Assembly (NCBI GenBank): GCA_023382455.1 | Contig: JAHDVX010000012.1 | Span: 44,519 to 108,518 of the forward strand | Length of the DNA: 64,000 bases | Origin: Flavobacteriales bacterium | Lineage (GTDB): Bacteria; Bacteroidota; Bacteroidia; Flavobacteriales_F; PHOS-HE28 | Direction: 5' to 3' | Shown: positions 1 to 64,000 of the stretch, piece after piece | How the letters are laid out: each line of letters starts with the position of its first letter | Position numbering within the stretch: position 1 is the first letter of the stretch | The notes under the pieces: model-generated | Told to the model about the DNA's origin: nothing | Seen by the model: only the letters and a program-made list of their open reading frames with translations | The model's database searches: none | Position numbers and translations under genes: made by a program

Positions 1-3000
1 CGTGGCGATGGTGACGCTACCGCTGAGGACCAGGCTCGCGTTGTTGGCGCAGATGGTCTGGTCAGGGCCGGCGTCCGCCGTGGGCGCATCCGTGAAGGTG
101 ATCGTCATCTGGTCGCTGGACGCTGCGCACGCGCCGTTGCCGGTGGTGGTGAGCGTGAGCGTTACGCTGCCAGCCGCGATCTCAGCCGCCGTGGGCGTAT
201 ACACCGCGTTGGGGCTGGTGTTATTGGGGTTGTAGGTGCCCGCGCCGCCGCTCCACAGGATGCCCGTGGCAATGGTGTAGGAACCGGCCAGGGTGGTGGC
301 CGCGTTGTTCTGGCTCACCGATTGGTCGGGGCCGGCATTGGCCATGGGCGCCGGAGTGAAGGTCAGGGTGACGTTGTCGCTCACCGCTGCGCAGTTGTTG
401 TTGCCGGTGGTGGTGGCGGTCAGCGTCACCGAGTTGTTGGCGATCTCGATGGCCGAGGGCGTGTAGGTGATGTTCTGGGCGGTGCTGCCCGGGCTGTACA
501 GGCCGGTGCCGCCGCTCCACTGCACGCCGGTGGCCACGGTGATGGCCGCGTTCAGCACCGCGTTGGCGTTGTTGCCGCAGAGCGATTGGTCCGCGCCTGC
601 GTTCACCGTCGGCGCCGGCGTGATGGTGAAGGTCACCTGGTCGCTCACGGCGTTGCACAGGCCGTTGCCCGCGCTGGTGAGGGTGAGCGTCACGGTGCCC
701 GCGGCGATCTCCGCCGCGGTGGGCGTGTAGGTGGCGTTCAAGGTGATGCTGTTGGGGCTGAAGCTGCCGCTGCCGCCGCTCCACACGCCGCCGGTGGCGC
801 CGTTCACGGAGCCGTTCAGGCTGATGGCTGCATTGTTGGCGCACACCGTGCCGTCAGTACCCGCGTTCACGATGGGTGCGGGCGTGTAGGTGATGATGCG
901 CGTGTCGGTGGCGGGCGTGCAGGTGCCGTTGCCCGTGGTGGTCAAGGTGAGGGCCACCATGCCTGCGGCGATGTCGGCCGCGCTGGGCGTGTAGGTGGCG
1001 TTGAGCGTGTTGGCGTTGGGCGTGAAGATCCCCGAACCGCCGCTCCAGGTGCCGCCGGTGGCGATCATCACGCTGCCGTTCAGGGCCACGGCCGCGTTGT
1101 TGGCGCATACGGTCACGTCAGGCCCGGCATTGGCCGAGGGCGCATCGGTGAAGGCGAGCACCACCTGGTCGCTGGCCGCGTTGCACAGGCCGTTGCCCGT
1201 GGTGGTGAGCGTGAGTGTCACGTTTCCATTGGCGATCTCCGCCGCCGTGGGCGTGTACACCGCGCTCATGTTGTTGGCACCGGGGTTGTAGGTGCCGTTG
1301 CCGCCGCTCCACACGCCGCCCGTGGCCACGGTGAAGGCACCCGACAAGGTGACGTCGGGGTTGTTGGCGCACAGCGAACGGTCGGGGCCCGCATTGGCCG
1401 TGGGCGCCGGGGTGATGGTGAAGGACACCTGGTCGCTCACGGCGGAGCAGTTCCCATTGCCCACCGTGGTCAGCGTCAGGGTGACGCTGCCGGCGGTGCG
1501 TTCGGCCGCGCTGGGCGTGTACACCGCGTTCAGCGTGCCGCTGTTGGGGCTGTACGTGCCGGTACCGCCGCTCCAGATGCCGCCCGTGGCGCCATTTACC
1601 GTACCGTTGAGGGTGATGGCGGAGTTGTTCGCGCATACCGTGCCGTTCAGGCCGGCGTCCACGGTGGGGGCGGGCGTGAAGTTGATCACTTTGGTATCCC
1701 ATACCGCGAGGCAATTGCCATTGCCGGTACTGGTAAGCGTAAGGGTCAAGGTGTTCGCCGCCAACTCCGCCGCCGTGGGCGTGTAGGTGGCGTTCAGCGT
1801 GGTGTTGTTCGGGCTGAAGGAACCCGCGCCGCCGCTCCACACACCTCCGGTGGCACCGGAAACGGCACCGTTCAGCGCCACATTGGCGTTGTTCACGCAC
1901 AAGGTCACGTCAGCGCCCGCGTTCACCACCGGGGCGGGGGTGAAGTGCAGGGTCATTTGATCGCTGACCGCGAGGCAGTTGTTGTTGCCCGTGGTGGAGA
2001 GCGTGAGGGTGAGGTTGCCGCTGGCGATCTCCGCCGCCGTGGGCGTGTAGGTGGCCGTGGGGCTGGTGGCGCCGGGGCTGAAGGTGCCCGCGCCGCCGGT
2101 CCACACCACGCCGCTGGCCAGCGTGAAGCTGCCGTTGAGCGTGGCCGTCGGATTGTTGGCGCAGATGTTCTGGTCGGCACCGGCATTCACGGTGGGCGCC
2201 GGGGTGATGGTCCAGGTGATCTGGTCGCTTACGGCATTGCACAGGCCGTTGTTGGTGCTGGTCAGGGTGAGGGTCACCACGCCTGCGGCCTGTTCAGCCG
2301 CCGTGGGTGTGTAGGTGGCGTTCAATGTGTTGGCGTCGGGGCTGAAGGTGCCCGCGCCGGTCCAGGTGCCGCCGCCCGCGCCGGTCACGCTGCCGTTCAA
2401 GGGGATCGCCGGCAGGTTGGCGCACACGGTGCCGTTCGGTCCGGCATCCACCACCGGTGCCGGGGTGAAGGTGATCGTCTTTTGGTCGGTCACGGCCAGG
2501 CAGTTGCCGTTGCCCGTGGTCGTCAAGGTCAAGGTGAGGATGCCCGCGTTGATCTCGGCCGGGGTGGGCGCGTAGGTGGCGTTCAGGGCCGTGTTGTTCG
2601 GCGTGTAGGAGCCCAGGCCGCCGCTCCAGATGCCGCCGGAGGCCACGGCCACGCTGCCGCCCAAGGCCACGCTGGCATTGTTGGCGCACACGGTTGCGTC
2701 CGCACCGGCATTGGCCGTCGGGGCGCTGGTGAAGGTCAGGGTGACCTGGTCGCTCACCGCCACGCAGTTGTTGTTGCCGGTGGTGGTCAGGGTGAGCGTC
2801 ACGCTGCCGTTGGCCACTTCACTGGCCGTGGGCGTGTAGGTGGCGTTCACATTGTTCGCATCGGGGCTGAAGCTGCCCGCACCACCGCTCCACACGGCAC
2901 CGGTGGCCACGGTGAACGATCCCGCCAAGGTGGCCACGGGATTGTTGGAGCACAGGCTTTGGTCGGGGCCTGCATTCACCGTGGGCGCCGGGGTGATGGT

Positions 3001-6000
3001 CCAGGTCACGGGGTCGCTCACGGCATTGCAGCTGCCGTTTCCGGCACTGGTCAGTGTAAGGGTCACGGTGCCCGCCGTGCGCTCCGCGGCCGTGGGCGTG
3101 TACACCGCATTCAGCGTGAAGTTGTTCGGGCTGTAAGTGCCCGCCCCGCCGCTCCACACGCCGCCGGTGGCGCCGCTGACGCTGCCGTTGAGGTTCATGG
3201 CGGGCGCATTGGCGCACACCGTGCCGTCCGTGCCGGCATTCACCACCGGGGCCGGGGTGAAGGTGATCACTTTGCTGTCGGCCACGGCATTGCAGTTGCC
3301 GTTGCCGGTGGTGGTGAGGGTGAGCGTCAAGGTGCCGCCCGCCAGCTCCGCCGGGGTGGGCGTGTAGGTGGCGTTCAGCGTGGTGTTGTTCGGGGTAAAG
3401 GAACCCAGGCCGCCGCTCCATACGCCGCCGGTGGCCACGGTCACGCTGCCGTTCAGCGCCACGTTGGCGTTGTTCACGCACACGCTGGCGTCCGTGCCGG
3501 CATTCACCGTGGGGGCGGGCGTGAAGTTCAAGGTCACCTGGTCGGTCACCGCCATGCAGTTGTTGTTGCCGGTGGTGGTGAGGGTGAGCGTCACGCTGCC
3601 GTTGGCGATCTCGGCAGCCGTGGGCGTGTAGGTGGCCGTGGGGCTGGTGGCGTTGGGGCTGAAGGTGCCCGCGCCGCCGCTCCACACCACGCCGGTGGCC
3701 AGCGTGAAGCTGCCGTTGAGCGTGGCCGCCGCATTGTTCGAGCAGATGTTCTGGTCCGCGCCCGCATTCACGGTGGGCGCCGGGGTGATGGTGTAGGTCA
3801 CCTGGTCGCTTACCGCGTTGCACAGGCCGTTGCCGGTGCTGGTGAGGGTGAGGGTCACCGTGCCGGCCGCGCGCTCGGCGGCGCTGGGGGTATAGGTGGC
3901 ATTCAGCGTGTTGGCGTTCGGGCTGTAGGTGCCGGTGCCGCCGCTCCAGGTGCCGCCGCTGGCGCCGGTCACGCTGCCGCCCAGGCTGATGCCGGGCATG
4001 TTGGCGCATACCGTGCCGTTGGTGCCGGCATCCACCACGGGGGCCGGGGTGAAGGAGATCGCCACTTGGTCGGTGACCGCGTTGCAGTTGCCGTTGCCCG
4101 TGGTGGTGAGGGTGAGCGTAAGGATGCCCGCATTGATCTCGGCAGGCGTCGGGGCGTAGGTGGCGTTCAGGGCCGTGTTGTTCGGGGTGTACGATCCCGC
4201 GCCGCCGCTCCACACGCCGCCGGTGGCGATGGCCACGCTTCCGTTCAGGGATACGTTCGCGTTGTTGGCGCAGCGCGTCATGTCCGCACCGGCATTGGCC
4301 GTGGGCGCTGCCGTGAAGTGCAGGGTTACCTGGTCGCTCACGGCGTTGCACAGGCCGTTGCCCGTGGTGGTGAGGGTGAGTGTGACGAAACCGGCCGCCA
4401 CCTCCGCCGCGGTGGGCGTGTAGGTGGCGTTCATGCTGGTGTTGCCGGGGCTGTAGCTGCCCGCGCCGCCGCTCCACACGCCGCCGGTGGCCACGGTGTA
4501 GCTGCCGGCCAGGGTGGCCACGGCGTTGTTGGAGCAAATGTTCTGGTCGGGTCCGGCGTTCACCGTGGGGGCAGGCGTGATGGTCCACGTCACTTGGTCG
4601 CTTACGGCGTTGCAGGTGCCGTTGCCCGCGCTGGTGAGCGTGAGGGTCGCGGTACCTGCGGTGATCTCGGCTGCCGTGGGCGTGTACACCGCGTTGAGCG
4701 TGGTGTTGTTCGGGCTGTAGGAGCCCGCGCCGCCGCTCCAGATGCCGCCGGTGGCGCCCGTGATGGTGCCATTGAGGTTCATGGCGGGGGCGTTGGCGCA
4801 AACGGAGGCGTCCGCACCGGCATTCACCACCGGTGCCGGGGTGAAGGTGATGGTGCGGCTGCTGGAGGCGGGCAGGCAGGTGCCGTTGCCCGTGGTGGTC
4901 AGGGTCAAGGTCACCTGGCCCGCGGCGATCTCACCGGCCGTGGGCGTGTAGGTGGCGTTCAGGGTGGTGTTGTTCGGGCTGTAAGTGCCCAGGCCGCCGC
5001 TCCAGGCGCCGCCGGTGGCCACGGTCACGCTGCCGTTCAGGGCGATGTCGGCGTTGTTGGCGCATACCGAGCTGTTGGCCCCGGCATTGGCCGTTGGCGC
5101 CGCCGTGAAGGTCAGCAGTACTTGGTCGCTCACGGCACTGCACAGGCCGTTGCCGGTGGTGGTGAGGGTGAGGGTGGCGCTACCGCTGGCGATCTCGGCC
5201 GCACTGGGCGTGTAGCTGGCGTTCATGTTGGTGGTGCTGGGGTCGAAGCTGCCCGCGCCGCCGCTCCACACGCCGCCGGTGGCCACGGTGAAGCTGCCGT
5301 TGAGGGTCACCTCGGCGTTGTTGCCGCATACGGTGCGGTCCAGGCCGGCATTCACCGTGGGGGCGGGCGTGATGGTCCAGGTCACCTGGTCGCTCACGGC
5401 GTTGCAGGTGCCGTTGCCGGCGCTGGTGAGCGTGAGGGTCACGGTGCCCGCGGCGATCTCGGCGGCCGTGGGCGTGTACACGGCATTCAAGGTGGCGTTG
5501 TTCGGGCTGTAGCTGCCCGCGCCGCCGCTCCAGATGCCGCCGGTGGCACCGGTGACGCTGCCGTTGAGGTTCATGGCGGGCGCGTTGGCACATACGGAGG
5601 CGTTCACGCCCGCATCCACGATGGGCGCCGGCGTGAAGGTGATGGTGCGGCTGCTGCTCACGGGCGTGCAGTTGCCGTTGCCCGTGGAGGTGAGGATCAG
5701 GGTGACGCTTCCTGCGGCGATCTCACCGGCGGTGGGCGTGTAGGTTGCCGTCAAGGAGGTATTGCCCGGGGTGAAGGTGCCCAAACCGCCGCTCCAAATA
5801 CCGCCCGTGGCGCCGGCCACGTTGCCGTTCAGTGCGATGGCCGCATTGTTGGCGCACACCGAGCTATTGGCCCCGGCGTTCACCGAGGGTGCCGCCGTGT
5901 AGGCGATCACCACTTGGTCCACCACGGCGGCGCAGTTGCCGTTGCCGGTGGTGGTCAAGGTCAAGGTCACCGACCCGTTGGCGATCTCCGCGGCCGTGGG

Positions 6001-7470
6001 CGTGTAGGTGGCGGCCATGTTGGTGGTGCTGGGGTCGAAACTGCCCGCGCCACCGCTCCACACGCCGCCCGTGGCGATGGTGAAGCTGCCGTTGAGGTTG
6101 GCCACGGCGTTATTGGCGCACAGCGTCTGGTTGGCACCGGCATTGGCGGTGGGGGCGGGGGTGATCGTGTAGGTCACCTGGTCGCTCTCGGGGTTGCAGG
6201 TGCCGTTTCCGGTGGTGGTCAGGGTCAAGGTCACGCTTCCTGCGGCGATCTCCGCCGCGCTGGGGGTGTAGGTGGCGGTGAGGCTGTTGGCGTTGGGGCT
6301 GTAGGTGCCCGTGCCGCCGCTCCAAGTGCCGCCGGTGGCGCCGGTCACGCTGCCGTTCAGGCTGATGGCCGCCGCATTGGCGCACACCGTTCCGTTGGTG
6401 CCGGCATCCACGATGGGCGCAGGCGTGAAGGTGATGGTGCGGCTGCTGGTGGCGGGCAGGCAGTTGCCGTTTCCGGTGGTGGTCAGGGTGAGCGTTACCG
6501 AGCCGTTGCTGATCTCTGATGCGCTTGGCGTGTAGGTGGCGTTCAGCGTGGTGTTATTGGGGTTGTAGGTGCCGGTTCCGCCGCTCCAGATGCCGCCGGT
6601 GGCCACGGTCACACTGCCATTGAGGGCAATGGTCGCGTTGTTGGCGCATACTGAGCTGTTAGCGCCGGCATTGGCCGTGGGGGCAGCGGTGAAGTTGAGT
6701 AGCACCTGGTCGCTCACCACCACACAGTTGCCGTTTCCGGTGGTGGTCAGCGTCAAGGTCACACTGCCGTTGGCGATCTCGGTGGCCGTGGGCGTGTAGG
6801 TGGCGTGGAGGTTGGTGGTGCTGGGGTCGAAGGTGCCCGCGCCGCCGCTCCAGATGCCGCCGGTGGCCACGGTGATGGTGCCGTTGAGCGAGGCCACGGG
6901 GTTATTGGCGCACAGCGTTTGGTCAGGTCCGGCATTCACCGTGGGGGCCGGGGTGAAGGTCACGAGCAGGCTGTCCTTCACCGCGCTGCATACGCCGTTG
7001 CCGGTGCTGGTGAGGTAGATCCACATGGAACCCGCCGCCAGCTCCGCCGCCGTGGGCGTGTAGGTGGCATTCAGGTTGGAGTTGGAGGGCAGGAAGGGAT
7101 TGGCACCGCCGGTCCACACGCCACCCACGGCATTCAGCACGCTGCCTGCCAAGTTCACCGTGGGTGCGCTGGTGCACACCTGCTGGTCCGGCCCGGCGTT
7201 GGTGATGGGCTTGGGCTGCAGCGTAAGGATCATCTCATCGAACTCCGGCGTGCAGGGCCCGGTGGAGGTGAGACGCAGGGTGACGCCGCCCAGGGCGATG
7301 TCGCCGATGCTGGGCTCATAAGTGGCGTTGAGGGCCGTGGCACTGGGCTGGAATACGCCGCTGCCCGTGGTGGTCCAAATGCCGGTGGTGCTTCCGCCGG
7401 AGACCGTTCCGGTGAGCGATGCGGATTCCCCCGCACACAGGGTCTGGTCGGTACCTGCGCTCACATCGAT
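1..7470 (-). repeat. Coding tandem-repeat array. Unit ~264 bp (231-297), three unit types (TVNAG / TANAG / IVDAG) forming a ~792-bp higher-order repeat, >=9 supercycles
   Basis: Plus-strand antisense mini-ORFs in the track recur at 264/792-bp spacing (467, 1259, 2051, 2840, 3632, 4424, 5216, ~6008, 6800). Translated units are ~75-85% identical within type. Confidence 0.85.
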
Positions 7471-8865
7471 CTTCCCGGAGAATTCCGAGAAGAAGCCGTA
7501 GCGGCAGCCCGATCCGGCCCCGCCGTTGATCACGCCCAGGGAGAACACGTCCGAGGTGTTGGTGATCACCAGGCCTTGGTTCACCGGAACTTCGGTGGTG
7601 TTGTATTGGATGTGTGCGGCCATCCATTCACCACCGGTGCCGGGTACGGTCACGAAGGCCGAACCGGGTATGGTGGCCGTGCCCGGACCGGTCACTACGA
7701 AGTCGTTCTCCGAGCCGCTTCGCACCAGCAGGTTCAGGAAGAAGCCCTCGTTGGTGGAGCGCGTGATTCCCACCTGCTGGCTGCCCGCGCAGTTCAGTGG
7801 TGGCAGGATGGCCATGCCCATCTCACAGCCGAAGCCGGTGACGTGTATGGCGTACACCGGCTTGGAAGCGCTCATGTAGGTGGCATTGTTCGTGGCGCCG
7901 CTCAGGTAGTCCATGTCGTGCCGGTAGTACTGGCCGGCAAAGAGCGTGGCCACCGGCGTGGGGTTCCCGTCGATGTAGATCTTGGTGTTGTTCTCAACGG
8001 CCATCAGGAACACGGATTCGTCACCCGTGGCATAGAGAGATCCTTTCACGGCGACATAGTCGGTACCCAGGATGTTCACCGGCACGATCTGGTCCATCAT
8101 CAGGTCGTAGCAGCCGCCGCTGGGGTTGTGGTCGCTGTCGTCCTTGATGGTGATGGCGATGGGCTTGTCCGCAAGCACGGCGGCACCCGAGGGGTGCTTG
8201 GTGGGGTCGGTGTAGGTGGCGTAGAGCGTGTTGGCACAGGAGTAGGTCTGGCCTCGGTTCAGGGTCACCACGAAGGGGACCAGGCCGGGATGGCCGTCCA
8301 CGTCCACCGGCGAATTGATGAGCACCGTGGTGTTGTCCTCCGTGGCCACGATGTCAAAGGAGGCGAAGGCCTTGTTCGCGTTGTTGCCGAAGTCGTGGTT
8401 GTGGAAGGGCGCGTGCTTGTGCAAGGGGATGTAGAACTCGGTGCCCAGGCCGTTGGCGCCTTTCAGGGCGACGATGTCCGGATTGTTCGTGTTGCTGCTC
8501 TCGTAGTAGCAGGTGATGTCCTCCGTGGAGGTGATGTGCAGGCCCGTGTTGCACACCGTGTTGGTCGGGCGGGTCTCCAACTGGGTCCGCAGGCTGGTCA
8601 TGTTATAGCGCACCGAGCTGTTGGCCGGCACGTTCAGCACGATGGGGCTTCCCCCGTTGAACCCCGGGTTCGCCGGCTGGGCAATGGTGACCACGGCCGC
8701 CGCGTTGCCCGCGGTCACGTTGAAGAAGATCGGTTCGTCGCCCGGGGTGTTGTGCAGACTGGTCACATCGGGGGGTGCCACCCAGAACTCGGTGCCGGTC
8801 TGGGCCAGCAACAGGTAGGGGAGGCATATGCTCAGAAGGACCTGGAGAAATCGCTTCTTGTTCAT
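1..8865 (-). CDS. Giant repetitive cell-surface protein (SprB / CHU-large-like adhesin), 5' end in window and C-terminus beyond window start. Signal peptide, ~470-aa N-terminal domain, then >=28 tandem ~88-aa Ig-like repeats
   Basis: Manual reverse-complement translation from the ATG at 8865-8863 (minus) is stop-free to position 1, ~2955 codons. N-terminus MNKKRFLQVLLSICLPYLLLAQ is a signal peptide. Repeats carry the motif PAPTVNAGPDQ.LCANN..LNGS.TVATGG.WSGG.G...P....LNATYTPTAAEIA.G.VTLTLTTTGNG.C. Not in the ORF track because there is no stop inside the window. The 2065-aa plus-strand ORF 322..6519 is its antisense artefact. Confidence 0.85.
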   Translation of the reverse strand, partial: MNKKRFLQVLLSICLPYLLLAQTGTEFWVAPPDVTSLHNTPGDEPIFFNVTAGNAAAVVTIAQPANPGFNGGSPIVLNVPANSSVRYNMTSLRTQLETRPTNTVCNTGLHITSTEDITCYYESSNTNNPDIVALKGANGLGTEFYIPLHKHAPFHNHDFGNNANKAFASFDIVATEDNTTVLINSPVDVDGHPGLVPFVVTLNRGQTYSCANTLYATYTDPTKHPSGAAVLADKPIAITIKDDSDHNPSGGCYDLMMDQIVPVNILGTDYVAVKGSLYATGDESVFLMAVENNTKIYIDGNPTPVATLFAGQYYRHDMDYLSGATNNATYMSASKPVYAIHVTGFGCEMGMAILPPLNCAGSQQVGITRSTNEGFFLNLLVRSGSENDFVVTGPGTATIPGSAFVTVPGTGGEWMAAHIQYNTTEVPVNQGLVITNTSDVFSLGVINGGAGSGCRYGFFSEFSGKIDVSAGTDQTLCAGESASLTGTVSGGSTTGIWTTTGSGVFQPSATALNATYEPSIGDIALGGVTLRLTSTGPCTPEFDEMILTLQPKPITNAGPDQQVCTSAPTVNLAGSVLNAVGGVWTGGANPFLPSNSNLNATYTPTAAELAAGSMWIYLTSTGNGVCSAVKDSLLVTFTPAPTVNAGPDQTLCANNPVASLNGTITVATGGIWSGGAGTFDPSTTNLHATYTPTATEIANGSVTLTLTTTGNGNCVVVSDQVLLNFTAAPTANAGANSSVCANNATIALNGSVTVATGGIWSGGTGTYNPNNTTLNATYTPSASEISNGSVTLTLTTTGNGNCLPATSSRTITFTPAPIVDAGTNGTVCANAAAISLNGSVTGATGGTWSGGTGTYSPNANSLTATYTPSAAEIAAGSVTLTLTTTGNGTCNPESDQVTYTITPAPTANAGANQTLCANNAVANLNGSFTIATGGVWSGGAGSFDPSTTNMAATYTPTAAEIANGSVTLTLTTTGNGNCAAVVDQVVIAYTAAPSVNAGANSSVCANNAAIALNGNVAGATGGIWSGGLGTFTPGNTSLTATYTPTAGEIAAGSVTLILTSTGNGNCTPVSSSRTITFTPAPIVDAGVNASVCANAPAMNLNGSVTGATGGIWSGGAGSYSPNNATLNAVYTPTAAEIAAGTVTLTLTSAGNGTCNAVSDQVTWTITPAPTVNAGLDRTVCGNNAEVTLNGSFTVATGGVWSGGAGSFDPSTTNMNASYTPSAAEIASGSATLTLTTTGNGLCSAVSDQVLLTFTAAPTANAGANSSVCANNADIALNGSVTVATGGAWSGGLGTYSPNNTTLNATYTPTAGEIAAGQVTLTLTTTGNGTCLPASSSRTITFTPAPVVNAGADASVCANAPAMNLNGTITGATGGIWSGGAGSYSPNNTTLNAVYTPTAAEITAGTATLTLTSAGNGTCNAVSDQVTWTITPAPTVNAGPDQNICSNNAVATLAGSYTVATGGVWSGGAGSYSPGNTSMNATYTPTAAEVAAGFVTLTLTTTGNGLCNAVSDQVTLHFTAAPTANAGADMTRCANNANVSLNGSVAIATGGVWSGGAGSYTPNNTALNATYAPTPAEINAGILTLTLTTTGNGNCNAVTDQVAISFTPAPVVDAGTNGTVCANMPGISLGGSVTGASGGTWSGGTGTYSPNANTLNATYTPSAAERAAGTVTLTLTSTGNGLCNAVSDQVTYTITPAPTVNAGADQNICSNNAAATLNGSFTLATGVVWSGGAGTFSPNATSPTATYTPTAAEIANGSVTLTLTTTGNNNCMAVTDQVTLNFTPAPTVNAGTDASVCVNNANVALNGSVTVATGGVWSGGLGSFTPNNTTLNATYTPTPAELAGGTLTLTLTTTGNGNCNAVADSKVITFTPAPVVNAGTDGTVCANAPAMNLNGSVSGATGGVWSGGAGTYSPNNFTLNAVYTPTAAERTAGTVTLTLTSAGNGSCNAVSDPVTWTITPAPTVNAGPDQSLCSNNPVATLAGSFTVATGAVWSGGAGSFSPDANNVNATYTPTASEVANGSVTLTLTTTGNNNCVAVSDQVTLTFTSAPTANAGADATVCANNASVALGGSVAVASGGIWSGGLGSYTPNNTALNATYAPTPAEINAGILTLTLTTTGNGNCLAVTDQKTITFTPAPVVDAGPNGTVCANLPAIPLNGSVTGAGGGTWTGAGTFSPDANTLNATYTPTAAEQAAGVVTLTLTSTNNGLCNAVSDQITWTITPAPTVNAGADQNICANNPTATLNGSFTLASGVVWTGGAGTFSPGATSPTATYTPTAAEIASGNLTLTLSTTGNNNCLAVSDQMTLHFTPAPVVNAGADVTLCVNNANVALNGAVSGATGGVWSGGAGSFSPNNTTLNATYTPTAAELAANTLTLTLTSTGNGNCLAVWDTKVINFTPAPTVDAGLNGTVCANNSAITLNGTVNGATGGIWSGGTGTYSPNSGTLNAVYTPSAAERTAGSVTLTLTTVGNGNCSAVSDQVSFTITPAPTANAGPDRSLCANNPDVTLSGAFTVATGGVWSGGNGTYNPGANNMSAVYTPTAAEIANGNVTLTLTTTGNGLCNAASDQVVLAFTDAPSANAGPDVTVCANNAAVALNGSVMIATGGTWSGGSGIFTPNANTLNATYTPSAADIAAGMVALTLTTTGNGTCTPATDTRIITYTPAPIVNAGTDGTVCANNAAISLNGSVNGATGGVWSGGSGSFSPNSITLNATYTPTAAEIAAGTVTLTLTSAGNGLCNAVSDQVTFTITPAPTVNAGADQSLCGNNANAVLNAAITVATGVQWSGGTGLYSPGSTAQNITYTPSAIEIANNSVTLTATTTGNNNCAAVSDNVTLTFTPAPMANAGPDQSVSQNNAATTLAGSYTIATGILWSGGAGTYNPNNTSPNAVYTPTAAEIAAGSVTLTLTTTGNGACAASSDQMTITFTDAPTADAGPDQTICANNASLVLSGSVTIAT

Positions 8866-9055
8866 CTGGGTTGGATGGCTCTCGGGGTATGGCCCTTCTT
8901 TACGGTGGAACACGTGGGTCGGGTTTCATTCGTCGAACATTTCGGCATGTTGGGCGAATTGCCGGTTCGGCGGTGTGCAGGGTGTCAACCCGCTCCGGCC
9001 CGGTCCCGATGGCGCACGGGTTCATGTACCTTTGATCTTCCCTCAACCCGCCGGT

Positions 9056-10345
9056 ATGCGCCTTTCATACGGACCCTGGCCCGGACTTGCCGTGGCGCTT
9101 GCCCTGCTGGGAGCCCCGGACCTCCTGGCCCAGGCAGGCAACCGGGATTGCGACCCCGCCGTGATCGACTCGGTGGCCTCCAACAGCCCCGTGTGCCCGG
9201 GTGATCCCATTCAGCTTTCGGTTGCCGCCCATGGCGACATCATCGGCTATTCCTGGTCCGGACCGGGAACCGGCGAGTTCTTCACGCTGGAACCCGAATG
9301 GGAATTCCCCAGCCAGGTCCTGGGGCAATACACGGTGGTGGTGTACGGCATCTGCGGGGGCGATACGGCATCCGTCCTCATCAACGCGGAGGGTGCCGGT
9401 GCGGGCCATGACAGTACCATCCACGTGTGCAGCACGGCCTGGGCCATGGACCTGGCCCCGTACCTGGGGCCGCATGCGGAAGGCGGTACCTGGGAGCACG
9501 ACGGTGAGCCGCACAGCGGCATCTACGATCCCGCCGTGGACAATCCCGGGGAGTTCGTGTACACCTCCCCGCATCCGGCCACCTGCCCCGGAAGCTCTCC
9601 CCGGGCCACCATCACCGTGGAGGAGATCGATCTGGGCCCGGATACCACCCTGGCCATCTGCCAGGAAGATGATGCCATCGACCTGGAGGACCTGCTGCCG
9701 CCTGGCACCTCGGATGATGGAAACTGGTACCGGCAGGTGTTCATTGCCCTGGAGCCGCATTCCGGGGTGTACGACCCGGCCGTGGATTCCTCGGGAACCT
9801 TCCGCTATACGCTGGGGGCCTGCTTCACCTTGGTCACGGTGGTCGAAAACCCGTACCTGCCGTGGTATGAGGATGAGGACCAGGACGGCTATGGCGACCC
9901 GGGGGAAGTGGAGTGGAGCTGCACCCCGCCTGAAGGCTATGTGGCAGACAGCTCCGACACCTGCACGGAACTGCCCGGACGGGCAGGTGATCCGTGCGAT
10001 GATGGCCTGGAAGCCACGGTGAACGACAGCATCACCCCGGATTGCACCTGCGCCGGGATGTTGCCCACCACACTGCCGGAGCCTGGATCCGATGCCGTGG
10101 ATGCGTCCATCTGGCCGAATCCGTTTGCCGGTGGGGAGCTGTTCCTGCGTACGACCATCCGTGGTGAACTGGACATCACCGTGCTCGATGCCGCGGGCCG
10201 CCAAGTGTTCACCCGTCGGTTCGCGGCCGTTGTCGGAGGGCGGCCGATCTCGATCCAGCCCGGCCCAGGGCTGTCCCCGGGCCCCTACTGGGTGCTTGTT
10301 ACCAGCGGTGACCGGACCTCCGCCTTGCCCCTGTTGGTGCTTTAG
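9056..10345 (+). CDS. Secreted protein with T9SS C-terminal sorting domain and an Ig-like module related to the giant protein repeats
   Basis: In-frame ATG at 9056 gives MRLSYGPWPGLAVALALLGAPDLLAQ signal. The tail ...IWPNPFAGGELFL...GPYWVLVTSGDRTSALPLLVL matches the Por/T9SS CTD pattern. Has a VCPGDPIQLSVAAHGDIIGYSWSGPG motif. TACCTTTG (TAnnTTTG-like -7 box) lies at 9027-9034. Confidence 0.7.
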   Translation: MRLSYGPWPGLAVALALLGAPDLLAQAGNRDCDPAVIDSVASNSPVCPGDPIQLSVAAHGDIIGYSWSGPGTGEFFTLEPEWEFPSQVLGQYTVVVYGICGGDTASVLINAEGAGAGHDSTIHVCSTAWAMDLAPYLGPHAEGGTWEHDGEPHSGIYDPAVDNPGEFVYTSPHPATCPGSSPRATITVEEIDLGPDTTLAICQEDDAIDLEDLLPPGTSDDGNWYRQVFIALEPHSGVYDPAVDSSGTFRYTLGACFTLVTVVENPYLPWYEDEDQDGYGDPGEVEWSCTPPEGYVADSSDTCTELPGRAGDPCDDGLEATVNDSITPDCTCAGMLPTTLPEPGSDAVDASIWPNPFAGGELFLRTTIRGELDITVLDAAGRQVFTRRFAAVVGGRPISIQPGPGLSPGPYWVLVTSGDRTSALPLLVL

Positions 10346-10422
10346 GAGTAGCTCGATGGCCAAGCCCGGCGGAACCAATTGCCCGGCTCCTTCGTTCAGC
10401 GGTCCGTTTCCATCGACGGACC

Positions 10423-11076
10423 ATGAAAACGACCATCACGATCCTGGCCACCTTCCTGAGCTTGGGCCTCCGGGCACAAACGGAGCGGGCCACCTTTTCC
10501 GACGATGTGGCACAGGCCGGTCAGGCCAGCTTCGAACTGGTCTCCTTCGTGGCCACACCGGTGAACGGCGACGGCGTACGCCTGCAATGGAGCACGGGTT
10601 CGGAAGCCCCGAACAGCGCCTTCCACATCCAGCGCTCCAGCGACGGGGCCAATTGGCGGACCGTGATCACCCAGGACGGTGAAGGCGGCGGTTCCGGGTA
10701 CTCCTTCTATGAGGTGATGGACCTGGCCCCAGAACATGGGGTCACCCACTACCGCCTGCTCGCCTTGGTGCCCGGACAGACGCCGGAGTACTCCGATGAG
10801 TTCGCCGTGGTGTTCAACCCGAAACCCGTGCTGCGGATCGAGGGCGACGGCAACCCCTCACGGTTCATCGTGCAGGTGGACGGAACCATCACCGACCTGC
10901 AGATGCTGAACAACCGCGGCCAGTTCGTGCCCATGACCATCAACTACACCGGCAGTGAAGCGCTGGTGGAAGTGGCGGGCATGGAACCCGGCACCTACTA
11001 CGTGCAGGCCATGGTGGATGGCACCCCGGTGCTGCGCGAAGTCCTGGTCACGGCCACCGGCGTGATCGGCGGTTGA
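10423..11076 (+). CDS. Hypothetical small secreted protein (signal peptide)
   Basis: MKTTITILATFLSLGLRAQ signal; protein-like composition; ends GTYYVQAMVDGTPVLREVLV. Confidence 0.55.
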   Translation: MKTTITILATFLSLGLRAQTERATFSDDVAQAGQASFELVSFVATPVNGDGVRLQWSTGSEAPNSAFHIQRSSDGANWRTVITQDGEGGGSGYSFYEVMDLAPEHGVTHYRLLALVPGQTPEYSDEFAVVFNPKPVLRIEGDGNPSRFIVQVDGTITDLQMLNNRGQFVPMTINYTGSEALVEVAGMEPGTYYVQAMVDGTPVLREVLVTATGVIGG

Positions 11077-11209
11077 CCAGCCACGGGCCTCCCGCATTGG
11101 CCCCGCCACGCTGTTCAGCAGCTGGAGGGGACCACTTGGCGGCCTGCGTTGCAGGCCCCCGTGAGCGCCGGCCGCCTACCTTGGCCCGAGCCTTGTGCTT
11201 GTACGCCTC

Positions 11210-14200
11210 ATGCGCCGCCCGTTACTGCTCCTGTCCATCGCCTTGTTGCTGGGCCTGTGCAGCACGTTCGTCCGGGACCGGTCGCCGCAGGAACGCTTGG
11301 ACCGTGCGGCAGCGGTGCTGCAGGCGCGGGTCGATCAAGCCCATGCCGCACTGCGTTCAGATGCCGATGAGGTGCTGGCGCAGGACACCCTGGACATGGG
11401 CGGGACCCACGCCTCGGGCGAAGGCGGCATGCGCCTGTACCGCCATCACCGGGTGACCGCATGGACGGACCATGCCCCCATCGCGGATGCCGCACTGGAC
11501 ACCGTGCGAGGCGCACACTTGGACCTGGCGGATGGTACCTACCTCCATGCCTATGCCGAAGGGGATGGCCGAAGTGTCCATGCCTTGGCGCGGATCTGGT
11601 TCCAGCCGCCTTTCGAGAACCAGTACCTGCGTGCCCGGTTCGATCCCGGCTTCACGCTTCCCGAAGGCATCGCCGCCTCCAACGCGCCCGGGCTCGGCCC
11701 GGTGGTGCGCGATGGCGACGGCGAGGTTTTGCTCCGCCTCTTCTGGAAGGACGACATCGTGCTGCCGGGCACTGGCGCCCGCATGTCGCTCCTGCTTGGC
11801 TTGGTCGCGTTGGTGCTGGCCGTGGCGGCGCTTTGGAAATGGGCCGGGAGCCTACGCCCATGGGCAGGGTTACTCCTCTTCCTGGTAATCCTCTGGGGCC
11901 TCCGCTTGGCCACCCTGGCCCACGGCAGTTACGAGGCACTGGCTTCTTGGCCGCTCTTCGATCCCTCCCTGTTCGCGTCCTCCTTCTTCATGCCCTCCCT
12001 GGGCGATCTGCTCATCAATACGGCGGTGCTCCTCCTTACGGCGCTTTTCTTCCATGTCACGGTGAACCGCCTGAAGGCACCGGGCCGTGCCGTGCCGGTG
12101 GCCTTGGCATCACTGGCCCTGATCTGCGCCTTCGCTGACGTCATCGGCACCGTGATGATCGCCTTGGTGCACGACAGCAGCGTGAGCCTCGACCTCTTCC
12201 GCGTGCAGGATTTTGACGGCTACAGCGTGGCAGCGCTCCTGGCCATCGCCGGGCTGCTCTTCGCCTGGTGCGTGCTGGCCGATGCATTGGTCCGGTGGGT
12301 CGCTCCCCCGATGGCTGGCGGAAGGGCCTTGGCCTTGGCCGCCGGTGCCTGCGCCGCCTTGGCCTTGGTGAACCATTTTTCCGGACAATACGACCTGGTC
12401 CTTTCCCTTTGGCCGCTCCCCGTGCTGGCGTTGGTCCACCGGCTGCGGAAGCGCAGCGGCACCATCCCGGTGCTGCTGTTGGTGGCCGTGCTGGCGGTGT
12501 TCACGGCCCATGTGCTCAACCGGCAGTCCTTCAAGCGCATCGAGCTGGAGCGGGAGGCCTTGGCCGAGAACGCCACCACGCGGGAAGATCCCGTGATCGA
12601 GCTGCTGTTCGCCGAAGCCAAGCGCGAAATGGCCCGGGACCAACCGCTCCTAGCCTGGGCCGGCAGCGGTTCGCCTTGTACCTCCAGCGACCTGGACCGC
12701 ATGGTGCGCCAACCCTTCTTCACCGGCTATTGGGACCGGTACGACCTGCGCCTCTACCTCGTGTCCGGGCGGTCGTTCTGCTCCACCTCCCCGGACGGTG
12801 CCCCCTCGGCCCAAGCCATCATCGACCGCTACGAGCAGGGCGTGCCCACGGGTGAACCAACAGACCTGCGCATCACCGACCGGCCGGGGGAAGACGCCCT
12901 CTACATGGGGCGGGTGCACCTGGACAGCGCCCTGCTGTTCCTGGAACTTCGCCCTCGCCTGGTGGCCGACGGCCTCGGCTTTCCCGAACTCCTCCTGGCC
13001 GGCCCGCCCCCCTCGTCCATCAACCCGGGCCGCTACGCACAGGCACGCTACGAGCGCGGGTTGCTCACCGCCAGCTCAGGGCCGTACATCTTTCCCATCA
13101 CGTGGAGCCGGGCCGCCCCGGGTGAGGGCCTGCGATGGGTCCAGGACGGCTATGACCTGTTGGCCAAGGGCGACCCGCACGGCTCGTTGGTGGTGCTAGG
13201 CTCCAGGATCCCCGATCCGTGGGACCATGTGACCACCTTCTCCTACCTCTTCCTGTTCTACTGCCTGCTCGTCTTGGTCGTCGGCGGATGCCGGCTGCTG
13301 GTGCGCAGCGAGCGTGGGGCCGTGGTGGGCGTGGGAGGGAAGGTGCGCCTGGGTGTTGCCGGGTTCGCCGTGGCCAGCCTGCTGCTCTTCAGCCTGGGCA
13401 TGCGGCACACGGTGGATGCGCGCCAGGAGAACCGCAGCACGCGCATCATGGGCGAGCGTACGCGGGGTGTGTTGAACGAGCTGCGCCAAACGCTCCACGG
13501 CGAATCGGCACTCTCACCTTCCATGGCACCGTACCTGGACCACTTGCTGGGCAAACTCAGCAACGTGTTCTTCACCGACCTCACCCTCTACGCCCCGGAC
13601 GGTACGCTCTTCGCCACCTCCCGCGAGCAGGTGTTCAACACCGGCCTGCTCGGCAGGCGCATGGATCCCCGTGCCTTCCGGCACCTGGCCATGGAGGGCG
13701 CCTCCTTCTTCTTCCACGGTGAGCACATCGGCCAGGCGCGCTTCACCACCGCCTACATGCCCTTCCGCAACGACCAGGGCAAGGTGCTGGCCTACCTCGC
13801 CCTGCCCTATTTCGCGCGGCAGACGGAGGTGGAGCAGGAACGCGCGGCCGCCTATGTGGCCTTGGTCAACCTCTTCACCCTGCTCTTCCTGCTGAGCGTG
13901 GTGGCCGCAGCGTTGATCACCCACTGGACCACCCGCCCGCTGGAACTGCTGCGGCGCGGCCTGGAACGCATCGGCCTCGGGGCGCGCAACGAGCCCATCA
14001 ACTACCGCGGCAACGATGAACTGGGCCAGCTGGTGCGCGTGTACAACCGCAAGGTGGAGGAGCTGCGCGAAAGCGCCCTGAAGCTGGCCCGCAGCGAGCG
14101 CGAGAGCGCCTGGCGCGAAATGGCCAAGCAGGTGGCGCACGAGATCAAGAACCCGCTCACCCCGATGAAGCTCAACATCCAGCAGTTCCGCCGCACGTGG

Positions 14201-14800
14201 GACCCGGCCATGCCCGATGCCCGGGAGCGCCTGGACCGCTTCAGCGCCGGACTGGTGGAGCAGATCGACGTGCTGAGCCGCATTGCCGGCGAGTTCTCGC
14301 ACTTCGCGCAGGTGCCGCCCGCACAGCCCCGGCCCGTGGACCTCGCCGAGGTGGCGCGCACCGCCGTCCAGCTCTTCGCCGACACGCCGGGCCACACCGT
14401 GCACCTGCAAGGCGAAGGCCCGCTGCCCGTACTGGCCGACCGCGAGCACCTCCTGCGCGTGTTCAACAACCTGATCAAGAACGCGCTGCAAGCCGTCCCC
14501 GAAGAGCGGCAAGGGCGTGTGGACGTGGTATTGCGCCGCAGCGGCGGCGAGGCCGTGGCCGAAGTGCGGGACAACGGCACGGGCATCGCGCCGGAGGACC
14601 GCGACCGCATCTTCCAGCCCAGCTTCACCACCAAGACCAGCGGCATGGGCCTGGGCCTGGCCATGGTGAAACGCATGGTGGAGCAGGCCGGCGGCAGGGT
14701 GCATTTTGAAAGCACCACGGAACCGGGGCGCAGCGGTTCCGCCTTCTTTGTCACGCTTCCCCTGGACCACCCTCCGGTACATTTGCCCGGAACAGATTGA
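11210..14800 (+). CDS. Membrane sensor histidine kinase (~1196 aa) with polytopic N-terminal region, large extracytoplasmic domain, HAMP-like linker, HisKA and HATPase_c
   Basis: ATG at 11210 (track ORF starts at an upstream GTG). H-box HEIKNPLTPM; N/G-box NLIKNALQAV...DNGTGIAPEDRDRIFQPSFTTK..GMGLGLAMVKRMVE; many hydrophobic helices at the N-terminus. Confidence 0.85.
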   Translation: MRRPLLLLSIALLLGLCSTFVRDRSPQERLDRAAAVLQARVDQAHAALRSDADEVLAQDTLDMGGTHASGEGGMRLYRHHRVTAWTDHAPIADAALDTVRGAHLDLADGTYLHAYAEGDGRSVHALARIWFQPPFENQYLRARFDPGFTLPEGIAASNAPGLGPVVRDGDGEVLLRLFWKDDIVLPGTGARMSLLLGLVALVLAVAALWKWAGSLRPWAGLLLFLVILWGLRLATLAHGSYEALASWPLFDPSLFASSFFMPSLGDLLINTAVLLLTALFFHVTVNRLKAPGRAVPVALASLALICAFADVIGTVMIALVHDSSVSLDLFRVQDFDGYSVAALLAIAGLLFAWCVLADALVRWVAPPMAGGRALALAAGACAALALVNHFSGQYDLVLSLWPLPVLALVHRLRKRSGTIPVLLLVAVLAVFTAHVLNRQSFKRIELEREALAENATTREDPVIELLFAEAKREMARDQPLLAWAGSGSPCTSSDLDRMVRQPFFTGYWDRYDLRLYLVSGRSFCSTSPDGAPSAQAIIDRYEQGVPTGEPTDLRITDRPGEDALYMGRVHLDSALLFLELRPRLVADGLGFPELLLAGPPPSSINPGRYAQARYERGLLTASSGPYIFPITWSRAAPGEGLRWVQDGYDLLAKGDPHGSLVVLGSRIPDPWDHVTTFSYLFLFYCLLVLVVGGCRLLVRSERGAVVGVGGKVRLGVAGFAVASLLLFSLGMRHTVDARQENRSTRIMGERTRGVLNELRQTLHGESALSPSMAPYLDHLLGKLSNVFFTDLTLYAPDGTLFATSREQVFNTGLLGRRMDPRAFRHLAMEGASFFFHGEHIGQARFTTAYMPFRNDQGKVLAYLALPYFARQTEVEQERAAAYVALVNLFTLLFLLSVVAAALITHWTTRPLELLRRGLERIGLGARNEPINYRGNDELGQLVRVYNRKVEELRESALKLARSERESAWREMAKQVAHEIKNPLTPMKLNIQQFRRTWDPAMPDARERLDRFSAGLVEQIDVLSRIAGEFSHFAQVPPAQPRPVDLAEVARTAVQLFADTPGHTVHLQGEGPLPVLADREHLLRVFNNLIKNALQAVPEERQGRVDVVLRRSGGEAVAEVRDNGTGIAPEDRDRIFQPSFTTKTSGMGLGLAMVKRMVEQAGGRVHFESTTEPGRSGSAFFVTLPLDHPPVHLPGTD

Positions 14801-14814
14801 ACGAGCAAGTCCCC

Positions 14815-15594
14815 ATGGCCTACCAGAACATCCTGATCACCGATGCCGACGGCATCCGCACCATCACCATCAACCGCCCCGACCAGCTGAATGCGTTGAA
14901 CAGGGATACCATCAACGAACTTGACCAGGCGCTGACCGAGGCCGAGGCCGACAAAACCGTGCGCGTGCTCATCCTTACAGGCAGCGGCCCCAAGGCCTTC
15001 GTGGCGGGCGCGGACATCAAGGAATTCGCACATTTCAGCGTGGCCGATGGCAAAGCCCTCAGTGCCGACGGGCACCGCAAGCTCTTCGACCATGTGGAGC
15101 AGCTGAACAAACCGGTGATCGCCGCGGTGAACGGCTTCGCGCTGGGCGGTGGCCTGGAACTGGCCATGAGCTGCCACTTCCGCGTGGCCAGCGACAACGC
15201 GCGCATGGGCCTGCCGGAGACCAGCCTGGGCGTGATCCCCGGCTACGGCGGCACGCAGCGCCTGGCCCGCCTGGTGGGCAAGGGCAAGGCCATGGAAATG
15301 ATCTTCACCGCCGGCATGATCAAGGCGGACGAGGCCCTGCAATGGGGCTTGGTGAACCACGTTGTACCCCAGGACCAGCTGCTGGCCAGGTGCAACGAGC
15401 TGGCCGCCGCCATCCTGAAGAACTCACCCACCGCCCTGGCCGCCGCCATCCGTGCGGTGAATGCCGGCTTCGAGCCCGGTGCCGACGGCATGCAGCGCGA
15501 GATCGAGGAGTTCGGCAAATGCTTCGGCACCGCCGATTTCAAGGAGGGCACCACGGCCTTCATGGAGAAGCGCAAGGCGGTGTTCAAGGGGTAG
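14815..15594 (+). CDS. Enoyl-CoA hydratase/isomerase (crotonase family)
   Basis: PVIAAVNGFALGGGLELAMSCHFRVAS..GLPETSLGVIPGYGGTQRL crotonase signature. Confidence 0.9.
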   Translation: MAYQNILITDADGIRTITINRPDQLNALNRDTINELDQALTEAEADKTVRVLILTGSGPKAFVAGADIKEFAHFSVADGKALSADGHRKLFDHVEQLNKPVIAAVNGFALGGGLELAMSCHFRVASDNARMGLPETSLGVIPGYGGTQRLARLVGKGKAMEMIFTAGMIKADEALQWGLVNHVVPQDQLLARCNELAAAILKNSPTALAAAIRAVNAGFEPGADGMQREIEEFGKCFGTADFKEGTTAFMEKRKAVFKG

Positions 15595-15598
15595 CAGG

Positions 15599-15696
15599 AC
15601 CACGGATGCACACGGATAAACACGGATCCATGTGTTTGGCACGGAGAGCTGGTCAACCCTCTTGCCCATCCGTGTGCATCCGTGTTGATCCGTGGT
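15599..15696. promoter_or_regulatory. Imperfect long inverted repeat built from three 10-bp-phased ACACGGAT units per arm, in the intergenic region upstream of the flippase gene
   Basis: aCCACGGATgcACACGGATaaACACGGATcc ...45 nt... ccATCCGTGTgcATCCGTGTtgATCCGTGG. Confidence 0.5.
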
Positions 15697-15706
15697 TCCC
15701 GCAATC

Positions 15707-17194
15707 ATGAGCGTGCTGCGCAAACTCGCCGGCCAAACGGCCATCTACGGGGCCAGCAGCATCGTTGCGCGCTTCCTCAACTACCTGCTGACGCCGCTGT
15801 ATACCAGCCGGGGCGTGTTCGCGCCGGCGGCCTTCGGGGTCATCACCTCGCTCTACGCCTGGACGGCCTTCCTGAACGTGGTGCTCACCTACGGCATGGA
15901 GACCACGTATTTCCGCTTCGCCACCAAGCACCGCGACAACCCGCGGATCTTCGCCACCTCCGCCTGGTTGCTGGCCTTCACCAGCAGCGTGTTCATCACC
16001 GTGGGGCTGCTGTGCGCGCGGTCCATCGCCGAGGCCATCGGCTATCCGGAACAGGTGTTCTCCGTGCGGATGCTCATCGCCATCATCGGTGTGGAGGCCG
16101 CCACGGCCGTGCCCTTGGCCAGCCTGCGGCTGAAGGAGCGGCCCTGGAAGTTCGCGGGGGTGAACATCCTCAGCGTGCTGGTGACCGTGGTGGGCAACCT
16201 CTTCATCTTCCTGTACTGCAAGCCCCGCTTCGATGCCGGCAACCCCGACGCGCTGGTGCAGGCCGTGTACGACCCCGCCATCGGCGTGGGCTACGTGTTC
16301 CTGATCAACCTGATCGGCTCGGCGGTGAAGTTCCTGTTGCTGCTGCCCGAGTGGCCCGCCCCGCACCTGGGCCGCAAGGATACCGGCTTCGATGCCAAGC
16401 TGCTGCGGCCCATGCTCGCCTTCGGGCTGCCGCTGCTGGTGGCCGGCCTGGCGGGCATGACCAACGAGACCGCCGACCGCGTGCTGATGAAGCACCTGCT
16501 GCCTGCCGACGTGGCCGATGCGCAGATCGGCATCTACGGCGCCTCCTACAAGCTGGCCATCCTGATCACGCTCTTCATCCAGGCCTTCCGCTTCGCCGCG
16601 GAACCCTTCTTCTTCAGCCACGCCAAGGAGAAGGACAGCCGGGAGACCTTCGCCCGCATCATGAACATCTTCGTGGCCGTGTGCATGGGCGCCTTCCTGC
16701 TGGTGATGCTCTTCCTGGACCTGTTCCGCTGGTTCATCCCCAACCCGGCGTACTGGCCCGGCCTGGTGGTGGTGCCCATCCTGATGATGGCCAACGTGTT
16801 CCTGGGCATCTACTACAACCAGAGCGTGTGGTACAAGCTGAGCGACCGCACGCGCGCCGGCAGCACCATCTCCATCATCGGCGCGGTGATCACCTTGGTG
16901 CTGCTCTTCTGGTGGATCCCGATGTTCGGCTACATCGGCGCAGCCTGGGCCACCTTCATCTGCTACGCCGCCATGGCCGTGGTGAGCTACGTGTGGGGCC
17001 AGAAGCACTACCCCGTTCCGTACAACGTGCGGCGGGTGCTGGGCTACATGGCCGGTGGCGTGTTCCTGTGGTGGGCCTGTGAGCAGTTGCCGCTGGAAGG
17101 TGCCTTGAAATACGCCCTGCGCGCCGTGGCCTTGCTGGGCTTCTTGGCCACGGCGTGGAAGCTTGAGAGCGCACCGGGGAAGAAGAGCGCGTGA
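15707..17194 (+). CDS. Polysaccharide biosynthesis protein / oligosaccharide flippase (Wzx-like, MOP superfamily)
   Basis: ~12-14 predicted TM helices; MSVLRKLAGQTAIYGASSIVARFLNYLLTPLYT matches the polysaccharide-biosynthesis flippase N-terminus. Confidence 0.75.
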   Translation: MSVLRKLAGQTAIYGASSIVARFLNYLLTPLYTSRGVFAPAAFGVITSLYAWTAFLNVVLTYGMETTYFRFATKHRDNPRIFATSAWLLAFTSSVFITVGLLCARSIAEAIGYPEQVFSVRMLIAIIGVEAATAVPLASLRLKERPWKFAGVNILSVLVTVVGNLFIFLYCKPRFDAGNPDALVQAVYDPAIGVGYVFLINLIGSAVKFLLLLPEWPAPHLGRKDTGFDAKLLRPMLAFGLPLLVAGLAGMTNETADRVLMKHLLPADVADAQIGIYGASYKLAILITLFIQAFRFAAEPFFFSHAKEKDSRETFARIMNIFVAVCMGAFLLVMLFLDLFRWFIPNPAYWPGLVVVPILMMANVFLGIYYNQSVWYKLSDRTRAGSTISIIGAVITLVLLFWWIPMFGYIGAAWATFICYAAMAVVSYVWGQKHYPVPYNVRRVLGYMAGGVFLWWACEQLPLEGALKYALRAVALLGFLATAWKLESAPGKKSA

Positions 17195-17240
17195 GCTCGC
17201 CACGATCCGCCGGAGGAAATGCGGTGCCGGACCTCCGTCG

Positions 17241-19592
17241 CTACCGCACCACCATGATGCGCAGCACGCCGCCCGTGGCCGGGGCGCGCAACAGATAGCT
17301 GCCCGCGTCACGCATGCCGAGGTCCAGCGTGGTGTTGCCGTTCACCCGGCCGGTCCAAAGCATCCGGCCCGTGGCGTCGTGCAGCTCCAGGTCCGTGGGC
17401 GTGCTGCAGCGCACCGTGAGCACGCCGTTCGTCGGATTGGGGAAGGCCTCGAAAGCGGCGGGTGTGGCCGCCTCCTGCACGGAGGAAACCAGGTCGTTGT
17501 TGGCGTTAAAGGTGGGCGCCTGCTCCACGAAGGGGCCACTCCCGTTCGGCACGCGCGCGTAGCCCATGTCGGCATTGAGCGCACCGAACTGCACATGGTC
17601 CACCACAGCGCTGTCCGCGTTGACGAGCCACAGCTCCTCGCCGGCCGCGCTGAGCTTGAAGTTGGTGTGGTCCACGCCCTGCGATTGGTCCTCGTCCGCC
17701 CAGAAAATGAGGTAGCCGCCGGCCGGGATGGTGGTACCCTGGGGGATCGGCCACTTGAACAGGTTGGTGCCGTCGTCCGTGAGGAAACCGCCGCCCAGGT
17801 CCATGTCCGCCGCACCGCCGTTGTATAGTTCCAGCCAGTCATCGTACTCGCCGAAATTGTCGGCCACGGTGTTCGTGTTGCTGGCCATCAGCTCGTTGAT
17901 CACCACGGAGGTCGATGCGGTCTCCGCCTGCACGGTGTAGGCGTACACGTCGTGTTCGGCTCCCGGGGGCGCGTAGACCACGGATCGCGCCGCATTGTCG
18001 GCCACGGCCTCCACGTAGTAGCGCACCACCGTGTTGGGCCCGTAGGCGGGCAGCGTGGCGCCAAAGACGCCATCGTCGGCGGCGCCATCGCCGTGCAGGC
18101 CGTCGTCGGCCATGTCCGTCCGGGTGAAGGTGCCGTCGTAGCCCGTGCCGTGGTAAAGGCGCACGGCGAAGATCCCGTTGCTGCTGTTGACCGTGGCGCG
18201 CACTGCGGGCGTCTGCGTGGGCAGCGGCGCCTGCCATGCGGTGCCATCCACCATGTGCTCCACGGCCGTGATCTGGGGTGCCATCTGCGCCACCTCGGCA
18301 TTGCTCAACAGGTAGTTCCTTCGGTTGGAGATGAAGTTCTTCAGAACGTTCACCTCGGAGTTGAAGCTGCTGTAGCTGTACAGCTTCTTGGGGTCGGCCT
18401 GCACCTCGGCATCGATCAGGGCCACGTATCCGTCCACCAAGGCATTGAAGTTCAGGCTCTGCATCTTCTCGCTGATGATGGTGCGCAGGTGTGCCAGGTA
18501 GCGCTGCCGCCAGGCCGGTACCGCCAACAGGCGGTTGAGCAGCGGGTAGTTCGCGTCGTTCTGGTGGTAGAAGGGGCTCCAGTTCACCGCGTTGGATTTC
18601 ATCACGCTGTTGCCGTCGAACTCGTGCGGCACCATGCGGCCCGTCAGCGGCTCCCAGTACAGGTAGTAGTCCATCTTGCCCTTGTGCACGTAGCTGTCGT
18701 CGTCGCTGAAGGCGATCTCCGTGGCCAGGAACCACAGCGTGCGGTCGATGTCCAGGTATTTCGGCAGGCTGTCGGCCAGCTGTGCCTGGGGCAGCCCCTC
18801 CAGCTTTTGGCAGGTGCGCACCAGCGCCTCCCATGGATTGCTGTCCAGGTCCGTTCCTTTGAGGGTGTAGTAGGTCTGGTAGTCGGTGGTGTCCGGCCCC
18901 AGGTCGTTCAGGGCCGCGGTGCCGTCACCCCATTGCCCGCCGGGGCCGGGGCCGCCGCCCGTCTGGCCGTCCGGCCGGTCGGCGCGCCAGCGGTGCCCGT
19001 CATTGCTCAGGAACCATTCCGAGATGAAATCCTTGTTCAGCTGCTGCACATTGGGGTAGAGTCCCCAGCTGGCGCCGTTGATGTTCAGGTGCACGAAGTT
19101 GGCCTTGGCCGCCGGCACATGGTCGCGGATCAGCTCCAGGTACACCACCTCGCGCAGGAAGGACGGGTCCTGGAAGGCGTTGTTCAGGTTCAGGGTCTCG
19201 TAGCCCATCAGCTCCTGGTCCGGGTCCGTGTGGTCCAGCGTGATGTTGAAGGAGGTCTTCTGCGCGCCGTTGGGCAGCATGAAATAGCTGGTCTGCCCCT
19301 TGAAGCGCACGCCCACGCTGTCGTATACCGTGCCGTCCACGGTCAATGTGGCCGGGATGTCCGTCTGGTTCTGGTAGTTCTGCTGCAGCAGCTGCCAATA
19401 GTTGGCCTGGCCGAACTGCAGGTCCAGTGTGCGGATGGTCGGCTTCTCATAGAGCCCCGTGCTGGGCTGGCCCCCCAGCAGAAGCAGGTGCCCATCGGCG
19501 CTGTAGTACTGTTCCGGCGGCATGCTTTGGGCAAAAGCGCCGGTAAGCGGCAAGGAGGCCAGCAACAGGGTGAGGGTGCGATACTGGGGCAT
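17241..19592 (-). CDS. CotH-family (atypical kinase fold) protein with lamin-tail domain and T9SS C-terminal sorting domain
   Basis: Signal MPQYRTLTLLLASLPLTGAFAQ; CotH-like core; LTD segment VINELMASN...DDWLELYN; tail FPNPTNGVLTVRC...GSYLLRAPATGGVLRIMVVR. Confidence 0.75.
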   Translation of the reverse strand: MPQYRTLTLLLASLPLTGAFAQSMPPEQYYSADGHLLLLGGQPSTGLYEKPTIRTLDLQFGQANYWQLLQQNYQNQTDIPATLTVDGTVYDSVGVRFKGQTSYFMLPNGAQKTSFNITLDHTDPDQELMGYETLNLNNAFQDPSFLREVVYLELIRDHVPAAKANFVHLNINGASWGLYPNVQQLNKDFISEWFLSNDGHRWRADRPDGQTGGGPGPGGQWGDGTAALNDLGPDTTDYQTYYTLKGTDLDSNPWEALVRTCQKLEGLPQAQLADSLPKYLDIDRTLWFLATEIAFSDDDSYVHKGKMDYYLYWEPLTGRMVPHEFDGNSVMKSNAVNWSPFYHQNDANYPLLNRLLAVPAWRQRYLAHLRTIISEKMQSLNFNALVDGYVALIDAEVQADPKKLYSYSSFNSEVNVLKNFISNRRNYLLSNAEVAQMAPQITAVEHMVDGTAWQAPLPTQTPAVRATVNSSNGIFAVRLYHGTGYDGTFTRTDMADDGLHGDGAADDGVFGATLPAYGPNTVVRYYVEAVADNAARSVVYAPPGAEHDVYAYTVQAETASTSVVINELMASNTNTVADNFGEYDDWLELYNGGAADMDLGGGFLTDDGTNLFKWPIPQGTTIPAGGYLIFWADEDQSQGVDHTNFKLSAAGEELWLVNADSAVVDHVQFGALNADMGYARVPNGSGPFVEQAPTFNANNDLVSSVQEAATPAAFEAFPNPTNGVLTVRCSTPTDLELHDATGRMLWTGRVNGNTTLDLGMRDAGSYLLRAPATGGVLRIMVVR

Positions 19593-19699
19593 GGTCGGTG
19601 AATTGGAGCCCCGTTGCGGGGATATGCGCTACAGGATCGGACGCCAACTTGCGGCGATGGTTTGATCCGTGCCATGAACCACAACGTTCCCCGTGATCA

Positions 19700-20073
19700 A
19701 TAATGGGACCAGGGTCCCACTCTGGCGCGAGCGTCCTCCGCTCGTGCCTCTCGCCGGCTTGCCTCTACGTCTCATCGCATTCAAACCCCAGTTGCGAATT
19801 GGCACTGCTCCACATATAGGCCGTTTCATCGGTGACCAAGCCTGCGCGTAATGGATGCTCGCGAAGGTAGCGCCTCCGCTGCTCAAGCAGCTCCGTAGAA
19901 TGGCACGAGCGCCCTTTGCCCAATTGCTTCTACGCCTCATCGTATTCAAACCCCGGATGCGGAATGGCACTGCTCCACATATAGGCCGTTTCATCGGTGA
20001 CCAAGCCTGCGCGTAATGGATTCTCGCGAGGGTAGCGTCTCCGCTGCTCAAGCAGCTCCGTTGAATGGCACGT
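19700..20073. repeat. Non-coding element bounded by 14-bp terminal inverted repeats (CTGGCGCGAGCGTC / GACGCTCGCGCCAG) containing two ~160-bp tandem copies (~90% identical)
   Basis: Unit 1 ~19751-19902, unit 2 ~19914-20073. Each has an internal palindrome GCTGCTCAAGCAGC. The only ORF (19629..20051) is just a translation of the repeat. Confidence 0.7.
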
Positions 20074-20344
20074 GCGGAAGACGCTCGCGCCAGTTTTGGG
20101 GCGGACCCATGACCGATGTTATTGAACCACCGGATCCGGAAGTGAGCCCAAGGCTCGCCGACGCCCCCCGGCTATGCATCCGCGCCCTCGTTGCCTTGCG
20201 GTTCCGGCAAGTTCACCACCTTGCATTCGGGGTACATGCCGCCCGGTGCCCCATGAAGCATGGCTCGGTTGTCGTGCACGGCGCCGTGGATCCGGTACAC
20301 CGCGATGCGGCATGCGGGCATTGGCCGTACGCTCCTTGCCGCGA

Positions 20345-21331
20345 CTACGGCGTGAACGTGAAGCTGTAAGAGACCAACGTGCCGGAGATGCTCAGTGTAT
20401 AGAATCCCGGCTGCATGCTCACGGGGTTCACCACGAGGAAGGCTTCGTTCGGATAGCCGCCCACGCCCAAGGTGCCCGTGGCCGGGGAAGGCCCGCTGAG
20501 GGCCCATGGCTGGGTGCTGTGCAGATACCGACCGAAGACCCGGAAGTTGAGCACCTGCCCTCCGCTGTTCATTGCACTGATGCTGAAGGTGTTCCCACCG
20601 CCGAGGAGCTCCATGCCCTGCACCCGCATGTCCGGCGTGGGTGCGAACGCGATCGTGAGCGTGTCCGAGCGCCCGTCGGCATTGGTGGCGCTCAACAAGG
20701 CGCTCTCCACGGTGGCTTCATCCGTACCGCTGGCGAAAATGAGCGGGATACGGAAGCCGATGGTGCAATAGAAGCCCGAGTCCAATGCGAACGGACCGGG
20801 TATGACCTGGCCGTTCAAGCTCATGCTCATGCCGGTCAGCGTGGCACCAGTCAGATTGAACAGCACACTGTCGCCGGCCCGCGCGGGCTGACCGGAGAAT
20901 ATCTGGTCCAGGTTGTCCTCGAGGTGCATCAGGTTGAAGGGCCGTTTCCAGTACATGTACGGCACGGTGTCCGCAGATGTCCCGCTGTTGACGAACACGG
21001 CACTGTAACCACCGGTGAACGGCGCCCACCCGGCGGGAGGCTGCACCACGAGTTGCGTCGTGCTCACGCTCAGCACGTTGAAGGCTTGGTTATTTGAGGT
21101 GACCGTGTTCTGGACGAGGTCGGTGTTGAAAGGGCCTCCGGTGAAGGTGATCACCTCATCGGGATAGGGCTTGAGTGGGCTCCAGCTTGTGATCAGTCCG
21201 TTGCTGCCGGGACCTGGGCCGGTGCCGCCCCCACCCGGGGATGGCCCGTTGTCCGTATCCTTCTTGCACGCTTGATGAAGCAGGACGAGCGCGATGAGCG
21301 CCAACCGGGAGGTCCGTGTGATGAGGTTCAT
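20345..21331 (-). CDS. Hypothetical lipoprotein (signal peptide + Cys; Gly-rich linker)
   Basis: Start at the ATG encoding MNLITRTSRLALIALVLLHQAC, not the upstream Arg-rich extension of the track ORF. Confidence 0.6.
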   Translation of the reverse strand: MNLITRTSRLALIALVLLHQACKKDTDNGPSPGGGGTGPGPGSNGLITSWSPLKPYPDEVITFTGGPFNTDLVQNTVTSNNQAFNVLSVSTTQLVVQPPAGWAPFTGGYSAVFVNSGTSADTVPYMYWKRPFNLMHLEDNLDQIFSGQPARAGDSVLFNLTGATLTGMSMSLNGQVIPGPFALDSGFYCTIGFRIPLIFASGTDEATVESALLSATNADGRSDTLTIAFAPTPDMRVQGMELLGGGNTFSISAMNSGGQVLNFRVFGRYLHSTQPWALSGPSPATGTLGVGGYPNEAFLVVNPVSMQPGFYTLSISGTLVSYSFTFTP

Positions 21332-21902
21332 GGTTCGATCGCCCGTGGTGTGGGCCGTTGTGTGATCGGATGTGGACGGCCGTAGCCCCAGGTGCGCACA
21401 TGCCCGCAACAAGGCGCTGTTGATGGCCGATGATCCGATCCGCGTCCGCATACGAGGGTACTGCCACGGGCAAAACAAGAATGACGGGGCGATACCATGC
21501 CGAACCACCGAGTGAGTGGTCGGTTCACTGAGTGAGCGGTATCTGTTCGGGGCGTGCCGGTGCGGCACGAAGGTTCACGGGGGGGTGGCTCGAAGAACCT
21601 CGCTCCGGTCTCTTGCACCATAGCTCCTTGCTCTGCCGAAGCGGCTACGCAAAGGCGAAGTAAGCGACGGCGCGCGGCGTTCTTGGCAAAAGCGCAAAGC
21701 GGGTCGTTGCTGCCCGAAAAGGCCCTTGCATGGTTCCTCCCCGGTCGGGTACTTCGCTCTAGGTTCCTCTCTTCGGTGCGTCTCGTCCGGACGAAGGATA
21801 GCGGCGCGCGCCATCCATTCGGGGTACCCGGTTGCGCATGGAGCATCCCCAACTGGGCGCTCGCACGGCCCGCGTGCAGGGAAGGGCTGGAGCGGCCCGA
21901 GT

Positions 21903-22637
21903 TCACTTCCGGAACCGCACCGTCACCTTGTTGCCTTTTTCCTCGCGGACCACGTCCAGCTTGTCCTTCAGCGCATTCACCAGGGCTGAGAGCGAGCCGT
22001 GGCCGTAGCTGCGCGGGTCGAAGCCCGGGTTCAGGCGGCGCAGGGCCTGGCCGAGGTTGCTCAGCGAGGCGGTCTCGTCCTCGTCCTTGGCCATGTTGAA
22101 GGCCTTGCGCAGGGTGCGCATCAGGGCCGTGTTGGCCGATAGCGGCTTATCTGCCTGCTTTTTTAGGGGTTTGGCCTCGGCCCGGTGCTCATCGTGATCT
22201 TCCAGGTTCTCCACGTAGATGAAGCGTTCGCAGGCCTGCACAAAGGCATCGGGGGTCTTTTGTTCGCCCACGCCCATCACGTAGAGGCCGGCCTCGCGCA
22301 GGCGGGTGGCCAATCGGGTGTAATCGCTGTCGCTGCTTACGATGCAGAAGGCGTCCACGAGCTCGCCGTGGAGGATGTCCATGGCATCGATGATCAGTGC
22401 GCTGTCGGTGCTGTTCTTGCCCTTGGTGTAGGCGAATTGTTGCACGGGCTGGATGGCGTTGGCGTTCAGCAGCTCCTTCCAGCCCTTCATGCCGGTGTTG
22501 GTCCAGTCGCCGTAGATGCGGCGGATGGTGATGGTGCCCTCCTTGGAGACCTCCTCCAGGATGGGCCCGAGGCGGCGCGGGGCCGCGTTATCGCCGTCAA
22601 TCAGGAGGGCGATGGTGGTGTCGTTGATCTTTTTCAC
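21903..22637 (-). CDS. NYN-domain (LabA-like, PIN-like RNase fold) protein with C-terminal OST-HTH/LOTUS domain
   Basis: (M)KKINDTTIALLIDGDNAAP..IYGDW...CIVSSDSDY NYN motifs; C-terminal ALMRTLRKAF...LSNLGQALRRLNPGFDPRSYGHGSLSALV. Probable GTG start at 22637; track ORF extends to 22667. Confidence 0.7.
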   Translation of the reverse strand: MKKINDTTIALLIDGDNAAPRRLGPILEEVSKEGTITIRRIYGDWTNTGMKGWKELLNANAIQPVQQFAYTKGKNSTDSALIIDAMDILHGELVDAFCIVSSDSDYTRLATRLREAGLYVMGVGEQKTPDAFVQACERFIYVENLEDHDEHRAEAKPLKKQADKPLSANTALMRTLRKAFNMAKDEDETASLSNLGQALRRLNPGFDPRSYGHGSLSALVNALKDKLDVVREEKGNKVTVRFRK

Positions 22638-22663
22638 GCCGTGAAGGTAGCGGCAAGGGCCGC

Positions 22664-25018
22664 TCACGGCGTGGCGGAGAGGCGGACCGTGAGCGGCCCG
22701 CCGGGCAGCATGAGGGTCACTTGGTACAGGCCGGGGGTGACCTTGTGGCTGAACAGGAGCTGTTCGGCCCGGCCGTTCGCCGAATGAAGCGTGGCGCGGT
22801 GAACGGTTCGCCCGAGGGCATCGGTCACCACCAGGGGCCAGTTCCCGTCCGGCAGGCCCGTGGCCCGAAGTTGGGCCTTTCCGCCTGCTGCCGGGTTCGG
22901 TGCCAACGCGAGCGATGCGGTGGCCAAGGGTGTTTCAGCCCAACCGATGGTGCCGTCGAACCGGATCCGGCAAGCGGGCCCGAAAGCGGCCGGCGTACCG
23001 TTCAGCCAAGCGGCGGCCCGCACGTTCAGGGGCAGGAGGGTGGGGGTGCCCGGTGGCATCAGGCCCAGTGGGAATGCGTCGGTGGGCGAGAAGACGGGGC
23101 CGGAGTAGGTTCCGTGGGGATCGAAGAACCAGAGGGTGTAGCCTGTGGCGCCCGGTACCGGGTTGATGTGGAGCGTATCACCGGCATCGAACAATTCCTG
23201 CGTGCAATCCCCAGGGGTGAGAGCGGCTTGGCCCAGGGGGAGGCAGGAACCGTCGGCCCCCTGCAAGGCACTTTCTGCGCCGAAGTCCCCGGATGCCAGG
23301 AGCAATGGCAGGCTGTCGCCCGTGAGCACATAGCCGCCGCCGTCGATGCCGTTGCCGTCCGCATCGGTGACCACCAGGCGGTAGCAGCCGTCGGGCACCT
23401 GCCAGGTATCGGCGATCTCCAGGGAGGCATCCGTGGCGCGGGCCGCCCCGGTGAACAAGGCCCGGTCATCGGCCAGGTCCCTCAGTGCCCAGCCGGTGGC
23501 CGAGGGCTGGTCGTCCAGCTGGATGGACAGTTGGAGCTCGTGCAGCGGCAGGTCGCTGTATTTGGCCAGGTAGGCATCCATTTCGCCATGGTTCACCAGC
23601 AGCAGGGTATCGGGCCCGGGGTCGAGGTCCACATTCTCGGTGAACCACCCGGTGAGGTAGGCGCTGCCCACGGCATCGGTGGTGACGTTGAGCCCGCGGG
23701 TATGGTAGCTGGCGCCCACGGTGAAGCCCCAGATGTGATCACCTTGGGGGCTGTACTTGGCCAGGAAGCCGTCGAATACCCCGTTGGCGGTGGCCAAGGC
23801 GGTGCCGGGCCCGGGGTCGAAATCGATGGTGCCCTTGGTGCGCCCGGCCACCAGGATGTTGCCTTGGTGGTCGGTGGCGGTTCCCCGGGGCATGTTTTCC
23901 TGCGGTCCGCCGATGCCCTTCACCCACAGGAGCGAGCCGGTTGGGCCGTATTTGGCCAGGAAGATGTCGGCATCGCCGGTGGGCCCGGTGCAGACCAGGC
24001 TGTCCAGGTCGGTTCCGGTGCCGAAGTAGGCCACCCGGGTGAACCGGCCCACCACCACCGTGTTGCCCAGGCTGTCCAAGGCGACGCCGCGGCCGCTGTC
24101 CGTGCCGTCGCTGCCCATTCCATCACCCCAAAGGAAATCGCCGGCCGGGCCATAGCAGACCACAAAGGCATCGGACCACTGGCCCGCTGCCGTGGCCAGG
24201 TATTGGCCGGGGCCGGGGTCCAGGTCCATGGTGCCCCCGAAATAGCCGGTGACGATGGCGGTGCCGTCCGGCCGCACGGCGGCATCGTATGCGCGGTCGT
24301 CCCCCGCACCGCCGATGGCATGGGCCCAAAGCAAGGCACCGTCCGAGCCCTGGTATTTGGCCACGAAGGCATCGAAGGAGCCGATGCTGTCCACCGGATG
24401 TACGGCCGGCCCGGGGTCGGCATCGAACGAACCATGGATCTCCCCGGCAATGCAGGGGTTGCCGTCCAGGCCCACGGCCACGCTCCGGGTTTCCTCGTTC
24501 CCTGGCCCGCCGATCACGTCCGCCCAGAGCAGGTTGCCGTCGCGGTCCAAGGCGCACAGGTAAACATCATAGTAGCCGCTACTGGTTCGCTGGTCGGTAC
24601 CGGGGCCGGGGTCCAGGTCCACGGTGCCGGTGAAGATGCCGGTGGTGAACACCGTGCCGTCCGGGCCGACCGCCACGCCGTAGCCTTGACTGGCCATGTT
24701 GCCCGCGAAGGACACGGCATGGAGCAAGCGGCCGTCGTTGGTGTAGCGTGCCACGAATGCATCGCTGTATCCCTGGCTGGTGAGTTCGAAGGTGCCGGGC
24801 CCGGGATCGAAGTCCACGGTCAGTTCAAATTCACCGGTGATCACCACGTGTCCCTCATCAGTCACGGCGATACCGCGGGTCTCCTCGTAGCCGGTGGAGC
24901 CGATGTTGAAGGCCCAGGCCGGAATTTGGGCGGACAGGGTGGGGCAGAGCAGGAGGATCGGCAGCACGCCGGTCAGGGGTCGTGCGGCAATGGTCAGGAA
25001 GGGAATTCCCATGGGCAA
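22664..25018 (-). CDS. SBBP beta-propeller repeat protein with T9SS C-terminal sorting domain
   Basis: Repeated DFDPGPG / DLDPGPG ... DAFVAKY units; signal peptide; tail LAPNPAAGGKAQL...PGLYQVTLMLPGGPLTVRLSATP. Confidence 0.8.
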   Translation of the reverse strand: MPMGIPFLTIAARPLTGVLPILLLCPTLSAQIPAWAFNIGSTGYEETRGIAVTDEGHVVITGEFELTVDFDPGPGTFELTSQGYSDAFVARYTNDGRLLHAVSFAGNMASQGYGVAVGPDGTVFTTGIFTGTVDLDPGPGTDQRTSSGYYDVYLCALDRDGNLLWADVIGGPGNEETRSVAVGLDGNPCIAGEIHGSFDADPGPAVHPVDSIGSFDAFVAKYQGSDGALLWAHAIGGAGDDRAYDAAVRPDGTAIVTGYFGGTMDLDPGPGQYLATAAGQWSDAFVVCYGPAGDFLWGDGMGSDGTDSGRGVALDSLGNTVVVGRFTRVAYFGTGTDLDSLVCTGPTGDADIFLAKYGPTGSLLWVKGIGGPQENMPRGTATDHQGNILVAGRTKGTIDFDPGPGTALATANGVFDGFLAKYSPQGDHIWGFTVGASYHTRGLNVTTDAVGSAYLTGWFTENVDLDPGPDTLLLVNHGEMDAYLAKYSDLPLHELQLSIQLDDQPSATGWALRDLADDRALFTGAARATDASLEIADTWQVPDGCYRLVVTDADGNGIDGGGYVLTGDSLPLLLASGDFGAESALQGADGSCLPLGQAALTPGDCTQELFDAGDTLHINPVPGATGYTLWFFDPHGTYSGPVFSPTDAFPLGLMPPGTPTLLPLNVRAAAWLNGTPAAFGPACRIRFDGTIGWAETPLATASLALAPNPAAGGKAQLRATGLPDGNWPLVVTDALGRTVHRATLHSANGRAEQLLFSHKVTPGLYQVTLMLPGGPLTVRLSATP

Positions 25019-25087
25019 TGCCGCGGCGATGAACAGGCCAGACGGTCCGCAATATTAGCCGTGGTGCTCCTGGGGTAGCCGTGCAGG

Positions 25088-25130
25088 CCCCTCCCGGATG
25101 CGGGAAGGCCCGGCATGGCCGGGCCTTCCT
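25088..25130 (-). terminator. GC-rich perfect hairpin (12-bp arms GGAAGGCCCGGC / GCCGGGCCTTCC) just downstream of the yceI-like gene; no U-tract
   Basis: Inverted repeat read directly from the sequence between 25018 and 25151. Confidence 0.35.
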
Positions 25131-25150
25131 TCAACCACAGGGCCGTTCGC

Positions 25151-25708
25151 TCAGCCCTGCTTCACCAATTGCACTTCGCAGGCGATACGCACCTCGTCGC
25201 TCACCAGCAGGCCGCCCGCTTCCAGGGCCGCGTTCCAGTTGATGCCCCAGTCCTTCCGGTTCACCTTGCCGTGCACGCTGATGCCGGCCTTGGTGTTGCC
25301 GTAGGGATCCTTCATCACGCCGCCCCATTCCACGCTGAGCTCCACCGGCCGGGTCACCCCGTTCATGGTCAGGTCGCCGTAGAGCGTCCAGCTTCCGTCG
25401 TGGTCCACGGGCTTGGCACCGGTCTTCACGAACCGGATGTGCGGGTGCTTTTCACCGCTGAAGAAATCCTGGCTTTTCAGGTGGGCGTCCCGTTGGGCGT
25501 TGTTGGTGGAGATGCTGTCCACCTCGGCGCGGAAGTCCACCTTGGCGGTGCTCAGGTCATCGCCGACCACTTCAATGTCGGCATCGTACTTCTGGAAGCT
25601 TCCGGTGACGGTGGAGATCATCATGTGCTTCACCTTGAACTGGACCTCGCTGTGCATGGGGTCGATGGTCCATTTGACGGGGGCGGTGGTCGTGGTTTCC
25701 ATGGTCAT
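25151..25708 (-). CDS. YceI family protein
   Basis: Full-length YceI-like sequence (WTIDPMHSEVQFKVKHMMISTVTGSF...). Confidence 0.9.
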   Translation of the reverse strand: MTMETTTTAPVKWTIDPMHSEVQFKVKHMMISTVTGSFQKYDADIEVVGDDLSTAKVDFRAEVDSISTNNAQRDAHLKSQDFFSGEKHPHIRFVKTGAKPVDHDGSWTLYGDLTMNGVTRPVELSVEWGGVMKDPYGNTKAGISVHGKVNRKDWGINWNAALEAGGLLVSDEVRIACEVQLVKQG

Positions 25709-25744
25709 ATCGTTTTGGGCTGATGTGGCGTAGGTGCCACGTGG

Positions 25745-25830
25745 TTATCGATTGCGGGTGCAAATATAATTTACATGGAAAATAGCACCACATAAAATAA
25801 TTAACATACTTGTATTCCTTTCGCTTTGGA
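25745..25830. promoter_or_regulatory. AT-rich island in the divergent yceI / exbB intergenic region, probable promoter region
   Basis: tgcaaatataatttacatggaaaatagcaccacataaaataattaacatacttgtattc stands out against the ~68% GC background. Confidence 0.4.
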
Positions 25831-26110
25831 GAGCCGATGGGTGGATGGTATGCACGGGCCGCTGCCTGCCGCTATACGACCGGAAAATCCCCTTGACCGA
25901 CCAATCCTTGTGGCGTGGACAAGGATCGGTGCAGGCCTGCGTTGTCAGACCGGCCGGGCGGCCAAGGGCCATTGGGTGCATGAACACGGGCCCATGCCTG
26001 GAAACCGGAAGAACTTCTCTATGTTTGCGCCCCTCCGGTGCTGATGTATGCGGTACCGGTGAACAACGAACAAGCCATAGACCTGTCCTGAAACACGAAA
26101 CCATCCATCC

Positions 26111-26926
26111 ATGAGCACACGCAAATCCGGAAAGTTGTCCAGTCTGTTCGTGGCCTTGACTTTCCCCCTGGCCCTCGGCGTCAGCATCCTGTTCTACATG
26201 TTCGTGCTGGGCGACCCCTCGAACTTTGAGGGTGGCGACCCCGTGCACGGGCATCCGGTGGCAGAGAACCCGGCGCACACCTTCGGCCTGATCCACAAGG
26301 GCGGGTTTATTGTGCCGATCATCTTCACCATCCTGTTGTTGGTGATCATCTTCTCCATTGAGCGGGGCATTACGCTTTCCCGTGCCACGGGCAAGGGCCG
26401 TATTGACGAATTCCTGCACAACGTGCGCCAGCTGTTGGCCAGCGACCGGGTGGACGAGGCCATGACCGTGTGCGACGAGCAGCAGGGCAGCGTGGCCAAC
26501 GTGATGCGCAACGGCTTGGAGAAGTACAAGACGGTGATGAACGACACTACCTTGGACAAGGAGACGCGCATCAATGTGGTCAAACAGGAGATTGAGGAGG
26601 CCACCGCCTTGGAATTGCCGATGTTGAGCAAGAACTTGGTGATCATCTCCACCTGCGCAAGTGTGAGCACCCTGTTCGGCCTGATCGGAACCGTGCTGGG
26701 GATGATCCGGGCCTTCAGCGCCATGGCCACGGCTGGTGCGCCCGATGCCACCGCGCTCTCCACCGGTATTTCCGAGGCCCTGATCAACACGGCGCTTGGT
26801 GTGGCCGGAGGTGCCATTGCCACCATCATGTTCAACTATTTCAGCAGCAAGGTGGACGGCATTACACACGGTATCGACGAGGCCGGGTTCAGCGTAAGCC
26901 AGACCTTGGCGAACAAGGCCGCCTAG
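26111..26926 (+). CDS. exbB: MotA/TolQ/ExbB proton-channel protein
   Basis: Three TM helices; conserved ExbB C-terminal core (LFGLIGTVLGMIRAF). Confidence 0.9.
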   Translation: MSTRKSGKLSSLFVALTFPLALGVSILFYMFVLGDPSNFEGGDPVHGHPVAENPAHTFGLIHKGGFIVPIIFTILLLVIIFSIERGITLSRATGKGRIDEFLHNVRQLLASDRVDEAMTVCDEQQGSVANVMRNGLEKYKTVMNDTTLDKETRINVVKQEIEEATALELPMLSKNLVIISTCASVSTLFGLIGTVLGMIRAFSAMATAGAPDATALSTGISEALINTALGVAGGAIATIMFNYFSSKVDGITHGIDEAGFSVSQTLANKAA

Positions 26927-26963
26927 GGAGAGGGTTGCACCGGTTGACTAACCTGACACCGAA

Positions 26964-27614
26964 ATGGCCAAGATCAAGATGCCCAAGAGCAGCCCGGCGA
27001 TCGACATGACGCCGTTGGTTGATTTGGGCTTCCTGTTGGTGACCTTCTTCATGCTCACCGCGCAGTTCCGTCCGGAGGACAGCGTGGTGGTGGACATCCC
27101 CAGCAGCCGCAGCCAGCAGACCATCCCCACGGAGAACCTGATGACGGTGGTGGTGGATAGCGTTGGCCGCGTTTTCTGGGATTTCACCGACAAAAAGGTG
27201 CGCAAGGCGGTGATCGAGGAGATGGGCAACCGGTACAAGGTGAACTTCACCCCCGATCAGGTGCAGCGCTTCGTGAGCCTGGGGGCCATCGGCCTGCCCA
27301 TCCAGCAGATGCCGGCCTATTTGGACCTGGAGAGTTCCACGGAACGCGGACCGGTGGACAAGGCTTCCAAGGGCATTCCCATCGACAGCACGAACAACCA
27401 ATTGATAGACTGGATCCGCGTCACCCAGCTGATCTTCAGCAGCGGGGCCGAAGGGCGCAACCCCATCGTGGCGCTCAAGGGCGACGGCAACGTGGACTAC
27501 AGCGTCATGAACAAGGTGATCAAGATCTTCCAAAGCCCCACGGTGAAGATCAACCGGTTCAAGATGATCACCAACCTGGAAGAGAGCCGCATGGCGGTCA
27601 GTTCAACCAAATGA
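26964..27614 (+). CDS. exbD: Biopolymer transport protein ExbD/TolR
   Basis: IDMTPLVDLGFLLVTFFML N-terminal ExbD signature. Confidence 0.85.
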   Translation: MAKIKMPKSSPAIDMTPLVDLGFLLVTFFMLTAQFRPEDSVVVDIPSSRSQQTIPTENLMTVVVDSVGRVFWDFTDKKVRKAVIEEMGNRYKVNFTPDQVQRFVSLGAIGLPIQQMPAYLDLESSTERGPVDKASKGIPIDSTNNQLIDWIRVTQLIFSSGAEGRNPIVALKGDGNVDYSVMNKVIKIFQSPTVKINRFKMITNLEESRMAVSSTK

Positions 27615-27676
27615 CATCCTGCGTGTACAGGGTGATGAAAGGAAGGTACTTCAACAGGCTGAATCCATAGGAAACC

Positions 27677-28303
27677 ATGGCAGATGTAGGAGGACAGGAA
27701 GGCGGGGGCGGAGGGCGCCACCAGAAGAAGCGGGCCAAGAAAGGCAGCACCCACATCGACATGACGCCGATGGTGGACCTGGCCTTCCTGCTGCTCACCT
27801 TCTTCATCCTCACCACCACCATGTACAAGCCCTCCACCCTGCAGCTCACTTTCCCGGTGCCGCAGGACCAGCAGGAGCAGAAGAAGGACCTGGCCAAGGT
27901 GAACAACGCACTCACCCTCTTCCTCACCAAGGACGACCAGATTTTCTATTACCGCGATGCCTTCAAACCGGGTGAGACCCAGCTGACGCGCACCGATTTC
28001 TCGAAGATCACCAAGTACCTGATCGAGCAGAACAAGAGCACCTTCGACCAGGTGCAGGAGCTCAGCCGGCGGTACAACGCCAACGAGATCGACAAGGTGG
28101 CCTACGATTCACTGAAGAACAACGTACAGAAACAGGAGGAGGCCCTCTTCGTGATCATCAAGCCGGACGCGGACGCCAAGTACCGGAACATGATCGACAT
28201 GGTGGATGAGATGGACATCAGCGGCATCGGCAAGTTCGCGGTGCAGGATACCATCAAGCCGGAGGAGTTGGTGTTATTGGAAGCGGAGAAACTCAAATTC
28301 TGA
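27677..28303 (+). CDS. exbD: Biopolymer transport protein ExbD/TolR (second paralog)
   Basis: IDMTPMVDLAFLLLTFFIL signature. Confidence 0.85.
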   Translation: MADVGGQEGGGGGRHQKKRAKKGSTHIDMTPMVDLAFLLLTFFILTTTMYKPSTLQLTFPVPQDQQEQKKDLAKVNNALTLFLTKDDQIFYYRDAFKPGETQLTRTDFSKITKYLIEQNKSTFDQVQELSRRYNANEIDKVAYDSLKNNVQKQEEALFVIIKPDADAKYRNMIDMVDEMDISGIGKFAVQDTIKPEELVLLEAEKLKF

Positions 28304-28307
28304 CCCC

Positions 28308-29150
28308 ATGAGCTTTGTGATCCTCATCGCGTTGCTGGTCGGCTTGAGCGTCCTGCTCACGTTCGATACCACTTGGATGAACGTGTTGCAGGGCACGCGG
28401 AACGAACTGGTGTTCGCCACCCGTAACAAGGCGTACGGGGCCTTCGAGCTGCGCAAGGACTATTCGCGCCGGCTGGGTTTTGCCATGGTGGGCGCTGTGG
28501 CATTCTTCGTCGTGGCGGTGGGCACCCCTTGGGCCATCTCCAAGATGGGCCCCGCGGAGGCCGCCCCGGAGAAAGTGAAGATCGTGGAGGTGAACCTGGA
28601 CAACTTCACCGAGGACAAACCGGAGGAACCCCCGCCCCCGCCTGAGGTGATCCCTCCGCCCCAGCCCCAGATCGAGACCGTGCAGTTCGTGGCCGTGGAG
28701 GCCAGCGACGAGCCTGTGGAGGCACCGCCCCCCACCCAGGAGGACCTGAGCGAGACCACCGCCAGCACCACCACCCAGGAAGGGGAGAAGATCGATGCCC
28801 CGCCGCCGCCGCCGCCGCCGGTGGAGGAAGTGACCTACGACCTGGCCGCGGTACAGGAGCAGCCCGATTTTCCGGGTGGAATGGGCAAGATGTACGAATA
28901 TCTCCAGAAGAACACCAAGTACCCGGACATGGAGTTCGATGCCGGTATCCAAGGCAAGGTGTTCGTGGAGTTTGTGGTGGACAAGGACGGCAGCGTGGAG
29001 GATGTGAAGGTCCGCCGCGGAGTAAGCCCGGGCCTGGACAAGGAGGCTGTGCGTGCCGTGAAATCCATGCCCAAGTGGTCGCCGGGGAAAATGAACGGCA
29101 AGGCCGTGAAGTGCCGCTTCACCATCCCGGTGGACTTCAAGCTCAAGTGA
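28308..29150 (+). CDS. tonB: Energy transducer TonB
   Basis: ATG at 28308; N-terminal TM, Pro-rich spacer (EEPPPPPEVIPPPQPQ), C-terminal TonB domain (KVRRGVSPGLDKEAVRAVKSMPKWSPG). Confidence 0.9.
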   Translation: MSFVILIALLVGLSVLLTFDTTWMNVLQGTRNELVFATRNKAYGAFELRKDYSRRLGFAMVGAVAFFVVAVGTPWAISKMGPAEAAPEKVKIVEVNLDNFTEDKPEEPPPPPEVIPPPQPQIETVQFVAVEASDEPVEAPPPTQEDLSETTASTTTQEGEKIDAPPPPPPPVEEVTYDLAAVQEQPDFPGGMGKMYEYLQKNTKYPDMEFDAGIQGKVFVEFVVDKDGSVEDVKVRRGVSPGLDKEAVRAVKSMPKWSPGKMNGKAVKCRFTIPVDFKLK

Positions 29151-29211
29151 CCCGAGGCCTGCGCGGCGGCCCGGTGGCCGGCCGTGCGGATGCCCGACCC
29201 GGCGTTGCACC

Positions 29212-29403
29212 ATGAAGTATTTCGCCCTGCTGATGAGCGTGCTCTACCTGGTGGTGGGCACCTTGCTGCTGGTCTCGCCGGGCTTTCTTCCACAGGTCAC
29301 CCGGTTCCGCCTGCCGCTGGGTATCATCCTGCTTGCCTACGGCCTGGTGCGCGGCGCCATGTGGCGCCGCAAGCAGGCACAAAGCCGGGACCAGGTCGAT
29401 TAG
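29212..29403 (+). CDS. Small two-helix membrane protein (63 aa), hypothetical
   Basis: MKYFALLMSVLYLVVGTLLLVSPGF...LPLGIILLAYGLV; sits between the tonB paralogs. Confidence 0.4.
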   Translation: MKYFALLMSVLYLVVGTLLLVSPGFLPQVTRFRLPLGIILLAYGLVRGAMWRRKQAQSRDQVD

Positions 29404-29469
29404 TCCACCATTGGAGGTGCCGCGCCGCCCGATCGGGGCATCGGTACCAAGGCACCGGGAAACGGTGCA

Positions 29470-30396
29470 ATGAACCTGCGGCTTGCCGGGTTGTACAGGG
29501 AAACGAACGGCCTTTGGGCCCAATACCCGGCAAGCATGCTGACCGCAACCCTCATCGCCCTCTTCACCGTGATGTGCCTGGCCTTGAGTGCCGGGGCTTG
29601 GAACACGGAAACCAGCCCGGAACGGAATGAGCTGGTGTTTGCTGAACGCAACCAGGGCTATGGCGCCTTCCGCCTGCGCTCGGACCATGGCAAGCATGTG
29701 GCCATGGCCTTCATGGCAGCCATATGTCTGCTGGCCGCGACCCTGGTATTCCCATGGGCACTATTGCGGCATGCACCCGGCATACCTCCAGCGCCCAACG
29801 GCACCCATATCGTCTCCCAGGTGGTGGACGTGGTGTTTCCGCCTCCGCCTGCCGGGGCATTACCTGCACCGAAGCAGATAGCAGCACCGGCGCCGGTACC
29901 CAAGGCCGACCCGCTGACCGGGCCGGTGGAAGCGGCGGAGAAGGATTCGACGGCAACGGACCTCCCGCCGGTGGATACCTCGGGCACGGCAACCGCCAGC
30001 ACCCTCTCCCCGGGTACGGGTACAGCCACATCGGGCACGGGCGGGCAGACCCTCGCCGGGCATGGATTTGGCACAGATCCGGGCGGTACATGGGACCATG
30101 CCGAGGTGCAGGAAGTGCCCGGCTTCCCCGGTGGTGAGGCGGCCATGCGCGATTGGCTGAGGCGCCAAGTGGAGTTTCCCCGGGACCTGGACGGCAAGGA
30201 AGTGGTGTATGTGCAGTTCGTGGTGGGTACGGACGGCACCGTGGAGGATGTGAAAGTGGTAAAGGGCGACCACACGGGGTGCAAGGCCTCCGCAGTGGGC
30301 GCCGTGCGCCGCATGCCCCGCTGGAAACCTGCGCGGATGAACGGACAGGTTGTGCGCTGCCGCCTTATTTTGCCGGTGCGTTTCGAGGCCCTGTAG
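29470..30396 (+). CDS. TonB-family energy transducer (second paralog)
   Basis: Shares the RNELVFAERNQGYGAFRLR segment with TonB; Pro/Ala-rich spacer; C-terminal TonB domain (KVVKGDHTGCKASAVGAVRRMPRWKPA). Confidence 0.75.
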   Translation: MNLRLAGLYRETNGLWAQYPASMLTATLIALFTVMCLALSAGAWNTETSPERNELVFAERNQGYGAFRLRSDHGKHVAMAFMAAICLLAATLVFPWALLRHAPGIPPAPNGTHIVSQVVDVVFPPPPAGALPAPKQIAAPAPVPKADPLTGPVEAAEKDSTATDLPPVDTSGTATASTLSPGTGTATSGTGGQTLAGHGFGTDPGGTWDHAEVQEVPGFPGGEAAMRDWLRRQVEFPRDLDGKEVVYVQFVVGTDGTVEDVKVVKGDHTGCKASAVGAVRRMPRWKPARMNGQVVRCRLILPVRFEAL

Positions 30397-30451
30397 ACCG
30401 GCACATGGCGACCCGCGACCGTGGTGCGACCGGCCCCGGAAAACAACCGTG

Positions 30452-31390
30452 ATGGACAAAGGCAACCGGCACAACTTGGTGACTTTCGGCCTGGCCGGGC
30501 TCCTGCTCCTGCCCGCCTGCCGGTGGGATGCACCCGACCCGGAGCGGGACGACACGCCCACTTCCGGCCGGATCCTGGTGCTGGCCGATGCCGACTGCCG
30601 CGCGGTGATCGACCAGGAGCTGATGGTCTTCACCAGCTTCTACCCCAAGGCCGAGGTGAATGTGCGGTACATGGACGAGGCCGCGTTACTTCGGAACATG
30701 CAGTCGGACAGTGTGCGCTGTGTGGTCACCACCGTGGACCCGGGTGCCGACCAGGATGCGTATCTCCGTTCACGCAACATCACCCCGCGTATAGTGCCCG
30801 TGTACCATGGGGGCGTTGCCGTGGCCATCAACCCCGCGAGCCTTGTGCGGCAGCTGGACCTGGACGATCTGCGGCGCCTGCTGGACCGCCAAGCCCTCAA
30901 CGTGACCACGGATGTGGCGGACACACGGGCCTTGGACAGCCTGGAGGCCATTTTTGCTGGATCCGGCAGCGGCGTGGCGCGCCTGTTGGTGGATTCCTTG
31001 GGGATCAAGCAATTGAAGGCCCGTTCAGTGCCGGATGTGGCGGCCGCCATGGATCAGGTGGCCAACAACCCGCGAACGGTCGCCCTGCTGCCCTTTGAAG
31101 CCATCAGCGACCTGGACAACCCGCAGGTGCGGGAATGGCGAAACAGGGTGCGGCTGGTGCCCATCGCAGCCACACCCGGCGGGGAGGCCCTGTTGCCCTC
31201 CCAATCCACCTTGGCCGATGGGTCCTACCCGTTGCGGCGCACGGTTAAAATGATCGTCATGGAAGGAAAAAGCGGTCTTGGCACCGGTTTTGTTTCCTTT
31301 GTTGCCAACCATAAAGGACAACGGATCATCCTCAAGCTCGGCGTGGCACCCATCAGCATACCGTCGCGTGACGTGGAGATCGTACCCTGA
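30452..31390 (+). CDS. PstS-family phosphate-binding (PBP-like) lipoprotein; conserved member of the Bacteroidota ExbBD-TonB cluster
   Basis: ATG at 30452 gives MDKGNRHNLVTFGLAGLLLLPAC lipoprotein signal; PBP-like fold. Confidence 0.7.
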   Translation: MDKGNRHNLVTFGLAGLLLLPACRWDAPDPERDDTPTSGRILVLADADCRAVIDQELMVFTSFYPKAEVNVRYMDEAALLRNMQSDSVRCVVTTVDPGADQDAYLRSRNITPRIVPVYHGGVAVAINPASLVRQLDLDDLRRLLDRQALNVTTDVADTRALDSLEAIFAGSGSGVARLLVDSLGIKQLKARSVPDVAAAMDQVANNPRTVALLPFEAISDLDNPQVREWRNRVRLVPIAATPGGEALLPSQSTLADGSYPLRRTVKMIVMEGKSGLGTGFVSFVANHKGQRIILKLGVAPISIPSRDVEIVP

Positions 31391-31404
31391 GCATTTAACC
31401 TTTC

Positions 31405-33129
31405 ATGAAGACCCTTCTGACCATCGGCCTTTCCTGCGTTGCTTTTGGCGGTTTTGCGCAGTTGCAGCAGGCCATCAAGCTTACGGACAAGGAGCAGTTC
31501 GAGCATGCCGCCAAGGCATTCGAGGCCATTGTGAAAGCCAGCCCCACCAACGGCGAGGCCTGGTTCTACATGGGCGAGAACTACTACGCCAACGACCGTA
31601 CCGACAGCGCGGAGGCCGCCTACCGCAAGGGGATCGATGTGAATTCGCAGTTCCCGCTCAACTACGCCGGCCTGGGCAAGGTGCTGCGTGGGCAGGGCAA
31701 GACGGCCGAGGCCCAGCAGCAGTTCGCCCGTGCCACGGAGGTGGCCACGTTGAAGACCAACAAATACAGCAAACAGCAGATAGCGGCCACCTACCGGGAG
31801 GAGGCCGAGGGCCTGCTGGCCGGCAGCGATCCGGACTACGCAGCGGCCCTGGCCCTGGTGGAGCAGGCCATCGAACTGTACCCCAAGGATCCCCAGGCCT
31901 ACATCCTCAAGGGCGATGCCCTCTTCGGGCGCAACCCGCGCGACGGCTCGGCGCCGCTGGAGAACTACAAGAAGGCCATGGAACTGGAGCCGCAGAACGC
32001 CGAACCGCTGGCGCGCAAGGCCTTCATGTACTACCGGGCGAACAACTTCACCGCCTCCATCGAGGAATACAACAACGCCATCGCGCTCGACCCCGGCTTT
32101 GCGCCGGCCTGGCGCGGCCGCGCGGAAGCCTGGTTCAAGCAGCGTGATTTCGACAAGGCCACCGCCGACATGCGGAAATACCTGGAGCTCAACTCGGGCA
32201 GCACCAGTGCACGCGTGCGCAACGCGCAGTTCCTCTTCCTCGTGGGCAAGTACGCCGAGAGCCTCAAGGAGATCCAGGCCTTGGAGCAGGAGGGTGTGCA
32301 GAACATCGTACTGCTGCGCCTGAAGGCCTTCAACCTCACGGAGGAAGGACGCTTCGCCGAGGCGGACAGCACCTTGCAGGACTACTTCCGCAAGCAGCAG
32401 GTCGGGAAAGTGATCGGTGCGGACTACCAGTACGCGGCCAAGATCGCCCAGGGATTGGGCAAGGCCCAGGCCCAGGCCATCCAGGCGGGCACGCTGGCCA
32501 CGGCCCCCGTCCCGTATGATTCCCTCGCCGGCGAACAGTACATGAAGGCCGTCAGCCTTGACCATTCATTGGACTACCTCTACCTGGAGGCCGCCAAGGC
32601 CTTTACCGATGCACGGGTCTATACCAAGGCCGTGGACGCCATGCGCATGAAGGTGAAGGGCCCGCGCCCCGAGGTGAACGATTGGTACTACCTCGGCGCC
32701 ATGGCCAACCGGGCCAGGATGTTCCAGGTGGCCGACAGCGCTTGGGCGCAGTACATCAGTAAGCAGCCCAACATCTACCAGGGCTACCTCTACCGTGCAC
32801 GCGCCCAGGCCGGGATGGACACCGCTGACGTGAAGACCTGGGCGGCCAAGCCCTACTACGAGGAGGTGATCGCCAAGATGAAGCCCGAGGAACAGGGGCG
32901 AGCCAAGGCCGACCTGGAGGAGGCGTATAACTACATGGGCCTCTACTACCTGTACAGCAGCACGGAGATGGACCGTGCCAAGGCGAAATGCTGGTTCATG
33001 AAAGTGGCCGAGCTGAACGCCGGCACCAGCATCACCAAGCAAGTGAACGAGGTGTTCCTCAAGATGAAGGAGATCAAGGATGTGGTGCCCGCGCAATGCG
33101 GTGCCGCCACGGTGGAGCAGCCCAAGTGA
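31405..33129 (+). CDS. Tetratricopeptide-repeat protein (signal peptide)
   Basis: Multiple TPR units (AWFYMGENYY, AYILKGDALF, AWRGRAEAWF...). Confidence 0.8.
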   Translation: MKTLLTIGLSCVAFGGFAQLQQAIKLTDKEQFEHAAKAFEAIVKASPTNGEAWFYMGENYYANDRTDSAEAAYRKGIDVNSQFPLNYAGLGKVLRGQGKTAEAQQQFARATEVATLKTNKYSKQQIAATYREEAEGLLAGSDPDYAAALALVEQAIELYPKDPQAYILKGDALFGRNPRDGSAPLENYKKAMELEPQNAEPLARKAFMYYRANNFTASIEEYNNAIALDPGFAPAWRGRAEAWFKQRDFDKATADMRKYLELNSGSTSARVRNAQFLFLVGKYAESLKEIQALEQEGVQNIVLLRLKAFNLTEEGRFAEADSTLQDYFRKQQVGKVIGADYQYAAKIAQGLGKAQAQAIQAGTLATAPVPYDSLAGEQYMKAVSLDHSLDYLYLEAAKAFTDARVYTKAVDAMRMKVKGPRPEVNDWYYLGAMANRARMFQVADSAWAQYISKQPNIYQGYLYRARAQAGMDTADVKTWAAKPYYEEVIAKMKPEEQGRAKADLEEAYNYMGLYYLYSSTEMDRAKAKCWFMKVAELNAGTSITKQVNEVFLKMKEIKDVVPAQCGAATVEQPK

Positions 33130-33234
33130 CCGGCCCCCGGCCGGGAGGAACACGTGCCAACCCTTCCCGGTTTTTTGCCGTAGGAACTGCCCGATCTTCG
33201 CACCGGCGGCCTCCGCCGCCCCCAACCACGCACC

Positions 33235-34218
33235 ATGTACGACCTCATCCGCAACTTTCCCGACCACCTGAACGAAGCCCTTTCCATCGGGCGCCAAGCC
33301 AAGCTCTCCGCCCCGCGCGGGCCCTACGCCAACGTGGTGGTCACCGGGCTCGGCGGCAGCGGCATCGGCGGGCGCATCGCGGCACAAGCCGTGGCACACG
33401 AGGCCATCTGCCCCATCGAGGTGTTCAGCAACTACTACCTGCCGGCCTATGTGGGCAAGCACAGCCTGGTGATCGCATGCAGCTATAGCGGCAACACCGA
33501 GGAAACCCTGGCCGCCATGCACCAGGCCCTGGACAAGGGCGCGCATGTGGTGTGCATCACCAGTGGCGGCACCATGCTGGAGACCGCCAAGGCCCAAGGG
33601 CTGGACCATATCGTGATCCCGGGCGGAAACCCGCCGCGCACCATGCTGGCCTACTCGCTCACCCAGCAGTTCGTCGTCCTGAAACATTTCGGCATCATCC
33701 ACGGCGACTATCCGGCCTCCCTGGCCAAGGCCGCAGGCCACCTGAAAAGGGACCAGGAAGCGATCAAGGCGGCCGGCCAGGACCTCGCCCGGAAGCTGTT
33801 CGGCAAGCGTGCCGTCATTTACAGCGAAGCCTCCACCGAGGCGGTGAGCGTGCGTTTCCGCCAACAGATCAACGAGAACAGCAAGGAACTTTGCTGGCAC
33901 CACGCCATCCCGGAGATGAACCATAACGAGCTGGTGGGATGGGCCGGAGGCGACAAGGGCATTGCGGTGGTGATCTTCCGCCACATGGATGACCATGAAC
34001 GCAGCCAGATGCGCATGGAGATCAACAAGGAGATCTTTGCCAAGCACACGGCCGACATCCATGAGGTGTGGAGCCAAGGCGACGACCGCCTGGGGCGGCA
34101 GATCTACCTGATCCACCTGGGCGACTGGGCCAGCTGGTACTTGGCCGAGATGAAGGGCGTGGATGCCACCGAAATCGCCGTGATCAACATGCTCAAGGGC
34201 AAGTTGGCAGGCATGTGA
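33235..34218 (+). CDS. Bifunctional phosphoglucose/phosphomannose isomerase family protein (SIS domain)
   Basis: VVVTGLGGSGIGGRI ... VIACSYSGNTEETL SIS motifs. Confidence 0.8.
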   Translation: MYDLIRNFPDHLNEALSIGRQAKLSAPRGPYANVVVTGLGGSGIGGRIAAQAVAHEAICPIEVFSNYYLPAYVGKHSLVIACSYSGNTEETLAAMHQALDKGAHVVCITSGGTMLETAKAQGLDHIVIPGGNPPRTMLAYSLTQQFVVLKHFGIIHGDYPASLAKAAGHLKRDQEAIKAAGQDLARKLFGKRAVIYSEASTEAVSVRFRQQINENSKELCWHHAIPEMNHNELVGWAGGDKGIAVVIFRHMDDHERSQMRMEINKEIFAKHTADIHEVWSQGDDRLGRQIYLIHLGDWASWYLAEMKGVDATEIAVINMLKGKLAGM

Positions 34219-34332
34219 GATGGGGCCGGGCTCCCCGGCCAAGGTGTTTTTCGGGCGAAGTGGCTTGGGTCCATGGAAGTGGATGGATCACCGGCCATGA
34301 CGGACCTTTGCACCACTACCAGACCCAGACCG

Positions 34333-34563
34333 ATGTCCATCCTCCGTTTCCACTGGGATTTCCTCGGGCCCGATGCCGAGCCCACGGCCAAGCATTTTTG
34401 CCACCATGTGGAGGAGTTCTGCGAGATGCACGGGATCGCGGACCCGCGCACGTACACCACGATGGAGGGCCGGCGCTGCGTGGCCTCCATGGAGTGCGAT
34501 GAGAAGCACATGATCCTGGTGCGCGACCGTCTTCGGCCCAAGCGCGCGGAGCGGTTAGGGTGA
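34333..34563 (+). CDS. Small hypothetical protein (76 aa)
   Basis: MSILRFHWDFLGPDAEPTAKHFCHHVEEF...; protein-like composition. Confidence 0.45.
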   Translation: MSILRFHWDFLGPDAEPTAKHFCHHVEEFCEMHGIADPRTYTTMEGRRCVASMECDEKHMILVRDRLRPKRAERLG

Positions 34564-34586
34564 AATTGGCCGAACGGCCAAGGAAC

Positions 34587-35987
34587 TTATCCGAGCATCC
34601 GCCGGATCACCTTCTCCTTCCAGCCCGCATAAGGCGGAAATTGGACGCCGGGCTCGGGCAGGGTTCCAGCCCGCACGATGCCCTGGTGGTGCGTGAACAG
34701 GTCGAAGCTGGCCTTGCCGTGGTAGCGCCCCATGCCGCTGGTACCCACGCCGCCGAATGGGAGGTTCACGTCGCCGAAGTGCAGCATGCAGTGGTTGATG
34801 CAGCCGCCGCCGAAGGCGATCCGTTCGGTGAAATGCCGCTGCACGCGCCGGTCCTTGCTGAACACGTACAGCGCGAGCGGCGTGGGGTTGCGCCGCACCA
34901 GGGCCTCCACTTCCTCCGGCTCCCGCCACGGGATCACCGGCAGCACGGGCCCGAAGATCTCTTCGCGCATCACGGGGCTGTCCATCGGCACGTCGGTGAG
35001 CACGGTGGGCGCGATGTAGCGGTCGGCGGCATCGTGCTGCCCGCCAAACACGATCCGTCCATCGGACAAATACCGCTGCACCCGCCCGAAATGCTTGGCA
35101 TTCACTAAGCGCGCGAAGTCGGGCGATCGCTGCGGGTTCTTGCCGTAGAAGGCTTTGGTGTGCTTGGCAAGGGCTTGCAAGAAAGCATCCAGCGCATCGG
35201 CATGCACCAGCGCATAGTCCGTGGCGATGCAGGTTTGTCCGGCGTTGAAGAACTTGCTCCAGGCGATGCGCTTGGCGGCGCGGCGGATGTTCGCGCGGCG
35301 GTCCACGATGGCGGGGCTCTTGCCGCCCAACTCCAGGGTGACGGGCACCAGCTGCGGTGCGGCCTGCGCCAGGATGTTCCGTCCCACAGGTACCGAGCCG
35401 GTGAAGAAGATGTGGTCGAAGCGGAAGCCCGCGATCAGCGGGGGCACCACCTCGCTGCCGATGCCTTGCACCACGGCCACGTGGTCCTTCGCAAATGCTT
35501 CCGCGATGATGCGCCCCAGCACCTCGGCGGTGTGCGGCACTTCCTCGCTGGGCTTCACCACGGCACAGTTGCCGGCGGCCACCGCGCCCACCAGCGGTGC
35601 CAAGGCCAGCAGCACCGGATAGTTCCACGGGGCGATGATGAGCACCACGCCCAACGGCCGCACCCGGATTGAGCTGCTGTGGGGCCACAAGGCCAGCGGT
35701 GCGGCGACATGCTCCGGCTCCATCCAGGCGGACAGGTTTTCCAGGGCATGGTCGATCTCGGCGTGCACCTGCGCCAGTTCGCCCATGTAGGCCTCGAAGC
35801 GCGGCTTGCGCATGTCGGCGTGCAGGGCCGCCAACAGGGCTTCCTCATTGTCCTTCAAGGCGCTTTTCAACGCGCGGAGCGCGTCGCGGCGGAATGCGAA
35901 TTCCCGTGTTGCGCCGGATTGGAAGTAGGCTTGGAGCCCTTCAATTCGGCTGCCCAAGGCTTCCAGTCCAGCAGCGGCGGCGTCCAT
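34587..35987 (-). CDS. Aldehyde dehydrogenase family protein (class-3 / fatty-aldehyde type)
   Basis: ELGGKSP and ...GQTCIATDY catalytic Glu/Cys motifs. Confidence 0.85.
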   Translation of the reverse strand: MDAAAAGLEALGSRIEGLQAYFQSGATREFAFRRDALRALKSALKDNEEALLAALHADMRKPRFEAYMGELAQVHAEIDHALENLSAWMEPEHVAAPLALWPHSSSIRVRPLGVVLIIAPWNYPVLLALAPLVGAVAAGNCAVVKPSEEVPHTAEVLGRIIAEAFAKDHVAVVQGIGSEVVPPLIAGFRFDHIFFTGSVPVGRNILAQAAPQLVPVTLELGGKSPAIVDRRANIRRAAKRIAWSKFFNAGQTCIATDYALVHADALDAFLQALAKHTKAFYGKNPQRSPDFARLVNAKHFGRVQRYLSDGRIVFGGQHDAADRYIAPTVLTDVPMDSPVMREEIFGPVLPVIPWREPEEVEALVRRNPTPLALYVFSKDRRVQRHFTERIAFGGGCINHCMLHFGDVNLPFGGVGTSGMGRYHGKASFDLFTHHQGIVRAGTLPEPGVQFPPYAGWKEKVIRRMLG

Positions 35988-36019
35988 TGGTGTGAAAGTA
36001 TCCCGGGAAGGGGCGACGC

Positions 36020-36664
36020 TCACCGGGCATCAAAATTGGCCACGACGTAGTAGGGCCTGTAGGTGCGGCTCAGGGGGTCGAAAAGTTCTTGCACGGAGTA
36101 GGACCATCGGCCGGTTGCGCCGCGTCCCTGGTCCGGTTGGCGAAGCACATTGGCCACGTTTCCCGCTTGGCCGAGCAATAGGAAATCCAAGGTGCGTCCG
36201 TCCTCTGTAAGCACGACCAGCGTGAGGAACTGGCCCGAACGTACACTGGTCAGTTTACCCACGATGGATTGGGCCGGTGCCGTGTAGTTCCCGGCGCCTA
36301 CGCCAGGCGGTGGCGGGGGAGGAGGTTCAACGTCCATGGCATTCAGTCGCATGGACAAGGCACCAAAGGTCTTGGGGCATTTGGAGGCCATGCGGAATCC
36401 GACCATACGGCCGAATTCCTCCGCGTTCTTATCGGAACGCGCAAGATCCACCTTGTATTTCTTCTTCAATTGCTTCTGATAGGGTTCCGCGGCTTGCAAC
36501 ATGCACAAGCCCAAGGTCGTTTGCATTTCTTCCTTCGTCATGGTCGAATCCATGTCGCGGAGGCATTCACAGGCCTTTTCGGCGATGGGGTCCATCACGT
36601 CATCCTGCGCCGAGGAAATGGAGAATGTCAGTATGCTCAAGGTGATGGCAATACCAATACGCAT
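36020..36664 (-). CDS. Hypothetical secreted protein with a poly-proline tract
   Basis: True start is the internal ATG encoding MRIGIAITLSILTFSISSAQDD. The upstream 300 codons of the track ORF are Arg-rich antisense of the GT2 gene. Contains VEPPPPPPPGVG. Confidence 0.55.
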   Translation of the reverse strand: MRIGIAITLSILTFSISSAQDDVMDPIAEKACECLRDMDSTMTKEEMQTTLGLCMLQAAEPYQKQLKKKYKVDLARSDKNAEEFGRMVGFRMASKCPKTFGALSMRLNAMDVEPPPPPPPGVGAGNYTAPAQSIVGKLTSVRSGQFLTLVVLTEDGRTLDFLLLGQAGNVANVLRQPDQGRGATGRWSYSVQELFDPLSRTYRPYYVVANFDAR

Positions 36665-36717
36665 TGTCGGTTGAATGTAAGGAGGGCAAAGTAGCCAAAT
36701 AAGCAAATGTGGACTGG

Positions 36718-37716
36718 TCAGGCTGCCAAGAGAAAATCCACTCCCTCCACCAGCCCCCGCGAAGACAAGTACACCGCGATGCGGTCGCCGCTGCCGCGCT
36801 GGCTGATCATGGACACGATGAAGGCTTCCCCGGCGGACGGAAGCCGATCGTGCGGAATGAAGGCATAGCCGGGGACTTCCCGGGGCCGCACATCGGTGAA
36901 CGCATGGATGGCGATCCCTTTCGCCTCCAACAAATTGGCCCGGCTCCGGCAGATGCCGCTGGTGCCCGCGATGATGAGCAGCCTGCCGCCCAGCTCCCGC
37001 TTCAACCAGCGGGCCAACCAATGCACTTTGGTGCGGAAGAACGCCTCCGTGCTGTAATGGGGATGCGTGCGGCTGAGGCGTTGCGCATGGTCGTTCCACG
37101 TCAGGAGTTCCTCGGGCAGCTTCGCGAAGCGCACCCCGGCATCCATCCAGCGCAACCACAGCTCGTGGTCCTCGGGCATGGGTTCCGTGCTGTAGCCGCC
37201 ATACCGTTCTACCAGTTCGCGGCGGAACATCACGGTGGGATGGGCCAGGGGCGCATCCACGAAGCGTTTGATGCAGTGTTCGTGCGGCGTGACGATGGTG
37301 TTCTGCCATTGCACGAACCAGCGCATGCCGCTGCTTTGCGCCACGGTGCTGGCGAATCGTGTTTGGGTACCGAGCACACCGATGTCCGGACTTGCCTCCA
37401 TGAACGCGAACTGTTTGGACAATCGCTCCGGATGGCTGATATCGTCGGCATCCATGCGGGCGATGTAGCGGCCCTGCGCTTGGGCCAGCCCGGTGTTCAA
37501 GGCGTGCGCAATGCCGACCGTTGGCTCCTGCACCAGCCGGATGCGCGTATCGCGCCGCGCCCATCGCTCGGCGATCGACGGGCCTTCATCTGTGGAGGCA
37601 TTGTCGATCAGCAGCAGCTCCCAGTCCGCGAGGGTTTGCGCAGCCATGCTGGCAATAGCGGCCTGCAAGGTGGGCGCGGCGTTGCGGAAGGGGAGGAGGA
37701 TGAATACGACCGACAT
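36718..37716 (-). CDS. Glycosyltransferase family 2
   Basis: VVFILLPFRNAAPTL...LLLIDNASTDE...MDADD GT2 motifs. Confidence 0.85.
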   Translation of the reverse strand: MSVVFILLPFRNAAPTLQAAIASMAAQTLADWELLLIDNASTDEGPSIAERWARRDTRIRLVQEPTVGIAHALNTGLAQAQGRYIARMDADDISHPERLSKQFAFMEASPDIGVLGTQTRFASTVAQSSGMRWFVQWQNTIVTPHEHCIKRFVDAPLAHPTVMFRRELVERYGGYSTEPMPEDHELWLRWMDAGVRFAKLPEELLTWNDHAQRLSRTHPHYSTEAFFRTKVHWLARWLKRELGGRLLIIAGTSGICRSRANLLEAKGIAIHAFTDVRPREVPGYAFIPHDRLPSAGEAFIVSMISQRGSGDRIAVYLSSRGLVEGVDFLLAA

Positions 37717-37833
37717 AGGGCGAAGATGGACCTTTTGTGGCTGGGGAAAACTTCCTTGTGAATGGCGGTGTCCGACAGCTTCCTCGGCCTATCTTGCCAC
37801 CAAACCTTTGACGGCAAATCTGCCAAAGCACAA

Positions 37834-38787
37834 ATGACAAGTGTGGAGATCTGCGCCGGTGCAGGCGGGCAATCCTTGGGCTTGGAGCGGGCCGGTTTCG
37901 ACCATGAAGCCTTGGTGGAGATCGATGATGCCTGCTGTGCCACCTTGCGCCTGAACAGGCCGCAATGGAATGTGCTGCATGGCGACGTCAATGGATTCGA
38001 TGGGCGGCCATTCAAGGGTGTAGAACTGTTGGCAGGAGGAGTTCCATGTCCGCCATTCTCCGTGGCCGGAAAACAACTTGGCGCGAAGGATGAGCGGGAC
38101 CTTTTCCCGGAAGCGCTGAGGCTGACCGATGAGATCAGGCCGCGTGCCGTGATGCTGGAGAATGTGCGCGGATTTCTTGACCCGGCCTTCGAGGGTTATC
38201 GGAACCGCCTGTTCGGCCAATTCAGGAAGCTGGGCTACAAACCAGCGATACGCCTATTCCAAGCCTCGGATCACGGGGTGCCCCAGCTACGCCCACGGGT
38301 AGTGATCGTCGCCTTGCGCCCATCGGACGCCGATCATTTTACTTGGCCGGAGAAGAGCACCACACCAGCCCCCACTGTGGGCGAGACCTTGGAGGACCTG
38401 ATGGCAGCGAATGGATGGGCTGGTGCCCGGCAATGGGCAGCGGGCGCACGGGCAATCGCACCGACGATCGTTGGAGGTAGCAAGAAGCATGGTGGACCTG
38501 ATCTGGGACCCACTCGGGCCCGGAAGGCTTGGGCACAATTGGGCGTAGAGGGCGGCACCATTGCGGAAACCGCACCGGAACCAGGCTTCACGGGCATGCC
38601 TCGGCTGACTGTTCGCATGGTCGCGCGGATCCAAGGATTTCCTGACGATTGGCATTTCAGCGGTCGCAAGACCGCCGCCTACCGGCAAGTGGGCAATGCC
38701 TTCCCTCCGCCAGTGGCGGAGGCGGTGGGGCGGAGTATACAAGAGGTGTTCGAGCGTGCATCATTGCGCAGCGTAATGGTGGCATGA
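37834..38787 (+). CDS. DNA (cytosine-5)-methyltransferase (Dcm family); modification subunit of a Type II R-M pair
   Basis: Motif I EICAGAGG, IV GVPCPPFSVAG, VI ENV, VIII QLRPRVVIVA, X QVGNAFPPPVAEAVG. Lower GC than neighbours. Confidence 0.9.
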   Translation: MTSVEICAGAGGQSLGLERAGFDHEALVEIDDACCATLRLNRPQWNVLHGDVNGFDGRPFKGVELLAGGVPCPPFSVAGKQLGAKDERDLFPEALRLTDEIRPRAVMLENVRGFLDPAFEGYRNRLFGQFRKLGYKPAIRLFQASDHGVPQLRPRVVIVALRPSDADHFTWPEKSTTPAPTVGETLEDLMAANGWAGARQWAAGARAIAPTIVGGSKKHGGPDLGPTRARKAWAQLGVEGGTIAETAPEPGFTGMPRLTVRMVARIQGFPDDWHFSGRKTAAYRQVGNAFPPPVAEAVGRSIQEVFERASLRSVMVA

Positions 38788-39377
38788 TGGCAAAGAAGAG
38801 CCAAGGTGCACGGGCAAAACTCAGGAGCTTCCTCTTTGAGCATGTAGGCGAGGTCCTGGAAGCCGAAACGCTTCGCGAAGTTTCAGGAGGTATCAGTGAA
38901 TGGGCCCGGCGGATCAGGGAATTGCGCGACGAGGAAGGGATGGATATCCAAACAAACAACGATCGCAGTGACCTGAAGCCAGGTCAATACATTTTGGTAT
39001 CAGCCAAGCCAAAGCCGGCCTTTGAGCGGGGTATTTCCAAAGAGACGAGGGCTTTGGTGTTGGACCGCAACGGTTTCACCTGTCAAATGTGCGGAACTGC
39101 CGCCGGAGAGCCGCACCCATACGATCAAGGGCGAAAGACCAGGCTCCATATCGGTCACATAGTGGATAAGTCCATGGGTGGCGATGACAGCCCGGGCAAC
39201 CTTAGGGCCATCTGTTCCGTGTGCAACGAGGGGGCTTCAAACCTGACATTGAACCGCCCTGACGCCATCAAGCTCATTGCCCAGATCCGTCGTGCATCCG
39301 GGAAGGATCAGCTTGATGTGCTTTACTGGCTTATGCGGAAATTCCCGGAACAGGTACGGAAGAAACTGGGCAAGTAG
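38784..39377 (+). CDS. HNH-family endonuclease, putative restriction enzyme partner of the C5-MTase
   Basis: ATG overlaps the MTase TGA (ATGA). CQMCG ... HIGHIVDKSMGGDDSPGNLRAICSVCNEGASN is an HNH/beta-beta-alpha-Me motif. AT-richer codon usage. Confidence 0.75.
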   Translation: MMAKKSQGARAKLRSFLFEHVGEVLEAETLREVSGGISEWARRIRELRDEEGMDIQTNNDRSDLKPGQYILVSAKPKPAFERGISKETRALVLDRNGFTCQMCGTAAGEPHPYDQGRKTRLHIGHIVDKSMGGDDSPGNLRAICSVCNEGASNLTLNRPDAIKLIAQIRRASGKDQLDVLYWLMRKFPEQVRKKLGK

Positions 39378-39448
39378 AATTGTTCCAACCGATCCATGTC
39401 ACCTCGACTTACGACATGGATGCCGAATTCTGGAAATATCCTATTCCC

Positions 39449-39964
39449 TCAATACCGCCCCAACTCCCCCGGATCGAACCCCGCGCGGATCAGCGCGTTC
39501 TTCGCGGCCTTGAAGGCCTTGTCCGTTCCGTTGTGCGGATGCACGGGTACCTCGGTGGCCTGCCGTAGCTCCTCCAGCAGTGCCTCGGTCTCGCTGGTCG
39601 CGAGCTTCTCGCAGGCTTCGTACATGCCGCCGTGCTCCTCTTCCAGGCGGTCGTGCTGCTCCAGCAGCAGGCGCACCAGGCGGAGCACCTCGGGCGTGGG
39701 CGGCGTCACCATCAGGGCGGTGAGCGCGCCGTGGTCCAGGCGGAGCTTGGCGGCCAGCGGCAGGGGCATGCCGCCGTTGGCCCTTTGCGCGGCGGGGAAG
39801 AGGATCTTCTCCTCCATCTTGATGTGCTTCAGCAGGCCGGTGCGGAATTGGTGGTAGAGGTCCATGCGTACCTCGCCGGGCGTGGCGGTGGCCCGGTCCA
39901 GCAGGTCGTCCAGGCGGCGGTGGTCCTCGGTGAAGAAGCGGTGGAGGGGTTTGTCTTTGGGCAT
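39449..39964 (-). CDS. Hemerythrin HHE cation-binding domain protein
   Basis: HIKMEEKILFPAA and LLEQHDRLEEEHGGMYEA HHE-type motifs. Confidence 0.7.
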   Translation of the reverse strand: MPKDKPLHRFFTEDHRRLDDLLDRATATPGEVRMDLYHQFRTGLLKHIKMEEKILFPAAQRANGGMPLPLAAKLRLDHGALTALMVTPPTPEVLRLVRLLLEQHDRLEEEHGGMYEACEKLATSETEALLEELRQATEVPVHPHNGTDKAFKAAKNALIRAGFDPGELGRY

Positions 39965-40226
39965 AAGGATGAGCGTATGGCGATGGTGGCAAAGGTCGCC
40001 CAAGATGGATCCCATGCATGCCGCGAAGGATTGCAAGGCAGCGGATCATTCCTCACCTTGCACCGGTGGCAGGCGTACGGTCGCCGCGCCACGGAGCCGT
40101 GACCAGGGCACAACTGCGCAAGGCCGCACGGGAGAAGATCCGCTTCGGGGATTGATCGGCCTTGTTTCCGCAGGGACCGCCTTGTCGAAGACCGCGGTAG
40201 GCTTGACCCTGCGGAAACAGGGGCCA

Positions 40227-42059
40227 TCAGTTTTCCGTGTGCGCTGTGCCGCTGTGGTGATTACCTGAAATGCCCAGCCCGTTCCACAGCGCCTCCGCCT
40301 TCTTCGCGCCGATCTCCTGCGCCACTTCTTCCGGCTTGGCCTCGCGGATGCCCTGGATGGAGCCGAAGCGATGGAGCAGCTTTTGCGTGGTGGCAGGGCC
40401 GATGCCGGCGATGTCCTCCAGGCCGGTGCGCACGGTGCGCTTGCTGCGCTTGCCGCGGTGGTGCGTGATGCCGAAGCGGTGCGCCTCGTTGCGCATCTGC
40501 TGGATCAGCCGCAGGCTGGTGCTGCGCTTGTCGATGTGCAGCGGATAGGGATCGCCGGGGAAGAAGATCTCCTCTAAGTTCTTGGCGATGCCCACCAGGG
40601 CCACCTTGCCGCGCAGGCCTAAGCGGTCGAACACGTTGAGCGCGGAGTGCAGCTGGCCCTTGCCGCCGTCGATCACCACCAATTGCGGCAACGGATCGCC
40701 CTCGGTGAGCAGGCGGGAGTAGCGCCGCTCCACGGCCTCTTCCATGCTGGCGAAATCGTCCGGCCCCTGCACGGTGCGGATGTTGAAGTGGCGGTAATCC
40801 TTCTTGCTGGGCTTGGCGTCCTTGAACACCACGCAGGCGCTCACCGGGTCGGTGCCCTGGGTGTTGCTGTTGTCGAAGCACTCGATGTGGCGCGGCAATT
40901 CGGTGAGGCGCAGGTCCTGCTTCAGTTGTTCCAGCACGCGGTCCGTGGCGGCCTCCGGGTCCACCAAGGCTTCCTGCTTCTGCTTCTCCAGCATGAAGTA
41001 GTGGGCGTTACGCTCGCCCATCTCCAGCAGGTGCTTTTTGTCGCCGCGCTGCGGTAGTGTGAAGGCGATGCCGGGCATCTCGATGCCGGGATCCATGGGC
41101 ACCACCGCCTCCGGCGCGTTGCTGCGGAAGCGCTGGCGCAGATCGGCGATGGCATATTGCAGCACCTCGTCGTCGGGCTCGTCCAGCCGGCGCTTCAGTT
41201 CCACGGTCACGCCGTGCACCACCGCGCCGTCGATCACCCGCATGTAGTTCACGAAGCTGCTGTGGGTGTTGCGTGCCAGGGCGAACACGTCCACGTCGCC
41301 CACGGTGGGGCTCACCACGGTGCTGCGCGCCTGGTATTTTTCCAACTGCTCCGCCTGCGCGCGGGCTTCTTCGGCCTCCTCGAACTCCAGTTTTTCGGCG
41401 TGCTCCAGCATGCGCTGCCGGAGGATCTTCACCACGCTGCCGATGCGCCCCTTGAGGATCTGCCGGGCCTGCGCCACGTTGGCGTTGTAGTCCTCCTCGC
41501 GCTGCAGGCCCTCGCACGGCCCGCGGCAATTGCCCATGTGCCATTCCAGGCAGCGCTTGTACTTGCCCTTGGCCACGTTCCCCGGGCTGAGGTCGTAGTT
41601 GCAGGTGCGCAGCTTGTACAGCTGGTGCACCAGCTTCAAGGCGGTGCGCATGGCGCCGGCCGAGGCGAAGGGCCCGATGTACTCCGAGCCGTCGTCCACG
41701 GGGTTGCGCATGCCCTCGATGCGCGGGTAGTGCTCGTTGCGGATGCGGATCCACGGGTAGCTCTTGTCGTCCTTCAGCAGGATGTTGTACCGCGGCTGGC
41801 ATTCCTTGATCAGCGAATTCTCCAGCAGCAGCGCATCATAGGGCGTTTCGGTGACGATGGTGCGCAGGTCGGCGATCTTGGCCACCAGCAGGCGTGTCTT
41901 GCCGTCGGGATGCTGCTTGGCGAAGTAGCTGCCCACGCGGCTTCGCAGGCTGGTGGCCTTGCCCACGTAGAGGATCTTCCCCTCGCCGTCGAAGAACTGG
42001 TACACGCCGGGCTTGGCGGGCAACAGGCGCACCTTGTCGCGGACATCGAGGGCGTTCAT
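40227..42059 (-). CDS. uvrC: Excinuclease ABC subunit C
   Basis: GIY-YIG N-terminus (PGVYQFFDGEGKILYVGKA), UvrBC-interaction and C-terminal HhH regions. Confidence 0.95.
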   Translation of the reverse strand: MNALDVRDKVRLLPAKPGVYQFFDGEGKILYVGKATSLRSRVGSYFAKQHPDGKTRLLVAKIADLRTIVTETPYDALLLENSLIKECQPRYNILLKDDKSYPWIRIRNEHYPRIEGMRNPVDDGSEYIGPFASAGAMRTALKLVHQLYKLRTCNYDLSPGNVAKGKYKRCLEWHMGNCRGPCEGLQREEDYNANVAQARQILKGRIGSVVKILRQRMLEHAEKLEFEEAEEARAQAEQLEKYQARSTVVSPTVGDVDVFALARNTHSSFVNYMRVIDGAVVHGVTVELKRRLDEPDDEVLQYAIADLRQRFRSNAPEAVVPMDPGIEMPGIAFTLPQRGDKKHLLEMGERNAHYFMLEKQKQEALVDPEAATDRVLEQLKQDLRLTELPRHIECFDNSNTQGTDPVSACVVFKDAKPSKKDYRHFNIRTVQGPDDFASMEEAVERRYSRLLTEGDPLPQLVVIDGGKGQLHSALNVFDRLGLRGKVALVGIAKNLEEIFFPGDPYPLHIDKRSTSLRLIQQMRNEAHRFGITHHRGKRSKRTVRTGLEDIAGIGPATTQKLLHRFGSIQGIREAKPEEVAQEIGAKKAEALWNGLGISGNHHSGTAHTEN

Positions 42060-42208
42060 CGGGGTTCCGGGGAAGCTGCAAAGGTACCGGGGGCACGGGT
42101 GAGTGCGGGAATGCGTATGTCAGGGCCCAACGGGGAAATGATGCAGGAACGCACCAACGATGGCGTGATCCTTCCCCCTACCTTGGCCGCCTACAGCATT
42201 CACCCGCC

Positions 42209-43231
42209 ATGCAATTCACCGCCGCGCAGATCGCAGCACTCCTACAAGGCACCGTGGAAGGCGACCCGGAGGCCACGGTAAGCCGCCTGTCCAAGATCGA
42301 GGAGGGCGGGCCCGGATCGCTGAGCTTCCTGGCCAATCCGGCCTACACGCAGTACGTGTACGGCACCACGGCCAGCGTGGTGATCATCGGGGAGTCGTTC
42401 CAGCTCACGGCGCCGGTGAAGACCACCCTGGTGCGCGTGGCCGATGCGCAGGCCGCCTTCGCGAAGGTGCTGGCCAAGTACAACACCATCAAGCTGGACA
42501 AGAAGGGCATTTCGCCGCAGGCGGTGGTGGAGCCGGGTGCCACCTACGGTACGGACTGCTACATCGGGCCGTTGGCCTTCATCGGTGCGAACGCGCGGCT
42601 GGGCAACAACGTGAAGATCTACCCGCAGGCCTACATCGGCGACAACGTCACAATCGGCGACAACACCACCGTCTTCGCCAACGTGACGATCTATTCCGAC
42701 TGCGTGGTGGGCGCCAACTGCATCCTCCACAGCGGCACGGTGATCGGGAGCGATGGCTTCCGCTTCGCCACGGGCCCCGATGCCGGGGCGAAGATCCCGC
42801 AGATCGGCAACGTGGTGATCGAGGACGACGTGGAGATCGGTGCCAACTGCGCCATCGACCGCGCCACGCTGGGCAGCACCACCCTTCGCAAGGGCGTCAA
42901 GTTCGACAACCTGATCCACATCGCGCACAATGTGGAGGTGGGGGAGAACACGTACTACGCGGCGGGCGGCGTGGTGGCGGGCAGCACCAAGATCGGCAGG
43001 AACTGCATGTTCAGCGGGCAGGTGGGCATCATCGGCCACCTGAAGATCGCCGACGGCACCATCATCGCCGCGCAGAGCGGCATCAGCAAGAACACCAAGG
43101 CAGGCGAGGCCTACATGGGCTCCCCGGCCTTCGAGGTGGCGAAGTACCGCAAGAGCTACATCCACTTCCGCAACCTGGACCGCATGGCCGAGCGGCTGGA
43201 CAAGCTGGAAAAGGCGGAGGAAGGGAAGTAG
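42209..43231 (+). CDS. lpxD: UDP-3-O-(3-hydroxyacyl)glucosamine N-acyltransferase
   Basis: ATG at 42209 gives MQFTAAQIAALLQGTVEGDPE; left-handed beta-helix hexapeptide repeats. The N-terminal extension in the track ORF is antisense to uvrC. Confidence 0.9.
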   Translation: MQFTAAQIAALLQGTVEGDPEATVSRLSKIEEGGPGSLSFLANPAYTQYVYGTTASVVIIGESFQLTAPVKTTLVRVADAQAAFAKVLAKYNTIKLDKKGISPQAVVEPGATYGTDCYIGPLAFIGANARLGNNVKIYPQAYIGDNVTIGDNTTVFANVTIYSDCVVGANCILHSGTVIGSDGFRFATGPDAGAKIPQIGNVVIEDDVEIGANCAIDRATLGSTTLRKGVKFDNLIHIAHNVEVGENTYYAAGGVVAGSTKIGRNCMFSGQVGIIGHLKIADGTIIAAQSGISKNTKAGEAYMGSPAFEVAKYRKSYIHFRNLDRMAERLDKLEKAEEGK

Positions 43232-43249
43232 GCGAACCATCTTTGCGCC

Positions 43250-43963
43250 GTGGGAACGATCCATTTCCAGGACCTGGGCACCATCGGTTTCGCCGAAGCC
43301 TGGGCGGTCCAGAAGCGCTTCTTCCAGCAAAGCCTGGACCGGAAGAAGGCCAACCGCGACCTGCCGGAGGCGGAACAGGTACCCACGCAGGACCACCTGC
43401 TCTTTTGCGAGCACCCGCACGTGTATACCTTGGGCAAGAGCGGCAAGCCGGCACACTTGCTCCTGGGCGAAGCCGAGCTGGGGCGGGAAGGTGTTGCGTT
43501 CTTCCCCATTGATCGGGGCGGCGACATCACCTACCACGGGCCAGGCCAGATCGTGGGCTATCCCATCCTCGACCTCGACCATTACTTCCACGACATGCGC
43601 CGCTTCATCGGCACATTGGAGGAGGCGGTGATCGGCACGCTGGAAGCGTACAGGATCAAGGCGGGCCGGATGGAGGGGCAAACGGGCGTCTGGCTTGATC
43701 CGGAAGATCCCGCCAAGGCGCGGAAGATCTGTGCCATCGGTGTGAAGGCCAGCCGCTGGGTCACCATGCACGGCTTCGCCTTCAACGCGAACACCGACCT
43801 TTCCTATTTCGACCACATCGTGCCGTGCGGCATCGCGGACAAGGGCGTCACCTGCATGGCGAAGGAGCTGGGCGGGCTGGTGGGCATCGAGGGCGTGAAG
43901 GAGCGGCTGAAGCTGGAGCTGGCCGACCTGTTCGAGGTGGAGCTGGCGGAGGCTGCGCTTTGA
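43250..43963 (+). CDS. lipB: Lipoyl(octanoyl) transferase
   Basis: GTG start; RGGDITYHGPGQIVGYPILDL ... catalytic Cys region ICAIGVKASRWVTMHGFAFN. Confidence 0.9.
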   Translation: MGTIHFQDLGTIGFAEAWAVQKRFFQQSLDRKKANRDLPEAEQVPTQDHLLFCEHPHVYTLGKSGKPAHLLLGEAELGREGVAFFPIDRGGDITYHGPGQIVGYPILDLDHYFHDMRRFIGTLEEAVIGTLEAYRIKAGRMEGQTGVWLDPEDPAKARKICAIGVKASRWVTMHGFAFNANTDLSYFDHIVPCGIADKGVTCMAKELGGLVGIEGVKERLKLELADLFEVELAEAAL

Positions 43964-44114
43964 TCTCACCGGTAATATCCGGCCCCCGCTTGGGGCTGGC
44001 TGGTGCTGCGGGCCATGCGCCATCGGCGGCAGACCCAAGGTGCCGATCCATGGACCACGAGGCCGGTAGCCGGCAAGGATCTCCGGTTATCTTCGAGGCG
44101 CAACCCTTTGTCCC

Positions 44115-45281
44115 ATGCGTATCCTTGTAAAGATCCTCTCCTGGCTGGCCGGCATCCTCGCGGTGCTGGTGGCCTTGTGCTACGTCACCGGCAACGGACA
44201 CATTCCCCGGGGTGTGCTCTTCACCTACCTGAAAGGGCGCACGGGGCCGGAGATCGACGACCGCAACTTCTTTCCCTACGCCACCATCCCGGCGGAGCAC
44301 CCGCAGCCTTGGCCCAAGAGCACCCGCTACGGCACACGGTCACTTTCCGACGATCAGGTGAAGGCCTTGAACCGACTGAACACCGTGGGCTTCGTGGTGA
44401 TCAAGGACGACAGCCTGTTGTTCGAGGATTATTTCGAGGGTTGGCGGGATGATTCGGTGAGCAATTCATTCAGCGTGGCCAAGAGCTACATCAGCGTGCT
44501 CACCGGCGTGGCCATGCAGGAAGGCCGGATCACCGACCTGCAAACACCCGTGGGCCAGTACCTGCCGGAGTTCGACCAGCTCGATCCCTGCCACAAGCCC
44601 ATCACGCTGTGGAACCTGCTTACCATGAGCACCGGCCTGGACTGGAGCGAGAGCGGCAGCAGCCCGTTCAGCGACAACGCCAAGGGCTACTACGGCTACA
44701 ACGTGCGCAAGCTGGCCATGGACCAGCCCTGCCGTGAGGAGCCCGGCAAGGAATTCGACTACATCAGCGGCAGCACGCAGATCATGGCCGACGTGCTGCA
44801 GGCGGTCTACGGCAAGCCCCTGCCGGAGCTGATGCGCGAGAAAGTGTGGGGGCCGCTCGGCGCGGAGCACGATGCCTTTTGGGGCAAGGACCGGAAGAGG
44901 GGCAATTACAAGGCCTTCTGCTGCCTTTATGCCACCGCCCGCGATTTCGCCCGCATCGGCCAGCTATGGCTGGACAGCGGCGAGTGGAAGGGGAAGCGCA
45001 TCGTGCCCCTGGAGTACTGGAGGGAATCCATCACCCCGGCCAAGCTGATGGACATGGGCGAGCCCAACGCGCGCTATGGCTATTACTGGTGGCTGGCCAC
45101 GGTGGACGGCATGCCCATGTACTACTGCCGCGGCTTCCACGGCGAATACGTGGTAGTGATCCCGCAGGAACGCCTGGTGATGGTGCGCACCGGAGCCAAG
45201 TGGGAGGAGAAGAATGAGTCCGGCCATCCGAAGGACGTATTCCAATGGCTGGAGATCGCGCGGTCGTTGGCTGAGGAGTAG
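44115..45281 (+). CDS. Serine hydrolase / beta-lactamase-family protein (N-terminal membrane anchor)
   Basis: SxxK motif SVAKSY; class-C-like fold elements. Confidence 0.8.
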   Translation: MRILVKILSWLAGILAVLVALCYVTGNGHIPRGVLFTYLKGRTGPEIDDRNFFPYATIPAEHPQPWPKSTRYGTRSLSDDQVKALNRLNTVGFVVIKDDSLLFEDYFEGWRDDSVSNSFSVAKSYISVLTGVAMQEGRITDLQTPVGQYLPEFDQLDPCHKPITLWNLLTMSTGLDWSESGSSPFSDNAKGYYGYNVRKLAMDQPCREEPGKEFDYISGSTQIMADVLQAVYGKPLPELMREKVWGPLGAEHDAFWGKDRKRGNYKAFCCLYATARDFARIGQLWLDSGEWKGKRIVPLEYWRESITPAKLMDMGEPNARYGYYWWLATVDGMPMYYCRGFHGEYVVVIPQERLVMVRTGAKWEEKNESGHPKDVFQWLEIARSLAEE

Positions 45282-45348
45282 TTCGTGAGCCTGTTAGTCG
45301 TGAGTCTTGAGCCCCGTTAGTCGATCTGCTATTAAATCCCTGACAATC

Positions 45349-46077
45349 ATGCGTCCCGACCACCCCACCGACCCCTCCAAGATCCTTTTCCTGGACATTG
45401 AGACCGTGCCGGCCGTGTACCACTTCGGCGAGCTGGATGAACATGCGGCCAAGCTCTTCAGCGACAAGACCCGCTATGAGCAGGAGCGCAACGGCCGCTC
45501 CGCGGAGGAGATCTACGCCGAGCGTGGCGGCATCCTGGCGGAGTTCGGCAAGATCGTGTGCATCGGCGTGGGCGCGTTGAAGAAGGAGGCCAACGGCCAC
45601 GCGCTGCGTGTCACCTCGTTCCACGGCGATGATGAACGCGATGTGCTCCAGCGCTTCACGGACCTGCTGAACAAGAGCTACAACACCGACGACCACTGGC
45701 TTTGCGGCCACAACGGCAAGGAGTTTGACTTCCCATGGATCGCGCGGCGCTGCGTGGTGCACGGCATCAAGCTGCCGCGCCTCCTGGACGTGGGCGGCCT
45801 GAAGCCTTGGCAGGTGGGCTTCATCGACACCATGCAGCTCTGGAGCTTCGGCGATCGCAAGAACTTCACGTCGTTGGCATTGCTCACGCATATCCTCGGC
45901 ATCTCCACGCCCAAGGACGACATCAGCGGCGCCGACGTGGCGCGGGTGTACTATGAGGAGAAGGACGTGGAGCGCATCGCCACGTATTGCCGGAAGGACG
46001 TGGTGGCCACGGTGCAGCTGTACCTGCGGCTGCGTGGAATACCGGCCGTGGATGCCGGGAACATCACCGTGGTGTGA
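45349..46077 (+). CDS. Predicted 3'-5' exonuclease (DnaQ-like, PolB-exo-related family)
   Basis: ILFLDIETVP Exo I motif; HNGKEFDFPW Exo II; YCRKDVVAT Exo III. Confidence 0.8.
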   Translation: MRPDHPTDPSKILFLDIETVPAVYHFGELDEHAAKLFSDKTRYEQERNGRSAEEIYAERGGILAEFGKIVCIGVGALKKEANGHALRVTSFHGDDERDVLQRFTDLLNKSYNTDDHWLCGHNGKEFDFPWIARRCVVHGIKLPRLLDVGGLKPWQVGFIDTMQLWSFGDRKNFTSLALLTHILGISTPKDDISGADVARVYYEEKDVERIATYCRKDVVATVQLYLRLRGIPAVDAGNITVV

Positions 46078-46101
46078 GGACGGGCAGTTTACTTTCACCG
46101 C

Positions 46102-47247
46102 GTGAAGTGGGCTCTGCGTATCCTGGTATTGCTCGCCGTGGTCGTGGGCGGGTCAGCGCTGGCATGGCACTGGGCCGGTCCTGGCCGCCAGCAATGGGTG
46201 AAGGACCAGGTGAAGATCCTGTTGAACCGTAAGCCGCAACGGGTGGGCGGGGCCGTGCCGGCGGCGGCCGTGCCGCTGGTGGAGGGCCTGGGCGTGAGCA
46301 CCGGCGATGAACCGCCGTTCTCCGTGGCATCGGGCCCTTGGTCCATGGTGCAGTACACGGAAGGTGACAAGGCCATCCGCCCTGATCTCCATTACACCTT
46401 CGAGCCCACGCCGGGTGCGGACAGCAGCCGGCTTTCCTCCGCTTGGGCGCATGGCGGCACCCATGCGTTCCGCATGGCCCCGGGGGATGAATATTCGCCG
46501 GCGATCCGGAGGCGGGCGGCGGATGTGGCCATCAAACTTTCCGCCGTGGACGTGGGCTTCTGGATGTGGACCCCGGCCCCGGCCACCCTGCTCACCGCCG
46601 TGGTGACCATTGACCGCAAGGGCAAGCAAATAGCTTGGTACGGCAAGGATCTGCCCGCGGACACGGCGGCAAGGACCGGTGTGCGGTTGAACGCCAGCTT
46701 CCTGATGGGCGACCTGGCCGTGGAGCCCGACGACATCCTTTCCGTCTACCTCTGGAAAAAAGGCGGCGGGGAAGCCTTCATCGACGATATGGACCTGTTC
46801 TTCCACAGCGCCGAGGTGCCCGGCCGGAAACTCGGGAAACCTCTGGCACTGGACAGCTTGGAAGCGGGCGGCCCCGTTCCCTTGACCTACGCCAAGCCCA
46901 CGGTCTCGGATATCCCGGTGGACACGGCGTGCTTCCGGGCCGGCCTGCCCGCATTGCCCACCACCCGCGAGGCCGTCCCCTTCGGCCGGTCCTCGCACGC
47001 GTGGCGCTTCGTTCCCGAGGAAGGCCTGGTCTGGTTGCAGGACACCGGGGGGAAGCCTTTGGGGTTGATTCGGCCCTGGTCGCCTGGCTCACGCAAGGAC
47101 ATCACCCACTTTGACCGCGTGGTGGCCAAAACAACCCCCGACGGGATCGTGGTGACCGGCTTCGACGTGGACCGCACCCACGGTGGTGAGCGTATCGCTG
47201 CTTCACCACGGCCTATCTCGCTCAGCATCACATGGCCCTCCGAATGA
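46102..47247 (+). CDS. Hypothetical membrane-anchored protein, first gene of a four-gene translationally coupled operon
   Basis: GTG start; N-terminal TM MKWALRILVLLAVVVGGSALA; overlaps the next gene by 16 nt. Confidence 0.55.
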   Translation: MKWALRILVLLAVVVGGSALAWHWAGPGRQQWVKDQVKILLNRKPQRVGGAVPAAAVPLVEGLGVSTGDEPPFSVASGPWSMVQYTEGDKAIRPDLHYTFEPTPGADSSRLSSAWAHGGTHAFRMAPGDEYSPAIRRRAADVAIKLSAVDVGFWMWTPAPATLLTAVVTIDRKGKQIAWYGKDLPADTAARTGVRLNASFLMGDLAVEPDDILSVYLWKKGGGEAFIDDMDLFFHSAEVPGRKLGKPLALDSLEAGGPVPLTYAKPTVSDIPVDTACFRAGLPALPTTREAVPFGRSSHAWRFVPEEGLVWLQDTGGKPLGLIRPWSPGSRKDITHFDRVVAKTTPDGIVVTGFDVDRTHGGERIAASPRPISLSITWPSE

Positions 47248-49118
47248 GAATGATCGCTTGGCTGCTGCCACTTCTGCTGGCCGCATGCGGCACCGGCACC
47301 GGCACCAACGCCATGGTGGAGGAATTCCATGTGCTGGACAATTGGGACGGCCGGAATGCGGAGGGCGTGAAATACATTGAACTCGACCACACGGAGGCCA
47401 TCGACAGCGGCTTCGTTGTTCCCTCCGTGCGCCAGGTGGATGGCGGGCGGTTCACGTTCACCTTCCGCGTGTCGGACCCCACGGGCAAGGGCCGGGCCTT
47501 CCGCTACAAGCTGTATTACCGCAACGAATCCTACAAGATGGAGGAAACGCGGCCGGACGGCAGCCAGCATCCCTTGGCGGAGGAGAACTTCTACGGCAGC
47601 TGGGAAAGCGCGGCCGAAGGCTTTCGCACCACACCGCGCACGGATGGCCTGGAGCCGTTGCGCGTCACCGATTCCTTCCGCATCCATGGGGACCCGCGCG
47701 ATGAGGACCGCTTCATGGTGGACGGTGTACGCAAGCGCTGGGCGCGGAACCCGCGTGTGGGCGAATACTCCTTCCTGCTGGTGGTGATGCCGGAGAATGC
47801 CTTCGAGGCGGCGCGGCTGCCGGAGAGCGTGGTGCGGATCGGTACCCGGGAGAACGGGCACTTCGTGGAGCCCTACTGGTATTTCCTCCACGGCCCGGGA
47901 TCGCGCCTGGGCGAGGTGTCCGTGCTCCTGGCCGCGGACTGTTTGAGGGTGGCCGCCATTCCGCCGCTGGGCGCGGGCATCTGGGTGGACGGATCCGATG
48001 CTCTCTCCACCGCGGCATACAGCGGTTCCTGCGGCAACAGTGAGGAGCTTCGCAAGGGTGCGGCCTTCTCCCAGTTCATCCACTACGTGGACGCCTCCAC
48101 GCGCTTCTCCAACATCCCCTTGATCGCCGATGTGCTCGGCAACGAGTACACGCCTGAGGACCATGATTACAACCGCGCCTTCTTCCCCGAGGGCCACATG
48201 GTCTCGCTTACGCCCATGACCACCAAGGCACCTTGCGAAACCGTCAGGTCCAACCCCGACAACAACACTATCGAGATCCACAACCCGGCCTCGCGGCCCG
48301 GTGACCTGCGCAAGGAGAACGTGGGCGTGCGGTCACGGCACGGCCTGATGTACGGCAAGTACTCCGTGAAGTGCAAGCTCACGCCCTTGCTGAACGATTC
48401 GGACATGTGGAACGGGCTCACCAACGCCATCTGGCTGATCTACCAAGGGGCGCCGGGGAACTATCGCCGCATCTGCGAAAAGGACGGCTACATGTCTGAC
48501 TACTACGGCGGTGACGCCGTGGAGCGCGTACCGCAAGTGGCCTATGCGGAGATCGACTTCGAGATCCTGAAGACCCCGCTCTACTGCCCTGACGCCACTT
48601 TCCCGCCGTTGCGGCCCCAACAGGTGGCGGTACCGGGGCAGCGAGCCAACTGGCAGCGCCCTTCGGATGGTGGCATCCCCAAGGGCATGATCACCGTGGC
48701 TTGCACCAACTGGGACATGGCCTGCCATTCACCGGTGGATTTCGCGGCGGGATGCAGGCCCATCGAACATGAGGGGCACACTTACCTGAGCCACCGCTGG
48801 GACGACAACTACCGCGCCATCACCCAGAAGAAGTACGAACCGGATGCCGAGCTGTTCCGTGGCGATCACTATTGGTTCCAGATCGACTGGCGGCCGGACC
48901 AGGTGATCTGGCGCATCGGGCCCGAGCTGGACCAACTGCGCGAGGTGGGCTACATGGACAGCACGGTCACCTCCATCAGCGATGTGCAGATGGAGCTGAT
49001 CGTCACCCAGGAGTTCCATAACACCAAGTGGTGGCCGGGCTCGCCATACGACCAAGGGTGCATTCCCTTTGCGGCAAAGGATTACACCGGCGTGATCCAG
49101 GACGTAGTGATCGAATGA
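47232..49118 (+). CDS. Lipoprotein with a C-terminal GH16-like (concanavalin-type glucanase) region
   Basis: Lipobox LLLAAC; EIDFE motif (GH16 ExDxE catalytic pattern) within YAEIDFEILK. Confidence 0.5.
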   Translation: MALRMRMIAWLLPLLLAACGTGTGTNAMVEEFHVLDNWDGRNAEGVKYIELDHTEAIDSGFVVPSVRQVDGGRFTFTFRVSDPTGKGRAFRYKLYYRNESYKMEETRPDGSQHPLAEENFYGSWESAAEGFRTTPRTDGLEPLRVTDSFRIHGDPRDEDRFMVDGVRKRWARNPRVGEYSFLLVVMPENAFEAARLPESVVRIGTRENGHFVEPYWYFLHGPGSRLGEVSVLLAADCLRVAAIPPLGAGIWVDGSDALSTAAYSGSCGNSEELRKGAAFSQFIHYVDASTRFSNIPLIADVLGNEYTPEDHDYNRAFFPEGHMVSLTPMTTKAPCETVRSNPDNNTIEIHNPASRPGDLRKENVGVRSRHGLMYGKYSVKCKLTPLLNDSDMWNGLTNAIWLIYQGAPGNYRRICEKDGYMSDYYGGDAVERVPQVAYAEIDFEILKTPLYCPDATFPPLRPQQVAVPGQRANWQRPSDGGIPKGMITVACTNWDMACHSPVDFAAGCRPIEHEGHTYLSHRWDDNYRAITQKKYEPDAELFRGDHYWFQIDWRPDQVIWRIGPELDQLREVGYMDSTVTSISDVQMELIVTQEFHNTKWWPGSPYDQGCIPFAAKDYTGVIQDVVIE

Positions 49119-51424
49119 TGATGAAGCACCGAGGTCTTTGGCTCACCCTTTTCCTGTCCGTGGGCCTTCTCGCCTTTTATTTCGGGGCCGTCCTACGATC
49201 GCCCGGCCGGTACATGTTCAATGCCGAAGGCGATGGCCTGAAGAACTATTTCTCCTTTGCTTGGCATGCGGAGCACGATACCTCCCTTACTACGTTCTCG
49301 GGGATGAACTATCCCTTCGGGGAGCACATCGACTATCCGGATGCGCAACCCTTGCAGAGCAACCTGTGGCGCGCAGTGGCCAAGGTGTGGCCAGGGGCCC
49401 TGCAACACACCGTTGCGGTGGTGAACCTGATGATGCTGTTCAGCATCGTGCTCTGCGCGGTATTCCTGTACCTGATCATGCGGGAGCTGGCCATGCCGGA
49501 CCTGGTGGCGGCCTTGTTCGCGGTCTTGATCTCCTTCCTGGCCCCGCAGGTGCTGCGTGGCACGCAGGCGCACTATGCACTGGCCTACGGATGTGCCATC
49601 CCGAGTGCCATGTGGGTGCTGCTGCGGCAATGGCGGAGCAGCCGCCCGTGGCGCTGGGCGGCCGGCATGGTCCTGTTGATCCTGTTCTGGCTGTTCACCC
49701 ACGTCTATCTGGGCTTCATATCGGCGGTATTGGTGCTGGCCACGGGCGCACTTGTCCTGGTATTCCGGGCCGGCGAGCGCCGCGCCGCGTGGGGCATGGT
49801 GGCCGCACCGCTGGCCGCATTCCTCTTGTTCTTCCTTTGGCAGCAGCTCACGGACACCCATACGGGCCGCACGCAGCATCCCACCGGGTTCTTCACGTAC
49901 CAGATGACCTGGTCCACGCTCTTGGCCCCCGATCCCCTCTTCGCCTCCTCCATTTGGACCAGGTTCATCGGGCTGCCCGTGTTCCGGTTGGCGGAAGGAT
50001 GGAACTTCATCGGCCTGGGAACGGAGCTGGTCGTGGTCGTCGTGCTGATCTTGTTGATGCGCGGCCTCGCGAAGGGCACCGCAGGCGAACTGTTCAATCG
50101 TGTGTTCCCCGCGAAACTGTTGTTGTTGCTGGGCGGCTCCCTGCTGCTCCTGGCCTTTGCATTCGGCCTTCCGTTCGATCCCTGGTGCAAGAAGTGCCTT
50201 TGGTATATCCCGACGCTGGGGCAGTTCCGTGCACCGGCTCGTTTCGGGTGGGCCTTCTATTTCGTCATCACTGTGTGGGCGGCACGCACGGCGTGGGTCC
50301 TGTATGACGGTGCCGCGCAAGGCCGGGCGCGCAAGGCCGCAGCGGTGCTGGTGGCCGTGGTGGCGGCCTTCTTTGTCACGGACATGCATGCCTTGGACAG
50401 CTACGTGGCCCGGCGGATCGTGGAGCAGCCCAACTACTTCGATCCGGAGCAGTTGCCGGCGGACATGCAGCCCATCTACCAGGCCGCCAAGCGGGTGGAT
50501 GCCCGGGCCATGGTCACCTTGCCATACTACCACAATGGCGGCGAGGAATACATGGTGCCTGCGGACGAGGCCGGCCTATTGATCGGCCAGGCCATGGCCC
50601 AGCTGACCGGCATACCCCTGATGAATTCGAGCTTCACGCGCACCGGCGTCGAGGAGGTGCGTGAGCTGATCCAGGCATTCGGACCGGATTGGTATCCCAA
50701 GGCGATGGCCGCCAGGTTCCAAGCCTCCGATACGATCCTGCTCATACTTTCCGGCAGCCTCTTGGGACCATACGACCAGGTCTTGGCCTCCCATGGCAGG
50801 GAGCTTGCCAAGGGCGGGCCGTACACCTTGCTGGCCACCACCGCGGGCGAGCTTTTTGCCGATAGGGCGGGCAGGTATGTGGCGCGCTTTGAAGCAAGCC
50901 GGGATACTCTTCATCAAAGTGGCGAATGGCTGTTCAGCAGGCCGGACACGTTCCTGTTCCGCAAGGATTACGATGATAGGCCCGCGACCCATGTGCGTTC
51001 GGGCTCCGGCGCATTCTCGGGCCTGAAGCATGATTTCAACCTGCTGGCGGAATTGCCGGTGGAGGCCATGGATACCGGGGTGACCTACTTGGCCTCATTC
51101 TGGTACTACAACCGCGGGCCCATGCGCAACCATGCTCTTGCGGGGATCGATGACCACGACCCGGTCCAGGGCACAGGTGCTTGGGACTACTATACCGATC
51201 CGCGTTTCGCGCGCACCATCGTGGGCGATTGGAGCTTGGTGGAATTGCCCTTCCGGAAAGGCGGCCCGGGCCACGAGCTGAAATTGTTCGTCCAAGGCGC
51301 GGATTTCTATCCGGACAGCATTTGGGTGGACGACCTCACCGTGCGGGTGGCCGATGTCGATGTGTACAAGGTGGATACGGTCGGGAACAGGCTCTGGTAT
51401 AACAACCACTGGATTGCTCCATGA
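49115..51424 (+). CDS. Large polytopic membrane protein (770 aa), putative GT-C-like glycosyltransferase/flippase-type component
   Basis: ATG overlaps the upstream stop (ATGA); >10 hydrophobic helices followed by a ~350-aa soluble C-terminal domain. Confidence 0.55.
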   Translation: MMMKHRGLWLTLFLSVGLLAFYFGAVLRSPGRYMFNAEGDGLKNYFSFAWHAEHDTSLTTFSGMNYPFGEHIDYPDAQPLQSNLWRAVAKVWPGALQHTVAVVNLMMLFSIVLCAVFLYLIMRELAMPDLVAALFAVLISFLAPQVLRGTQAHYALAYGCAIPSAMWVLLRQWRSSRPWRWAAGMVLLILFWLFTHVYLGFISAVLVLATGALVLVFRAGERRAAWGMVAAPLAAFLLFFLWQQLTDTHTGRTQHPTGFFTYQMTWSTLLAPDPLFASSIWTRFIGLPVFRLAEGWNFIGLGTELVVVVVLILLMRGLAKGTAGELFNRVFPAKLLLLLGGSLLLLAFAFGLPFDPWCKKCLWYIPTLGQFRAPARFGWAFYFVITVWAARTAWVLYDGAAQGRARKAAAVLVAVVAAFFVTDMHALDSYVARRIVEQPNYFDPEQLPADMQPIYQAAKRVDARAMVTLPYYHNGGEEYMVPADEAGLLIGQAMAQLTGIPLMNSSFTRTGVEEVRELIQAFGPDWYPKAMAARFQASDTILLILSGSLLGPYDQVLASHGRELAKGGPYTLLATTAGELFADRAGRYVARFEASRDTLHQSGEWLFSRPDTFLFRKDYDDRPATHVRSGSGAFSGLKHDFNLLAELPVEAMDTGVTYLASFWYYNRGPMRNHALAGIDDHDPVQGTGAWDYYTDPRFARTIVGDWSLVELPFRKGGPGHELKLFVQGADFYPDSIWVDDLTVRVADVDVYKVDTVGNRLWYNNHWIAP

Positions 51425-52692
51425 ACCTTGGTCGCGATTGGTCGCCTTGGCTGGCGCTTGTGGTTTTCCTCGCGGGCTTTCTTTCTTTTCTGGGGCACAA
51501 CGGCCACATCTTGGATGTCATGCTGGCGCACAACAGTGACCCCCGGGGTTATTACCAGTATCTCCCGGCAATCTTCTTGGACCACGACCTGCGCGGCATG
51601 CCCTACGTGCATGTACTCCCCAACGGGAACCACCTCAGTATGTTCAACATTGGCTTGGCCTACCTGTTGGCCCCGTTCTTTTTGGCGGCGCACGGGCTTT
51701 GCTTGGCCGGGTTGGCACCGGCGGACGGTTACTCGTGGCCCTACGCCGTGGCCGTAGGCTTGGCAGCATCCACCTATGCGGCCTGGGGATGCACGCTGGT
51801 GGCGAGGCCCTTGGGTAAGCGCTTCGGGACGCTGAACGCCTCCTTGGCGGTGCTGTTGCTCTTCGCCTGCACCAACCTGTACTTCTACACGGCCATGGAG
51901 CCCGGCATGAGCCATGTGTACTCCTTCTTCCTGTTCACCGTGCTACAGTGGGCCACCCTGCGCATGCGGGAGGCGCCGAAAGGGAGAACGTTGGTGCTGT
52001 TGGCGGTCACGTGGTCGGTGATCGTGCTGGTGCGGCCCTCGAACGGCATCGCAGGGCTGTTCCCGCTGCTCTATGGCACCACGGGGCCGCGTGGGGTGCG
52101 CGAGCGGCTGGCTTCGTGGGTTGCTGACTGGCGGGCGTTGGCTCTTGCCGTGTTTCTCGGGTTGCTGCCATGGATCCCCCAGCTTCTTTATTGGCGGTCG
52201 ATCACCGGCAGCCCCATCGTCTTTACCTACGGCACCATGGGCCAAGGCTTCCATTGGCTGTACCCGCGCCTGTGGGAAGTGCTGGCGCACCCTTGGAACG
52301 GCTGGTTCCTCTACTCGCCAATTATGCTGCCGGTGATGGCGGCCTTGTTGTGGATGGCCTTCAGGCGGACCGAAGGCGCACGTACCGTGCTGCTCCTCTG
52401 GCTGCTTGCCTGGTACATCATCGCCTCTTGGTGGTGCTGGTGGCTGGGCGGCGCGTTCGGGCACCGCGGCTTTGTGGAATACATGGCCTTCCTGGCCCTG
52501 CCTACCGCGTGGCTGGTCCAGCGTATCGCTTGGCGGAAACAGGCAGCCCGGGCGGCCGCTTGGGTGCTGGCGCTGCTCTTTGCCTGGGCCAACATCGGCC
52601 TCAGTTGGAACTACCTGTCCCCTTGGGACGGGCCGGAGTGGACGATGCAGAGCGTGCAACGGGAATACCTGCGCCTGCTCCCGCACAGGTGA
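51421..52692 (+). CDS. Polytopic membrane protein, GT-C-fold glycosyltransferase-like (ArnT/PMT type)
   Basis: ATGA overlap with the upstream gene; first loop HNSDPRGYYQYLPAIF resembles the ArnT D-E-x-R-Y loop-1 motif; ~11 TM helices. Confidence 0.55.
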   Translation: MNLGRDWSPWLALVVFLAGFLSFLGHNGHILDVMLAHNSDPRGYYQYLPAIFLDHDLRGMPYVHVLPNGNHLSMFNIGLAYLLAPFFLAAHGLCLAGLAPADGYSWPYAVAVGLAASTYAAWGCTLVARPLGKRFGTLNASLAVLLLFACTNLYFYTAMEPGMSHVYSFFLFTVLQWATLRMREAPKGRTLVLLAVTWSVIVLVRPSNGIAGLFPLLYGTTGPRGVRERLASWVADWRALALAVFLGLLPWIPQLLYWRSITGSPIVFTYGTMGQGFHWLYPRLWEVLAHPWNGWFLYSPIMLPVMAALLWMAFRRTEGARTVLLLWLLAWYIIASWWCWWLGGAFGHRGFVEYMAFLALPTAWLVQRIAWRKQAARAAAWVLALLFAWANIGLSWNYLSPWDGPEWTMQSVQREYLRLLPHR

Positions 52693-52754
52693 CGAAAATC
52701 GCCTGCCCCGTTTACCGCAATCCGTATTTCAAGATGCACCAGATGGCCCGCCGC

Positions 52755-55385
52755 TCATCTCTTGAACATGGCCAGATCTGCGGAGGGCACTTGATGGACT
52801 TTGCGCAACAAGACCGCCATATCCGACACGCCCTCCAAGACCCCCGCAGCATATTCCGGGCGTAGATCAAGTGCCATTTGCCCGAATTCATGCGGAAGGG
52901 TATAGGTGAGATCGAACGGACCCTGCCCCATGATCAGGCGCTGACGGTACATCTCGGTTCCTTGGTCCATCACGCGTAGGACCAAGTGCCACGTGCCACC
53001 TTCCTGCAGCAACCGGGCGTCCCCTGTCACACTGACCTCAAATAGCGGGACATCGTTACCTACATCAAACGGTATTGGCCCATCTTGGGCGTAGACTGCC
53101 GGATCCCAGCCACTTAGGGTCATGGTCCGGTTTTGCTGGCCATGGCCCGGTTCAACAGCTTGATCGGATGGGGTCAAGAGATCGGCAGCAAACACGGTAT
53201 CCGTGGTCCATTGCCTGGTCGCATCCTTCCTTTCAAACACCCAGACCGAGAACGGGGATGTATCATTCCAGCCGTCCATCCCTAAAAACATGCGTTGGAG
53301 GGTGAACGCGCCATCATCCAGGATCCTTTGTATCGGAATCGCCGATTCGTTCGGGCCGAAATGGGAATCCCAGACCAGTATGTCATGTTCGGCCAAACCG
53401 GCCCCCGGCCTGGACCAAGGCAATACGGACAGGTTCACGGCGCCGGTGCTATCCCAAGGGTCCTTGCCGGTAACGATCCCGAAGTATGGATATAGGTAGG
53501 CCACCCGTCCTCCGGGCCGCTCCAACCCCCGGACGTACGAGGCCGCGCGGTCCGTTTGCAACTGTTCCGCCACCATGACCGGCGGAAGAGGAACCCGGCC
53601 AAATACATCCTTGATGCCAAGTGGTAGCAACAGAAGCCAACAGCCTGCCGCAAATGCCAAGCGCACGGCTTTGCCAGGTGACTTTTTCAGGCCACTGATG
53701 GACGTGGATGCCACGCCAAGAATGAACAACACGCTAAGCGGTACCGTGGTTGCAAACACACGCAGATATCCGGCCGACCCCGAATGGCCGTTCCACCAGG
53801 CATAGCTGTGCAGGAACCAAATGGCAACCACCGGCAAACCGGTCAACACCAAGGTGTCCAACAGTGCCTTACGTTGCTCCTTGCGATGATGCCAAACGAA
53901 AGGCCATGCGAGGAAGGATGCCGTCAGTAGCATGAGAAGGGGCAGGCCGAGGATGTCGGGTGCCTGTTGCAGGAAATGGGACCAGTCACCATGGCCATAT
54001 TGGGTGTTCCCCAGATAGGGGTCTTCATGCAGGATCCATAGGAAGTCGCCATAGGCCAACCACGTGAAGACGGCATAGATGAAGGGTCCGCAGGCCAATA
54101 ATGGCAACTTTCGCCAATGCCCGTTCCAAGCGGCCCAAAGCGCCACAAACGGGAGAAGCCCGGCCGCCTCCGGCCTGGAGAATGGAAGAAGCGAGGCCAG
54201 AAGCATGCCCGCCGTGACCCTCCCCGATCGGAGAAGGCCGACCACGAGAACCGCCAAGAGCCCGAAAAGGGGCTCGGTCATGCCTGAATAGACCATAAAG
54301 AGGTACTGCGGCGAGATCAGCAGCAATACGGGAACCGCCCAACGTAGTACGGTCGCACTATCCGTGATATGGCGCATGATCACTACCATCGTGAACAAGG
54401 CAACCACGGCATTGAACAGGGCGAGCCCCCAAAAACCAAGTTGTGCGAAAGGCGAGGCCAGCAGCACGAACAAAGGCTTGGCCCAATTGTCCAGGAACAA
54501 GGAAGGGTGCTTCCAAGCGTGCAATGCCTGCAAGTAGTGCAATGCCCCATCGCCGATCTCAGGCTGGGCCGCGGTTGAAGCGCGTATGGCCACAAGTGCG
54601 GCCAAGGAGATCACGGCCGGGACCAAGGCGCCCCACGTTCCCCATCCGGATCGTAATGAACCTTGGCCCATTGCCTGCAATCCGTACTTGAGGATGCACC
54701 AAATGGCCCGGAAACCGTCCTTCCAGCCTATCTTTTTCCCTTCGGCGTATGTGCGGCCGTAGTAACTGATGCCGACCTCATAGATGCGGATGCCCTTGAC
54801 CCGCGCAAGCTTCGCGGTCACCTCGGGCTCAAAGCCGAACCGCTTTTCCTTCAGGTCCAAGCCTTGGGCAATGTCGGTGCGGATCAGCTTGTAGCAGGTC
54901 TCCATGTCGGTCAGGTTCAAGTTGTTGAACGTGTTGGAGAGCTGGGTGAGGAACTTGTTGCCGATGCTGTGCCAGAAGAAGAGGATGCGGTGCGGATGGT
55001 GGCCCATGAAGCGCGAGCCGTAGACCACGTCGGCGAAGCCTTCCACCACGGGGCGCAACAGGTCGTTGTATTCGCGGGGATCGTATTCCAGGTCGGCATC
55101 CTGCACGATCAGGTATTCGCCGGTGGCTTCCTTGATGCCGCGGTGGATGGCCGCGCCCTTGCCCATGTTGTGCGGCTGCTGGATGAAGCGGATGTCCAGG
55201 CCGGGATTGGCGGCCATGTAGCGCTCCACTGCGGCCACGGTCCCGTCCGTACTCCCGTCGTTCACGATGATCACCTCCTTCTGGATGCCATCGCGCAATT
55301 GCACGTCCCGCACCTTGTCCAGGATCAGGTGGATGGTGCGCTCCTCATTGAAGGCGGGGATGATGATGGACAGCTTGGTAAGCAT
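52755..55385 (-). CDS. Fusion protein: N-terminal GT2 polyprenol-phosphate sugar synthase (Dpm1/ArnC-like), then a ~12-TM GT-C-like membrane domain and a C-terminal soluble domain
   Basis: MLTKLSIIIPAFNEE..VNDGSTDGT..VQDADLEYDP GT2 motifs, then >10 hydrophobic helices and a ~300-aa C-terminal domain. Confidence 0.7.
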   Translation of the reverse strand: MLTKLSIIIPAFNEERTIHLILDKVRDVQLRDGIQKEVIIVNDGSTDGTVAAVERYMAANPGLDIRFIQQPHNMGKGAAIHRGIKEATGEYLIVQDADLEYDPREYNDLLRPVVEGFADVVYGSRFMGHHPHRILFFWHSIGNKFLTQLSNTFNNLNLTDMETCYKLIRTDIAQGLDLKEKRFGFEPEVTAKLARVKGIRIYEVGISYYGRTYAEGKKIGWKDGFRAIWCILKYGLQAMGQGSLRSGWGTWGALVPAVISLAALVAIRASTAAQPEIGDGALHYLQALHAWKHPSLFLDNWAKPLFVLLASPFAQLGFWGLALFNAVVALFTMVVIMRHITDSATVLRWAVPVLLLISPQYLFMVYSGMTEPLFGLLAVLVVGLLRSGRVTAGMLLASLLPFSRPEAAGLLPFVALWAAWNGHWRKLPLLACGPFIYAVFTWLAYGDFLWILHEDPYLGNTQYGHGDWSHFLQQAPDILGLPLLMLLTASFLAWPFVWHHRKEQRKALLDTLVLTGLPVVAIWFLHSYAWWNGHSGSAGYLRVFATTVPLSVLFILGVASTSISGLKKSPGKAVRLAFAAGCWLLLLPLGIKDVFGRVPLPPVMVAEQLQTDRAASYVRGLERPGGRVAYLYPYFGIVTGKDPWDSTGAVNLSVLPWSRPGAGLAEHDILVWDSHFGPNESAIPIQRILDDGAFTLQRMFLGMDGWNDTSPFSVWVFERKDATRQWTTDTVFAADLLTPSDQAVEPGHGQQNRTMTLSGWDPAVYAQDGPIPFDVGNDVPLFEVSVTGDARLLQEGGTWHLVLRVMDQGTEMYRQRLIMGQGPFDLTYTLPHEFGQMALDLRPEYAAGVLEGVSDMAVLLRKVHQVPSADLAMFKR

Positions 55386-55484
55386 GCAATTGCGTTGTTT
55401 CCATCGCTGTACGCACGGCCCGCGATCAACCACGGCAAACGTAAAGCGCCGATCTCATAATAATGGATGGAAGATGATGCCTCT

Positions 55485-57098
55485 TTACCGCAGAGGGTGA
55501 AGCCGGTAAACATTAACCCCATTTACTTCACCGATCAGGTCTTGCAGGTACGGACCGGTAACAGGGTCCCATGTCCATTTGGGGTCCACACAAAGGAAAT
55601 ATTTCGCGCCATTGGCGATCAACATGTCTATCCATCCGGGTTCATTCAGGTGGTTGCCATAATTATTCCATCCCCGATTTCCCATGAAAAGGAACGACGC
55701 GTTGATCGTCCAGTCGTCGGCAAAGATGACACGGTCGTCAGGCTGTATCCCCAACGCCCTCAACGCGGGTTGGATATGCACCACGGGTTCCAGGCTCCAA
55801 TAGTTCAATCCGTTCCAATGAGGCAGCTCCGCCTCATGGTATATGGGCCAAAGTTCCCCGGCACCCATGGTTCCCGAGGTATCGTAGCGCATCTCCAAGT
55901 TTTGTGCGGTGTAAGCCACGTTGTAAGCCAGTAATCCCGCCATGGCCAACCGGGCCCAACGGCCGTTCCAGATTTTCGGGTAGTTCCGCTTCAGTACCCA
56001 CAGAAAGCTCACCAGGAGCACCGCGAACGTGATCGTTGGGTTGATGAAGTAATAGTCGTGGTTGTTCAAGGCCGGGAACCAGAATAGGACGAACATCACC
56101 GTGCCCACGAACAATAAGGCATTCAAGACAACGACCTGCTTCGGTAACGCACGAACCTTGACCAACAAGGCTCCCAAGGCAACCGCGAACAGGGCCCAAA
56201 CCGAGGTGTCGAAGATCTGGAACACGACAATGTGTCGACCGATGTCCCACGCCTCCCTTCTTGCGGCGGGGTCCATGTCCCAGATAGGCCAGAGGTTGTT
56301 GAAGGTATACTTCCCGCCATGCTGGCCATTGTACCAGGCGGCGTATGCATACCACGCATATACGGCCAGGAACCCGATGGCCATCGTGGCCCATTCTCGC
56401 CGGCTTCCCTTGAACAAGGACCACTGTGCGGTTGCGTTCCCACGGTACAGCGTGCTTAAGGCCAGCAGCCCGGCCAAGGCGACCAAGCTCATGCCCGCCG
56501 TTACCTTCAACAACATGCCCAAGCTGAAGAAGAAAACGGCCCATGTCCAATACTTGTGCTGCCCCTCGGTGGCGTATCGGACGGTGTACCACCAACCGAT
56601 AAGCGCCAAGTCGAAGGCGGGGACGTCCGTAAGGAACCCGATCCCGAAATAGACGATCGCGGGCGAGGCGTAGAAGAGCAATGCGACGCAGATCGCCCAG
56701 AAAGCGCTTTGGAGGATCCTTTTCACGGAAGCGAACAGCGCGAGCGTGCCCAGGAAGTGCAACACAAAGCCGATCAGCCGATAGATGAACAGATCCGGCC
56801 CGGTGATGCGCCAGATCATGCCCACCAGGTAGTAGATCAGGGGAAATTCCCCGGCGGTCTTGCCGGTTGTATACCCGTCCGAAAAAAGATTGTGGATCGT
56901 CGGCTGGAAAAAGTTCCAGGTGCTGTCGTAATAGTTCCAGGCAAGCGAGATGCAATCAGCTTGGCGCCATAGATGATGGGGCTGGGGGAGCAGGTGCAAC
57001 ACGCGGCCCGCCTCGTATGCGGAGGACATGGCGATGAATAAGGCCACGAGCCACCACACTGTCTTGGACTGCGAGGTGGGCTTGCGGACCCGGTTCAT
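55485..57098 (-). CDS. Polytopic membrane protein (537 aa), GT-C-like family candidate
   Basis: ~12 hydrophobic helices; C-terminal soluble domain. Confidence 0.55.
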   Translation of the reverse strand: MNRVRKPTSQSKTVWWLVALFIAMSSAYEAGRVLHLLPQPHHLWRQADCISLAWNYYDSTWNFFQPTIHNLFSDGYTTGKTAGEFPLIYYLVGMIWRITGPDLFIYRLIGFVLHFLGTLALFASVKRILQSAFWAICVALLFYASPAIVYFGIGFLTDVPAFDLALIGWWYTVRYATEGQHKYWTWAVFFFSLGMLLKVTAGMSLVALAGLLALSTLYRGNATAQWSLFKGSRREWATMAIGFLAVYAWYAYAAWYNGQHGGKYTFNNLWPIWDMDPAARREAWDIGRHIVVFQIFDTSVWALFAVALGALLVKVRALPKQVVVLNALLFVGTVMFVLFWFPALNNHDYYFINPTITFAVLLVSFLWVLKRNYPKIWNGRWARLAMAGLLAYNVAYTAQNLEMRYDTSGTMGAGELWPIYHEAELPHWNGLNYWSLEPVVHIQPALRALGIQPDDRVIFADDWTINASFLFMGNRGWNNYGNHLNEPGWIDMLIANGAKYFLCVDPKWTWDPVTGPYLQDLIGEVNGVNVYRLHPLR

Positions 57099-57111
57099 GG
57101 CACCAGCCGGC

Positions 57112-57768
57112 TCACACCACCATCTCCTTCACCCCTTCCACCACCACCAGCCTCCCCTCCGTCTTGGCCTTCACCTCGTCCACGGTCACGCCGGGGGCGA
57201 GCTCCTTGAGCACGAAGGCGCCATCGGTGATGTCGAACATGCCCAAGTCGGTGAGGACACGTTTCACGCATCCCACACCGGTTAGCGGGAGGCTGCAGCG
57301 CTTCAGCAGCTTGCTGTCGCCGTGCTTGTTGGTGTGCATCATGCACACGATGATGTTCTGTGCGCTGGCCACCAGGTCCATGGCGCCGCCCATGCCCTTC
57401 ACCATCTTGCCGGGGATCTTCCAGCTGGCGATGTCGCCGTTCTCGGCCACCTCCATGGCGCCCAGCACGGTGAGGTCCACCTTTTGTCCGCGGATCATGG
57501 CGAAGCTGGTGGCGCTGTCGAAGATGGCCGCCCCGGCCTTCAGGGTCACGGTCTGCTTGCCTGCGTTGATCAGGTCGGCGTCTTCCTCGCCGTCGTACGG
57601 GAACTCGCCCATGCCCAGGATGCCGTTCTCGCTTTGCAGCGTCACGTCCATGCCCGGTGGGATGTGGTTGGCCACCAAGGTGGGTATGCCGATGCCGAGG
57701 TTCACGTAGAAGCCGTCCTGCAGTTCACGCGCGATGCGCTTCGCCATTTGGTTCTTGTCCAAAGCCAT
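57112..57768 (-). CDS. scoB: 3-oxoacid CoA-transferase subunit B
   Basis: SENG active-site motif (LQSENGILGMG). Confidence 0.9.
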   Translation of the reverse strand: MALDKNQMAKRIARELQDGFYVNLGIGIPTLVANHIPPGMDVTLQSENGILGMGEFPYDGEEDADLINAGKQTVTLKAGAAIFDSATSFAMIRGQKVDLTVLGAMEVAENGDIASWKIPGKMVKGMGGAMDLVASAQNIIVCMMHTNKHGDSKLLKRCSLPLTGVGCVKRVLTDLGMFDITDGAFVLKELAPGVTVDEVKAKTEGRLVVVEGVKEMVV

Positions 57769-57786
57769 GGTCCGGGGTCGTCTGGT

Positions 57787-59586
57787 TCAAGGTTTGTGTC
57801 CTTCCTTCCAAGGGCGGACAAGATACACCCGGAGCCTTCCCTCGCTGGTGTATGACTGGTGTAGCTGGTTCCACAGGTAGGCCACCACCTCCCCGGCATC
57901 GGAAGGCACCTCGGGTATGCGGCGCACCCCTTGGAGGCCAATGCCGCGGCCCGGGTCGCGAAGGAATTGGATGAGCATGAAATCGCGGTGAGGCGGCAAG
58001 CCGGCTGCGATCGTTTCCACCACTATGACGCCGGTCATGGGCTCGTGTTCCGGCTTCAACGCGAGGTCCAGCTCGATCCGGTAGGCATTCCCCTTCATGG
58101 CATCCGTGGGCGGGCGCCAGAGTTCGCGCAACTCGGCATTGCCGTGCACGGGTGGCAGGATGCTGTCCAGTACCAAGGTGGAGGTCTCGGCTTGCGTTCG
58201 CCCGTACAAGGCTGCCCGCTCCGTGCCGGCCAAGGCCAGTAACCGGTAACCCGGCGGCACTTCGGACCGTTGCGGGTCCAGCAGGAGCAGGTCACCGCCG
58301 CCAAGGGGCCATTGGGTGATGTCCACGGCGTTCAACCGCAAGCCGTGCTCGCGCTGGCCGAAGCCCCAGCAGGCGATCATTTGGTGGTAGCCGCCGATGG
58401 TGGGAAGGCTGGCGGTCCGGTTTTTCCAGTCGTTCGCGGCCCGGTACAGGGGGGCGGGAATGGCCTGCTCGGGCCAGTACATGGTGGCGTTCAGGTTGGC
58501 CGTGGCTACGGCGTGCACGGGCAGGGCCAGCAGGGGAAGCGCGGCCCACTGCCAACGTTGCCGGGCCTGGGCCACCCGTTCCACCGCGAAGGCGAACAGG
58601 AGCAGGAACGGGGTCACCCAGTGCAGCACGGTGCGGTCCTCGGGGAAGGGTGTGCCCTTCCAATGGTGCAGCACCACGCGGGCCAGGCCATCGGCCCAAA
58701 GGAGGCCGGCGCACAGCACCGGGACCCACGCGTGCATGCCGCGCGGCGCGGTGCGGAAGGCTGCCGCGGCCACGGCGGTGCAGGCGATGAGCACCAGCAG
58801 GACCAGCAGGGGTGCGGCCGGGGCATCGGTGCCCGCGATCAGTGGCATCAAGGAAGCCACGGATCCGCGGACCACCCCCAAGGTGTTGCCGTAATACAGG
58901 CAGTCGCTGCGGGACAGCCACTCGGCGGTGGCCACGGCGGCCAGGAAAGGCATGGCACCCAGGGCGACCCAAAGGCCGGCCTGCCGGATCGCAGCCTTGG
59001 TGGGAAGCAGGCGCCAAGGCGAACACGCGGCCGTGAAGGCGAGGACCGCGGCCCAGGCGACCAGCAGGTTCAGGGAGGCCCAACCGGCGCAGGCCATGGC
59101 CAGCAGGGTGATGGCCAGCCCCTTGTTGCCCGGCCTCACCGACCAAGTGGAAAGATGGTACAGCGCCATGCACCAGAAGGCCATGGCCAGGCCGTAGCCG
59201 CGGAAGAGCGAGAAGAAGTCCAGCAGGAACGGGGTGAGCAGCAGGGCGGCCCACAGGCAGCGGCGTACGGGGCCGTGCCGCAGGTGCGTTCCCCATTTCC
59301 AGACGTGGAAGGCATAAAGGGGGAAGGCCAGGAGGGAAGGCAGGCGCAAGGCCCATGCGTGCATGCCGAACAGTTTCCAGCCGAGCCAGCCCAGGGCCGT
59401 TGCCAGCACGTGGTTGCCGGCGTCGGGCGGCGCCAGGAAGGGCAGGAAGTCCGAGGTTTCCACAAAGCGGAAGAAGGCCATGGCCTCATCGTGCACCACG
59501 GGCACCAGCACGGTACGTGCCGCCGCGTAGGCGAAGACCACGGTGGAAAGGGCGATGAACACCACGCGCTCCGCCCGGGCATCCAT
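57787..59586 (-). CDS. GT-C-fold glycosyltransferase (family 39/83-like, PMT/ArnT type) membrane protein
   Basis: DE motif in the first extracytoplasmic loop (LVPVVHDEAMAFF) after TM1; ~11 TM helices. Confidence 0.6.
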   Translation of the reverse strand: MDARAERVVFIALSTVVFAYAAARTVLVPVVHDEAMAFFRFVETSDFLPFLAPPDAGNHVLATALGWLGWKLFGMHAWALRLPSLLAFPLYAFHVWKWGTHLRHGPVRRCLWAALLLTPFLLDFFSLFRGYGLAMAFWCMALYHLSTWSVRPGNKGLAITLLAMACAGWASLNLLVAWAAVLAFTAACSPWRLLPTKAAIRQAGLWVALGAMPFLAAVATAEWLSRSDCLYYGNTLGVVRGSVASLMPLIAGTDAPAAPLLVLLVLIACTAVAAAAFRTAPRGMHAWVPVLCAGLLWADGLARVVLHHWKGTPFPEDRTVLHWVTPFLLLFAFAVERVAQARQRWQWAALPLLALPVHAVATANLNATMYWPEQAIPAPLYRAANDWKNRTASLPTIGGYHQMIACWGFGQREHGLRLNAVDITQWPLGGGDLLLLDPQRSEVPPGYRLLALAGTERAALYGRTQAETSTLVLDSILPPVHGNAELRELWRPPTDAMKGNAYRIELDLALKPEHEPMTGVIVVETIAAGLPPHRDFMLIQFLRDPGRGIGLQGVRRIPEVPSDAGEVVAYLWNQLHQSYTSEGRLRVYLVRPWKEGHKP

Positions 59587-59591
59587 GCGGT

Positions 59592-60290
59592 TCAGGAGCG
59601 TTGCCGCACGGTGCGCTGCTCGATGCGTTTCTCGTACTTCTCCCCTTGGAAGATGCGGTGCACGAAAATGCCCGGCGTGTGGATCTGGTCGGGATCGAGC
59701 TCGCCGGGTTGCACCAGGTGTTCCACTTCGGCGATGGTGATGTTGCCGGCCATGGCCATCATGGGGTTGAAGTTGCGCGCCGTATGGCGGTACACCAGGT
59801 TGCCGTTGGTATCGCCCTTCCAGGCCTTCACCAGGCTGAAGTCGGCGCGCAGCCAGTGCTCCATCACGTACATCTTGCCATCGAACTCGCGGGTTTCCTT
59901 GCCCTCGGCCACCTCGGTGCCGTAGCCTGTGGGGGTGAAGAAGGCCGGAATGCCCGCGCCGCCCGCACGGCAGCGCTCGGCGAGGGTGCCTTGCGGGGTG
60001 AGGTCCACCTCCAGCTCGCCGGAAAGCAGTTGCCGCTCAAACTCCGCGTTCTCCCCCACGTAGCTGGCGATCATCTTCTTGATCTGCCGCTGCTTCAGGA
60101 GAAGCCCCAGCCCGAAGTCGTCCACCCCCGCATTGTTGCTGATGCAGGTGAGGCCTTTCACGCCGCTGCGCACCAGGGCTGCGATCAGGTTCTCGGGGAT
60201 GCCGCAGAGGCCGAAGCCGCCCACCATCAATGTCATGCCGTCGCGGAGGCCTTCCAGGGCCGCGTCCGCGTTGCTTACCACCTTGTTCAT
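59592..60290 (-). CDS. scoA: 3-oxoacid CoA-transferase subunit A
   Basis: [36 protein letters not shown] canonical N-terminus. Confidence 0.9.
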
Positions 60291-60339
60291 CTCTTTCCGA
60301 CGTATGCGGCGAAGATACTCTAGGCTTGCAGGCTCGCTC

Positions 60340-60540
60340 TTCCTTGGTACTACGGACGGACACTGGCCTTGCTTCGCCGAAGGCTTCGCGAAGGCGCAGT
60401 GGACACGGATGCTGCTTCGGAAGGGAATTGGACCTTTGGTGAATTGCTTTCACCGATCCAGCGGATGGCACCGATAAGGGAAAGTCTCGCAGGCTCGCTG
60501 GGGGTTGTAACCACGGATAGACACCGATGAACACGGATGG
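60340..60540. repeat. Intergenic cluster of ACACGGAT-type motifs including a 10-bp-phased triplet (60509-60540), plus a ~100-bp internal direct duplication, upstream of scoA
   Basis: aACCACGGATagACACCGATgaACACGGATgg; additional copies GGACACGGATG and ACTACGGACGGACACTGG; duplicated gcaggctcgct... blocks. Confidence 0.5.
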
Positions 60541-60623
60541 TGCTGCGGGTGCGTATTGGCTCTTTGGCGAATTGCTTCATGTGCACTTTGGCCGCTAGTC
60601 TTTTTGGCCAATTGATACTTCCC

Positions 60624-61643
60624 TCATCGCCACTGCACCGCCACCTTGCCGATGCTTTTCCCCGATCCGAGCAGTTTCAGGGCTTGCGGCAATTGGTCCG
60701 CGGTGAAGGGCGGATGCACGCGCGGCTTCAATGAGCCGGTCCGCAAGGCCCCGAGGGCTTCCCGCATGCACGTGGCCACCAGCTGGGGCTTGCGTTCGCT
60801 GAGGCGAAGCATGTTCACACCGATCAGGCTTTTGCTTTTCATCATCAGGAAGATGGGCACCACGAGGCCCATGTTCCACACGAAGCGCAGCGTGCCGAAG
60901 GTGCCGCCTGCGCCGCGTTCCGCGCCGCCGAAGAGCACGAGCCTGCCGCCGCTGCCCAGCAGCCGCAGGTCCTTCTTGAAGGTGGTGCCGCCCACCGCAT
61001 TGAAGCTCACGTCCAGGCGTGCACCGCCGAGCAGCCGTTGCACCTGCTCCGCATAGTCGCCTTTGGTGCGGTCAATGGCATGCTGCACACCGAGCTGTTT
61101 CAAGTAGGCAAGCTTTTCCGCTCCCCCGGCCACGGCGAAGACCTCGCAACCCGCCTGGGCCGCGAGCTGCACCAGCAACTGTCCCACGCCGCCAGCGGCG
61201 CTGTGCACCAGTACGCGGTCGCCGCGTTCCGGGCGGGTGATCCAGCGGGCCATGTACCAGGCGGTGGCACCTTGCGTGGCCATGGCCAGCGCGGCGCCGA
61301 GGGGCATGTCGTCGGGGATCTCGGCCACGGCGCGGTGGTCCGTGCAGGCCAGTTGGGCATAGCCGCCGAAGCGGGTGAAGGCCAGTACGCGCTTGCCCAA
61401 GAACTCCTTCGGCACGCCTTCTCCAAGGCCCTCTACACGGCCCACCACCTCGTAGCCGAGCACGCACGGCGGCTTGGGCGCATCGCGGTACAGGCCCTTC
61501 ACGGCCATGGTATCCGCGTAGTTCAGTCCGAAGGCTTCGCTGCGGATCAGCACCTCCTGTTCGCCCGGCATGGGGTCCGGCAGTTCGCGTAGCACCAGGG
61601 CCTTCGCAGCATCACCGGTGGAGATCTGTTGCCAGGCTTTCAT
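60624..61643 (-). CDS. Zinc-binding/MDR-family quinone oxidoreductase
   Basis: GxGxxG NAD(P) motif LVHSAAGGVGQLLVQLA; GroES-like N-terminal domain. Confidence 0.85.
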   Translation of the reverse strand: MKAWQQISTGDAAKALVLRELPDPMPGEQEVLIRSEAFGLNYADTMAVKGLYRDAPKPPCVLGYEVVGRVEGLGEGVPKEFLGKRVLAFTRFGGYAQLACTDHRAVAEIPDDMPLGAALAMATQGATAWYMARWITRPERGDRVLVHSAAGGVGQLLVQLAAQAGCEVFAVAGGAEKLAYLKQLGVQHAIDRTKGDYAEQVQRLLGGARLDVSFNAVGGTTFKKDLRLLGSGGRLVLFGGAERGAGGTFGTLRFVWNMGLVVPIFLMMKSKSLIGVNMLRLSERKPQLVATCMREALGALRTGSLKPRVHPPFTADQLPQALKLLGSGKSIGKVAVQWR

Positions 61644-61667
61644 GGGGAAAAGGGTTTGCCGGGTTGA

Positions 61668-62000
61668 TCAACGAAGGATCAACAATCCTGTGGATGCATC
61701 CCTGTCAAAGGCCTCAAGGGTTTCCATATTCCCCAAGATGATGTCCAACCATTCCGCCGTGGTATGGTTGTCCATGGACAAAACAACCACCTTGGGTGGC
61801 ATGCCGTGCAGCACGCTCATTTCCACGAAATCGTCATCCTGTGTCAGGATGGTAAACCCTTCGCTTTTAGCGATCTCCCAGATCTTGCTATCCGGCCGGG
61901 AGGTCAACTGCAATGGTTTCACATGGGTTGTATCGGGAAACGCATGATCGAGGTGCCTGACCAGCTTGTCCGACAAGTTCTCGCCGATCAGGAACTTCAT
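61668..62000 (-). CDS. DUF5615-family PIN-like protein (toxin-like partner of DUF433)
   Basis: MKFLIGENLS...ILTQDDDF typical DUF5615. Confidence 0.8.
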   Translation of the reverse strand: MKFLIGENLSDKLVRHLDHAFPDTTHVKPLQLTSRPDSKIWEIAKSEGFTILTQDDDFVEMSVLHGMPPKVVVLSMDNHTTAEWLDIILGNMETLEAFDRDASTGLLILR

Positions 62001-62227
62001 GCCGCTGAAGGCACAATGCTGGTGTGGCGTTCGCGATCAGCCGCATACGCCAAGCAGGCACGGATATCCTCCTCCGTCAGCTCATCAAAATCCGCGAGGA
62101 TCTCCTGAATGCCCATGCCGCTTGCCAGATAGCCCAGCACATCGCCCACAGTGATGCGCAGGCCACGAATGCACGGTTTGCCGCTGCGCTTCCCGGGTTC
62201 AATGGTGATGATCTTGCGGTAGTCCAT
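61997..62227 (-). CDS. DUF433 domain protein (antitoxin-like partner)
   Basis: GKPCIRGLRITVGDVLGYLASGMGIQEILADFDELTEEDIRACLAYAA; ATGA overlap with the downstream gene. Confidence 0.8.
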   Translation of the reverse strand: MDYRKIITIEPGKRSGKPCIRGLRITVGDVLGYLASGMGIQEILADFDELTEEDIRACLAYAADRERHTSIVPSAA

Positions 62228-62382
62228 GATTGTTGAAGTGAATCAAAGTTAGGCCATTCCAATATAGCGGATACATCCGTGGAGGGCTTGGAGTGTGGTA
62301 AGGTGCACGGGTTGATCAAGGCGTTACGCACGAGGAGTCGTACTGCAACGCGCAATAAGCATAGGACCCAAGACAGCCACCC

Positions 62383-62964
62383 TCACGGCCCCTGCACCCT
62401 CCCTTCCTCCACCGCCACGATGTAATCCACCACTTCCTGGCGGATCCTGTCCATGTCGGCGTTCTCGCCGATGCGCTCCAGCAGGGTGGCATAGGCGGGC
62501 CATTCCTGGCGGAACTTGCCTGATGGTGTGCGGTTATCGCCAGGCTTGAAGACGGCCGGCACGATCTCACCGTGCAGGTCGTGGCTGAGGTAGGATGGAA
62601 GGCCGTACCCGAAGGTGGCGGCTTCCAGGCTGTCGTGCTGCATGTGCAGATGGGCGAAACCGTTCTCCCAGTAGTAGATCGGTCCTTGCGCCATCAACCG
62701 GACGGGCAGGAAGCCGTGCTGCTCGATGCGGTACAGCGCGCCACGGTTCATAAAGCCCCACACCTTGCGTGTCGGCACGCGCACCAGCGCTTCGCCTTCC
62801 CGGTACGTCACCACGAAGCGGCCGAAATGCGGCTCCACGTTGAAGAGCCCCTTCACCTCCTGGCCACGGTGTTCCGCATACTCTTCATAGCTCTGGTATA
62901 GCGCGTTCTGCGCCATGATTCCCACCGCGGACAGCGAGAGGAGCGTGGCGATGAGCGTGCGCAT
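62383..62964 (-). CDS. Hypothetical secreted protein
   Basis: Signal MRTLIATLLSLSAVGIMAQ; protein-like composition. Confidence 0.55.
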   Translation of the reverse strand: MRTLIATLLSLSAVGIMAQNALYQSYEEYAEHRGQEVKGLFNVEPHFGRFVVTYREGEALVRVPTRKVWGFMNRGALYRIEQHGFLPVRLMAQGPIYYWENGFAHLHMQHDSLEAATFGYGLPSYLSHDLHGEIVPAVFKPGDNRTPSGKFRQEWPAYATLLERIGENADMDRIRQEVVDYIVAVEEGRVQGP

Positions 62965-63060
62965 GGCTTGAAGCGATGAAGCAAGGTAGCAGCACCTGGG
63001 CCTTTCCCCAGCGATGGTTCAAGGGAATTGTGCACAGGGTGCGGCGGGTTAACACAGGAC

Positions 63061-63744
63061 CTACTCCTTCCCGCCCACGCACAGCACGAATTCCCCTTTC
63101 GGCGCATGCTGCTCCACATGTGCAGTCAGTTCGGCCAAGGTGCCGCGCAGCGTTTCCTCGTGCAACTTGGTGAGCTCCCGCGAGAGGCTGGCCGGGCGTT
63201 CCGGTCCGAAGGCTTCGGCCAATTCGCCCAAGGTGCGTGCGATGCGGTGCGGGCTTTCGTAGAAGACCATGGTGCGCCGCTCAGAGGCCAGCTCGGCGAT
63301 GCGCGTGCGGCGGCCCTTCTTCACCGGCAGGAAGCCCTCGAACGTGAAGCGGTCACACGGCAGGCCGCTGTTCACCAGCGCGGGCACGAAGGCCGTGGCA
63401 CCGGGCAATGTTTCCACGGCAATGCCGGCCTGCACCGCAGCGCGCACCAGCAGGAAGCCGGGGTCGCTGATGCCCGGCGTGCCCGCATCGGTGACCAGCG
63501 CGAAGCGCTCACCGGCCTGCATGCGCCGCACCAGGCCCTCCGTCACCTTGTGCTCATTGTGGATGTGGAAGGCAATGAAGCGCTGCTCAATGCCGTAATG
63601 CTGCAACAGGCGGCCGCTGGTGCGCGTGTCCTCGGCGATCACCGCATCGGCCTCGGTAAGGATGCGCTTGGCCCGAAGCGAGATGTCCTCCAGGTTGCCG
63701 ATAGGCGTGGGGACAAGCCAAAGGCGGCCTTCAACTTCGCTCAT
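63061..63744 (-). CDS. rsmI: 16S rRNA (cytidine1402-2'-O)-methyltransferase
   Basis: LWLVPTPIGNLEDISLRAKRIL...EDTRTSGRLL tetrapyrrole-methylase-fold signature. Confidence 0.9.
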   Translation of the reverse strand: MSEVEGRLWLVPTPIGNLEDISLRAKRILTEADAVIAEDTRTSGRLLQHYGIEQRFIAFHIHNEHKVTEGLVRRMQAGERFALVTDAGTPGISDPGFLLVRAAVQAGIAVETLPGATAFVPALVNSGLPCDRFTFEGFLPVKKGRRTRIAELASERRTMVFYESPHRIARTLGELAEAFGPERPASLSRELTKLHEETLRGTLAELTAHVEQHAPKGEFVLCVGGKE

Positions 63745-64000
63745 TTCAGTGGGCCGATCAGCGCCACCAATGTCCGGTACAGCTCGTCGAACTTGGTGAG
63801 GGGCAGCGTCTCCGCGCGATCATGCACGTCGTGGTACCAGCTTACACCGCCCATGGTGTAGATGAAGATGGCGGGGATGCCTTTCTCCACGAAGGGGCAG
63901 TGGTCGCTGTTGCAGGCCGGGCCGCGCGCCTTCACCTGCGGCAGGGCCTGGGTCTTGGTGTTGATGGCCACCAGTTTGTCGAAGACCTCTTTCTGCTGGG
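63741..64000 (-). CDS. Partial CDS (C-terminal part only; start lies beyond window end), M28-family Zn-peptidase-like
   Basis: CNSDHCPFVEKGIPAIFIYTMGG..YH motif. The ORF continues without a stop to position 64000, and the 4-nt overlap with the rsmI start suggests coupling. Confidence 0.5.
   Translation of the reverse strand, partial: QQKEVFDKLVAINTKTQALPQVKARGPACNSDHCPFVEKGIPAIFIYTMGGVSWYHDVHDRAETLPLTKFDELYRTLVALIGPLK

Follow-up and report, generated by a model that had tools for sequence, protein, structure and literature searches.

Within the window, by which we mean the whole stretch of 64,000 nucleotides analyzed here, the first 8.9 kb are represented in the list of open reading frames by plus-strand frames only. 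This raises the question which strand carries the gene at this locus and what kind of protein it encodes. According to the original prediction a giant adhesin gene is located on the minus strand, and the listed frames are merely its antisense translations.

Reading frame, signal peptide, and head domain

Translation of the reverse complement from the ATG at position 8865 to base 1 yields 2,955 codons with zero stops, and the frame is still open at the window edge. From the base composition the chance of a stop-free frame of this length was computed to be about 4e-26. The GC content by codon position is 0.52/0.60/0.90, the third-position value being similar to that of the neighbouring genes (GC3 0.86–0.92), and orthologs are present at 52 loci. 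The giant minus-strand gene is therefore real, and positions 1..8865 (minus strand) contain the 5′ part of what we propose below to be a surface-fibre gene. Only antisense frames are listed at the locus because the list leaves out open reading frames that run off the window.

The N-terminus MNKKRFLQVLLSICLPYLLLAQ has the appearance of a Sec signal peptide and TEFWVAPPDV comes next. The signal peptide comprises aa 1–21 (MNKKRFLQVLLSICLPYLLLA, with Q as the following residue; 8803..8865, minus strand), is conserved in homologs (A3 consensus) and is modelled by AF2 as a helix of low pLDDT; here our reading of the sequence agrees with the earlier one. It is followed by an all-beta head domain (aa 22–460; 7486..8802, minus strand) modelled with a pLDDT of 91 and a pTM of 0.88. 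When the N-terminal 480 aa were scanned alone, the Pfam family PF17517 (IgGFc_binding) matched aa 138–420 with 128.3 bits (E 4.8e-37), far above the gathering threshold of 25.6 bits, which confirms the predicted IgGFc-binding-like domain. A scan of the whole 2,955-aa protein against Pfam and NCBIfam returned zero families; since the head alone scores 128 bits, we regard this null result as an artefact of scanning the entire repetitive protein. A comparison of the head with solved structures revealed no close or resembling structure, and in the literature on IgGFc_binding domains of bacteria our search yielded no relevant work, neither on a ligand nor on a binding activity.

The gene is separated by a divergent intergenic region of 190 bp (8866..9055), the presumed promoter site, from the ATG at 9056 of the plus-strand neighbour. 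In this region we found no sigma-70-type promoter match, in a scan that does not cover Bacteroidota promoters, and no terminator. The neighbour (9056–10345, plus strand) codes for a secreted protein with no Pfam family; a small ORF and then a histidine kinase gene come next. Scans of the window for tRNAs and Rfam families gave no hits.

Repeat array

Downstream of the head-coding part the gene is repetitive. Tandem Repeats Finder detected 26.7 copies of a 264-bp period at positions 38–7084, and the autocorrelation is highest at 792 nt (68.3% identity), followed by 264 nt (65.6%) and 528 nt (64.7%), the background being about 40%; the 264/792-bp periodicity is thus as predicted. On the protein level the W[ST]G anchors are spaced by 88 aa in 25 instances and by 87 aa in one. 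With an HMM built from the units we identified 29 contiguous units where at least 28 had been expected: unit 0 is degenerate, the next 27 are complete, and unit 28 is cut off by the window edge.

Unit 0, the degenerate first Ig/PKD-like unit, comprises aa 461–550 (7216..7485; all coordinates of the array refer to the minus strand), and unit 1, an outlier type, aa 551–638 (6952..7215). Clustering of the units shows an exact alternation of three types over units 2–25 (619..6951), which thus form eight consecutive triplets and a 792-bp super-repeat, just as three ordered types had been predicted. Units 26 and 27 (91..618) are off this pattern and mark the start of a conserved non-triplet distal array, colinear with units 11–12 of the ortholog L046; in unit 27 serine replaces Cys14. 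Of unit 28 only the first 30 aa are present (1..90). The higher-order repeat had been called near-perfect, which is true for its register but not for its sequence: at lag 3 the mean identity is 71.5% (amino acids) and 74.5% (nucleotides) compared to 60% and 68% at other lags, i.e., units of the same type are about 72% and 75% identical, and the best pair of units reaches 88% on the nucleotide level.

The AF2 model of three units has a pLDDT of 94.9 and shows fold matches to Ig, cadherin and PKD domains, each unit adopting an Ig/PKD-like sandwich fold, in line with the predicted Ig-like repeats. Its pTM is 0.68, and the geometry between the domains is therefore uncertain. In contrast to the head, which gave the IgGFc_binding match among the families put forward in the original prediction, the repeat units were matched by no model of Pfam or NCBIfam, those for SprB and PKD included, and in Pfam by none even at E values up to 10; for the PKD families PF00801, PF18911 and PF22352 they do not rise above the Pfam thresholds. 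When the PDB sequences were searched with the head, the three-unit sequence and the repeat profile, 9ncf_S was the sole match, and this match is compositionally biased. The repeat family is found in 5,201 cluster representatives, and 111 of the 150 top ones have a CHU_C-like C-terminus.

The cysteines of the units covary between neighbours. In the orthologs the loss of Cys14 in unit i is paired with the loss of Cys76 in unit i+1 in all 24 cases; these cases count as a single ancestral event. Among 147 diverse representatives the same paired loss was seen in 10 of 30 cases, compared to a background of 14/3,565 (p = 5.6e-16), and never does the loss of Cys14 pair with a loss of Cys76 within one unit. 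Because of this covariation we predict that consecutive units are probably connected by a disulfide, Cys14(i)–Cys76(i+1), which would span 150 residues.

Orthologs and the part beyond the window

The 52 orthologous loci stem from Flavobacteriales MAGs; the identity of the heads is 66–92% and the upstream synteny is conserved. The ortholog proteins are longer than 4,000 aa with 38–45 or more units. The complete ortholog L046 has 4,068 aa and ends with two PKD_4 domains and a CHU_C domain (PF13585, 1.5e-16), which also matches TIGR04131 (1.4e-10; 41.1 bits at a cutoff of 35 bits). The C-terminus of L057 is alike (PF13585 at 1.6e-14). As the array is colinear with those of L046 and L057, we predict a full length of about 5,390 aa, of which the window would hold the front 55%. 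The missing 3′ part would extend about 7.3 kb past base 1 of the window and would encode some 25 further units followed by two PKD domains and a type-B sorting domain of the T9SS. Both the length of more than 3,000 aa and the C-terminal sorting domain expected in the original prediction fit these orthologs, our protein's own C-terminus lying outside the window.

A PorP/SprF gene is located directly downstream in all six orthologous loci having a 3′ flank. The ortholog partner genes match TIGR03519 at 7.6e-45 and 6.1e-42, i.e., with 153.6 and 144.1 bits (cutoff 90.55 bits). Within the window tblastn found no PorP/SprF-like gene; the downstream side of the fibre gene lies outside. The ortholog partner proteins end with ...HSGRQRRTTSSAF, ...SGRDRRATSSAF or ...SGRARRMTSSAF, following the pattern ...SGRxRRxTSSAF, and their C-terminal tails contain no Cys-X-Cys motif or any other cysteine. 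In L053 the PorP-like gene is followed by atpG, and in L057 by an ORF on the opposite strand that matches no family.

Core T9SS genes were not detected in the window. The C-terminus of a neighbouring CotH protein, however, is a type-A CTD with 27.9 bits on TIGR04183 (cutoff 23 bits), and two more neighbours are just under this cutoff. As the CotH protein passes the cutoff, we conclude that the host uses the T9SS.

Proposed function and alternative explanations

We propose, with a probability of roughly 0.7, that the gene encodes a giant T9SS type-B surface fibre with an Ig/PKD-like stalk and an IgGFc_binding tip which is held by a cognate PorP/SprF-like protein. The protein would be exported to the periplasm by the Sec system and would cross the outer membrane through the type IX secretion system by virtue of its C-terminal type-B sorting domain. 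The cognate outer-membrane protein, encoded directly downstream if this copy resembles its orthologs in C-terminus and partner gene, would then retain the fibre on the surface, presumably not coupled to a gliding track. The stalk would consist of about 53 domains of 88 aa arrayed one after another as a rod, in which neighbouring domains are probably stapled by the disulfides described above; the full-length protein is predicted to measure about 0.2 µm if extended. At the tip of the rod the 440-aa head would most likely be the binding module; an adhesive function is suggested by the architecture. The proximal stalk is built from the three-domain super-repeat, the triplet being the step by which the stalk is lengthened or shortened between species.

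A more far-reaching version appears rather doubtful to us: a rigid appendage of about 0.2 µm, possibly multi-stranded like GhpA, with Ig domains chained by inter-domain disulfides, triplets which act as a supramolecular register as in titin, a length tuned in quanta of three domains and the IgGFc_binding head as an uncharacterised capture module, the whole being conserved in uncultured activated-sludge Flavobacteriales.

The fibre could also be a mobile gliding adhesin of the SprB type, whose SprF-like carrier is disulfide-coupled to the GldK track so that the fibre, moving along the cell, drives gliding. The overall plan, a giant Ig-repeat type-B cargo followed in the orthologs by a PorP/SprF-family gene, is the same, and relatives are annotated as [quoted passage not shown]. 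We nevertheless consider this explanation unlikely. The SprB repeat (PF13573) is matched nowhere on the protein, and upstream there is no sprC- or sprD-like gene; instead the divergent gene for the secreted protein and the histidine kinase gene are found there. For SprF a Cys-X-Cys tail is needed for sustained movement on the GldK track (PMC12635249), whereas the ortholog partner proteins end without it. Orthology to SprB, with its sprC-sprD-sprB-sprF operon, was therefore rejected.

Just as improbable is a multimeric "grappling hook" like GhpA, in which several protomers lying side by side would form a rigid hollow stem whose lateral register is set by the triplets, the IgGFc_binding heads being the distal catcher. 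GhpA of Aureispira sp. CCB-QB1 is a giant T9SS substrate of 5,898 aa with about 50 Ig-like stem domains of about 86–88 aa (PDB 9fly); its stem is rigid, heptameric and heavily glycosylated, it has an inter-domain disulfide Cys2988–Cys3140 and a hook module of about 1,400 aa, and ghpB (PorP) and ghpC (PorE/OmpA-like) are located downstream (bioRxiv 10.1101/2024.01.29.577165). The base of GhpA (9fly_A) is the best PDB fold match of our three-unit model (E 2.2e-10, 21% identity), size (about 5,400 vs. 5,898 aa) and domain pitch are similar, the putative disulfide spans 150 residues as compared to 152, and a PorP homolog is located downstream in both cases. Cadherin and titin arrays, however, score nearly as high as fold matches, and in the searches of PDB sequences mentioned above no GhpA fragment was matched. 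In place of the large hook module there is a 440-aa IgGFc_binding head, the PorP gene has no ghpC equivalent behind it in L057 or L053, the Bacteroidota O-glycosylation motif D[ST][AILVMT] occurs only once, and there are no T6SS genes among the window genes scanned. In the comparisons of sequence and structure only a similarity of fold was found, and membership in the GhpA group was rejected.

Repeat evolution and integrity of the gene

One might suspect that the array arose in assembly or belongs to a decaying pseudogene, the giant frame then being biologically meaningless, since the window edge truncates the gene, many related contigs end within the array (at least 21 of the 52 loci), and some long-read orthologs (L005, L020, L022) have premature stops. 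This is very improbable in view of the stop-free frame with its gene-like GC3, the constant unit length with one codon indel across 27 units, a longest exact repeat of 44 bp and the unit-by-unit colinearity with independently assembled orthologs, including long-read MAGs. Genes of this kind had been said to be usually collapsed or mis-annotated; because the longest exact repeat is so short, collapse is unlikely in this assembly, but fragmentation is indeed common elsewhere.

Concerted evolution or repeat-number variation had been offered as explanation for the regular array. Between species the copy number differs by exactly three or six units, and the indels in the region of units 2–25 are multiples of three units. 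At the same time the units keep their positional orthologs with 76–92% identity, often above that of the best paralog. Since the steps of three or six units occur while positional orthologs persist, the comparison supports a gain and loss of triplets between species, and repeat-number variation holds in this form; strong concerted evolution was rejected.

That the plus-strand ORF 322..6519 is the real gene is hardly credible despite its length of 2,065 aa, as its GC1 of 0.92 and GC3 of 0.51 invert the pattern seen in all credible genes of the window, its sequence is of low complexity and rich in G, A, R, V and H, and coding on the opposite strand is backed by Pfam and by orthologs; it is, as predicted, an antisense translation. 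The small plus-strand ORFs 1292–1786 and 7526–7879 were likewise rejected as artefacts: they have a high GC3, but lie in the antisense frame which shares its third positions with the fibre gene.

Comparison with known systems

It is mainly through giant repetitive T9SS cargo, SprB and GhpA among them, that Bacteroidota make contact with surfaces, prey and one another. Most of these proteins go unseen in metagenomes, since assemblies are interrupted within them and domain scanners yield no match. [quoted passage not shown] They do, however, point to a family of 88-aa Ig/PKD-like domains which is present in more than 5,000 protein clusters and has no Pfam or NCBIfam model, and offer an argument from sequence for the stapling of domains by disulfides as well as a clean example of a stalk whose length shifts in three-domain steps between species. 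Moreover, fibre and cysteine-less PorP-like anchor form a conserved two-gene module in a lineage common in wastewater MAGs, which may bear on floc formation.

Cognate PorP-like proteins are known to anchor type-B cargo (PMC9143113; PMC12618676). With such cargo, e.g., PG1035–PorP of P. gingivalis and the substrates of F. johnsoniae, the fibre protein shares the signal peptide and the T9SS host and, in the orthologs, the TIGR04131/PF13585 C-terminal domain and the adjacent downstream PorP/SprF-family gene; the C-terminus of this copy lies beyond the window. It is far larger than most, and its passenger is the unmodelled array with an IgGFc_binding head. SprB of Flavobacterium johnsoniae with SprF is likewise a giant repetitive type-B cargo with a PorP/SprF-family carrier, but differs by its SprB repeats, its sprCD context and the twin-cysteine tail of its carrier. 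GhpA, also a giant Bacteroidota T9SS substrate, has the same pitch of its Ig stem and a PorP homolog downstream; its disulfides over about 150 residues have been observed, whereas ours are predicted from covariation, and it differs in the N-terminal module, the PorE-like third gene and the abundance of O-glycosylation, the heptamer being known for GhpA only. Eukaryotic titin, whose Ig arrays are among the fold matches, also arranges Ig-like domains of fixed types in a higher-order repeat, an analogy only, as sequence and biology are unrelated. Similar in plan are proteins of about 1,240 aa with IgGFc-binding, PKD and gliding C-terminal domains from Crocinitomicaceae and other Flavobacteriales. 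They have the same head (39–45% identity over the query) and the same order, from IgGFc_binding over a few of the same units to PKD and CHU_C, but contain about 4–5 units as compared to about 53 and lack the expansion by a triplet super-repeat.

Reading frame and domain structure of the giant gene

Translation of the reverse complement of 1-8865, starting with the ATG at 8865, gave 2,955 codons with 0 stops, an outcome which base composition would allow by chance with a probability of ~4e-26. The GC content at codon positions 1/2/3 is 0.52/0.60/0.90, and GC3 of the credible neighbouring genes in the window is 0.86-0.92. The original prediction of a minus-strand gene open to the window edge is thereby confirmed; the ORF track does not show it because the ORF lister skips ORFs running off the window. 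The plus-strand ORF 322-6519, with a product rich in G/A/R/V/H, mirrors the pattern of the giant gene (GC1 0.92, GC3 0.51) and is its antisense shadow. The periodic plus-strand ORFs of 76-98 aa have the same origin and had been read in this way from the beginning.

The encoded protein starts with a putative Sec-type signal peptide (aa 1-21), judged by the appearance of its sequence, followed by an all-beta head (aa 22-460) and, between aa 461 and the window edge, by 29 contiguous 88-aa units. These comprise unit 0, which is degenerate, 27 full units (one of 87 aa) and the first 30 aa of unit 28, which agrees with the at least 28 repeats claimed before. The unit consensus is PAPTVNAGxDxxVCANNAxxxLNGSVTxATGGxWSGGAGxYSPNxTxLNATYTPTAAEIAAGxVTLTLTTTGNGxCxAVSDQVTxTFT, and both its cysteines, at positions 14 and 76, are near-invariant. 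The part of the protein within the window is acidic (D+E 133 vs K+R 37) and rich in T/A/G/N/S.

When the whole 2,955-aa protein was scanned against Pfam and NCBIfam with hmmscan, zero families were found, whereas the N-terminal 480 aa by themselves scored 128 bits on IgGFc_binding (Pfam E 4.8e-37 for the head scanned alone), the domain suspected there. Whole scans of giant repetitive proteins can therefore mask strong domains, and such masking probably contributes to 'hypothetical protein' annotations. Nothing similar to the head was found among solved structures.

The domain search thus identified the head, but the units match no Pfam or NCBIfam model at threshold, the nearest, K319L-like_PKD in an ortholog, reaching 20 bits where 27 are required. 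A profile built from the 27 units retrieved 5,201 cluster representatives at E <= 1e-3 (1,282 of them at E <= 1e-30), among them proteins as long as 7,183 aa and with as many as 66 unit copies. A CHU_C-like C-terminus is present in 111 of the top 150 matches, 13 of the 150 combining it with an IgGFc_binding head at the start; such proteins appear in source records as 'gliding motility-associated C-terminal domain-containing protein'. Three units (5368-6159, minus strand) weakly match PDB 9ncf_S (E 1.2e-4) through a biased composition, the bias being larger than the score. 9ncf_S is an 'Immunoglobulin-like domain protein' of 460 aa whose repeats are of the ATGATGYQWKK type, and judging from this match it may be distantly related to the unit.

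The three-type super-repeat and its evolution

TRF reports a 264-bp period in the array, and the autocorrelation has its maximum at 792 nt. Hierarchical clustering of protein or DNA showed an exact alternation of three types in units 2-25, i.e., eight triplets, with unit 1 as an outlier and units 26-27 departing from the pattern. The three ordered types and the 792-bp period are therefore as originally described. The super-repeat is, however, near-perfect in register and not in sequence: amino acid identity averages 72% within and 61% between types, the most similar pair of units shares 88% of its nucleotides and the longest exact repeat within the array is 44 bp. These values also make array collapse in this assembly unlikely.

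Concerted evolution or repeat-number variation had been proposed. In a dynamic-programming alignment of unit strings positional orthologs with 74-92% identity were assigned to nearly all window units. In the central zone positional orthologs in the related locus L013 (86-92%) exceed the best within-gene paralogs (79-85%), and strong ongoing concerted evolution is therefore not apparent in this comparison. Variation in repeat number is borne out, since every internal gap in the alignments with close relatives measures 3 or 6 units (+3 / -3 units vs each of L013, L012 and L016; 6 / 3 units vs L007; 3 + 3 units vs L004, apart from one noisy 1/1 pair in the latter). The triplet is thus the step by which the array grows or shrinks, presumably via unequal recombination in register. 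Relative to the ortholog L046 a conserved distal block is offset by +15, +18 and +21 units.

Orthologs and the C-terminus beyond the window

The closest database proteins are partial and come from Flavobacteriales MAGs (81-87% identity). A scan of species-representative genomes gave 52 related loci, all in Flavobacteriales/Bacteroidota MAGs, many from activated sludge, with a head identity of 66-92% and in most cases with the same histidine kinase and enoyl-CoA hydratase genes upstream. In about 25 loci the gene exceeds 4,050 aa and extends past the 10-kb flank, and in at least 21 the contig ends within the array. The gene of L046 is complete (4,068 aa) and encodes the head, 38 units, two PKD_4 domains and CHU_C (PF13585 1.5e-16, TIGR04131 1.4e-10). 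With its C-terminus as query a metagenome scan recovered L053-L057, and in L057 42 units are followed by PKD and CHU_C. The next gene downstream, ~330 codons long, is of the PorP/SprF family (TIGR03519 7.6e-45 and 6.1e-42) in L057, L053, L054 and L055; L056 and L046 show part of it.

Window units 22-27 are colinear with units 7-12 of L046 and about 11-16 of L057, and L057 units 10-41 with L046 units 6-37. From this colinearity 25 further units and a ~255-aa tail are predicted beyond the window, so that the full protein would have ~5,390 aa and the gene ~16.2 kb, in line with the earlier estimate of more than 3000 aa. The orthologous genes of L005, L020 and L022 carry premature stops at 798, 638 and 3,614 aa, due either to frameshift sequencing errors or to real pseudogenisation; L022 and L005 sit on long contigs.

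Cysteine covariation between units

Topological reasoning on the Ig-type sandwich disfavours a bond between Cys14 and Cys76 of the same domain, because position 14, where strand A' ends, and position 76, in the F-G loop, are at opposite ends of the domain. Among 40 proteins from the window and its orthologs, a unit i that had lost Cys14 was followed by a unit i+1 without Cys76 in 24/24 cases, which all go back to a single ancestral change at window unit 27 (PDQSVSQNNA), and Cys76 was lost from the same or previous unit in 0/25. Among 147 diverse representatives, where about ten paired losses are independent, next-unit loss occurred in 10/30 vs a background of 14/3,565 (Fisher p = 5.6e-16) and same-unit loss in 0/41. 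This covariation supports an inter-domain bond Cys14(i)-Cys76(i+1), which would span 150 residues vs 152 for the reported inter-domain bond Cys2988-Cys3140 of GhpA.

Neighbouring genes

The remaining window is ordinary chromosome, and tRNA and Rfam scans of the window found nothing. Divergent from the giant gene a secreted Cys-rich 429-aa protein is encoded (9056-10345, plus strand) that has no match in Pfam. With 22.1 bits on type-A TIGR04183 its C-terminus narrowly misses the cutoff of 23 for this T9SS sorting domain, and homologs (47-58% identity) occupy this position in the closest relatives only (L003-L014). The HAMP/HisKA/HATPase sensor kinase of 1,201 aa (11195-14800) and the enoyl-CoA hydratase (14797-15594) follow on the plus strand; nearly all 52 related loci have this pair upstream of the giant gene, which may reflect regulation of the fibre gene by the kinase or a conserved gene order. 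On the minus strand a 783-aa protein with CotH kinase and lamin-tail domains (17241-19592) reaches 27.9 bits on TIGR04183, above the type-A T9SS cutoff, and would thus be a secreted CotH; a 784-aa beta-propeller protein (22664-25018) reaches 20.5 bits on this model. Between the CotH and TIG-domain genes lies an intergenic tandem duplication (19759-20076; 165 bp x 1.9 copies, 92% identity). Further genes encode a polysaccharide-synthesis protein, NYN nuclease, YceI, ExbB, a TPR protein, aldehyde dehydrogenase, UvrC, a beta-lactamase-fold protein and glycosyltransferases.

Comparison with known systems

The T9SS exports cargo with a type-B C-terminal sorting domain, and a cognate PorP-like protein keeps this cargo on the cell surface (PMC9143113; PMC12618676); SprF in addition links SprB to the moving GldK track via a Cys-X-Cys tail (PMC12635249). 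The fibre would likewise be exported by the T9SS and held on the cell surface by its PorP-like partner. The partner proteins of the orthologs have no cysteine in the tail, and we therefore favour static anchoring of the fibre over a role as gliding adhesin. The PorP/SprF-like proteins paired with less closely related type-B cargo genes (L058 1417-2343, L060 9445-10359, L063 4403-5368) carry a single near-terminal cysteine (…ACPRL, …LCPRF, …ICPEF) vs the cysteine-free …TSSAF of the orthologs, and the two tail types may mark different coupling to the T9SS/gliding track.

Judged by its orthologs, the giant gene is best placed in the known class of giant cargo proteins of the T9SS with a type-B domain. 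We rejected membership in SprB (no SprB repeats, no sprCD context, no twin-cysteine carrier in the orthologs) and in GhpA (no sequence homology, a different head, no PorE-like gene behind the PorP gene of L057 or L053). The head lies at the end of the protein farthest from the predicted anchor, where GhpA and other fibrillar adhesins carry their binding modules, and by analogy of position it is a putative binding module. New details are an 88-aa domain family without a Pfam or NCBIfam model, a super-repeat of triplets that varies by three-unit indels, and a putative disulfide chain.

Follow-up and report, generated by a model that had tools for sequence, protein, structure and literature searches.

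What are the inverted triplets of a short sequence unit that nearly fill the 112-nt gap between an enoyl-CoA hydratase ORF and a flippase-like (Polysacc_synt_3) ORF in a Flavobacteriales bacterium? A similar triplet is located upstream of a scoA-like ORF in the same 64-kb stretch of DNA, which was analyzed as a whole and is called “the window” here. The original prediction favored operator sites of a regulator shared by both promoters and gave a dispersed element resembling the REP sequences as the alternative. Direct reading of the sequence confirmed the inverted triplets with an exact 10-bp period upstream of the flippase gene (locus 1) as well as the second triplet plus additional units upstream of scoA (locus 2; Table 1). 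The arms at locus 1 are inverted as predicted, but the spacer between them comprises 40 nt and not 45 nt, and the outermost unit of both arms is CCACGGAT instead of ACACGGAT, which is the inner unit. The consensus of the units at this locus is (C/A)CACGGAT. The 5' arm starts 5 nt past the TAG stop codon (15592-15594) of the hydratase ORF, and 11 nt separate the end of the 3' arm from the start codon (ATG, 15707) of the flippase-like ORF, with ttcccgcaatcATG as the sequence 3' of this arm. Locus 2 resides in a 333-nt gap from the stop codon of an ADH-like ORF (60624..61643, minus strand) to the start of the scoA-like ORF (60290, minus strand). The solo arm at 60508-60538 is positioned 218 nt upstream of the scoA start and has no inverted partner within that intergenic gap. 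In a strain comparison at locus 2, four contigs were 99% identical.

Table 1. Features of the array loci in the window (locus 1, hydratase-flippase gap; locus 2, gap upstream of scoA)
Feature	Position	Strand	Sequence or description
Locus 1, 5' arm	15600..15627	+	CCACGGAT-gc-ACACGGAT-aa-ACACGGAT; three heptads, exact 10-bp period
Locus 1, units of 5' arm	15600-15607, 15610-15617, 15620-15627		CCACGGAT, ACACGGAT, ACACGGAT; linkers gc, aa
Locus 1, loop (spacer)	15628..15667		40 nt; ORF-free; dissimilar to the loops of other copies
Locus 1, 3' arm	15668..15695	-	ATCCGTGT-gc-ATCCGTGT-tg-ATCCGTGG; inverted copy of the 5' arm
Locus 1, units of 3' arm	15668-15675, 15678-15685, 15688-15695		ATCCGTGT, ATCCGTGT, ATCCGTGG; linkers gc, tg
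Locus 2, solo arm	60511-60538 (profile match 60508-60538)	+	CCACGGATagACACCGATgaACACGGAT (60511-60538); (aa)CCACGGAT-ag-ACACCGAT-ga-ACACGGAT (60508-60538)
Locus 2, degenerate arm	60450..60475	+	CACCGATccAGCGGATggCACCGAT = CACCGAT-cc-AGCGGAT-gg-CACCGAT; 9-bp period; found by a generalized CRCNGAT chain finder
Locus 2, single unit	60403-60410		Same orientation as the other locus 2 units
Locus 2, mosaic	60322..60577	+	Tandemly duplicated 42-50-nt segments bearing the arms
Locus 2, mosaic pair 1	60400-60449 / 60528-60577		50 nt, 80% identical; ACACGGAT unit begins each
Locus 2, mosaic pair 2	60322-60363 / 60483-60524		42 nt, 71% identical
Locus 2, small GC palindromes	60371-60395		Within the mosaic

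The units are overrepresented in the window. The number of ACACGGAT sites was 7 compared to an expectation of 1.78, and 7 sites were reached by none of 100 shuffles. A two-unit pattern with up to 3 mismatches gave 6 matches instead of the expected 0.36, all of them at the two loci. When the 64 kb were scanned for any heptamer occurring three times with a period of 9 to 11 bp, just the three arrays appeared at period 10, and the sole further match had a period of 9 bp and was located in an unrelated GC-rich stretch (40425-40449).

The arrays are not confined to this bacterium. A scan of one genome per species for the pattern CACGGAT-N3-CACGGAT-N3-CACGGAT yielded at least 120 matching stretches in genomes of more than 10 phyla; about 0.3 would be expected by chance, which is a rough estimate of our own for 21 specified bases, approximately 1.2e12 positions on both strands, and a uniform base composition. 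The carriers among the matches listed belong to Acidobacteriota, Verrucomicrobiota, Planctomycetota, several proteobacterial classes, Bacteroidota, Nitrospirota, Gemmatimonadota, Spirochaetia, and others. Many of the matched stretches contain a plus/minus pair 20 to 100 nt apart, the same as at locus 1. Three units per array were present in 219 of 250 cases, and 78 arm pairs were convergent versus 2 apparent exceptions, which are mere neighbors in clusters; 94 of the approximately 250 arrays (about 40%) were solo arms, all three counts being those among the matches listed. The consensus from the position matrix of 316 arms is tt-R-R-C followed by CACGGAT gaA CACGGAT gaA CACGGAT, with a C preceding the outer unit in 77% of the arms and an A preceding the inner units in 75% and 68%, respectively. 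Positions C1, C3, G5, A6, and T7 of the heptad are near-invariant across phyla. The sequence at the arm ends is (A/G)(A/G)C-CACGGAT, and the palindrome extends just 2 to 3 nt past the outer heptad.

The window copies are members of this family. An arm profile built from the 316 arms of other genomes, with the window left out, matched (nhmmer) the window at 15598-15627 on the plus strand (E = 1.8e-8), at 15668-15697 on the minus strand (E = 3.1e-8), and at 60508-60538 on the plus strand (E = 3.9e-7), followed by a next-best match with E = 1.4. The window arms also obey the rules of the family, with three units, a 10-bp period, a C before the outer and an A before the inner units, and the arms of locus 1 are convergent (CRCNGAT ... 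ATCNGYG) as in the other two-armed copies.

Concerning their location, the arms start at a median of 17 nt past a stop codon across the family. The 43 classifiable contexts, which depend on crude ORF calls, were divided into 22 co-directional, 13 convergent, and 8 divergent gene pairs. The orientation of solo arms relative to start codons did not discriminate, and relative to stop codons it was 54 versus 24, a bias that decayed partner arms could account for. Carrier genomes contain approximately one further cluster per 42 kb and the window two loci in 64 kb; several metagenome-assembled genomes were matched on two contigs. Tandem clusters of solo arms comparable to locus 2 exist at four other loci (L024, L050, L072, and L113). 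The distance between two arms varies from 3 to about 560 nt. Flanking direct repeats of 93 two-armed elements were no longer than in an offset control, so a target-site duplication was not found in these. The loops of the copies are unrelated in length and sequence, and because no loop sequence is shared, there is no sign of a recent copy-and-paste event of a master element.

Solo arms occur also in Gloeothece PCC 7424 and in viral sequences. The arm consensus had no match in a collection of cultured phages, and some phage-like IMG/VR contigs contain 5 to 7 solo arms each, in uniform orientation at gene junctions just upstream of the ribosome-binding sites. No GxxExxY ORF, the partner gene described below, was present in 67 arm-carrying viral stretches. 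The uniform orientation of these solo arms is not predicted by a purely selfish DNA model and could indicate a transcript-level role or a strand-biased mode of insertion into single-stranded DNA.

An all-against-all BLAST of the ORFs from the listed 120 loci revealed a sole recurrent neighbor of the arrays, a small protein encoded at 5 loci. Searches of Pfam and NCBIfam assigned this protein to the GxxExxY family (PF13366, PDDEXK_3, E = 1e-34 to 1e-40; TIGR04256). Five of 6 GxxExxY ORFs from these array-selected loci were positioned exactly between two inverted arms, and PDDEXK_3 was the only recurrent Pfam family among 234 ORFs located interior to solo or long-loop arms. The association was also examined in the reverse direction, starting from 80 metagenome loci fetched with the GxxExxY alignment. 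At nearly every GxxExxY gene of these loci, there were CRCNGAT arrays upstream and ATCNGYG arrays downstream. With the strict CRCNGAT rule, arrays were found on both sides of 40 of 70 genes and on one side of another 13; for comparison, 87.7 kb of background contained 11 arrays. Without reference to any motif, a significant inverted repeat between the flanks was detected for 58 of 76 GxxExxY genes, which came from metagenomes as well as isolates. Arrays and GxxExxY genes are associated in both directions.

Finished replicons of isolates contain GxxExxY genes bracketed in the same way by other types of units. These were CACAGAG-type arrays with a 9-bp period in Bacteroides finegoldii, CGCGAAG-type arrays between fabD and fabG in Sphingomonas parapaucimobilis, and GGACTGAAGAA units with an 11-bp period in Gemmatirosa kalamazoonensis. 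Four-helix-bundle IVS proteins as an alternative cargo did not occur among the 234 arm-interior ORFs.

The loops of the 93 two-armed elements mostly belong to two length groups, one of 3 to 200 nt that is gene-free and one of 374 to 562 nt that carries a GxxExxY gene. At one locus (L047), a loop of 132 to 142 nt has retained the coding sequence for the N-terminal 35 residues of GxxExxY (E = 2.6e-8); this is a deletion intermediate, the only one among 40 loops tested. Therefore, gene-less hairpins can arise by internal deletion. Locus 1 falls into the gene-less loop class. Because no GxxExxY ORF or fragment thereof is encoded anywhere in the 64-kb window, including the 40-nt loop, the element at 15600-15695 is a gene-less hairpin copy. 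Arms outnumber GxxExxY genes by far.

The GxxExxY protein (PF13366/TIGR04256) comprises about 130 amino acid residues with the fold of PD-(D/E)XK nucleases. The PD-(D/E)XK active site is retained: the alignment of the family shows no variation at E34, D73, and Q97 and almost none at E83 and K85. An AlphaFold2 model based on 80 diverse sequences (pLDDT 87.6) displayed the canonical alpha-beta-beta-beta-alpha-beta core, and the model from a shallow alignment was poor (pLDDT 57). From its conserved residues and predicted fold, the protein looks like an active nuclease. Its structural neighbors are weak, with TM scores of 0.4 to 0.5 for the Cas4 protein SSO0001, lambda exonuclease, and Hjc. A sequence search of the PDB yielded no GxxExxY homolog, PHROGs contained no match to GxxExxY, and PADLOC indicated merely a weak similarity to Cas4. 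The family is large, with more than 8,000 clusters retrieved, and PDDEXK_3 has been listed as “unknown” with “multiple transfers, mixed clades” (PMC3424549). As a separate observation, deposited GxxExxY proteins have a C-terminal tail ..KKIRENPCKSVA that is translated arm sequence, and N-terminal MNTD.. extensions apparently are translated arm sequence, too.

The type of the array may be connected either to the protein or to the host. A Nitrospirota contig (L107) harbors two GxxExxY paralogs 1.2 kb apart that are 35% identical. The first is flanked by CACAGAG arrays with a 9-bp period and is closest (45% identity) to the protein from Bacteroides finegoldii, which possesses the same array type. 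The second is flanked by CACGGAT arrays with a 10-bp period, and proteins of other phyla whose arrays are of the GAT type share 77% and 50% identity with it. Moreover, arrays with a 9-bp period cluster in a single block of the protein tree, in which many arrays are too weak to be classified, and arms with this period are the usual form around one GxxExxY clade, mostly on low-GC contigs. Judged from these paralogs and the 9-bp block, the array type therefore appears to track the protein clade and not the host. This fits a cognate pair of protein and site that travels horizontally, albeit co-inheritance of a gene with its flanks can mimic co-evolution.

These results suggest an answer to the question raised by the two loci. 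The arrays are probably copies of a dispersed, horizontally spread palindromic element, the full form of which consists of three CRCNGAT heptads, a GxxExxY gene, and three inverted heptads. The copy at 15600-15695 is best explained as a gene-less, two-armed derivative in an operon-internal gap and that at 60508-60538 as a solo arm in a locally duplicated mosaic.

Whether the heptads function as sites on the DNA or as part of an RNA helix should be visible in the pairing of the two arms. The complementarity of the linkers was 54% at mirrored and 50% at non-mirrored positions. The variable heptad positions formed 305 Watson-Crick pairs when mirrored versus 303 when not, and in elements that carry the gene, the sense strand had G·U and A·C mismatches in equal number, 16 each. 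No register-specific covariation between the arms was present in the linkers or the variable heptad positions. Because register-specific pairing is absent, the arms seem to be independent copies of a 10-mer consensus arranged in inverted blocks, which points to heptad units that are sites of a sequence-reading protein on the DNA and not a selected RNA helix. If a protein reads the sequence of inverted blocks, the potential to form a hairpin arises automatically.

Alternatively, the hairpin may be selected in the transcript, as an intercistronic terminator or attenuator, an RNase III site, or a stabilizer of the 3' end, and the GxxExxY genes would be parasites homing into such hairpins. Transcript roles such as 3'-end stabilization have been proposed for REP hairpins, and the RNA of locus 1 is predicted to fold into a strong hairpin of three 8-bp helices with unpaired 2x2 linkers (dG of -57 kcal/mol, z = -4.8). 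The fold stability of the locus 2 region is not above expectation (z = -0.09). A selected hairpin would be compatible with the tight gaps between co-directional genes close to the preceding stop codon, the uniformly oriented solo arms at gene junctions of the phage-like contigs, the surplus of arms over GxxExxY genes, and the presence of a family hairpin at the orthologous junction of several relatives. This explanation is nevertheless unlikely. A selected helix should leave register-specific complementarity in linkers and variable heptad positions and more G·U than A·C mismatches on the sense strand, and neither was found. The linkers of the window copy are unpaired. There is no T-run beyond the 3' arm and no terminator pattern. 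About 40% of the arrays are solo arms, which are unable to form a hairpin. The five near-invariant heptad positions require a reader of the sequence across phyla, and to our knowledge no universal host RNA-binding factor has that heptad specificity. Finally, Rfam holds no such family; at the gathering threshold, neither the window nor 20 family loci had a match, and at a permissive threshold, the window locus gave chance matches to miRNA hairpins and nothing else.

The hydratase-flippase junction varies among relatives. The window belongs to an uncultured high-GC lineage of Flavobacteriales, and all named relatives with a hydratase identity of 85 to 93% bear the same label. Relatives with 85% identity contain a 3+3 hairpin with a 9-bp period in an 87-nt gap. 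Those with 89% identity have four-unit arms of the 9-9-10 form, which is common around GxxExxY genes in low-GC contigs, and at 93% identity, a 9-bp hairpin is accompanied by 800 bp of additional DNA. Other relatives possess a one-unit remnant and a ParDE cassette or unrelated, array-free insertions. A GxxExxY ORF does not occur in the junction loci of the relatives. So a family hairpin is usually present at this junction, while its detail is not conserved. Such a pattern could result from repeated turnover of the element at a site that is permissive or hot, and retention of the hairpin in relatives could also reflect a host-level function.

Operator arrays of a transcription factor common to the flippase and scoA promoters, the explanation favored by the original prediction, are not supported and are less probable still than a selected RNA hairpin. 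Operators of the OmpR/PhoB type or the AraC type contain direct repeats about one helical turn apart, which the arrays resemble in this respect, and a start codon follows downstream of both window copies. The genes next to the same arrays, however, are unrelated across more than 10 phyla, GxxExxY being the only conserved neighbor, the arrays are frequent between convergent genes (13 of the 43 contexts) and directly past stop codons, and the arm-to-arm distance ranges from 3 to about 560 nt. In the window itself, no promoter-like site or promoter-like hexamers exist near the copy at locus 1, and the arm of locus 2 is within a duplicated mosaic and 218 nt away from the scoA start. The arrays also differ from these operator types in where they occur across genomes, in how they are placed with respect to genes, and in being associated with a nuclease gene. 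The second suggestion of the prediction, a dispersed REP-like element, is supported and can be specified much further, namely, arms that bracket GxxExxY genes and are gene-less in the window. A chance origin or a microsatellite generated by replication slippage, without any family relationship, could be imagined in a GC-rich window in which Tandem Repeats Finder reports many short low-score arrays, but this explanation is refuted by counts that were never reached in shuffled sequences, by a unit number that is constant at three and not variable, and by the inverted partner, the signature of the outer unit, and the identity across phyla.

Other candidates were rejected. CsrA GGA sites or a TwoAYGGAY motif would be mostly helix-internal and gave no Rfam match; MraZ boxes disagree in sequence and genomic context, DnaA boxes in sequence, and omega- or CtsR-type heptad iterons in sequence and taxa. 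An intrinsic terminator was discarded with 0 terminator-like sites between 15450 and 15850.

REPIN-RAYT, which employs a different enzyme, is the closest analog of the arrays. REPs exist in many copies per genome, and the arrays may do so, too. Both are short extragenic palindromic repeats, pair inverted arms across a spacer so that hairpins can form, occur after gene ends without a target-site duplication, and include a cognate protein gene that is itself flanked by inverted repeats. The differences concern the enzyme and the repeat. The partner is a PD-(D/E)XK nuclease of about 130 residues here and a transposase of the HUH/Y1 type in the case of RAYT; a Pfam scan detected no Y1 transposase among the 234 arm-interior ORFs. 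An arm consists of three phased heptads and a REP of one imperfect palindrome of 20 to 40 nt, and the heptad is common across phyla, whereas REPs are species-specific. RAYT genes are usually single-copy per REP family, but at least one contig (L107) carries two GxxExxY genes within 2 kb. One end of the REP palindromes is marked by a conserved tetranucleotide, GTAG or CGTC (PMC3733652, which also provides an overview of REP sequences and the REP-associated tyrosine transposases). Such a tag is absent from the ends of the array arms.

Other mobile or repetitive elements share single features with the arrays. MITEs such as Correia, RUP, and Nezha also have terminal inverted repeats, an intergenic location, and gene-less derivatives of a gene-carrying element, for which L047 is an example of an intermediate. 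Unlike MITEs, the 93 elements lack a target-site duplication, the array loops share no internal sequence, with a remnant of the parent gene in L047 only, and the gene-carrying element encodes no DDE transposase. The ends of Mu (L1-L3/R1-R3) and the TnsB sites of Tn7 likewise contain three direct repeats per end with mutually inverted ends, which hints at several protomers assembling into a complex on each arm. The sites of Mu and Tn7, however, are about 20 to 22 bp long compared to units of 7 bp at a period of 9 to 10 bp in the arrays. They are bound by large DDE transposases with accessory proteins, while the only protein encoded by the array element is a minimal nuclease domain. Similar to the BIMEs of Escherichia coli, locus 2 and the four comparable clusters mix arms with other small palindromes in duplicated mosaics, but the sequences differ, and the arrays show no sign of IHF or gyrase binding. 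A small selfish ORF between inverted repeats is also typical of free-standing PD-(D/E)XK homing endonuclease genes such as I-Ssp6803I and of the IVS ORFs in 23S rRNA, and the fold of PD-(D/E)XK homing endonucleases would be able to start copying by break repair. In contrast to these, the arrays are inserted into diverse intergenic gaps with no intron, intein, or rRNA context, and no four-helix-bundle IVS protein resides inside their arms.

A mechanism can be proposed on this basis. Each heptad may be the binding site for one GxxExxY protomer, and the three sites per arm, about one helical turn apart, would be exposed on one face of the duplex. The nuclease, encoded in cis or supplied in trans by another part of the genome, may maintain or spread the arms, analogous to RAYT acting on REP and REPIN sequences but by an enzyme with a restriction endonuclease fold. 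For the window copies, a protein acting in trans has to be assumed because no GxxExxY ORF is encoded in the window, the loci of the relatives, or the viral stretches. If the hairpin affects the hydratase-flippase transcript at all, this would be a by-product.

No description of the link between the arrays and GxxExxY was found in Rfam or in open-access text, which was searched for the exact repeats, GxxExxY, PDDEXK_3/PF13366/TIGR04256, and the combination of the nuclease with RAYT; it may have been described elsewhere. In practical terms, the arrays leak into protein annotation and can be mistaken for operators, as had happened at the two loci of the window.

A wider interpretation can be offered tentatively and with less confidence than the assignment of the arrays to a dispersed element. 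GxxExxY proteins may be the cognate enzymes of a RAYT-independent, REPIN-like class of palindromes in more than 10 phyla, with the heptads as binding sites of the nuclease, the arms plus the nuclease as a self-propagating or homing unit, and the gene-less hairpins as their non-autonomous progeny. If true, this would provide the first directly testable function for a widespread nuclease family of “unknown function” and, beside REPIN-RAYT, a second and mechanistically different case of repeats with a dedicated enzyme. It would also account for a class of intergenic hairpins in Acidobacteriota, Verrucomicrobiota, Planctomycetota, Bacteroidota, and other bacteria.

The loop of a two-armed element in a Desulfobacterales genome (L047) codes for just the first 35 residues of a GxxExxY protein; the element is thus a deletion intermediate that links the gene-bearing form to the gene-less one. 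Inverted hairpins are also formed by sister arrays with the heptads CGCAGAG, CACAGAG or CACGGAG at a 9- to 10-bp period, which are in some cases nested within the loop of a CACGGAT hairpin. Arrays of this sister type lie on both sides of the GxxExxY gene in Bacteroides finegoldii and of the one at 1143-1640 in stretch L107.

Solo CACGGAT arms, five to seven per contig, were present in a set of phage-like contigs (L276, L268, L253 and L238; IMG/VR UViG_3300009285_005437, 3300037067_012809 and 3300009285_002914). Nearly all of them were co-oriented within each contig and located at gene junctions, with a ribosome-binding site and a start codon directly downstream; in L268, a second direct array of the CACGAAG type followed the solo arms. 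No GxxExxY gene was found in the analysed stretches of these contigs.

Positions of the features in the window and in the compared stretches (L numbers)
Feature	Position	Strand	Remark
DUF433/DUF5615 (PIN-like) gene pair	window ~61668-62227	minus	gene calls of near-identical contigs L201-L204
Period-11 mini-palindromes GCTTCGCCGAAG / CTTCGCGAAG	window 60371-60395		within the locus 2 mosaic
Very long tandem array	window 38-7084		26.7 copies at a period of 264 bp, 68% matches
165-bp tandem repeat	window 19759-20076		1.9 copies, 92% identical
Two-armed element	L047 6464-6660		Desulfobacterales genome
Sister-type array	L015 7480-7590
Sister-type array	L073 ~230-290
Sister-type array	L021 ~4380-4470
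Sister-type array	L220 flanks

In this Flavobacteriales lineage, the junction between the hydratase and flippase genes (window 15595-15706; ~2784-3990 in the relatives' versions L205-L216) is a hot spot for insertions. Among the relatives, ParD/ParE cassettes occupied the junction in L210-L212 and L216, small membrane-protein-like open reading frames were located within it in L209 and L216, and 800 bp of additional DNA was present in L205/L206. At the L210 junction, the 5' end of the flippase gene is duplicated.

At locus 2, the gap between the ADH and scoA genes, the mini-palindromes are similar to the CGCGAAG-type units flanking a Sphingomonas GxxExxY gene, a likeness that may be coincidence. 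The DUF433/DUF5615 pair directly upstream of the ADH-scoA genes is a probable toxin-antitoxin module. Elsewhere in the window, the long tandem array probably encodes a giant repetitive protein, Ig-like or adhesin-type.

Translated arm sequence is part of deposited proteins (L121-L139 and L198; proteins P0121-P0240). In GxxExxY proteins of Terriglobales, the conserved C-terminal tail ..RKKIRENPCKSVAGVSA is an in-frame translation of the 3' arm. For other GxxExxY clades, the reading frame is open across the 5' arm (..RMNTD..), so that translation may start at an ATG located within a heptad (GGATGAA).

Related metagenome contigs (L129, L130, L133, L136, L138, L139, L181 and L198), the GxxExxY proteins of which match those of Terriglobales metagenome-assembled genomes, carry the element at an identical site, between a gene with a product ending in ..EFYLxx* and a gene, possibly ispF, with a product starting with MRIGYGWDSHEF. 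This shared insertion site suggests long vertical persistence of the GxxExxY element at a single operon-internal site.

Follow-up and report, generated by a model that had tools for sequence, protein, structure and literature searches.

Movement of REP and REPIN elements is attributed to a REP-associated tyrosine transposase (RAYT) that acts on them as single-stranded DNA. Palindrome-associated elements (PATEs) are miniature derivatives of IS200/IS605. A RAYT (TnpA-REP) gene flanked by inverted REPs constitutes a REPtron, and a REP doublet that forms a hairpin is a REPIN (Bertels & Rainey 2011, PMC3116915). The proteins of TnpA-Y1 subclass 2.6 have a mean length of 179 aa and a Y-motif with the consensus YIH[QN]NP (Quentin et al. 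2018, PMC6006769); this subclass equals RAYT group 5 (Bertels et al. 2017, PMC5581495). The REP/RAYT hairpins of Bacteroidota have been termed 'atypical' and were identified by hand (PMC6006769).

Here we analysed a stretch of 64,000 nucleotides (the window) that carries a short repeat between a CotH gene and a lipoprotein-like gene. We found that the repeat is very probably a decayed RAYT gene, of which the last 42 codons are doubled in tandem and bracketed by two inverted REP hairpins. The element derives from a REP/RAYT unit, within the IS200/IS605 (Y1 HUH transposase) superfamily, and the described system that fits it best is the REPtron of TnpA-Y1 subclass 2.6. We are fairly confident that it is an ordinary fossil of this known system, and neither a new RNA nor a classical MITE.

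The initial annotation had described 14-bp terminal inverted repeats enclosing two ~160-bp units of ~90% identity, an internal palindrome in each unit, and further imperfect inverted repeats (cgctcgtgcc / ggcacgagcg), all situated between the CotH gene and a lipoprotein gene. Each of these features is present and the flanking genes are as it said, but its coordinates were off by ~20-22 nt; the terminal repeats, which are indeed exact, do not lie at 19700-19713 and 20060-20073 but at the positions given in Table 1. The units have a period of 165 nt, which equals 55 codons, and are 89% identical in a repeat search and 92% by TRF. The palindrome occurs in both, and the imperfect repeats were located at five sites, three of them with one mismatch. 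By a rough estimate, a perfect 14-nt inverted repeat inside ~400 nt has an expectation of ~3e-4, and the repeat features of the element are not a product of chance. Searching the region against the window with blastn revealed no further copy of the unit in the 64 kb, and scanning the window with up to three substitutions allowed (<=3) revealed no further REP hairpin. Within the window, the 10-nt hairpin arm occurs outside the element no more frequently than expected by chance.

Table 1 Coordinates of the repeat element, its parts and the neighbouring genes in the window.
Feature	Position	Strand	Sequence or extent	Remark
Whole element	19722-20093		372 bp	
14-nt inverted repeat, left arm	19722-19735		CTGGCGCGAGCGTC	contained in left REP hairpin
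14-nt inverted repeat, right arm	20080-20093		GACGCTCGCGCCAG	exact reverse complement of left arm; contained in right REP hairpin
Extended inverted repeat	19722-19757 / 20058-20093		36 nt, 83% complementarity	repeat search
Tandem duplication	19746-20075		2 x 165 nt: 19746-19910 + 19911-20075	18 differences
Tandem repeat by TRF	19759-20076		1.9 copies	92% matches, no indels, score 552
Internal palindrome	19878-19891; second copy 20043-20056		GCTGCTCAAGCAGC	codons E-L-L-E-Q just past deletion breakpoint
Arms cgctcgtgcc / ggcacgagcg	19739-19748, 19902-19911			
Arms cgctcgtgcc / ggcacgagcg	19724-19733, 20067-20076, 20082-20091			one mismatch
Left REP hairpin	19722-19748		+ strand CT-GGCGCGAGCG-TCCTC-CGCTCGTGCC	3' of remnant in gene sense; 10-bp stem, one G.T wobble
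Unit junction	19902-19913		GGCACGAGCGCC on + strand, GGCGCTCGTGCC in gene sense	putative collapsed REP hairpin, minus apical 13 nt
Right REP hairpin	20067-20093		+ strand GGCACGTGCG-GAAGA-CGCTCGCGCC-AG	5' of remnant in gene sense; degenerate
RAYT fragment copy 1	19765-19893	-	codons 135-176 ELLEQRRRYLREHPLRAGLVTDETAYMWSSANSQLGFECDET at 19768-19893, stop 19765-19767	downstream copy in gene sense
RAYT fragment copy 2	19930-20058	-	codons 135-176 ELLEQRRRYPRENPLRAGLVTDETAYMWSSAIPHPGFEYDEA at 19933-20058, stop 19930-19932	upstream copy in gene sense
CotH gene	17241-19592	-		
TIG-domain lipoprotein-like gene	ends 20345	-		
49-aa called ORF	20172-20321	-	MPACRIAVYRIHGAVHDNRAMLHGAPGGMYPECKVVNLPEPQGNEGADA	between lipoprotein-like gene and element; L127 2272-2421 in NCBI record

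Three observations concern the borders of the element. A perfect small palindrome, GGGACC-AG-GGTCCC, occupies 19706-19719, directly outside the left hairpin. After CCAG, the sequence [A/T]GTGGG is common to the window and to the 3' flanks in L084, L061 and L136, three of the related loci described below, which suggests that the conserved element reaches a few nucleotides past the 14-nt inverted repeat. On the other side, we tested a possible third, degenerate hairpin at 20140-20165, because relatives carry upstream hairpin arrays spaced 55-58 nt; it folded no better than shuffled sequence (z -0.2 and -0.8) and was rejected.

The coding ancestry of the element is visible on the minus strand. 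The initial annotation had seen no credible ORF and had dismissed 19629..20051 as a mere repeat translation. The first of these statements stands in a functional sense, but it overlooked that the unit is a fragment of a coding sequence; the second gives way to a different minus-strand frame, which carries a recognisable protein-coding remnant. Read twice, this frame gives ...ELLEQRRRY[L/P]RE[H/N]PLRAGLVTDETAYMWSS...stop, and it resembles the C-terminus of RAYT. Using the 176-aa RAYT from L084 as a tblastn query against the window, we recovered copy 1 at 19774-19893 (aa 135-174, 85% identity, E 1.6e-17) and copy 2 at 19933-20058 (aa 135-176, 76% identity, E 2.7e-14), and no match in the window beyond these two fragments. 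Taken alone, each copy matched NCBIfam NF047646 weakly and at the end of the profile (copy 1, positions 115-146 of 146, E 0.05; copy 2, positions 114-146 of 146, E 0.023). With the 52-aa and 59-aa translations, Pfam searches produced no useful match; the sole hit, to IPT at E 0.098, was spurious.

DNA alignment with L084, L124 and L001 revealed that hairpin, flank, gene 3' end and hairpin are colinear, with one clean internal gap. In gene sense, the 5' REP hairpin comes first; ~7 nt of 5' flank separate it from codons 135-176 and their stop, and another ~20 nt, the 3' flank, separate the stop from the 3' REP hairpin. The ~7-nt flank reads ATTC[A/T]AC, as in L001, and the gene resumes at about codon 134 after the gap. 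This internal deletion of ~440 bp took away the start codon, the HUH motif and about two thirds to 75% of the gene, and left a mini element of ~190 bp that is present as a tandem dimer with the 165-nt period. The intact catalytic core is absent: the HUH motif (NHLH, near residue 58) was deleted, and the Tyr-motif region is kept as RRRY[L/P]RE[H/N]P. With only codons 135-176 left, the remnant is a pseudogene fragment and not a functional member of the RAYT family, and because the catalytic HUH half is missing from the window, its family assignment rests on 42 residues and the flanking hairpins. The element contains no intact ORF and the 64-kb window no Y1 gene, so the element does not qualify as an autonomous IS200/IS605 element.

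The 'terminal inverted repeats' of the element are the two REP hairpins. As single-stranded DNA, the left hairpin is intact and folds at -12.3 kcal/mol (z = -5.5); the right hairpin folds at -8.7 kcal/mol (z = -2.6). The junction between the units, in the context ...AAAGG-GCGCTCGTGCC-ATTC..., no longer folds (-2.1 kcal/mol, z = +0.66), and we infer from its sequence that it was a full hairpin before an apical deletion. The hairpin on the left of the element also stands 3' of full-length or partial genes in L001, L084, L124 and L061, and the right hairpin is homologous to the hairpin upstream of the genes in L084, L124 and L061. The remnant is thus bracketed as in a REPtron, by inverted hairpins homologous to those around the L084 and L111 genes and the partial gene of L001.

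A protein search yielded one relative, P0001, at locus L001. This closest relative is itself a decayed gene: its HUH motif (NHLHLI) is present, a stop codon interrupts the frame and part of the interior is deleted. Downstream of the gene lies GGCACGAGCGTGGACGCTCGCGCCAG and upstream of it ...GCGTCCACGCTCGTGCC, both of which are the sequences of the window's terminal inverted repeat. An IS110-family element of ~1.33 kb sits within the 5' arm of the REP hairpin upstream of the decayed RAYT in L001 (3403-3414 and 4747-4766), so that the hairpin is divided into CTTCTGGCGCGAGAG on one side of IS110 and AAGCGTCCACGCTCGTGCC on the other; the IS110 gene (3562-4572) matches PF01548 and PF02371, and the insertion is also found in L002-L004. 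Some IS110-family elements prefer REP sequences as insertion sites, and the position of the L001 insertion fits this preference.

We then scanned one genome per species for the hairpin pattern GGCACGAGCG-N3-6-CGCTCGYGCC, which gave at least 120 stretches (L007-L126); the matches listed came mainly from Bacteroidota, Terriglobia and Pasteurellaceae. Nearly all of the listed hairpins carry the asymmetric A..C form, equivalent to a G.T wobble on the other strand. Among the matches listed, the G.T wobble at stem position 4 of GGCGCGAGCG-N3-5-CGCTCGTGCC was almost always retained. For REP systems, such conservation of a single REP sequence across phyla is unusual. The loci from Terriglobia/Acidobacteriota have only distant RAYT-like genes (L076 305-910 and L107 7109-7720, ~25-28% identity to the L084 protein). 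A relaxed re-scan found the hairpin as singlets, as many inverted left-right doublets 6-150 nt apart and as tandem arrays. At this relaxed stringency 47/64 double changes keep pairing, a count that lends weak support to compensatory change because the relaxed set includes chance GC-rich matches. A literature search for the hairpin 10-mers retrieved only unrelated primer sequences.

In other Bacteroidota, the hairpins flank full-length genes of this family. Where inverted hairpins ~600 bp apart enclose a gene, its product has 176 aa; such loci were found in L084 (twice), L028 (twice), L105 and L111. In L124, three tandem left hairpins with 58-bp spacing precede the gene and one right hairpin follows it, and hairpin arrays also occur in L035. 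The L084 protein matched NCBIfam NF047646 REP_Tyr_transpos with 85.3 bits (cutoff 80) and Pfam PF01797 Y1_Tnp with 27.8 bits (cutoff 23), and source records give its homologues names such as 'REP-associated tyrosine transposase' and 'RayT'. A PDB sequence search with a full-length relative returned nothing at E <= 0.01.

Related minis occur in other genomes. In the L061/L134 lineage and in L136, a hairpin, the gene 3' end and a second hairpin are arranged as in the window, within unrelated flanking DNA, and the breakpoints on both sides lie within a few nucleotides of the window's. Such breakpoints hint that a single founding deletion has spread, or else that a mechanistic hot spot exists. Identity among the minis of L061, L134 and L136 is 69-81%, and a derived motif common to them is absent from the window. 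In the identity matrix, the window copies reach 75-78% with L084 and L001 but 69-73% with the other minis. The minis are therefore not an exclusive clade and their deletions may be independent; the matrix would fit independent deletions, and equally one origin after which unconstrained copies drifted faster.

Duplication has also recurred. The L134 mini (8393-8685) carries its own tandem duplication, 149-bp x 2 with 97% identity, at a junction that differs from the window's and has GGCA microhomology. L061, a 98%-identical relative of L134, is single copy. The L134 duplication therefore appears to be independent, and such duplications recur, which would support a structural propensity of these minis to duplicate. 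In the second copy of L134 the hairpin loop is flipped (TGGA has become TCCA), suggesting that left-type and right-type hairpins have exchanged. For the window, the dimer may have arisen as follows. The left and right hairpins are palindromic and hence near-identical as direct repeats too; if unequal exchange or replication slippage took place between them, a tandem dimer would result, and the hybrid hairpin at the junction would then lose its apex to give GGCGC-TCGTGCC. The junction sequence is consistent with this origin by hairpin exchange or slippage plus apex loss.

Several explanations of the element other than a decayed RAYT gene were considered. That it is a MITE-like mobile remnant, as the initial annotation proposed, holds in spirit, since it is a mobile-element remnant of the REP/RAYT kind, but not in the classical sense, which requires a DDE-transposase insertion sequence shortened by deletion and possessing both terminal inverted repeats and a target-site duplication. 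Its small size, its non-coding content and its exact 14-nt terminal inverted repeats would suit such a MITE; its ends, however, are stem-loops identical to the REP hairpins around RAYT genes rather than DDE-type terminal inverted repeats, its interior is homologous to a Y1 transposase gene and not to a DDE transposase gene, and the 64 kb hold no second copy. A target-site duplication, for which the initial annotation had advised looking, was not seen in the flanks: the element (CTGG...CCAG) follows ...GGTCCCACT and precedes TTTTGGGG..., and CCCACT and TTTTGG form no direct repeat. The stem-loop ends, the Y1-derived interior and the absence of a target-site duplication contradict a classical MITE, and we consider this reading extremely improbable. 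A pair of structured small RNAs, its second proposal, or a cis-regulatory RNA leader of the CotH gene, would accommodate the hairpins and palindromes, as well as the place of the element in a 750-nt gap upstream of CotH in the same orientation as both flanking genes. Rfam, however, returned no match at E <= 1 for 19400-20500, and the element has no sigma-70-like promoter and no intrinsic terminator. The covariation check that had been suggested turned out unfavourable, with an RNAalifold term of +1.4 on five related minis and double changes in only 4/44 pairs. The internal palindrome, judged by its E-L-L-E-Q codons, is coding-derived, and it is not kept in the related minis. CotH orthologues of 76-80% identity lack such an element and have upstream regions of 100-130 nt, and coding ancestry fully accounts for the sequence conservation. 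An RNA function is thus highly unlikely. Nor is the unit probably a functional micro-gene for a truncated RAYT C-terminal peptide, a reading that has in its favour a 52-codon frame (19765-19923, minus strand) open from a TTG in one unit. That TTG is the only start codon of copy 1, and copy 2 has none. The two copies differ at nine codons, eight nonsynonymously and one synonymously, which marks a pseudogene, and they drifted apart neutrally. The fragment lacks the HUH motif, and neither the NCBI record (GCA_048500375.1, contig JASNYC010000003.1) nor the protein collection has a called gene here; we give a peptide-coding role almost no credence.

The remaining alternative accepts the RAYT origin and differs in regarding the element as active: a mini-REPtron, similar to a REPIN with a long spacer, that a RAYT acting in trans moves as single-stranded DNA through the two inverted hairpins. 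Under this reading the common breakpoints would mark either the founding deletion or RAYT cleavage sites. The minis of L061/L134 and L136 speak for it through their same architecture, their near-matching breakpoints and their unrelated flanks, and passive decay in situ does not predict that breakpoints should nearly match across genomes. When the whole element is folded as single-stranded DNA, its terminal 36-nt arms pair with each other in the minimum-free-energy structure (z = -3.4). Six independent short-read assemblies with an identical CotH gene (Logan contigs L128-L133) end in the left hairpin, at 19744/19745, as repeated or polymorphic sequence would; assembly breaks at hairpins also arise technically, however, and the long NCBI contig reads through. 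Against activity, no further copy of the unit or hairpin exists in the 64 kb, unlike in REP-rich genomes, a strict-pattern scan of a metagenome collection produced only two further minis, of the hairpins in the element the right one is degenerate and the one at the junction destroyed, and the window copies are nearer to L001 and L084 than to other minis. We therefore regard an active mini-REPtron as unlikely. Current or recent mobilisation of the element in trans is similarly doubtful. The locus gives no sign of current movement, or of regulation of the CotH gene 130 nt downstream. A RAYT supplied in trans could still bind the intact left hairpin, or cut it, as single-stranded DNA. The element today encodes nothing and is most likely inert.

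A broader form of the same idea is that the hairpin, the last 42 codons and the second hairpin together form a propagating non-autonomous RAYT derivative, between a REPtron and a REPIN. We put this forward only tentatively and think it rather improbable. RAYT cleavage would then have set the breakpoints in at least two to three diverged lineages, with one cut 5-8 nt beyond the 3' side of the upstream hairpin and another at a pseudo-site near codon 134, and the tandem dimers that recur would be side products of strand exchange directed by the hairpins. If true, such a mini would be direct sequence evidence for the birth of REPINs from the flanks of their own transposase gene, and RAYT units, which are usually regarded as immobile single-copy genes, could spawn mobile deletion derivatives.

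The region upstream of the CotH gene was also compared across its orthologues in L137, L138 and L140. These have other upstream genes, for a formyltransferase or an amidohydrolase, and their homology to the window ends ~100 nt upstream of the CotH start codon, so that the pre-insertion site could not be reconstructed. Within the homologous part, GATCAAACC, followed ~10 nt on by T.GG.GTC, stands 70-85 nt upstream of the CotH start (window ~19655-19690, minus strand). It is conserved in the window and in all three orthologous loci despite the differing upstream genes, and may be a promoter or regulatory site for CotH.

These findings bear on annotation and on the description of REP/RAYT systems. 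The 372-bp repeat upstream of CotH can be labelled as a RAYT pseudogene with REP hairpins, rather than as a small RNA or a new MITE. The REP/RAYT systems of Bacteroidota are poorly described, and the analysis spells out a consensus for their hairpins, CTGG-CGCGAGCG / CGCTCGTG-CC, in which a G.T wobble is conserved. It also documents internally deleted RAYT units with breakpoints within a few nucleotides of each other across different genomes, and the recurrent tandem duplication of such units. The interest of the recurrent mini-REPtron architecture and of the duplications is modest. If the minis are mobilised, they would illustrate a proposed route from transposase-flanking repeats to REPINs.

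How the element compares with known systems can be stated for each in turn. It is like a PATE in that an internal deletion has left both subterminal hairpin ends of a Y1-transposase element in place and no target-site duplication is present; it differs in its parent, a RAYT-type gene rather than an IS200 transposase, and such genes are usually domesticated and present in single copy. With REPINs it has in common that it is non-autonomous and would need a RAYT in trans, and short-spacer doublets (6-150 nt) of its hairpin are common in related genomes. Unlike a REPIN, it has a spacer of 318 nt (~150 nt per unit) that consists of RAYT coding sequence, and one of its REPs is degenerate. The 64-kb window contains one copy of the element. 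The full-length relatives fit TnpA-Y1 subclass 2.6, or RAYT group 5, by their described features: a length of 176 aa against the mean of 179, the HUH motif NHLH, a WQ motif (FWQQ), a Y-motif of the Y..xNP type (RYLRENP), a mostly Bacteroidota distribution, and inverted flanking hairpins without the canonical GT[AG]G foot and with further copies in the genome. They depart from the subclass in that the Y-motif is YLRENP and not YIH[QN]NP. The window copy, for its part, has lost ~75% of the gene including the HUH motif, is tandemly duplicated, and has no other REP in its 64 kb, whereas dispersed copies are present in related genomes. It nevertheless retains both hairpins and the gene 3' end of a REPtron, and it belongs to the known REP/RAYT kind as a decayed, dimerised mini-REPtron.

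Follow-up and report, generated by a model that had tools for sequence, protein, structure and literature searches.

Small single-chain HNH nucleases of about 200 residues occur among the Type IIP restriction enzymes, such as KpnI, Hpy99I, PacI, SphI and NlaIII. The partner of Hpy99I is an m5C methylase, which is also the case for the nuclease described here. The Type IIP HNH enzymes contain an HNH core with CxxC...CxxC zinc ligands and are encoded next to their own methylase (PMC4081073, PMC2441816). Another described group, the Type IV wH-HNH enzymes, is composed of a winged helix (wH) followed by an HNH nuclease. These enzymes depend on N6-methyladenine and usually stand alone; 87% of the modification-dependent wH-HNH enzymes have no methylase nearby (PMC11037411). 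In the E. coli Dcm-Vsr pair and in three-gene m5C Vsr systems, the gene of the m5C methylase overlaps a nuclease gene that follows it.

We analysed a two-gene locus in a 64,000-nt stretch of DNA from a Flavobacteriales bacterium (GenBank assembly GCA_023382455.1, contig JAHDVX010000012.1, positions 44,519 to 108,518 of the forward strand; hereafter the window). The pair very probably constitutes a two-gene Type II restriction-modification module. Its nuclease has the size of the Type IIP HNH enzymes, but the module presumed to recognise its target is a winged helix (signature EWARRxRELR), and Asn takes the place of His as the last metal ligand. It shares both modules, in the same order, with the Type IV wH-HNH enzymes, whereas its family was always coupled to a C5 methylase (80/80 loci). 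In contrast to E. coli Dcm-Vsr, the overlapping partner is an HNH protein without the Vsr fold, and the methylase is not a Dcm orthologue.

Results

Gene organization and flanking genes

The first gene (37834-38787, + strand) encodes a C5 cytosine DNA methyltransferase of 317 residues plus the stop. The second gene (38784-39377, +) encodes a 197-residue HNH protein, a putative restriction endonuclease, with a winged helix, an HNH core and a C-terminal helical hairpin. An earlier note made from the letters of this DNA had placed both ORFs correctly, and the same 317- and 197-residue products were obtained from independent gene calls on six public contigs. The two genes overlap by the four letters ATGA (38784-38787, +). 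As read from the sequence, the HNH ATG occupies 38784-38786, the methylase TGA occupies 38785-38787, and a second ATG is located at 38787. This agrees with the stop/start overlap that the earlier note had pointed out, and is consistent with translational coupling of the methylase and nuclease genes. An overlap, or a gap of ≤15 nt, was also observed between the two genes in most of the 80 homologous loci.

The unit is flanked on the left by a GT2 glycosyltransferase host gene (36718-37716, -; Pfam PF00535 at 5e-30) and on the right by a hemerythrin-domain host gene (39449-40036, -; PF01814 at 4e-8). uvrC, with its UvrC domains, lies beyond the hemerythrin gene (40227-42059, -). The Pfam matches and coordinates bear out the setting described before, with a GT2 gene on one side and the hemerythrin and uvrC genes on the other. 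The spacer of 71 bp from the HNH stop to the hemerythrin stop (39378-39448, unstranded) forms the right edge of the variable segment.

The non-coding leader of the unit (37717-37833, +) is common to the promoter region of the divergent GT2 gene. It contains GAAAACTT (37746-37753), TATCTTGCC (37790-37798), which resembles the Bacteroidota -7 box TAnnTTTG, and TTGAC (37808-37812). These three elements are kept 5' of the methylase in four homologous loci (L001-L004), of which L002-L004 represent unrelated genomic contexts. No sigma-70 consensus promoter was found upstream of the unit, and the three elements may act as the promoter.

The methylase belongs to the C5 superfamily but is not Dcm proper

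The methylase matched Pfam DNA_methylase PF00145 over the full length (profile positions 1-323 of 324; 2e-67). The motifs appear in canonical order: I CAGAGG (aa 7), IV PCPPFS (aa 71), VI ENV (aa 109), VIII QLRPR (aa 151), IX RIQGFP (aa 265) and X GNAFP (aa 287). The canonical motif set claimed earlier was thereby located. The catalytic Cys is part of PCPPFS (aa 71-76). Target recognition is assigned to a variable region at about aa 165-255. The earlier label "Dcm-family" holds at the superfamily level, with a TIGR00675 score of 162 bits, but not for Dcm proper, whose model NF007772 gave 19.4 bits against a cutoff of 710.

In the PADLOC search, the methylase scored 403 bits with MTase_II, and the best profile was the DruM2 model of Druantia type II (490 bits, full length). 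The other Druantia genes (DruF, DruG and the DruE helicase) are absent, and the neighbours are GT2, hemerythrin and uvrC genes. Druantia type II was therefore rejected, and the DruM2 match was taken to reflect a shared methylase subfamily only.

The HNH protein combines a winged helix, an HNN-type core and a helical hairpin

The 197-residue protein matched Pfam HNH PF01844 with 31.3 bits (cutoff 21.4; 2e-7). Its core, a putative beta-beta-alpha-Me fold at aa 98-152 (39075-39239, +), contains C100-x2-C103, H122-x2-H125, N139 and C144-x2-C147-N148. The CxxC pairs, the N and the C-x2-C-N of the motif proposed earlier were all found, while the histidine spacing is H-x2-H and not H-x3-H. The residues correspond to four zinc ligands (C100, C103, C144 and C147), a general base (H125), a structural asparagine (N139) and a metal ligand (N148), which as the last metal ligand makes the core an HNN variant. 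In an alignment of 40 homologs, with a mean column identity of 79%, C100, C103, H125, N139, C144, C147 and N148 were invariant. H125 and both CxxC pairs were present in 80/80 homologs. A strict regular expression including H122 missed three of the 80 loci, in which H122 is replaced by Q (L008 and L051) or N139 by M (L034). Thus only H125 is invariant of the two motif histidines. The core also aligned to the McrA HNH cores 5zmm and 6ghc. Because the AlphaFold confidence was low in this part (pLDDT 43-65 over aa 83-157), the core fold was assigned from the sequence motifs.

The N-terminal part was predicted much more confidently. Instead of the block of about 120 residues suggested in the earlier note, AlphaFold predicted a winged helix spanning some 70 residues (aa 9-78; 38808-39017, +; pLDDT 89-97), with the signature SEWARR(V/I)RELR-EEG and the topology H-strand-H-H-strand. 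The best Foldseek matches of this domain were winged-helix DNA-binding domains such as Rok, OmpR/PhoB and MarR, none of them at E ≤ 0.001, and the Foldseek search of the AlphaFold model against the PDB likewise gave no match at this level. Relatives of the domain match Pfam HTH_39 and are almost always fused to HNH. This winged helix is presumed to be the DNA-recognition module. The C-terminal hairpin (aa 154-195; 39243-39368, +) was predicted by AlphaFold to contain helices at 159-170, 173-186 and 188-195, with a pLDDT of 68 for aa 161-170 and about 92 for aa 171-197. It might serve as a dimerisation element.

Search for characterised relatives of the nuclease

Sequence and profile searches against all PDB chains returned only generic HNH cores (McrA, IscB) at E > 0.05, and the Hpy99I and PacI chains in the PDB had no detectable sequence similarity to the HNH protein. 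Two PADLOC REase_II models of similar length, PDLC03478 and PDLC03503, matched it weakly but specifically (about 1e-7), and mREase_IV matched it faintly (E = 0.004). Homologs comprise 7518 database clusters. Their automatic annotations read "HNH endonuclease" or "McrA", and the plasmid and phage annotations say "HNH endonuclease" only. No named enzyme matching the protein was found in the literature searches, which included two reviews of HNH Type II subfamilies. Two published candidates were compared and rejected as matches. The Paracoccus "HNH R-M system" (PMC11473606) is a 16-kDa non-specific nuclease with a GANTC methylase, and PcaRCII (PMC8989522) is a stand-alone methylation-dependent HNH enzyme. 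The nuclease family is very widespread, and these searches returned no characterised relative. A search for the recognition site by palindrome avoidance, with the window and the 80 carrier loci set against control loci, detected only generic CTAG depletion.

The HNH gene is strictly linked to a C5 methylase

A full-length C5 methylase homolog (55-86% identity) was located directly upstream of the HNH homolog, on the same strand, in all of the 80 loci. The HNH homologs of these genomes, which come from many phyla, are 68-87% identical. The earlier note had named two observations that would speak against a restriction pair: HNH homologs never linked to a methylase, and a Vsr-type partner beside an orphan Dcm. 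The linkage was complete, and the HNH protein had no Vsr Pfam match.

When flanking ORFs of the 80 loci were clustered to look for a conserved third gene, the only ones recovered were genes for Vsr, at 9 loci, and for serine recombinases, at 3 loci. A true Vsr is thus an extra third gene in 9/80 loci. Such an addition would be predicted for a methylase that produces m5C, provided that the HNH protein does not act as the mismatch-repair nuclease. No Vsr was detected by tblastn in the 64-kb window. On a Pandoraea plasmid, the gene that directly follows a C5 methylase encodes a distant relative with the layout Vsr + wH + wH + HNH in one polypeptide. One locus alone (L007) has an XRE-type HTH gene directly 5' of the methylase; by our own reading, with no family match, its product resembles the controller (C) proteins of Type II systems.

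In restriction-modification pairs, the methylase is expected to be more conserved than the nuclease. The opposite order was observed here, the nuclease being more conserved than its methylase in 78/80 loci (means 73.6% versus 61.8%). In one locus (L015, from Ferruginibacter), an Mrr-like gene interrupts the methylase gene, and the HNH gene is intact. A lethal restriction enzyme would not readily allow this, barring a second methylase, a silent HNH copy or a chimeric contig.

The pair behaves as a mobile cassette

The methylase gene has a GC content of 0.61 and the HNH gene one of 0.55, while the window averages 0.64. The GC3 values are 0.64 and 0.63, compared with about 0.82-0.92 for host genes, so that both genes are AT-richer than the flanking host genes, as had been noticed before. 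An identity of 68-75% persists over Bacteroidota, Cyanobacteria, Acidobacteria, Clostridia, Proteobacteria and other phyla. The 14-kb Acidithiobacillus plasmid pGT2 bears a copy beside a tyrosine recombinase. The identical 197-residue protein is present on 50 contigs, and the six places retrieved correspond to six different samples.

The junction between the GT2 and hemerythrin genes is variable in related genomes. In one of them (L087), a ParE toxin-antitoxin pair lies at the same junction instead, and the target at the GT2 start is single-copy. In a syntenic relative (L001), the unit lies between direct repeats of 78 nt from the GT2 5' end, which cover the GT2 start, are 96% identical and have a spacing of 1759 nt. 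The homology among the window, L087 and L001 has its limit precisely at the stop codon of the hemerythrin gene. A search for repeats around the pair in the window gave short chance-level matches only. The right-hand repeat of L001 and the neighbouring PIN gene have been lost there, and no remnant was found when the 71-bp spacer was aligned to the L001 repeat and PIN region. Long flanking repeats were also observed in L007, L019 and L056.

Insertion of restriction-modification units with long target duplication was described by Furuta, Abe and Kobayashi in 2010 (PMC2853133). With its 78-nt repeats, an insert of about 1.7 kb and no integrase or transposase nearby, L001 is like these units. It has what delimits them: R and M inside an insert of <20 kb, direct repeats of >30 bp, a single copy of the target where the insert is absent, and no mobility gene. 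The second repeat copy is undetectable in the window itself, which falls outside this definition. Among the examples of that paper considered here, none is from Bacteroidota.

The identity across phyla, the plasmid copy, the GC3 values, the toxin-antitoxin pair in L087 and the duplication in L001 together support a horizontal origin of the pair, as the earlier note had proposed from the letters alone. The acquisition is not recent: L001 has the pair at the same site, with a divergence (86-87% amino acid identity) comparable with that of the genes on either side (75-89%).

Discussion

The methylase would methylate C5 of cytosine in a short target and thereby protect the host chromosome. The downstream HNH protein would be the cognate restriction endonuclease, whose N-terminal winged helix may read the same target when it is unmethylated, and whose zinc-stabilised HNH site may cut the DNA, using H125 as the general base and N148 to bind the metal. 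The nuclease probably acts as a homodimer. The ATGA overlap would tie translation of the nuclease to prior translation of the methylase, and the module of about 1.65 kb would be a mobile, addiction-type cassette. The Type II reading of the earlier note is supported by the 80/80 linkage and by a partner that is not Vsr; restriction itself is inferred, since no characterised REase relative was found. Several observations count against this reading, namely the higher conservation of the nuclease, the L015 locus, the absence of a palindrome signal and the low-confidence model of the HNH core, as well as the lack of detectable similarity, beyond a generic HNH core, to characterised or solved restriction enzymes, and PADLOC REase_II matches that reach no more than about 1e-7.

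Some of these observations could be explained if the wH/HNH partner were not an orthodox restriction enzyme and had a second role, for instance making a break that drives the insertion of the cassette itself, which would amount to homing-like mobility of the restriction-modification unit, or joint action with Vsr on m5C-derived lesions. Such a role is compatible with the conservation above that of the methylase, the survival of the HNH gene in L015 and the recurrent long duplications without a recombinase gene; we nevertheless consider it very unlikely. The same conservation in 78/80 loci and the intact HNH gene beside a broken methylase in L015 would also suit a repair or nicking enzyme associated with an orphan methylase, such as a Vsr analogue acting at T:G mismatches that arise from m5C deamination, and the Pandoraea polypeptide links the module physically to mismatch repair. 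However, a separate Vsr in 9/80 loci and a fused one in Pandoraea would be redundant if the HNH protein did the job of Vsr, the profile matches are to REase_II models and not to repair families, and the cassette looks like a selfish mobile module (a site common to toxin-antitoxin pairs, long duplications and a plasmid copy). A repair function is accordingly very unlikely.

The HNH protein might instead be a modification-dependent (Type IV-like) nuclease, with the C5 methylase as an independent or anti-restriction partner. Its wH + HNH architecture is that of the 6mA-dependent enzymes SruGXI and HhiV4I (PMC11037411), its homologs bear automatic "McrA" labels, the McrA enzymes are the best solved-structure matches to its core, and the faint mREase_IV match points the same way. 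Against this, the similarity to McrA is confined to the generic HNH core at E > 0.05, and one methylase family is linked and co-oriented in 80/80 loci, in most of them with overlapping or nearly overlapping genes. The stand-alone occurrence typical of Type IV wH-HNH endonucleases was not seen, and translational coupling to the methylase fits a protective partnership. With its family coupled to a C5 methylase in this way, methylation should block the nuclease rather than activate it, and we regard modification dependence as highly unlikely. The least probable reading is a decayed remnant, in which the methylase may be an orphan epigenetic enzyme, the HNH gene is inactive and nothing is restricted today. 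The cassette was indeed already in place when the L001 lineage split off, and local erosion has removed the right-hand repeat and PIN gene of the L001 type from the window. Yet both ORFs are full length with all catalytic residues intact, the identical nuclease is present on 50 contigs, with six retrieved places from six samples, and the identity of 86-87% to L001 is as high as that of the housekeeping neighbours, which indicates purifying selection.

In conclusion, a Type II restriction-modification module is of an ordinary, known kind and leaves the current understanding unchallenged. The nuclease is a reasonable candidate for enzyme discovery, since no match to a characterised enzyme was found. 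The locus provides a clean Bacteroidota example of an integration hot spot common to a restriction-modification module and toxin-antitoxin pairs. The value of the result lies mainly in annotation: proteins now labelled "HNH endonuclease" or "McrA", in a family of 7518 protein clusters from Bacteroidota to Cyanobacteria and Proteobacteria, would be the nucleases of a very widespread family of m5C restriction-modification systems.

Gene pair and its products

The unit consists of a C5 DNA methyltransferase gene (317 aa, 37834-38787, + strand) and an HNH nuclease gene (197 aa, 38784-39377, + strand). Both ORFs were read from the window and lie exactly where the earlier note had placed them, and in six public contigs with an identical HNH protein, genes called independently have these two products and this context. 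The genes share an ATGA overlap, in which the nuclease ATG (38784-38786) runs over the methylase TGA (38785-38787), and a second ATG directly follows. The flanks were the GT2 glycosyltransferase gene, the hemerythrin-domain gene and uvrC, as described. The claimed AT-richer composition of the pair was borne out, most evidently at third codon positions (GC3 of 0.64 for the methylase and 0.63 for the HNH gene versus ~0.82-0.92 in genuine host genes of the window); the overall GC of the two genes was 0.55-0.61 versus 0.64.

The methylase is a full-length C5 DNA methyltransferase (Pfam PF00145, 2e-67; TIGR00675, 162 bits). The canonical motifs attributed to it were located in the canonical order, namely I (CAGAGG), IV (PCPPFS), VI (ENV), VIII (QLRPR), IX (RIQGFP) and X (GNAFP). 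An E. coli Dcm orthologue was ruled out, since NF007772 gave only 19 bits against a cutoff of 710. PADLOC strongly matched the methylase to the DruM2 profile; a Druantia system was rejected, as the remaining Druantia genes are all missing, and the match thus reflects a common methylase subfamily.

The HNH protein scored above the Pfam HNH threshold (31.3 versus 21.4 bits) and carries C100xxC103, H122xxH125, N139 and C144xxC147-N148. The proposed HNH motif is present, but its histidine spacing is H-x2-H, not H-x3-H. H125 and both CxxC pairs were found in 80/80 nuclease copies. A motif regex failed in three loci (H122Q in L008 and L051, N139M in L034); because H122 is Gln in two homologs, H125 is the sole invariant one of these two histidines. 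Two Type II REase profiles in PADLOC, of about the same length, matched the nuclease weakly (~1e-7).

An AlphaFold model of the nuclease was built with 40 homologs. Residues 9-78 were modelled confidently in the order helix-strand-helix-helix-strand and are predicted to be a winged helix. The C-terminal helical hairpin was mostly confident (pLDDT ~92 for residues 171-197 and 68 for residues 161-170). The HNH core was poorly modelled (pLDDT 43-65), therefore its fold rests on the motifs. Foldseek of the model against PDB gave no significant match, and the top-ranked, non-significant alignments all put the N-terminal domain on winged-helix DNA-binding domains (Rok, OmpR/PhoB, MarR). An exhaustive HMMER search with residues 1-85 alone returned ~500 clusters at 50% identity. 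An HNH domain is found in 47 of 72 longer representatives, and 19 match Pfam HTH_39; many of the 72 are winged helix-winged helix-HNH proteins of ~310 aa, and single cases are fused to Vsr, NaeI-like, Mrr_N or C5-methylase domains. These counts and fusions suggest that, in restriction-type settings, HNH nucleases have the N-terminal domain as their dedicated partner for DNA binding.

Linkage among homologs

The HNH protein has 7518 homolog clusters. Linkage was assessed in the 80 best loci (68-87% identity, from one-genome-per-species contigs), which span Bacteroidota, Cyanobacteria, Acidobacteria, Nitrospirae, Clostridia, Actinobacteria, Spirochaetes, Chloroflexi and several Proteobacteria classes. 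In all 80, tblastn placed a homologous methylase gene on the same strand right before the nuclease gene; the homologs are methylase-linked and not solitary, the point on which the earlier note had staked its interpretation. The methylase homolog was full length in 78 loci (55-86% identity, variable region included), the exceptions being L006, where the contig end cuts it, and L015. In most of the 80 loci the two genes overlap by up to ~60 nt or the nuclease starts up to 15 nt past the methylase stop. Genuine Vsr (PF03852) was the only recurrent third gene (9/80), an addition to be expected where the methylase makes m5C and the mismatch nuclease is some protein other than the HNH one; none was found in the window. 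The HNH partner has no Vsr Pfam match and is not a Vsr, which was the other outcome that the earlier note had named as refuting. At L007 the methylase is directly preceded by an XRE-type HTH gene, whose product, in our reading, resembles Type II controller proteins.

In three MAG contigs from Clostridia and Nitrospirae (L045, L068, L070) the pair is closely preceded by large serine recombinase genes, which suggests that it is carried on integrative elements in those lineages. In the Blautia phage NatCom_27009 (L158:1162-3605), the gene for a 221-aa winged helix-HNH-winged helix protein, 37% identical over the shared part, adjoins a DNA methyltransferase gene and another HNH gene.

Mobility and insertion site

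The metagenomic contig L087 is a close relative (80% identity for hemerythrin, 78% for GT2) and has the same GT2-hemerythrin junction without methylase or HNH gene. Its cargo there is a 95-aa ORF and a 105-aa ParE-toxin ORF (L087:6610-7199), and homology between the genomes ends exactly at the hemerythrin stop codon and the GT2 start. A Flavobacteriales MAG (L001) is syntenic with the window (Aldh-GT2-methylase-nuclease-hemerythrin-uvrC), with 86-87% identity for the two proteins and 75-89% for the flanking proteins. Therefore, the pair was already in the common ancestor of both lineages and its acquisition was not recent.

A 78-nt direct repeat (96% identical, 71 nt exact; start-to-start spacing 1759 nt) that consists of the GT2 5' end brackets the unit in L001. 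R-M units showing such a pattern have been described under the term 'insertion with long target duplication', and the L001 unit fits the published criteria (PMC2853133). Direct repeats also surround the pair at L007 (51 nt), L019 (29 nt) and L056 (163 nt at 82%). In the window the second copy is gone, with no repeat detected flanking the pair. A PIN-domain gene lies between the second repeat copy and hemerythrin in L001; this toxin gene, with an overlapping small ORF, occupies L001:6720-7434 beside the R-M unit. In L087 the ParE-type toxin-antitoxin pair is found at this junction, which appears to be a hot spot where addiction modules insert.

A stretch of ~100 nt preceding the methylase, with GAAAACTT, TATCTTGCC and TTGAC, moves with the unit and is kept in L002-L004, in unrelated contexts. 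A 67%-identical copy adjoins a tyrosine recombinase on a 14-kb Acidithiobacillus plasmid.

Other segments of the window

Close to the cassette, a 191-aa ORF (36020-36595, - strand) between the aldehyde dehydrogenase and GT2 genes had no Pfam match; since tblastn found no match to it in L001, it adds a further small difference in gene presence. Four consecutive overlapping ORFs (46102-52692, + strand; 381, 628, 769 and 423 aa) resemble host genes in GC3. No Pfam, NCBIfam or PADLOC match was obtained for the first three, and the last had only a faint LA_3751/3752 putative glycosyltransferase match. Given the neighbours, an RNase_H_2/DNA_pol_B_exo2-like gene before (45349-46077) and GT2 and PMT_2 genes after, the run is probably cell-envelope related. 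The 876-aa GT2-domain and 537-aa PMT_2 genes (52755-57098, - strand; GC3 0.73-0.76, below neighbours) may be a second compositionally atypical segment.

Discussion

Our results bear out the observation, apart from minor corrections, and support the interpretation as a horizontally acquired Type II R-M pair, and an orthodox Type II system is the best-supported reading and very probably the right one. A repair or nicking role of the nuclease, or a modification-dependent one, keeps a small probability, since three observations sit awkwardly with that reading. The first is the higher conservation of the nuclease than of the methylase in 78/80 loci (means 73.6% versus 61.8%). The second is L015 (Ferruginibacter sp. 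MAG, JBDUEK010000108.1, 4233-6594), where an oppositely oriented Mrr-like gene breaks the methylase. The methylase homolog ends there after ~120 aa, its middle is replaced by the 268-aa Mrr-like gene (4902-5708), and of its C-terminus a remnant lies at 5826-5987, yet the HNH gene is whole (5989-6594); the methylase appears to have been displaced by a methyl-dependent nuclease, with the presumed restriction partner left in place. The third is a 452-aa ORF (L157:3101-4459) on plasmid pPO70-1 of Pandoraea oxalativorans (NZ_CP011518.2), annotated 'Vsr' and directly after a C5 cytosine methylase. It is a single Vsr-winged helix-winged helix-HNH polypeptide, both winged helices being of the EWARRVRELR type. 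Characterised winged helix-HNH Type IV enzymes are overwhelmingly stand-alone (PMC11037411), which disfavours the modification-dependent role.

In the Type II system, the methylase would mark a short target with m5C, and the winged helix of the nuclease would read the unmarked target, which a single-metal HNH site would then cut. Through the ATGA overlap, nuclease synthesis would depend on methylase translation. We infer the cleavage specificity, methylation sensitivity and oligomeric state of the nuclease; target inference by palindrome avoidance was uninformative. The putative system would work in the manner of HNH Type IIP enzymes of the KpnI and Hpy99I class, and no sequence relation of the nuclease to any solved enzyme of this class was detectable. 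A 2008 classification listed 14 HNH subfamilies, uncharacterised cyanobacterial ORFs among them (PMC2441816).

In conclusion, the pair is very probably a routine defence and addiction module. Its nuclease family is very abundant, with no match to a characterised enzyme found among solved structures or in the papers searched, and the unit offers a clear example of target-duplication insertion and an apparent insertion hot spot common to an R-M pair and toxin-antitoxin pairs.
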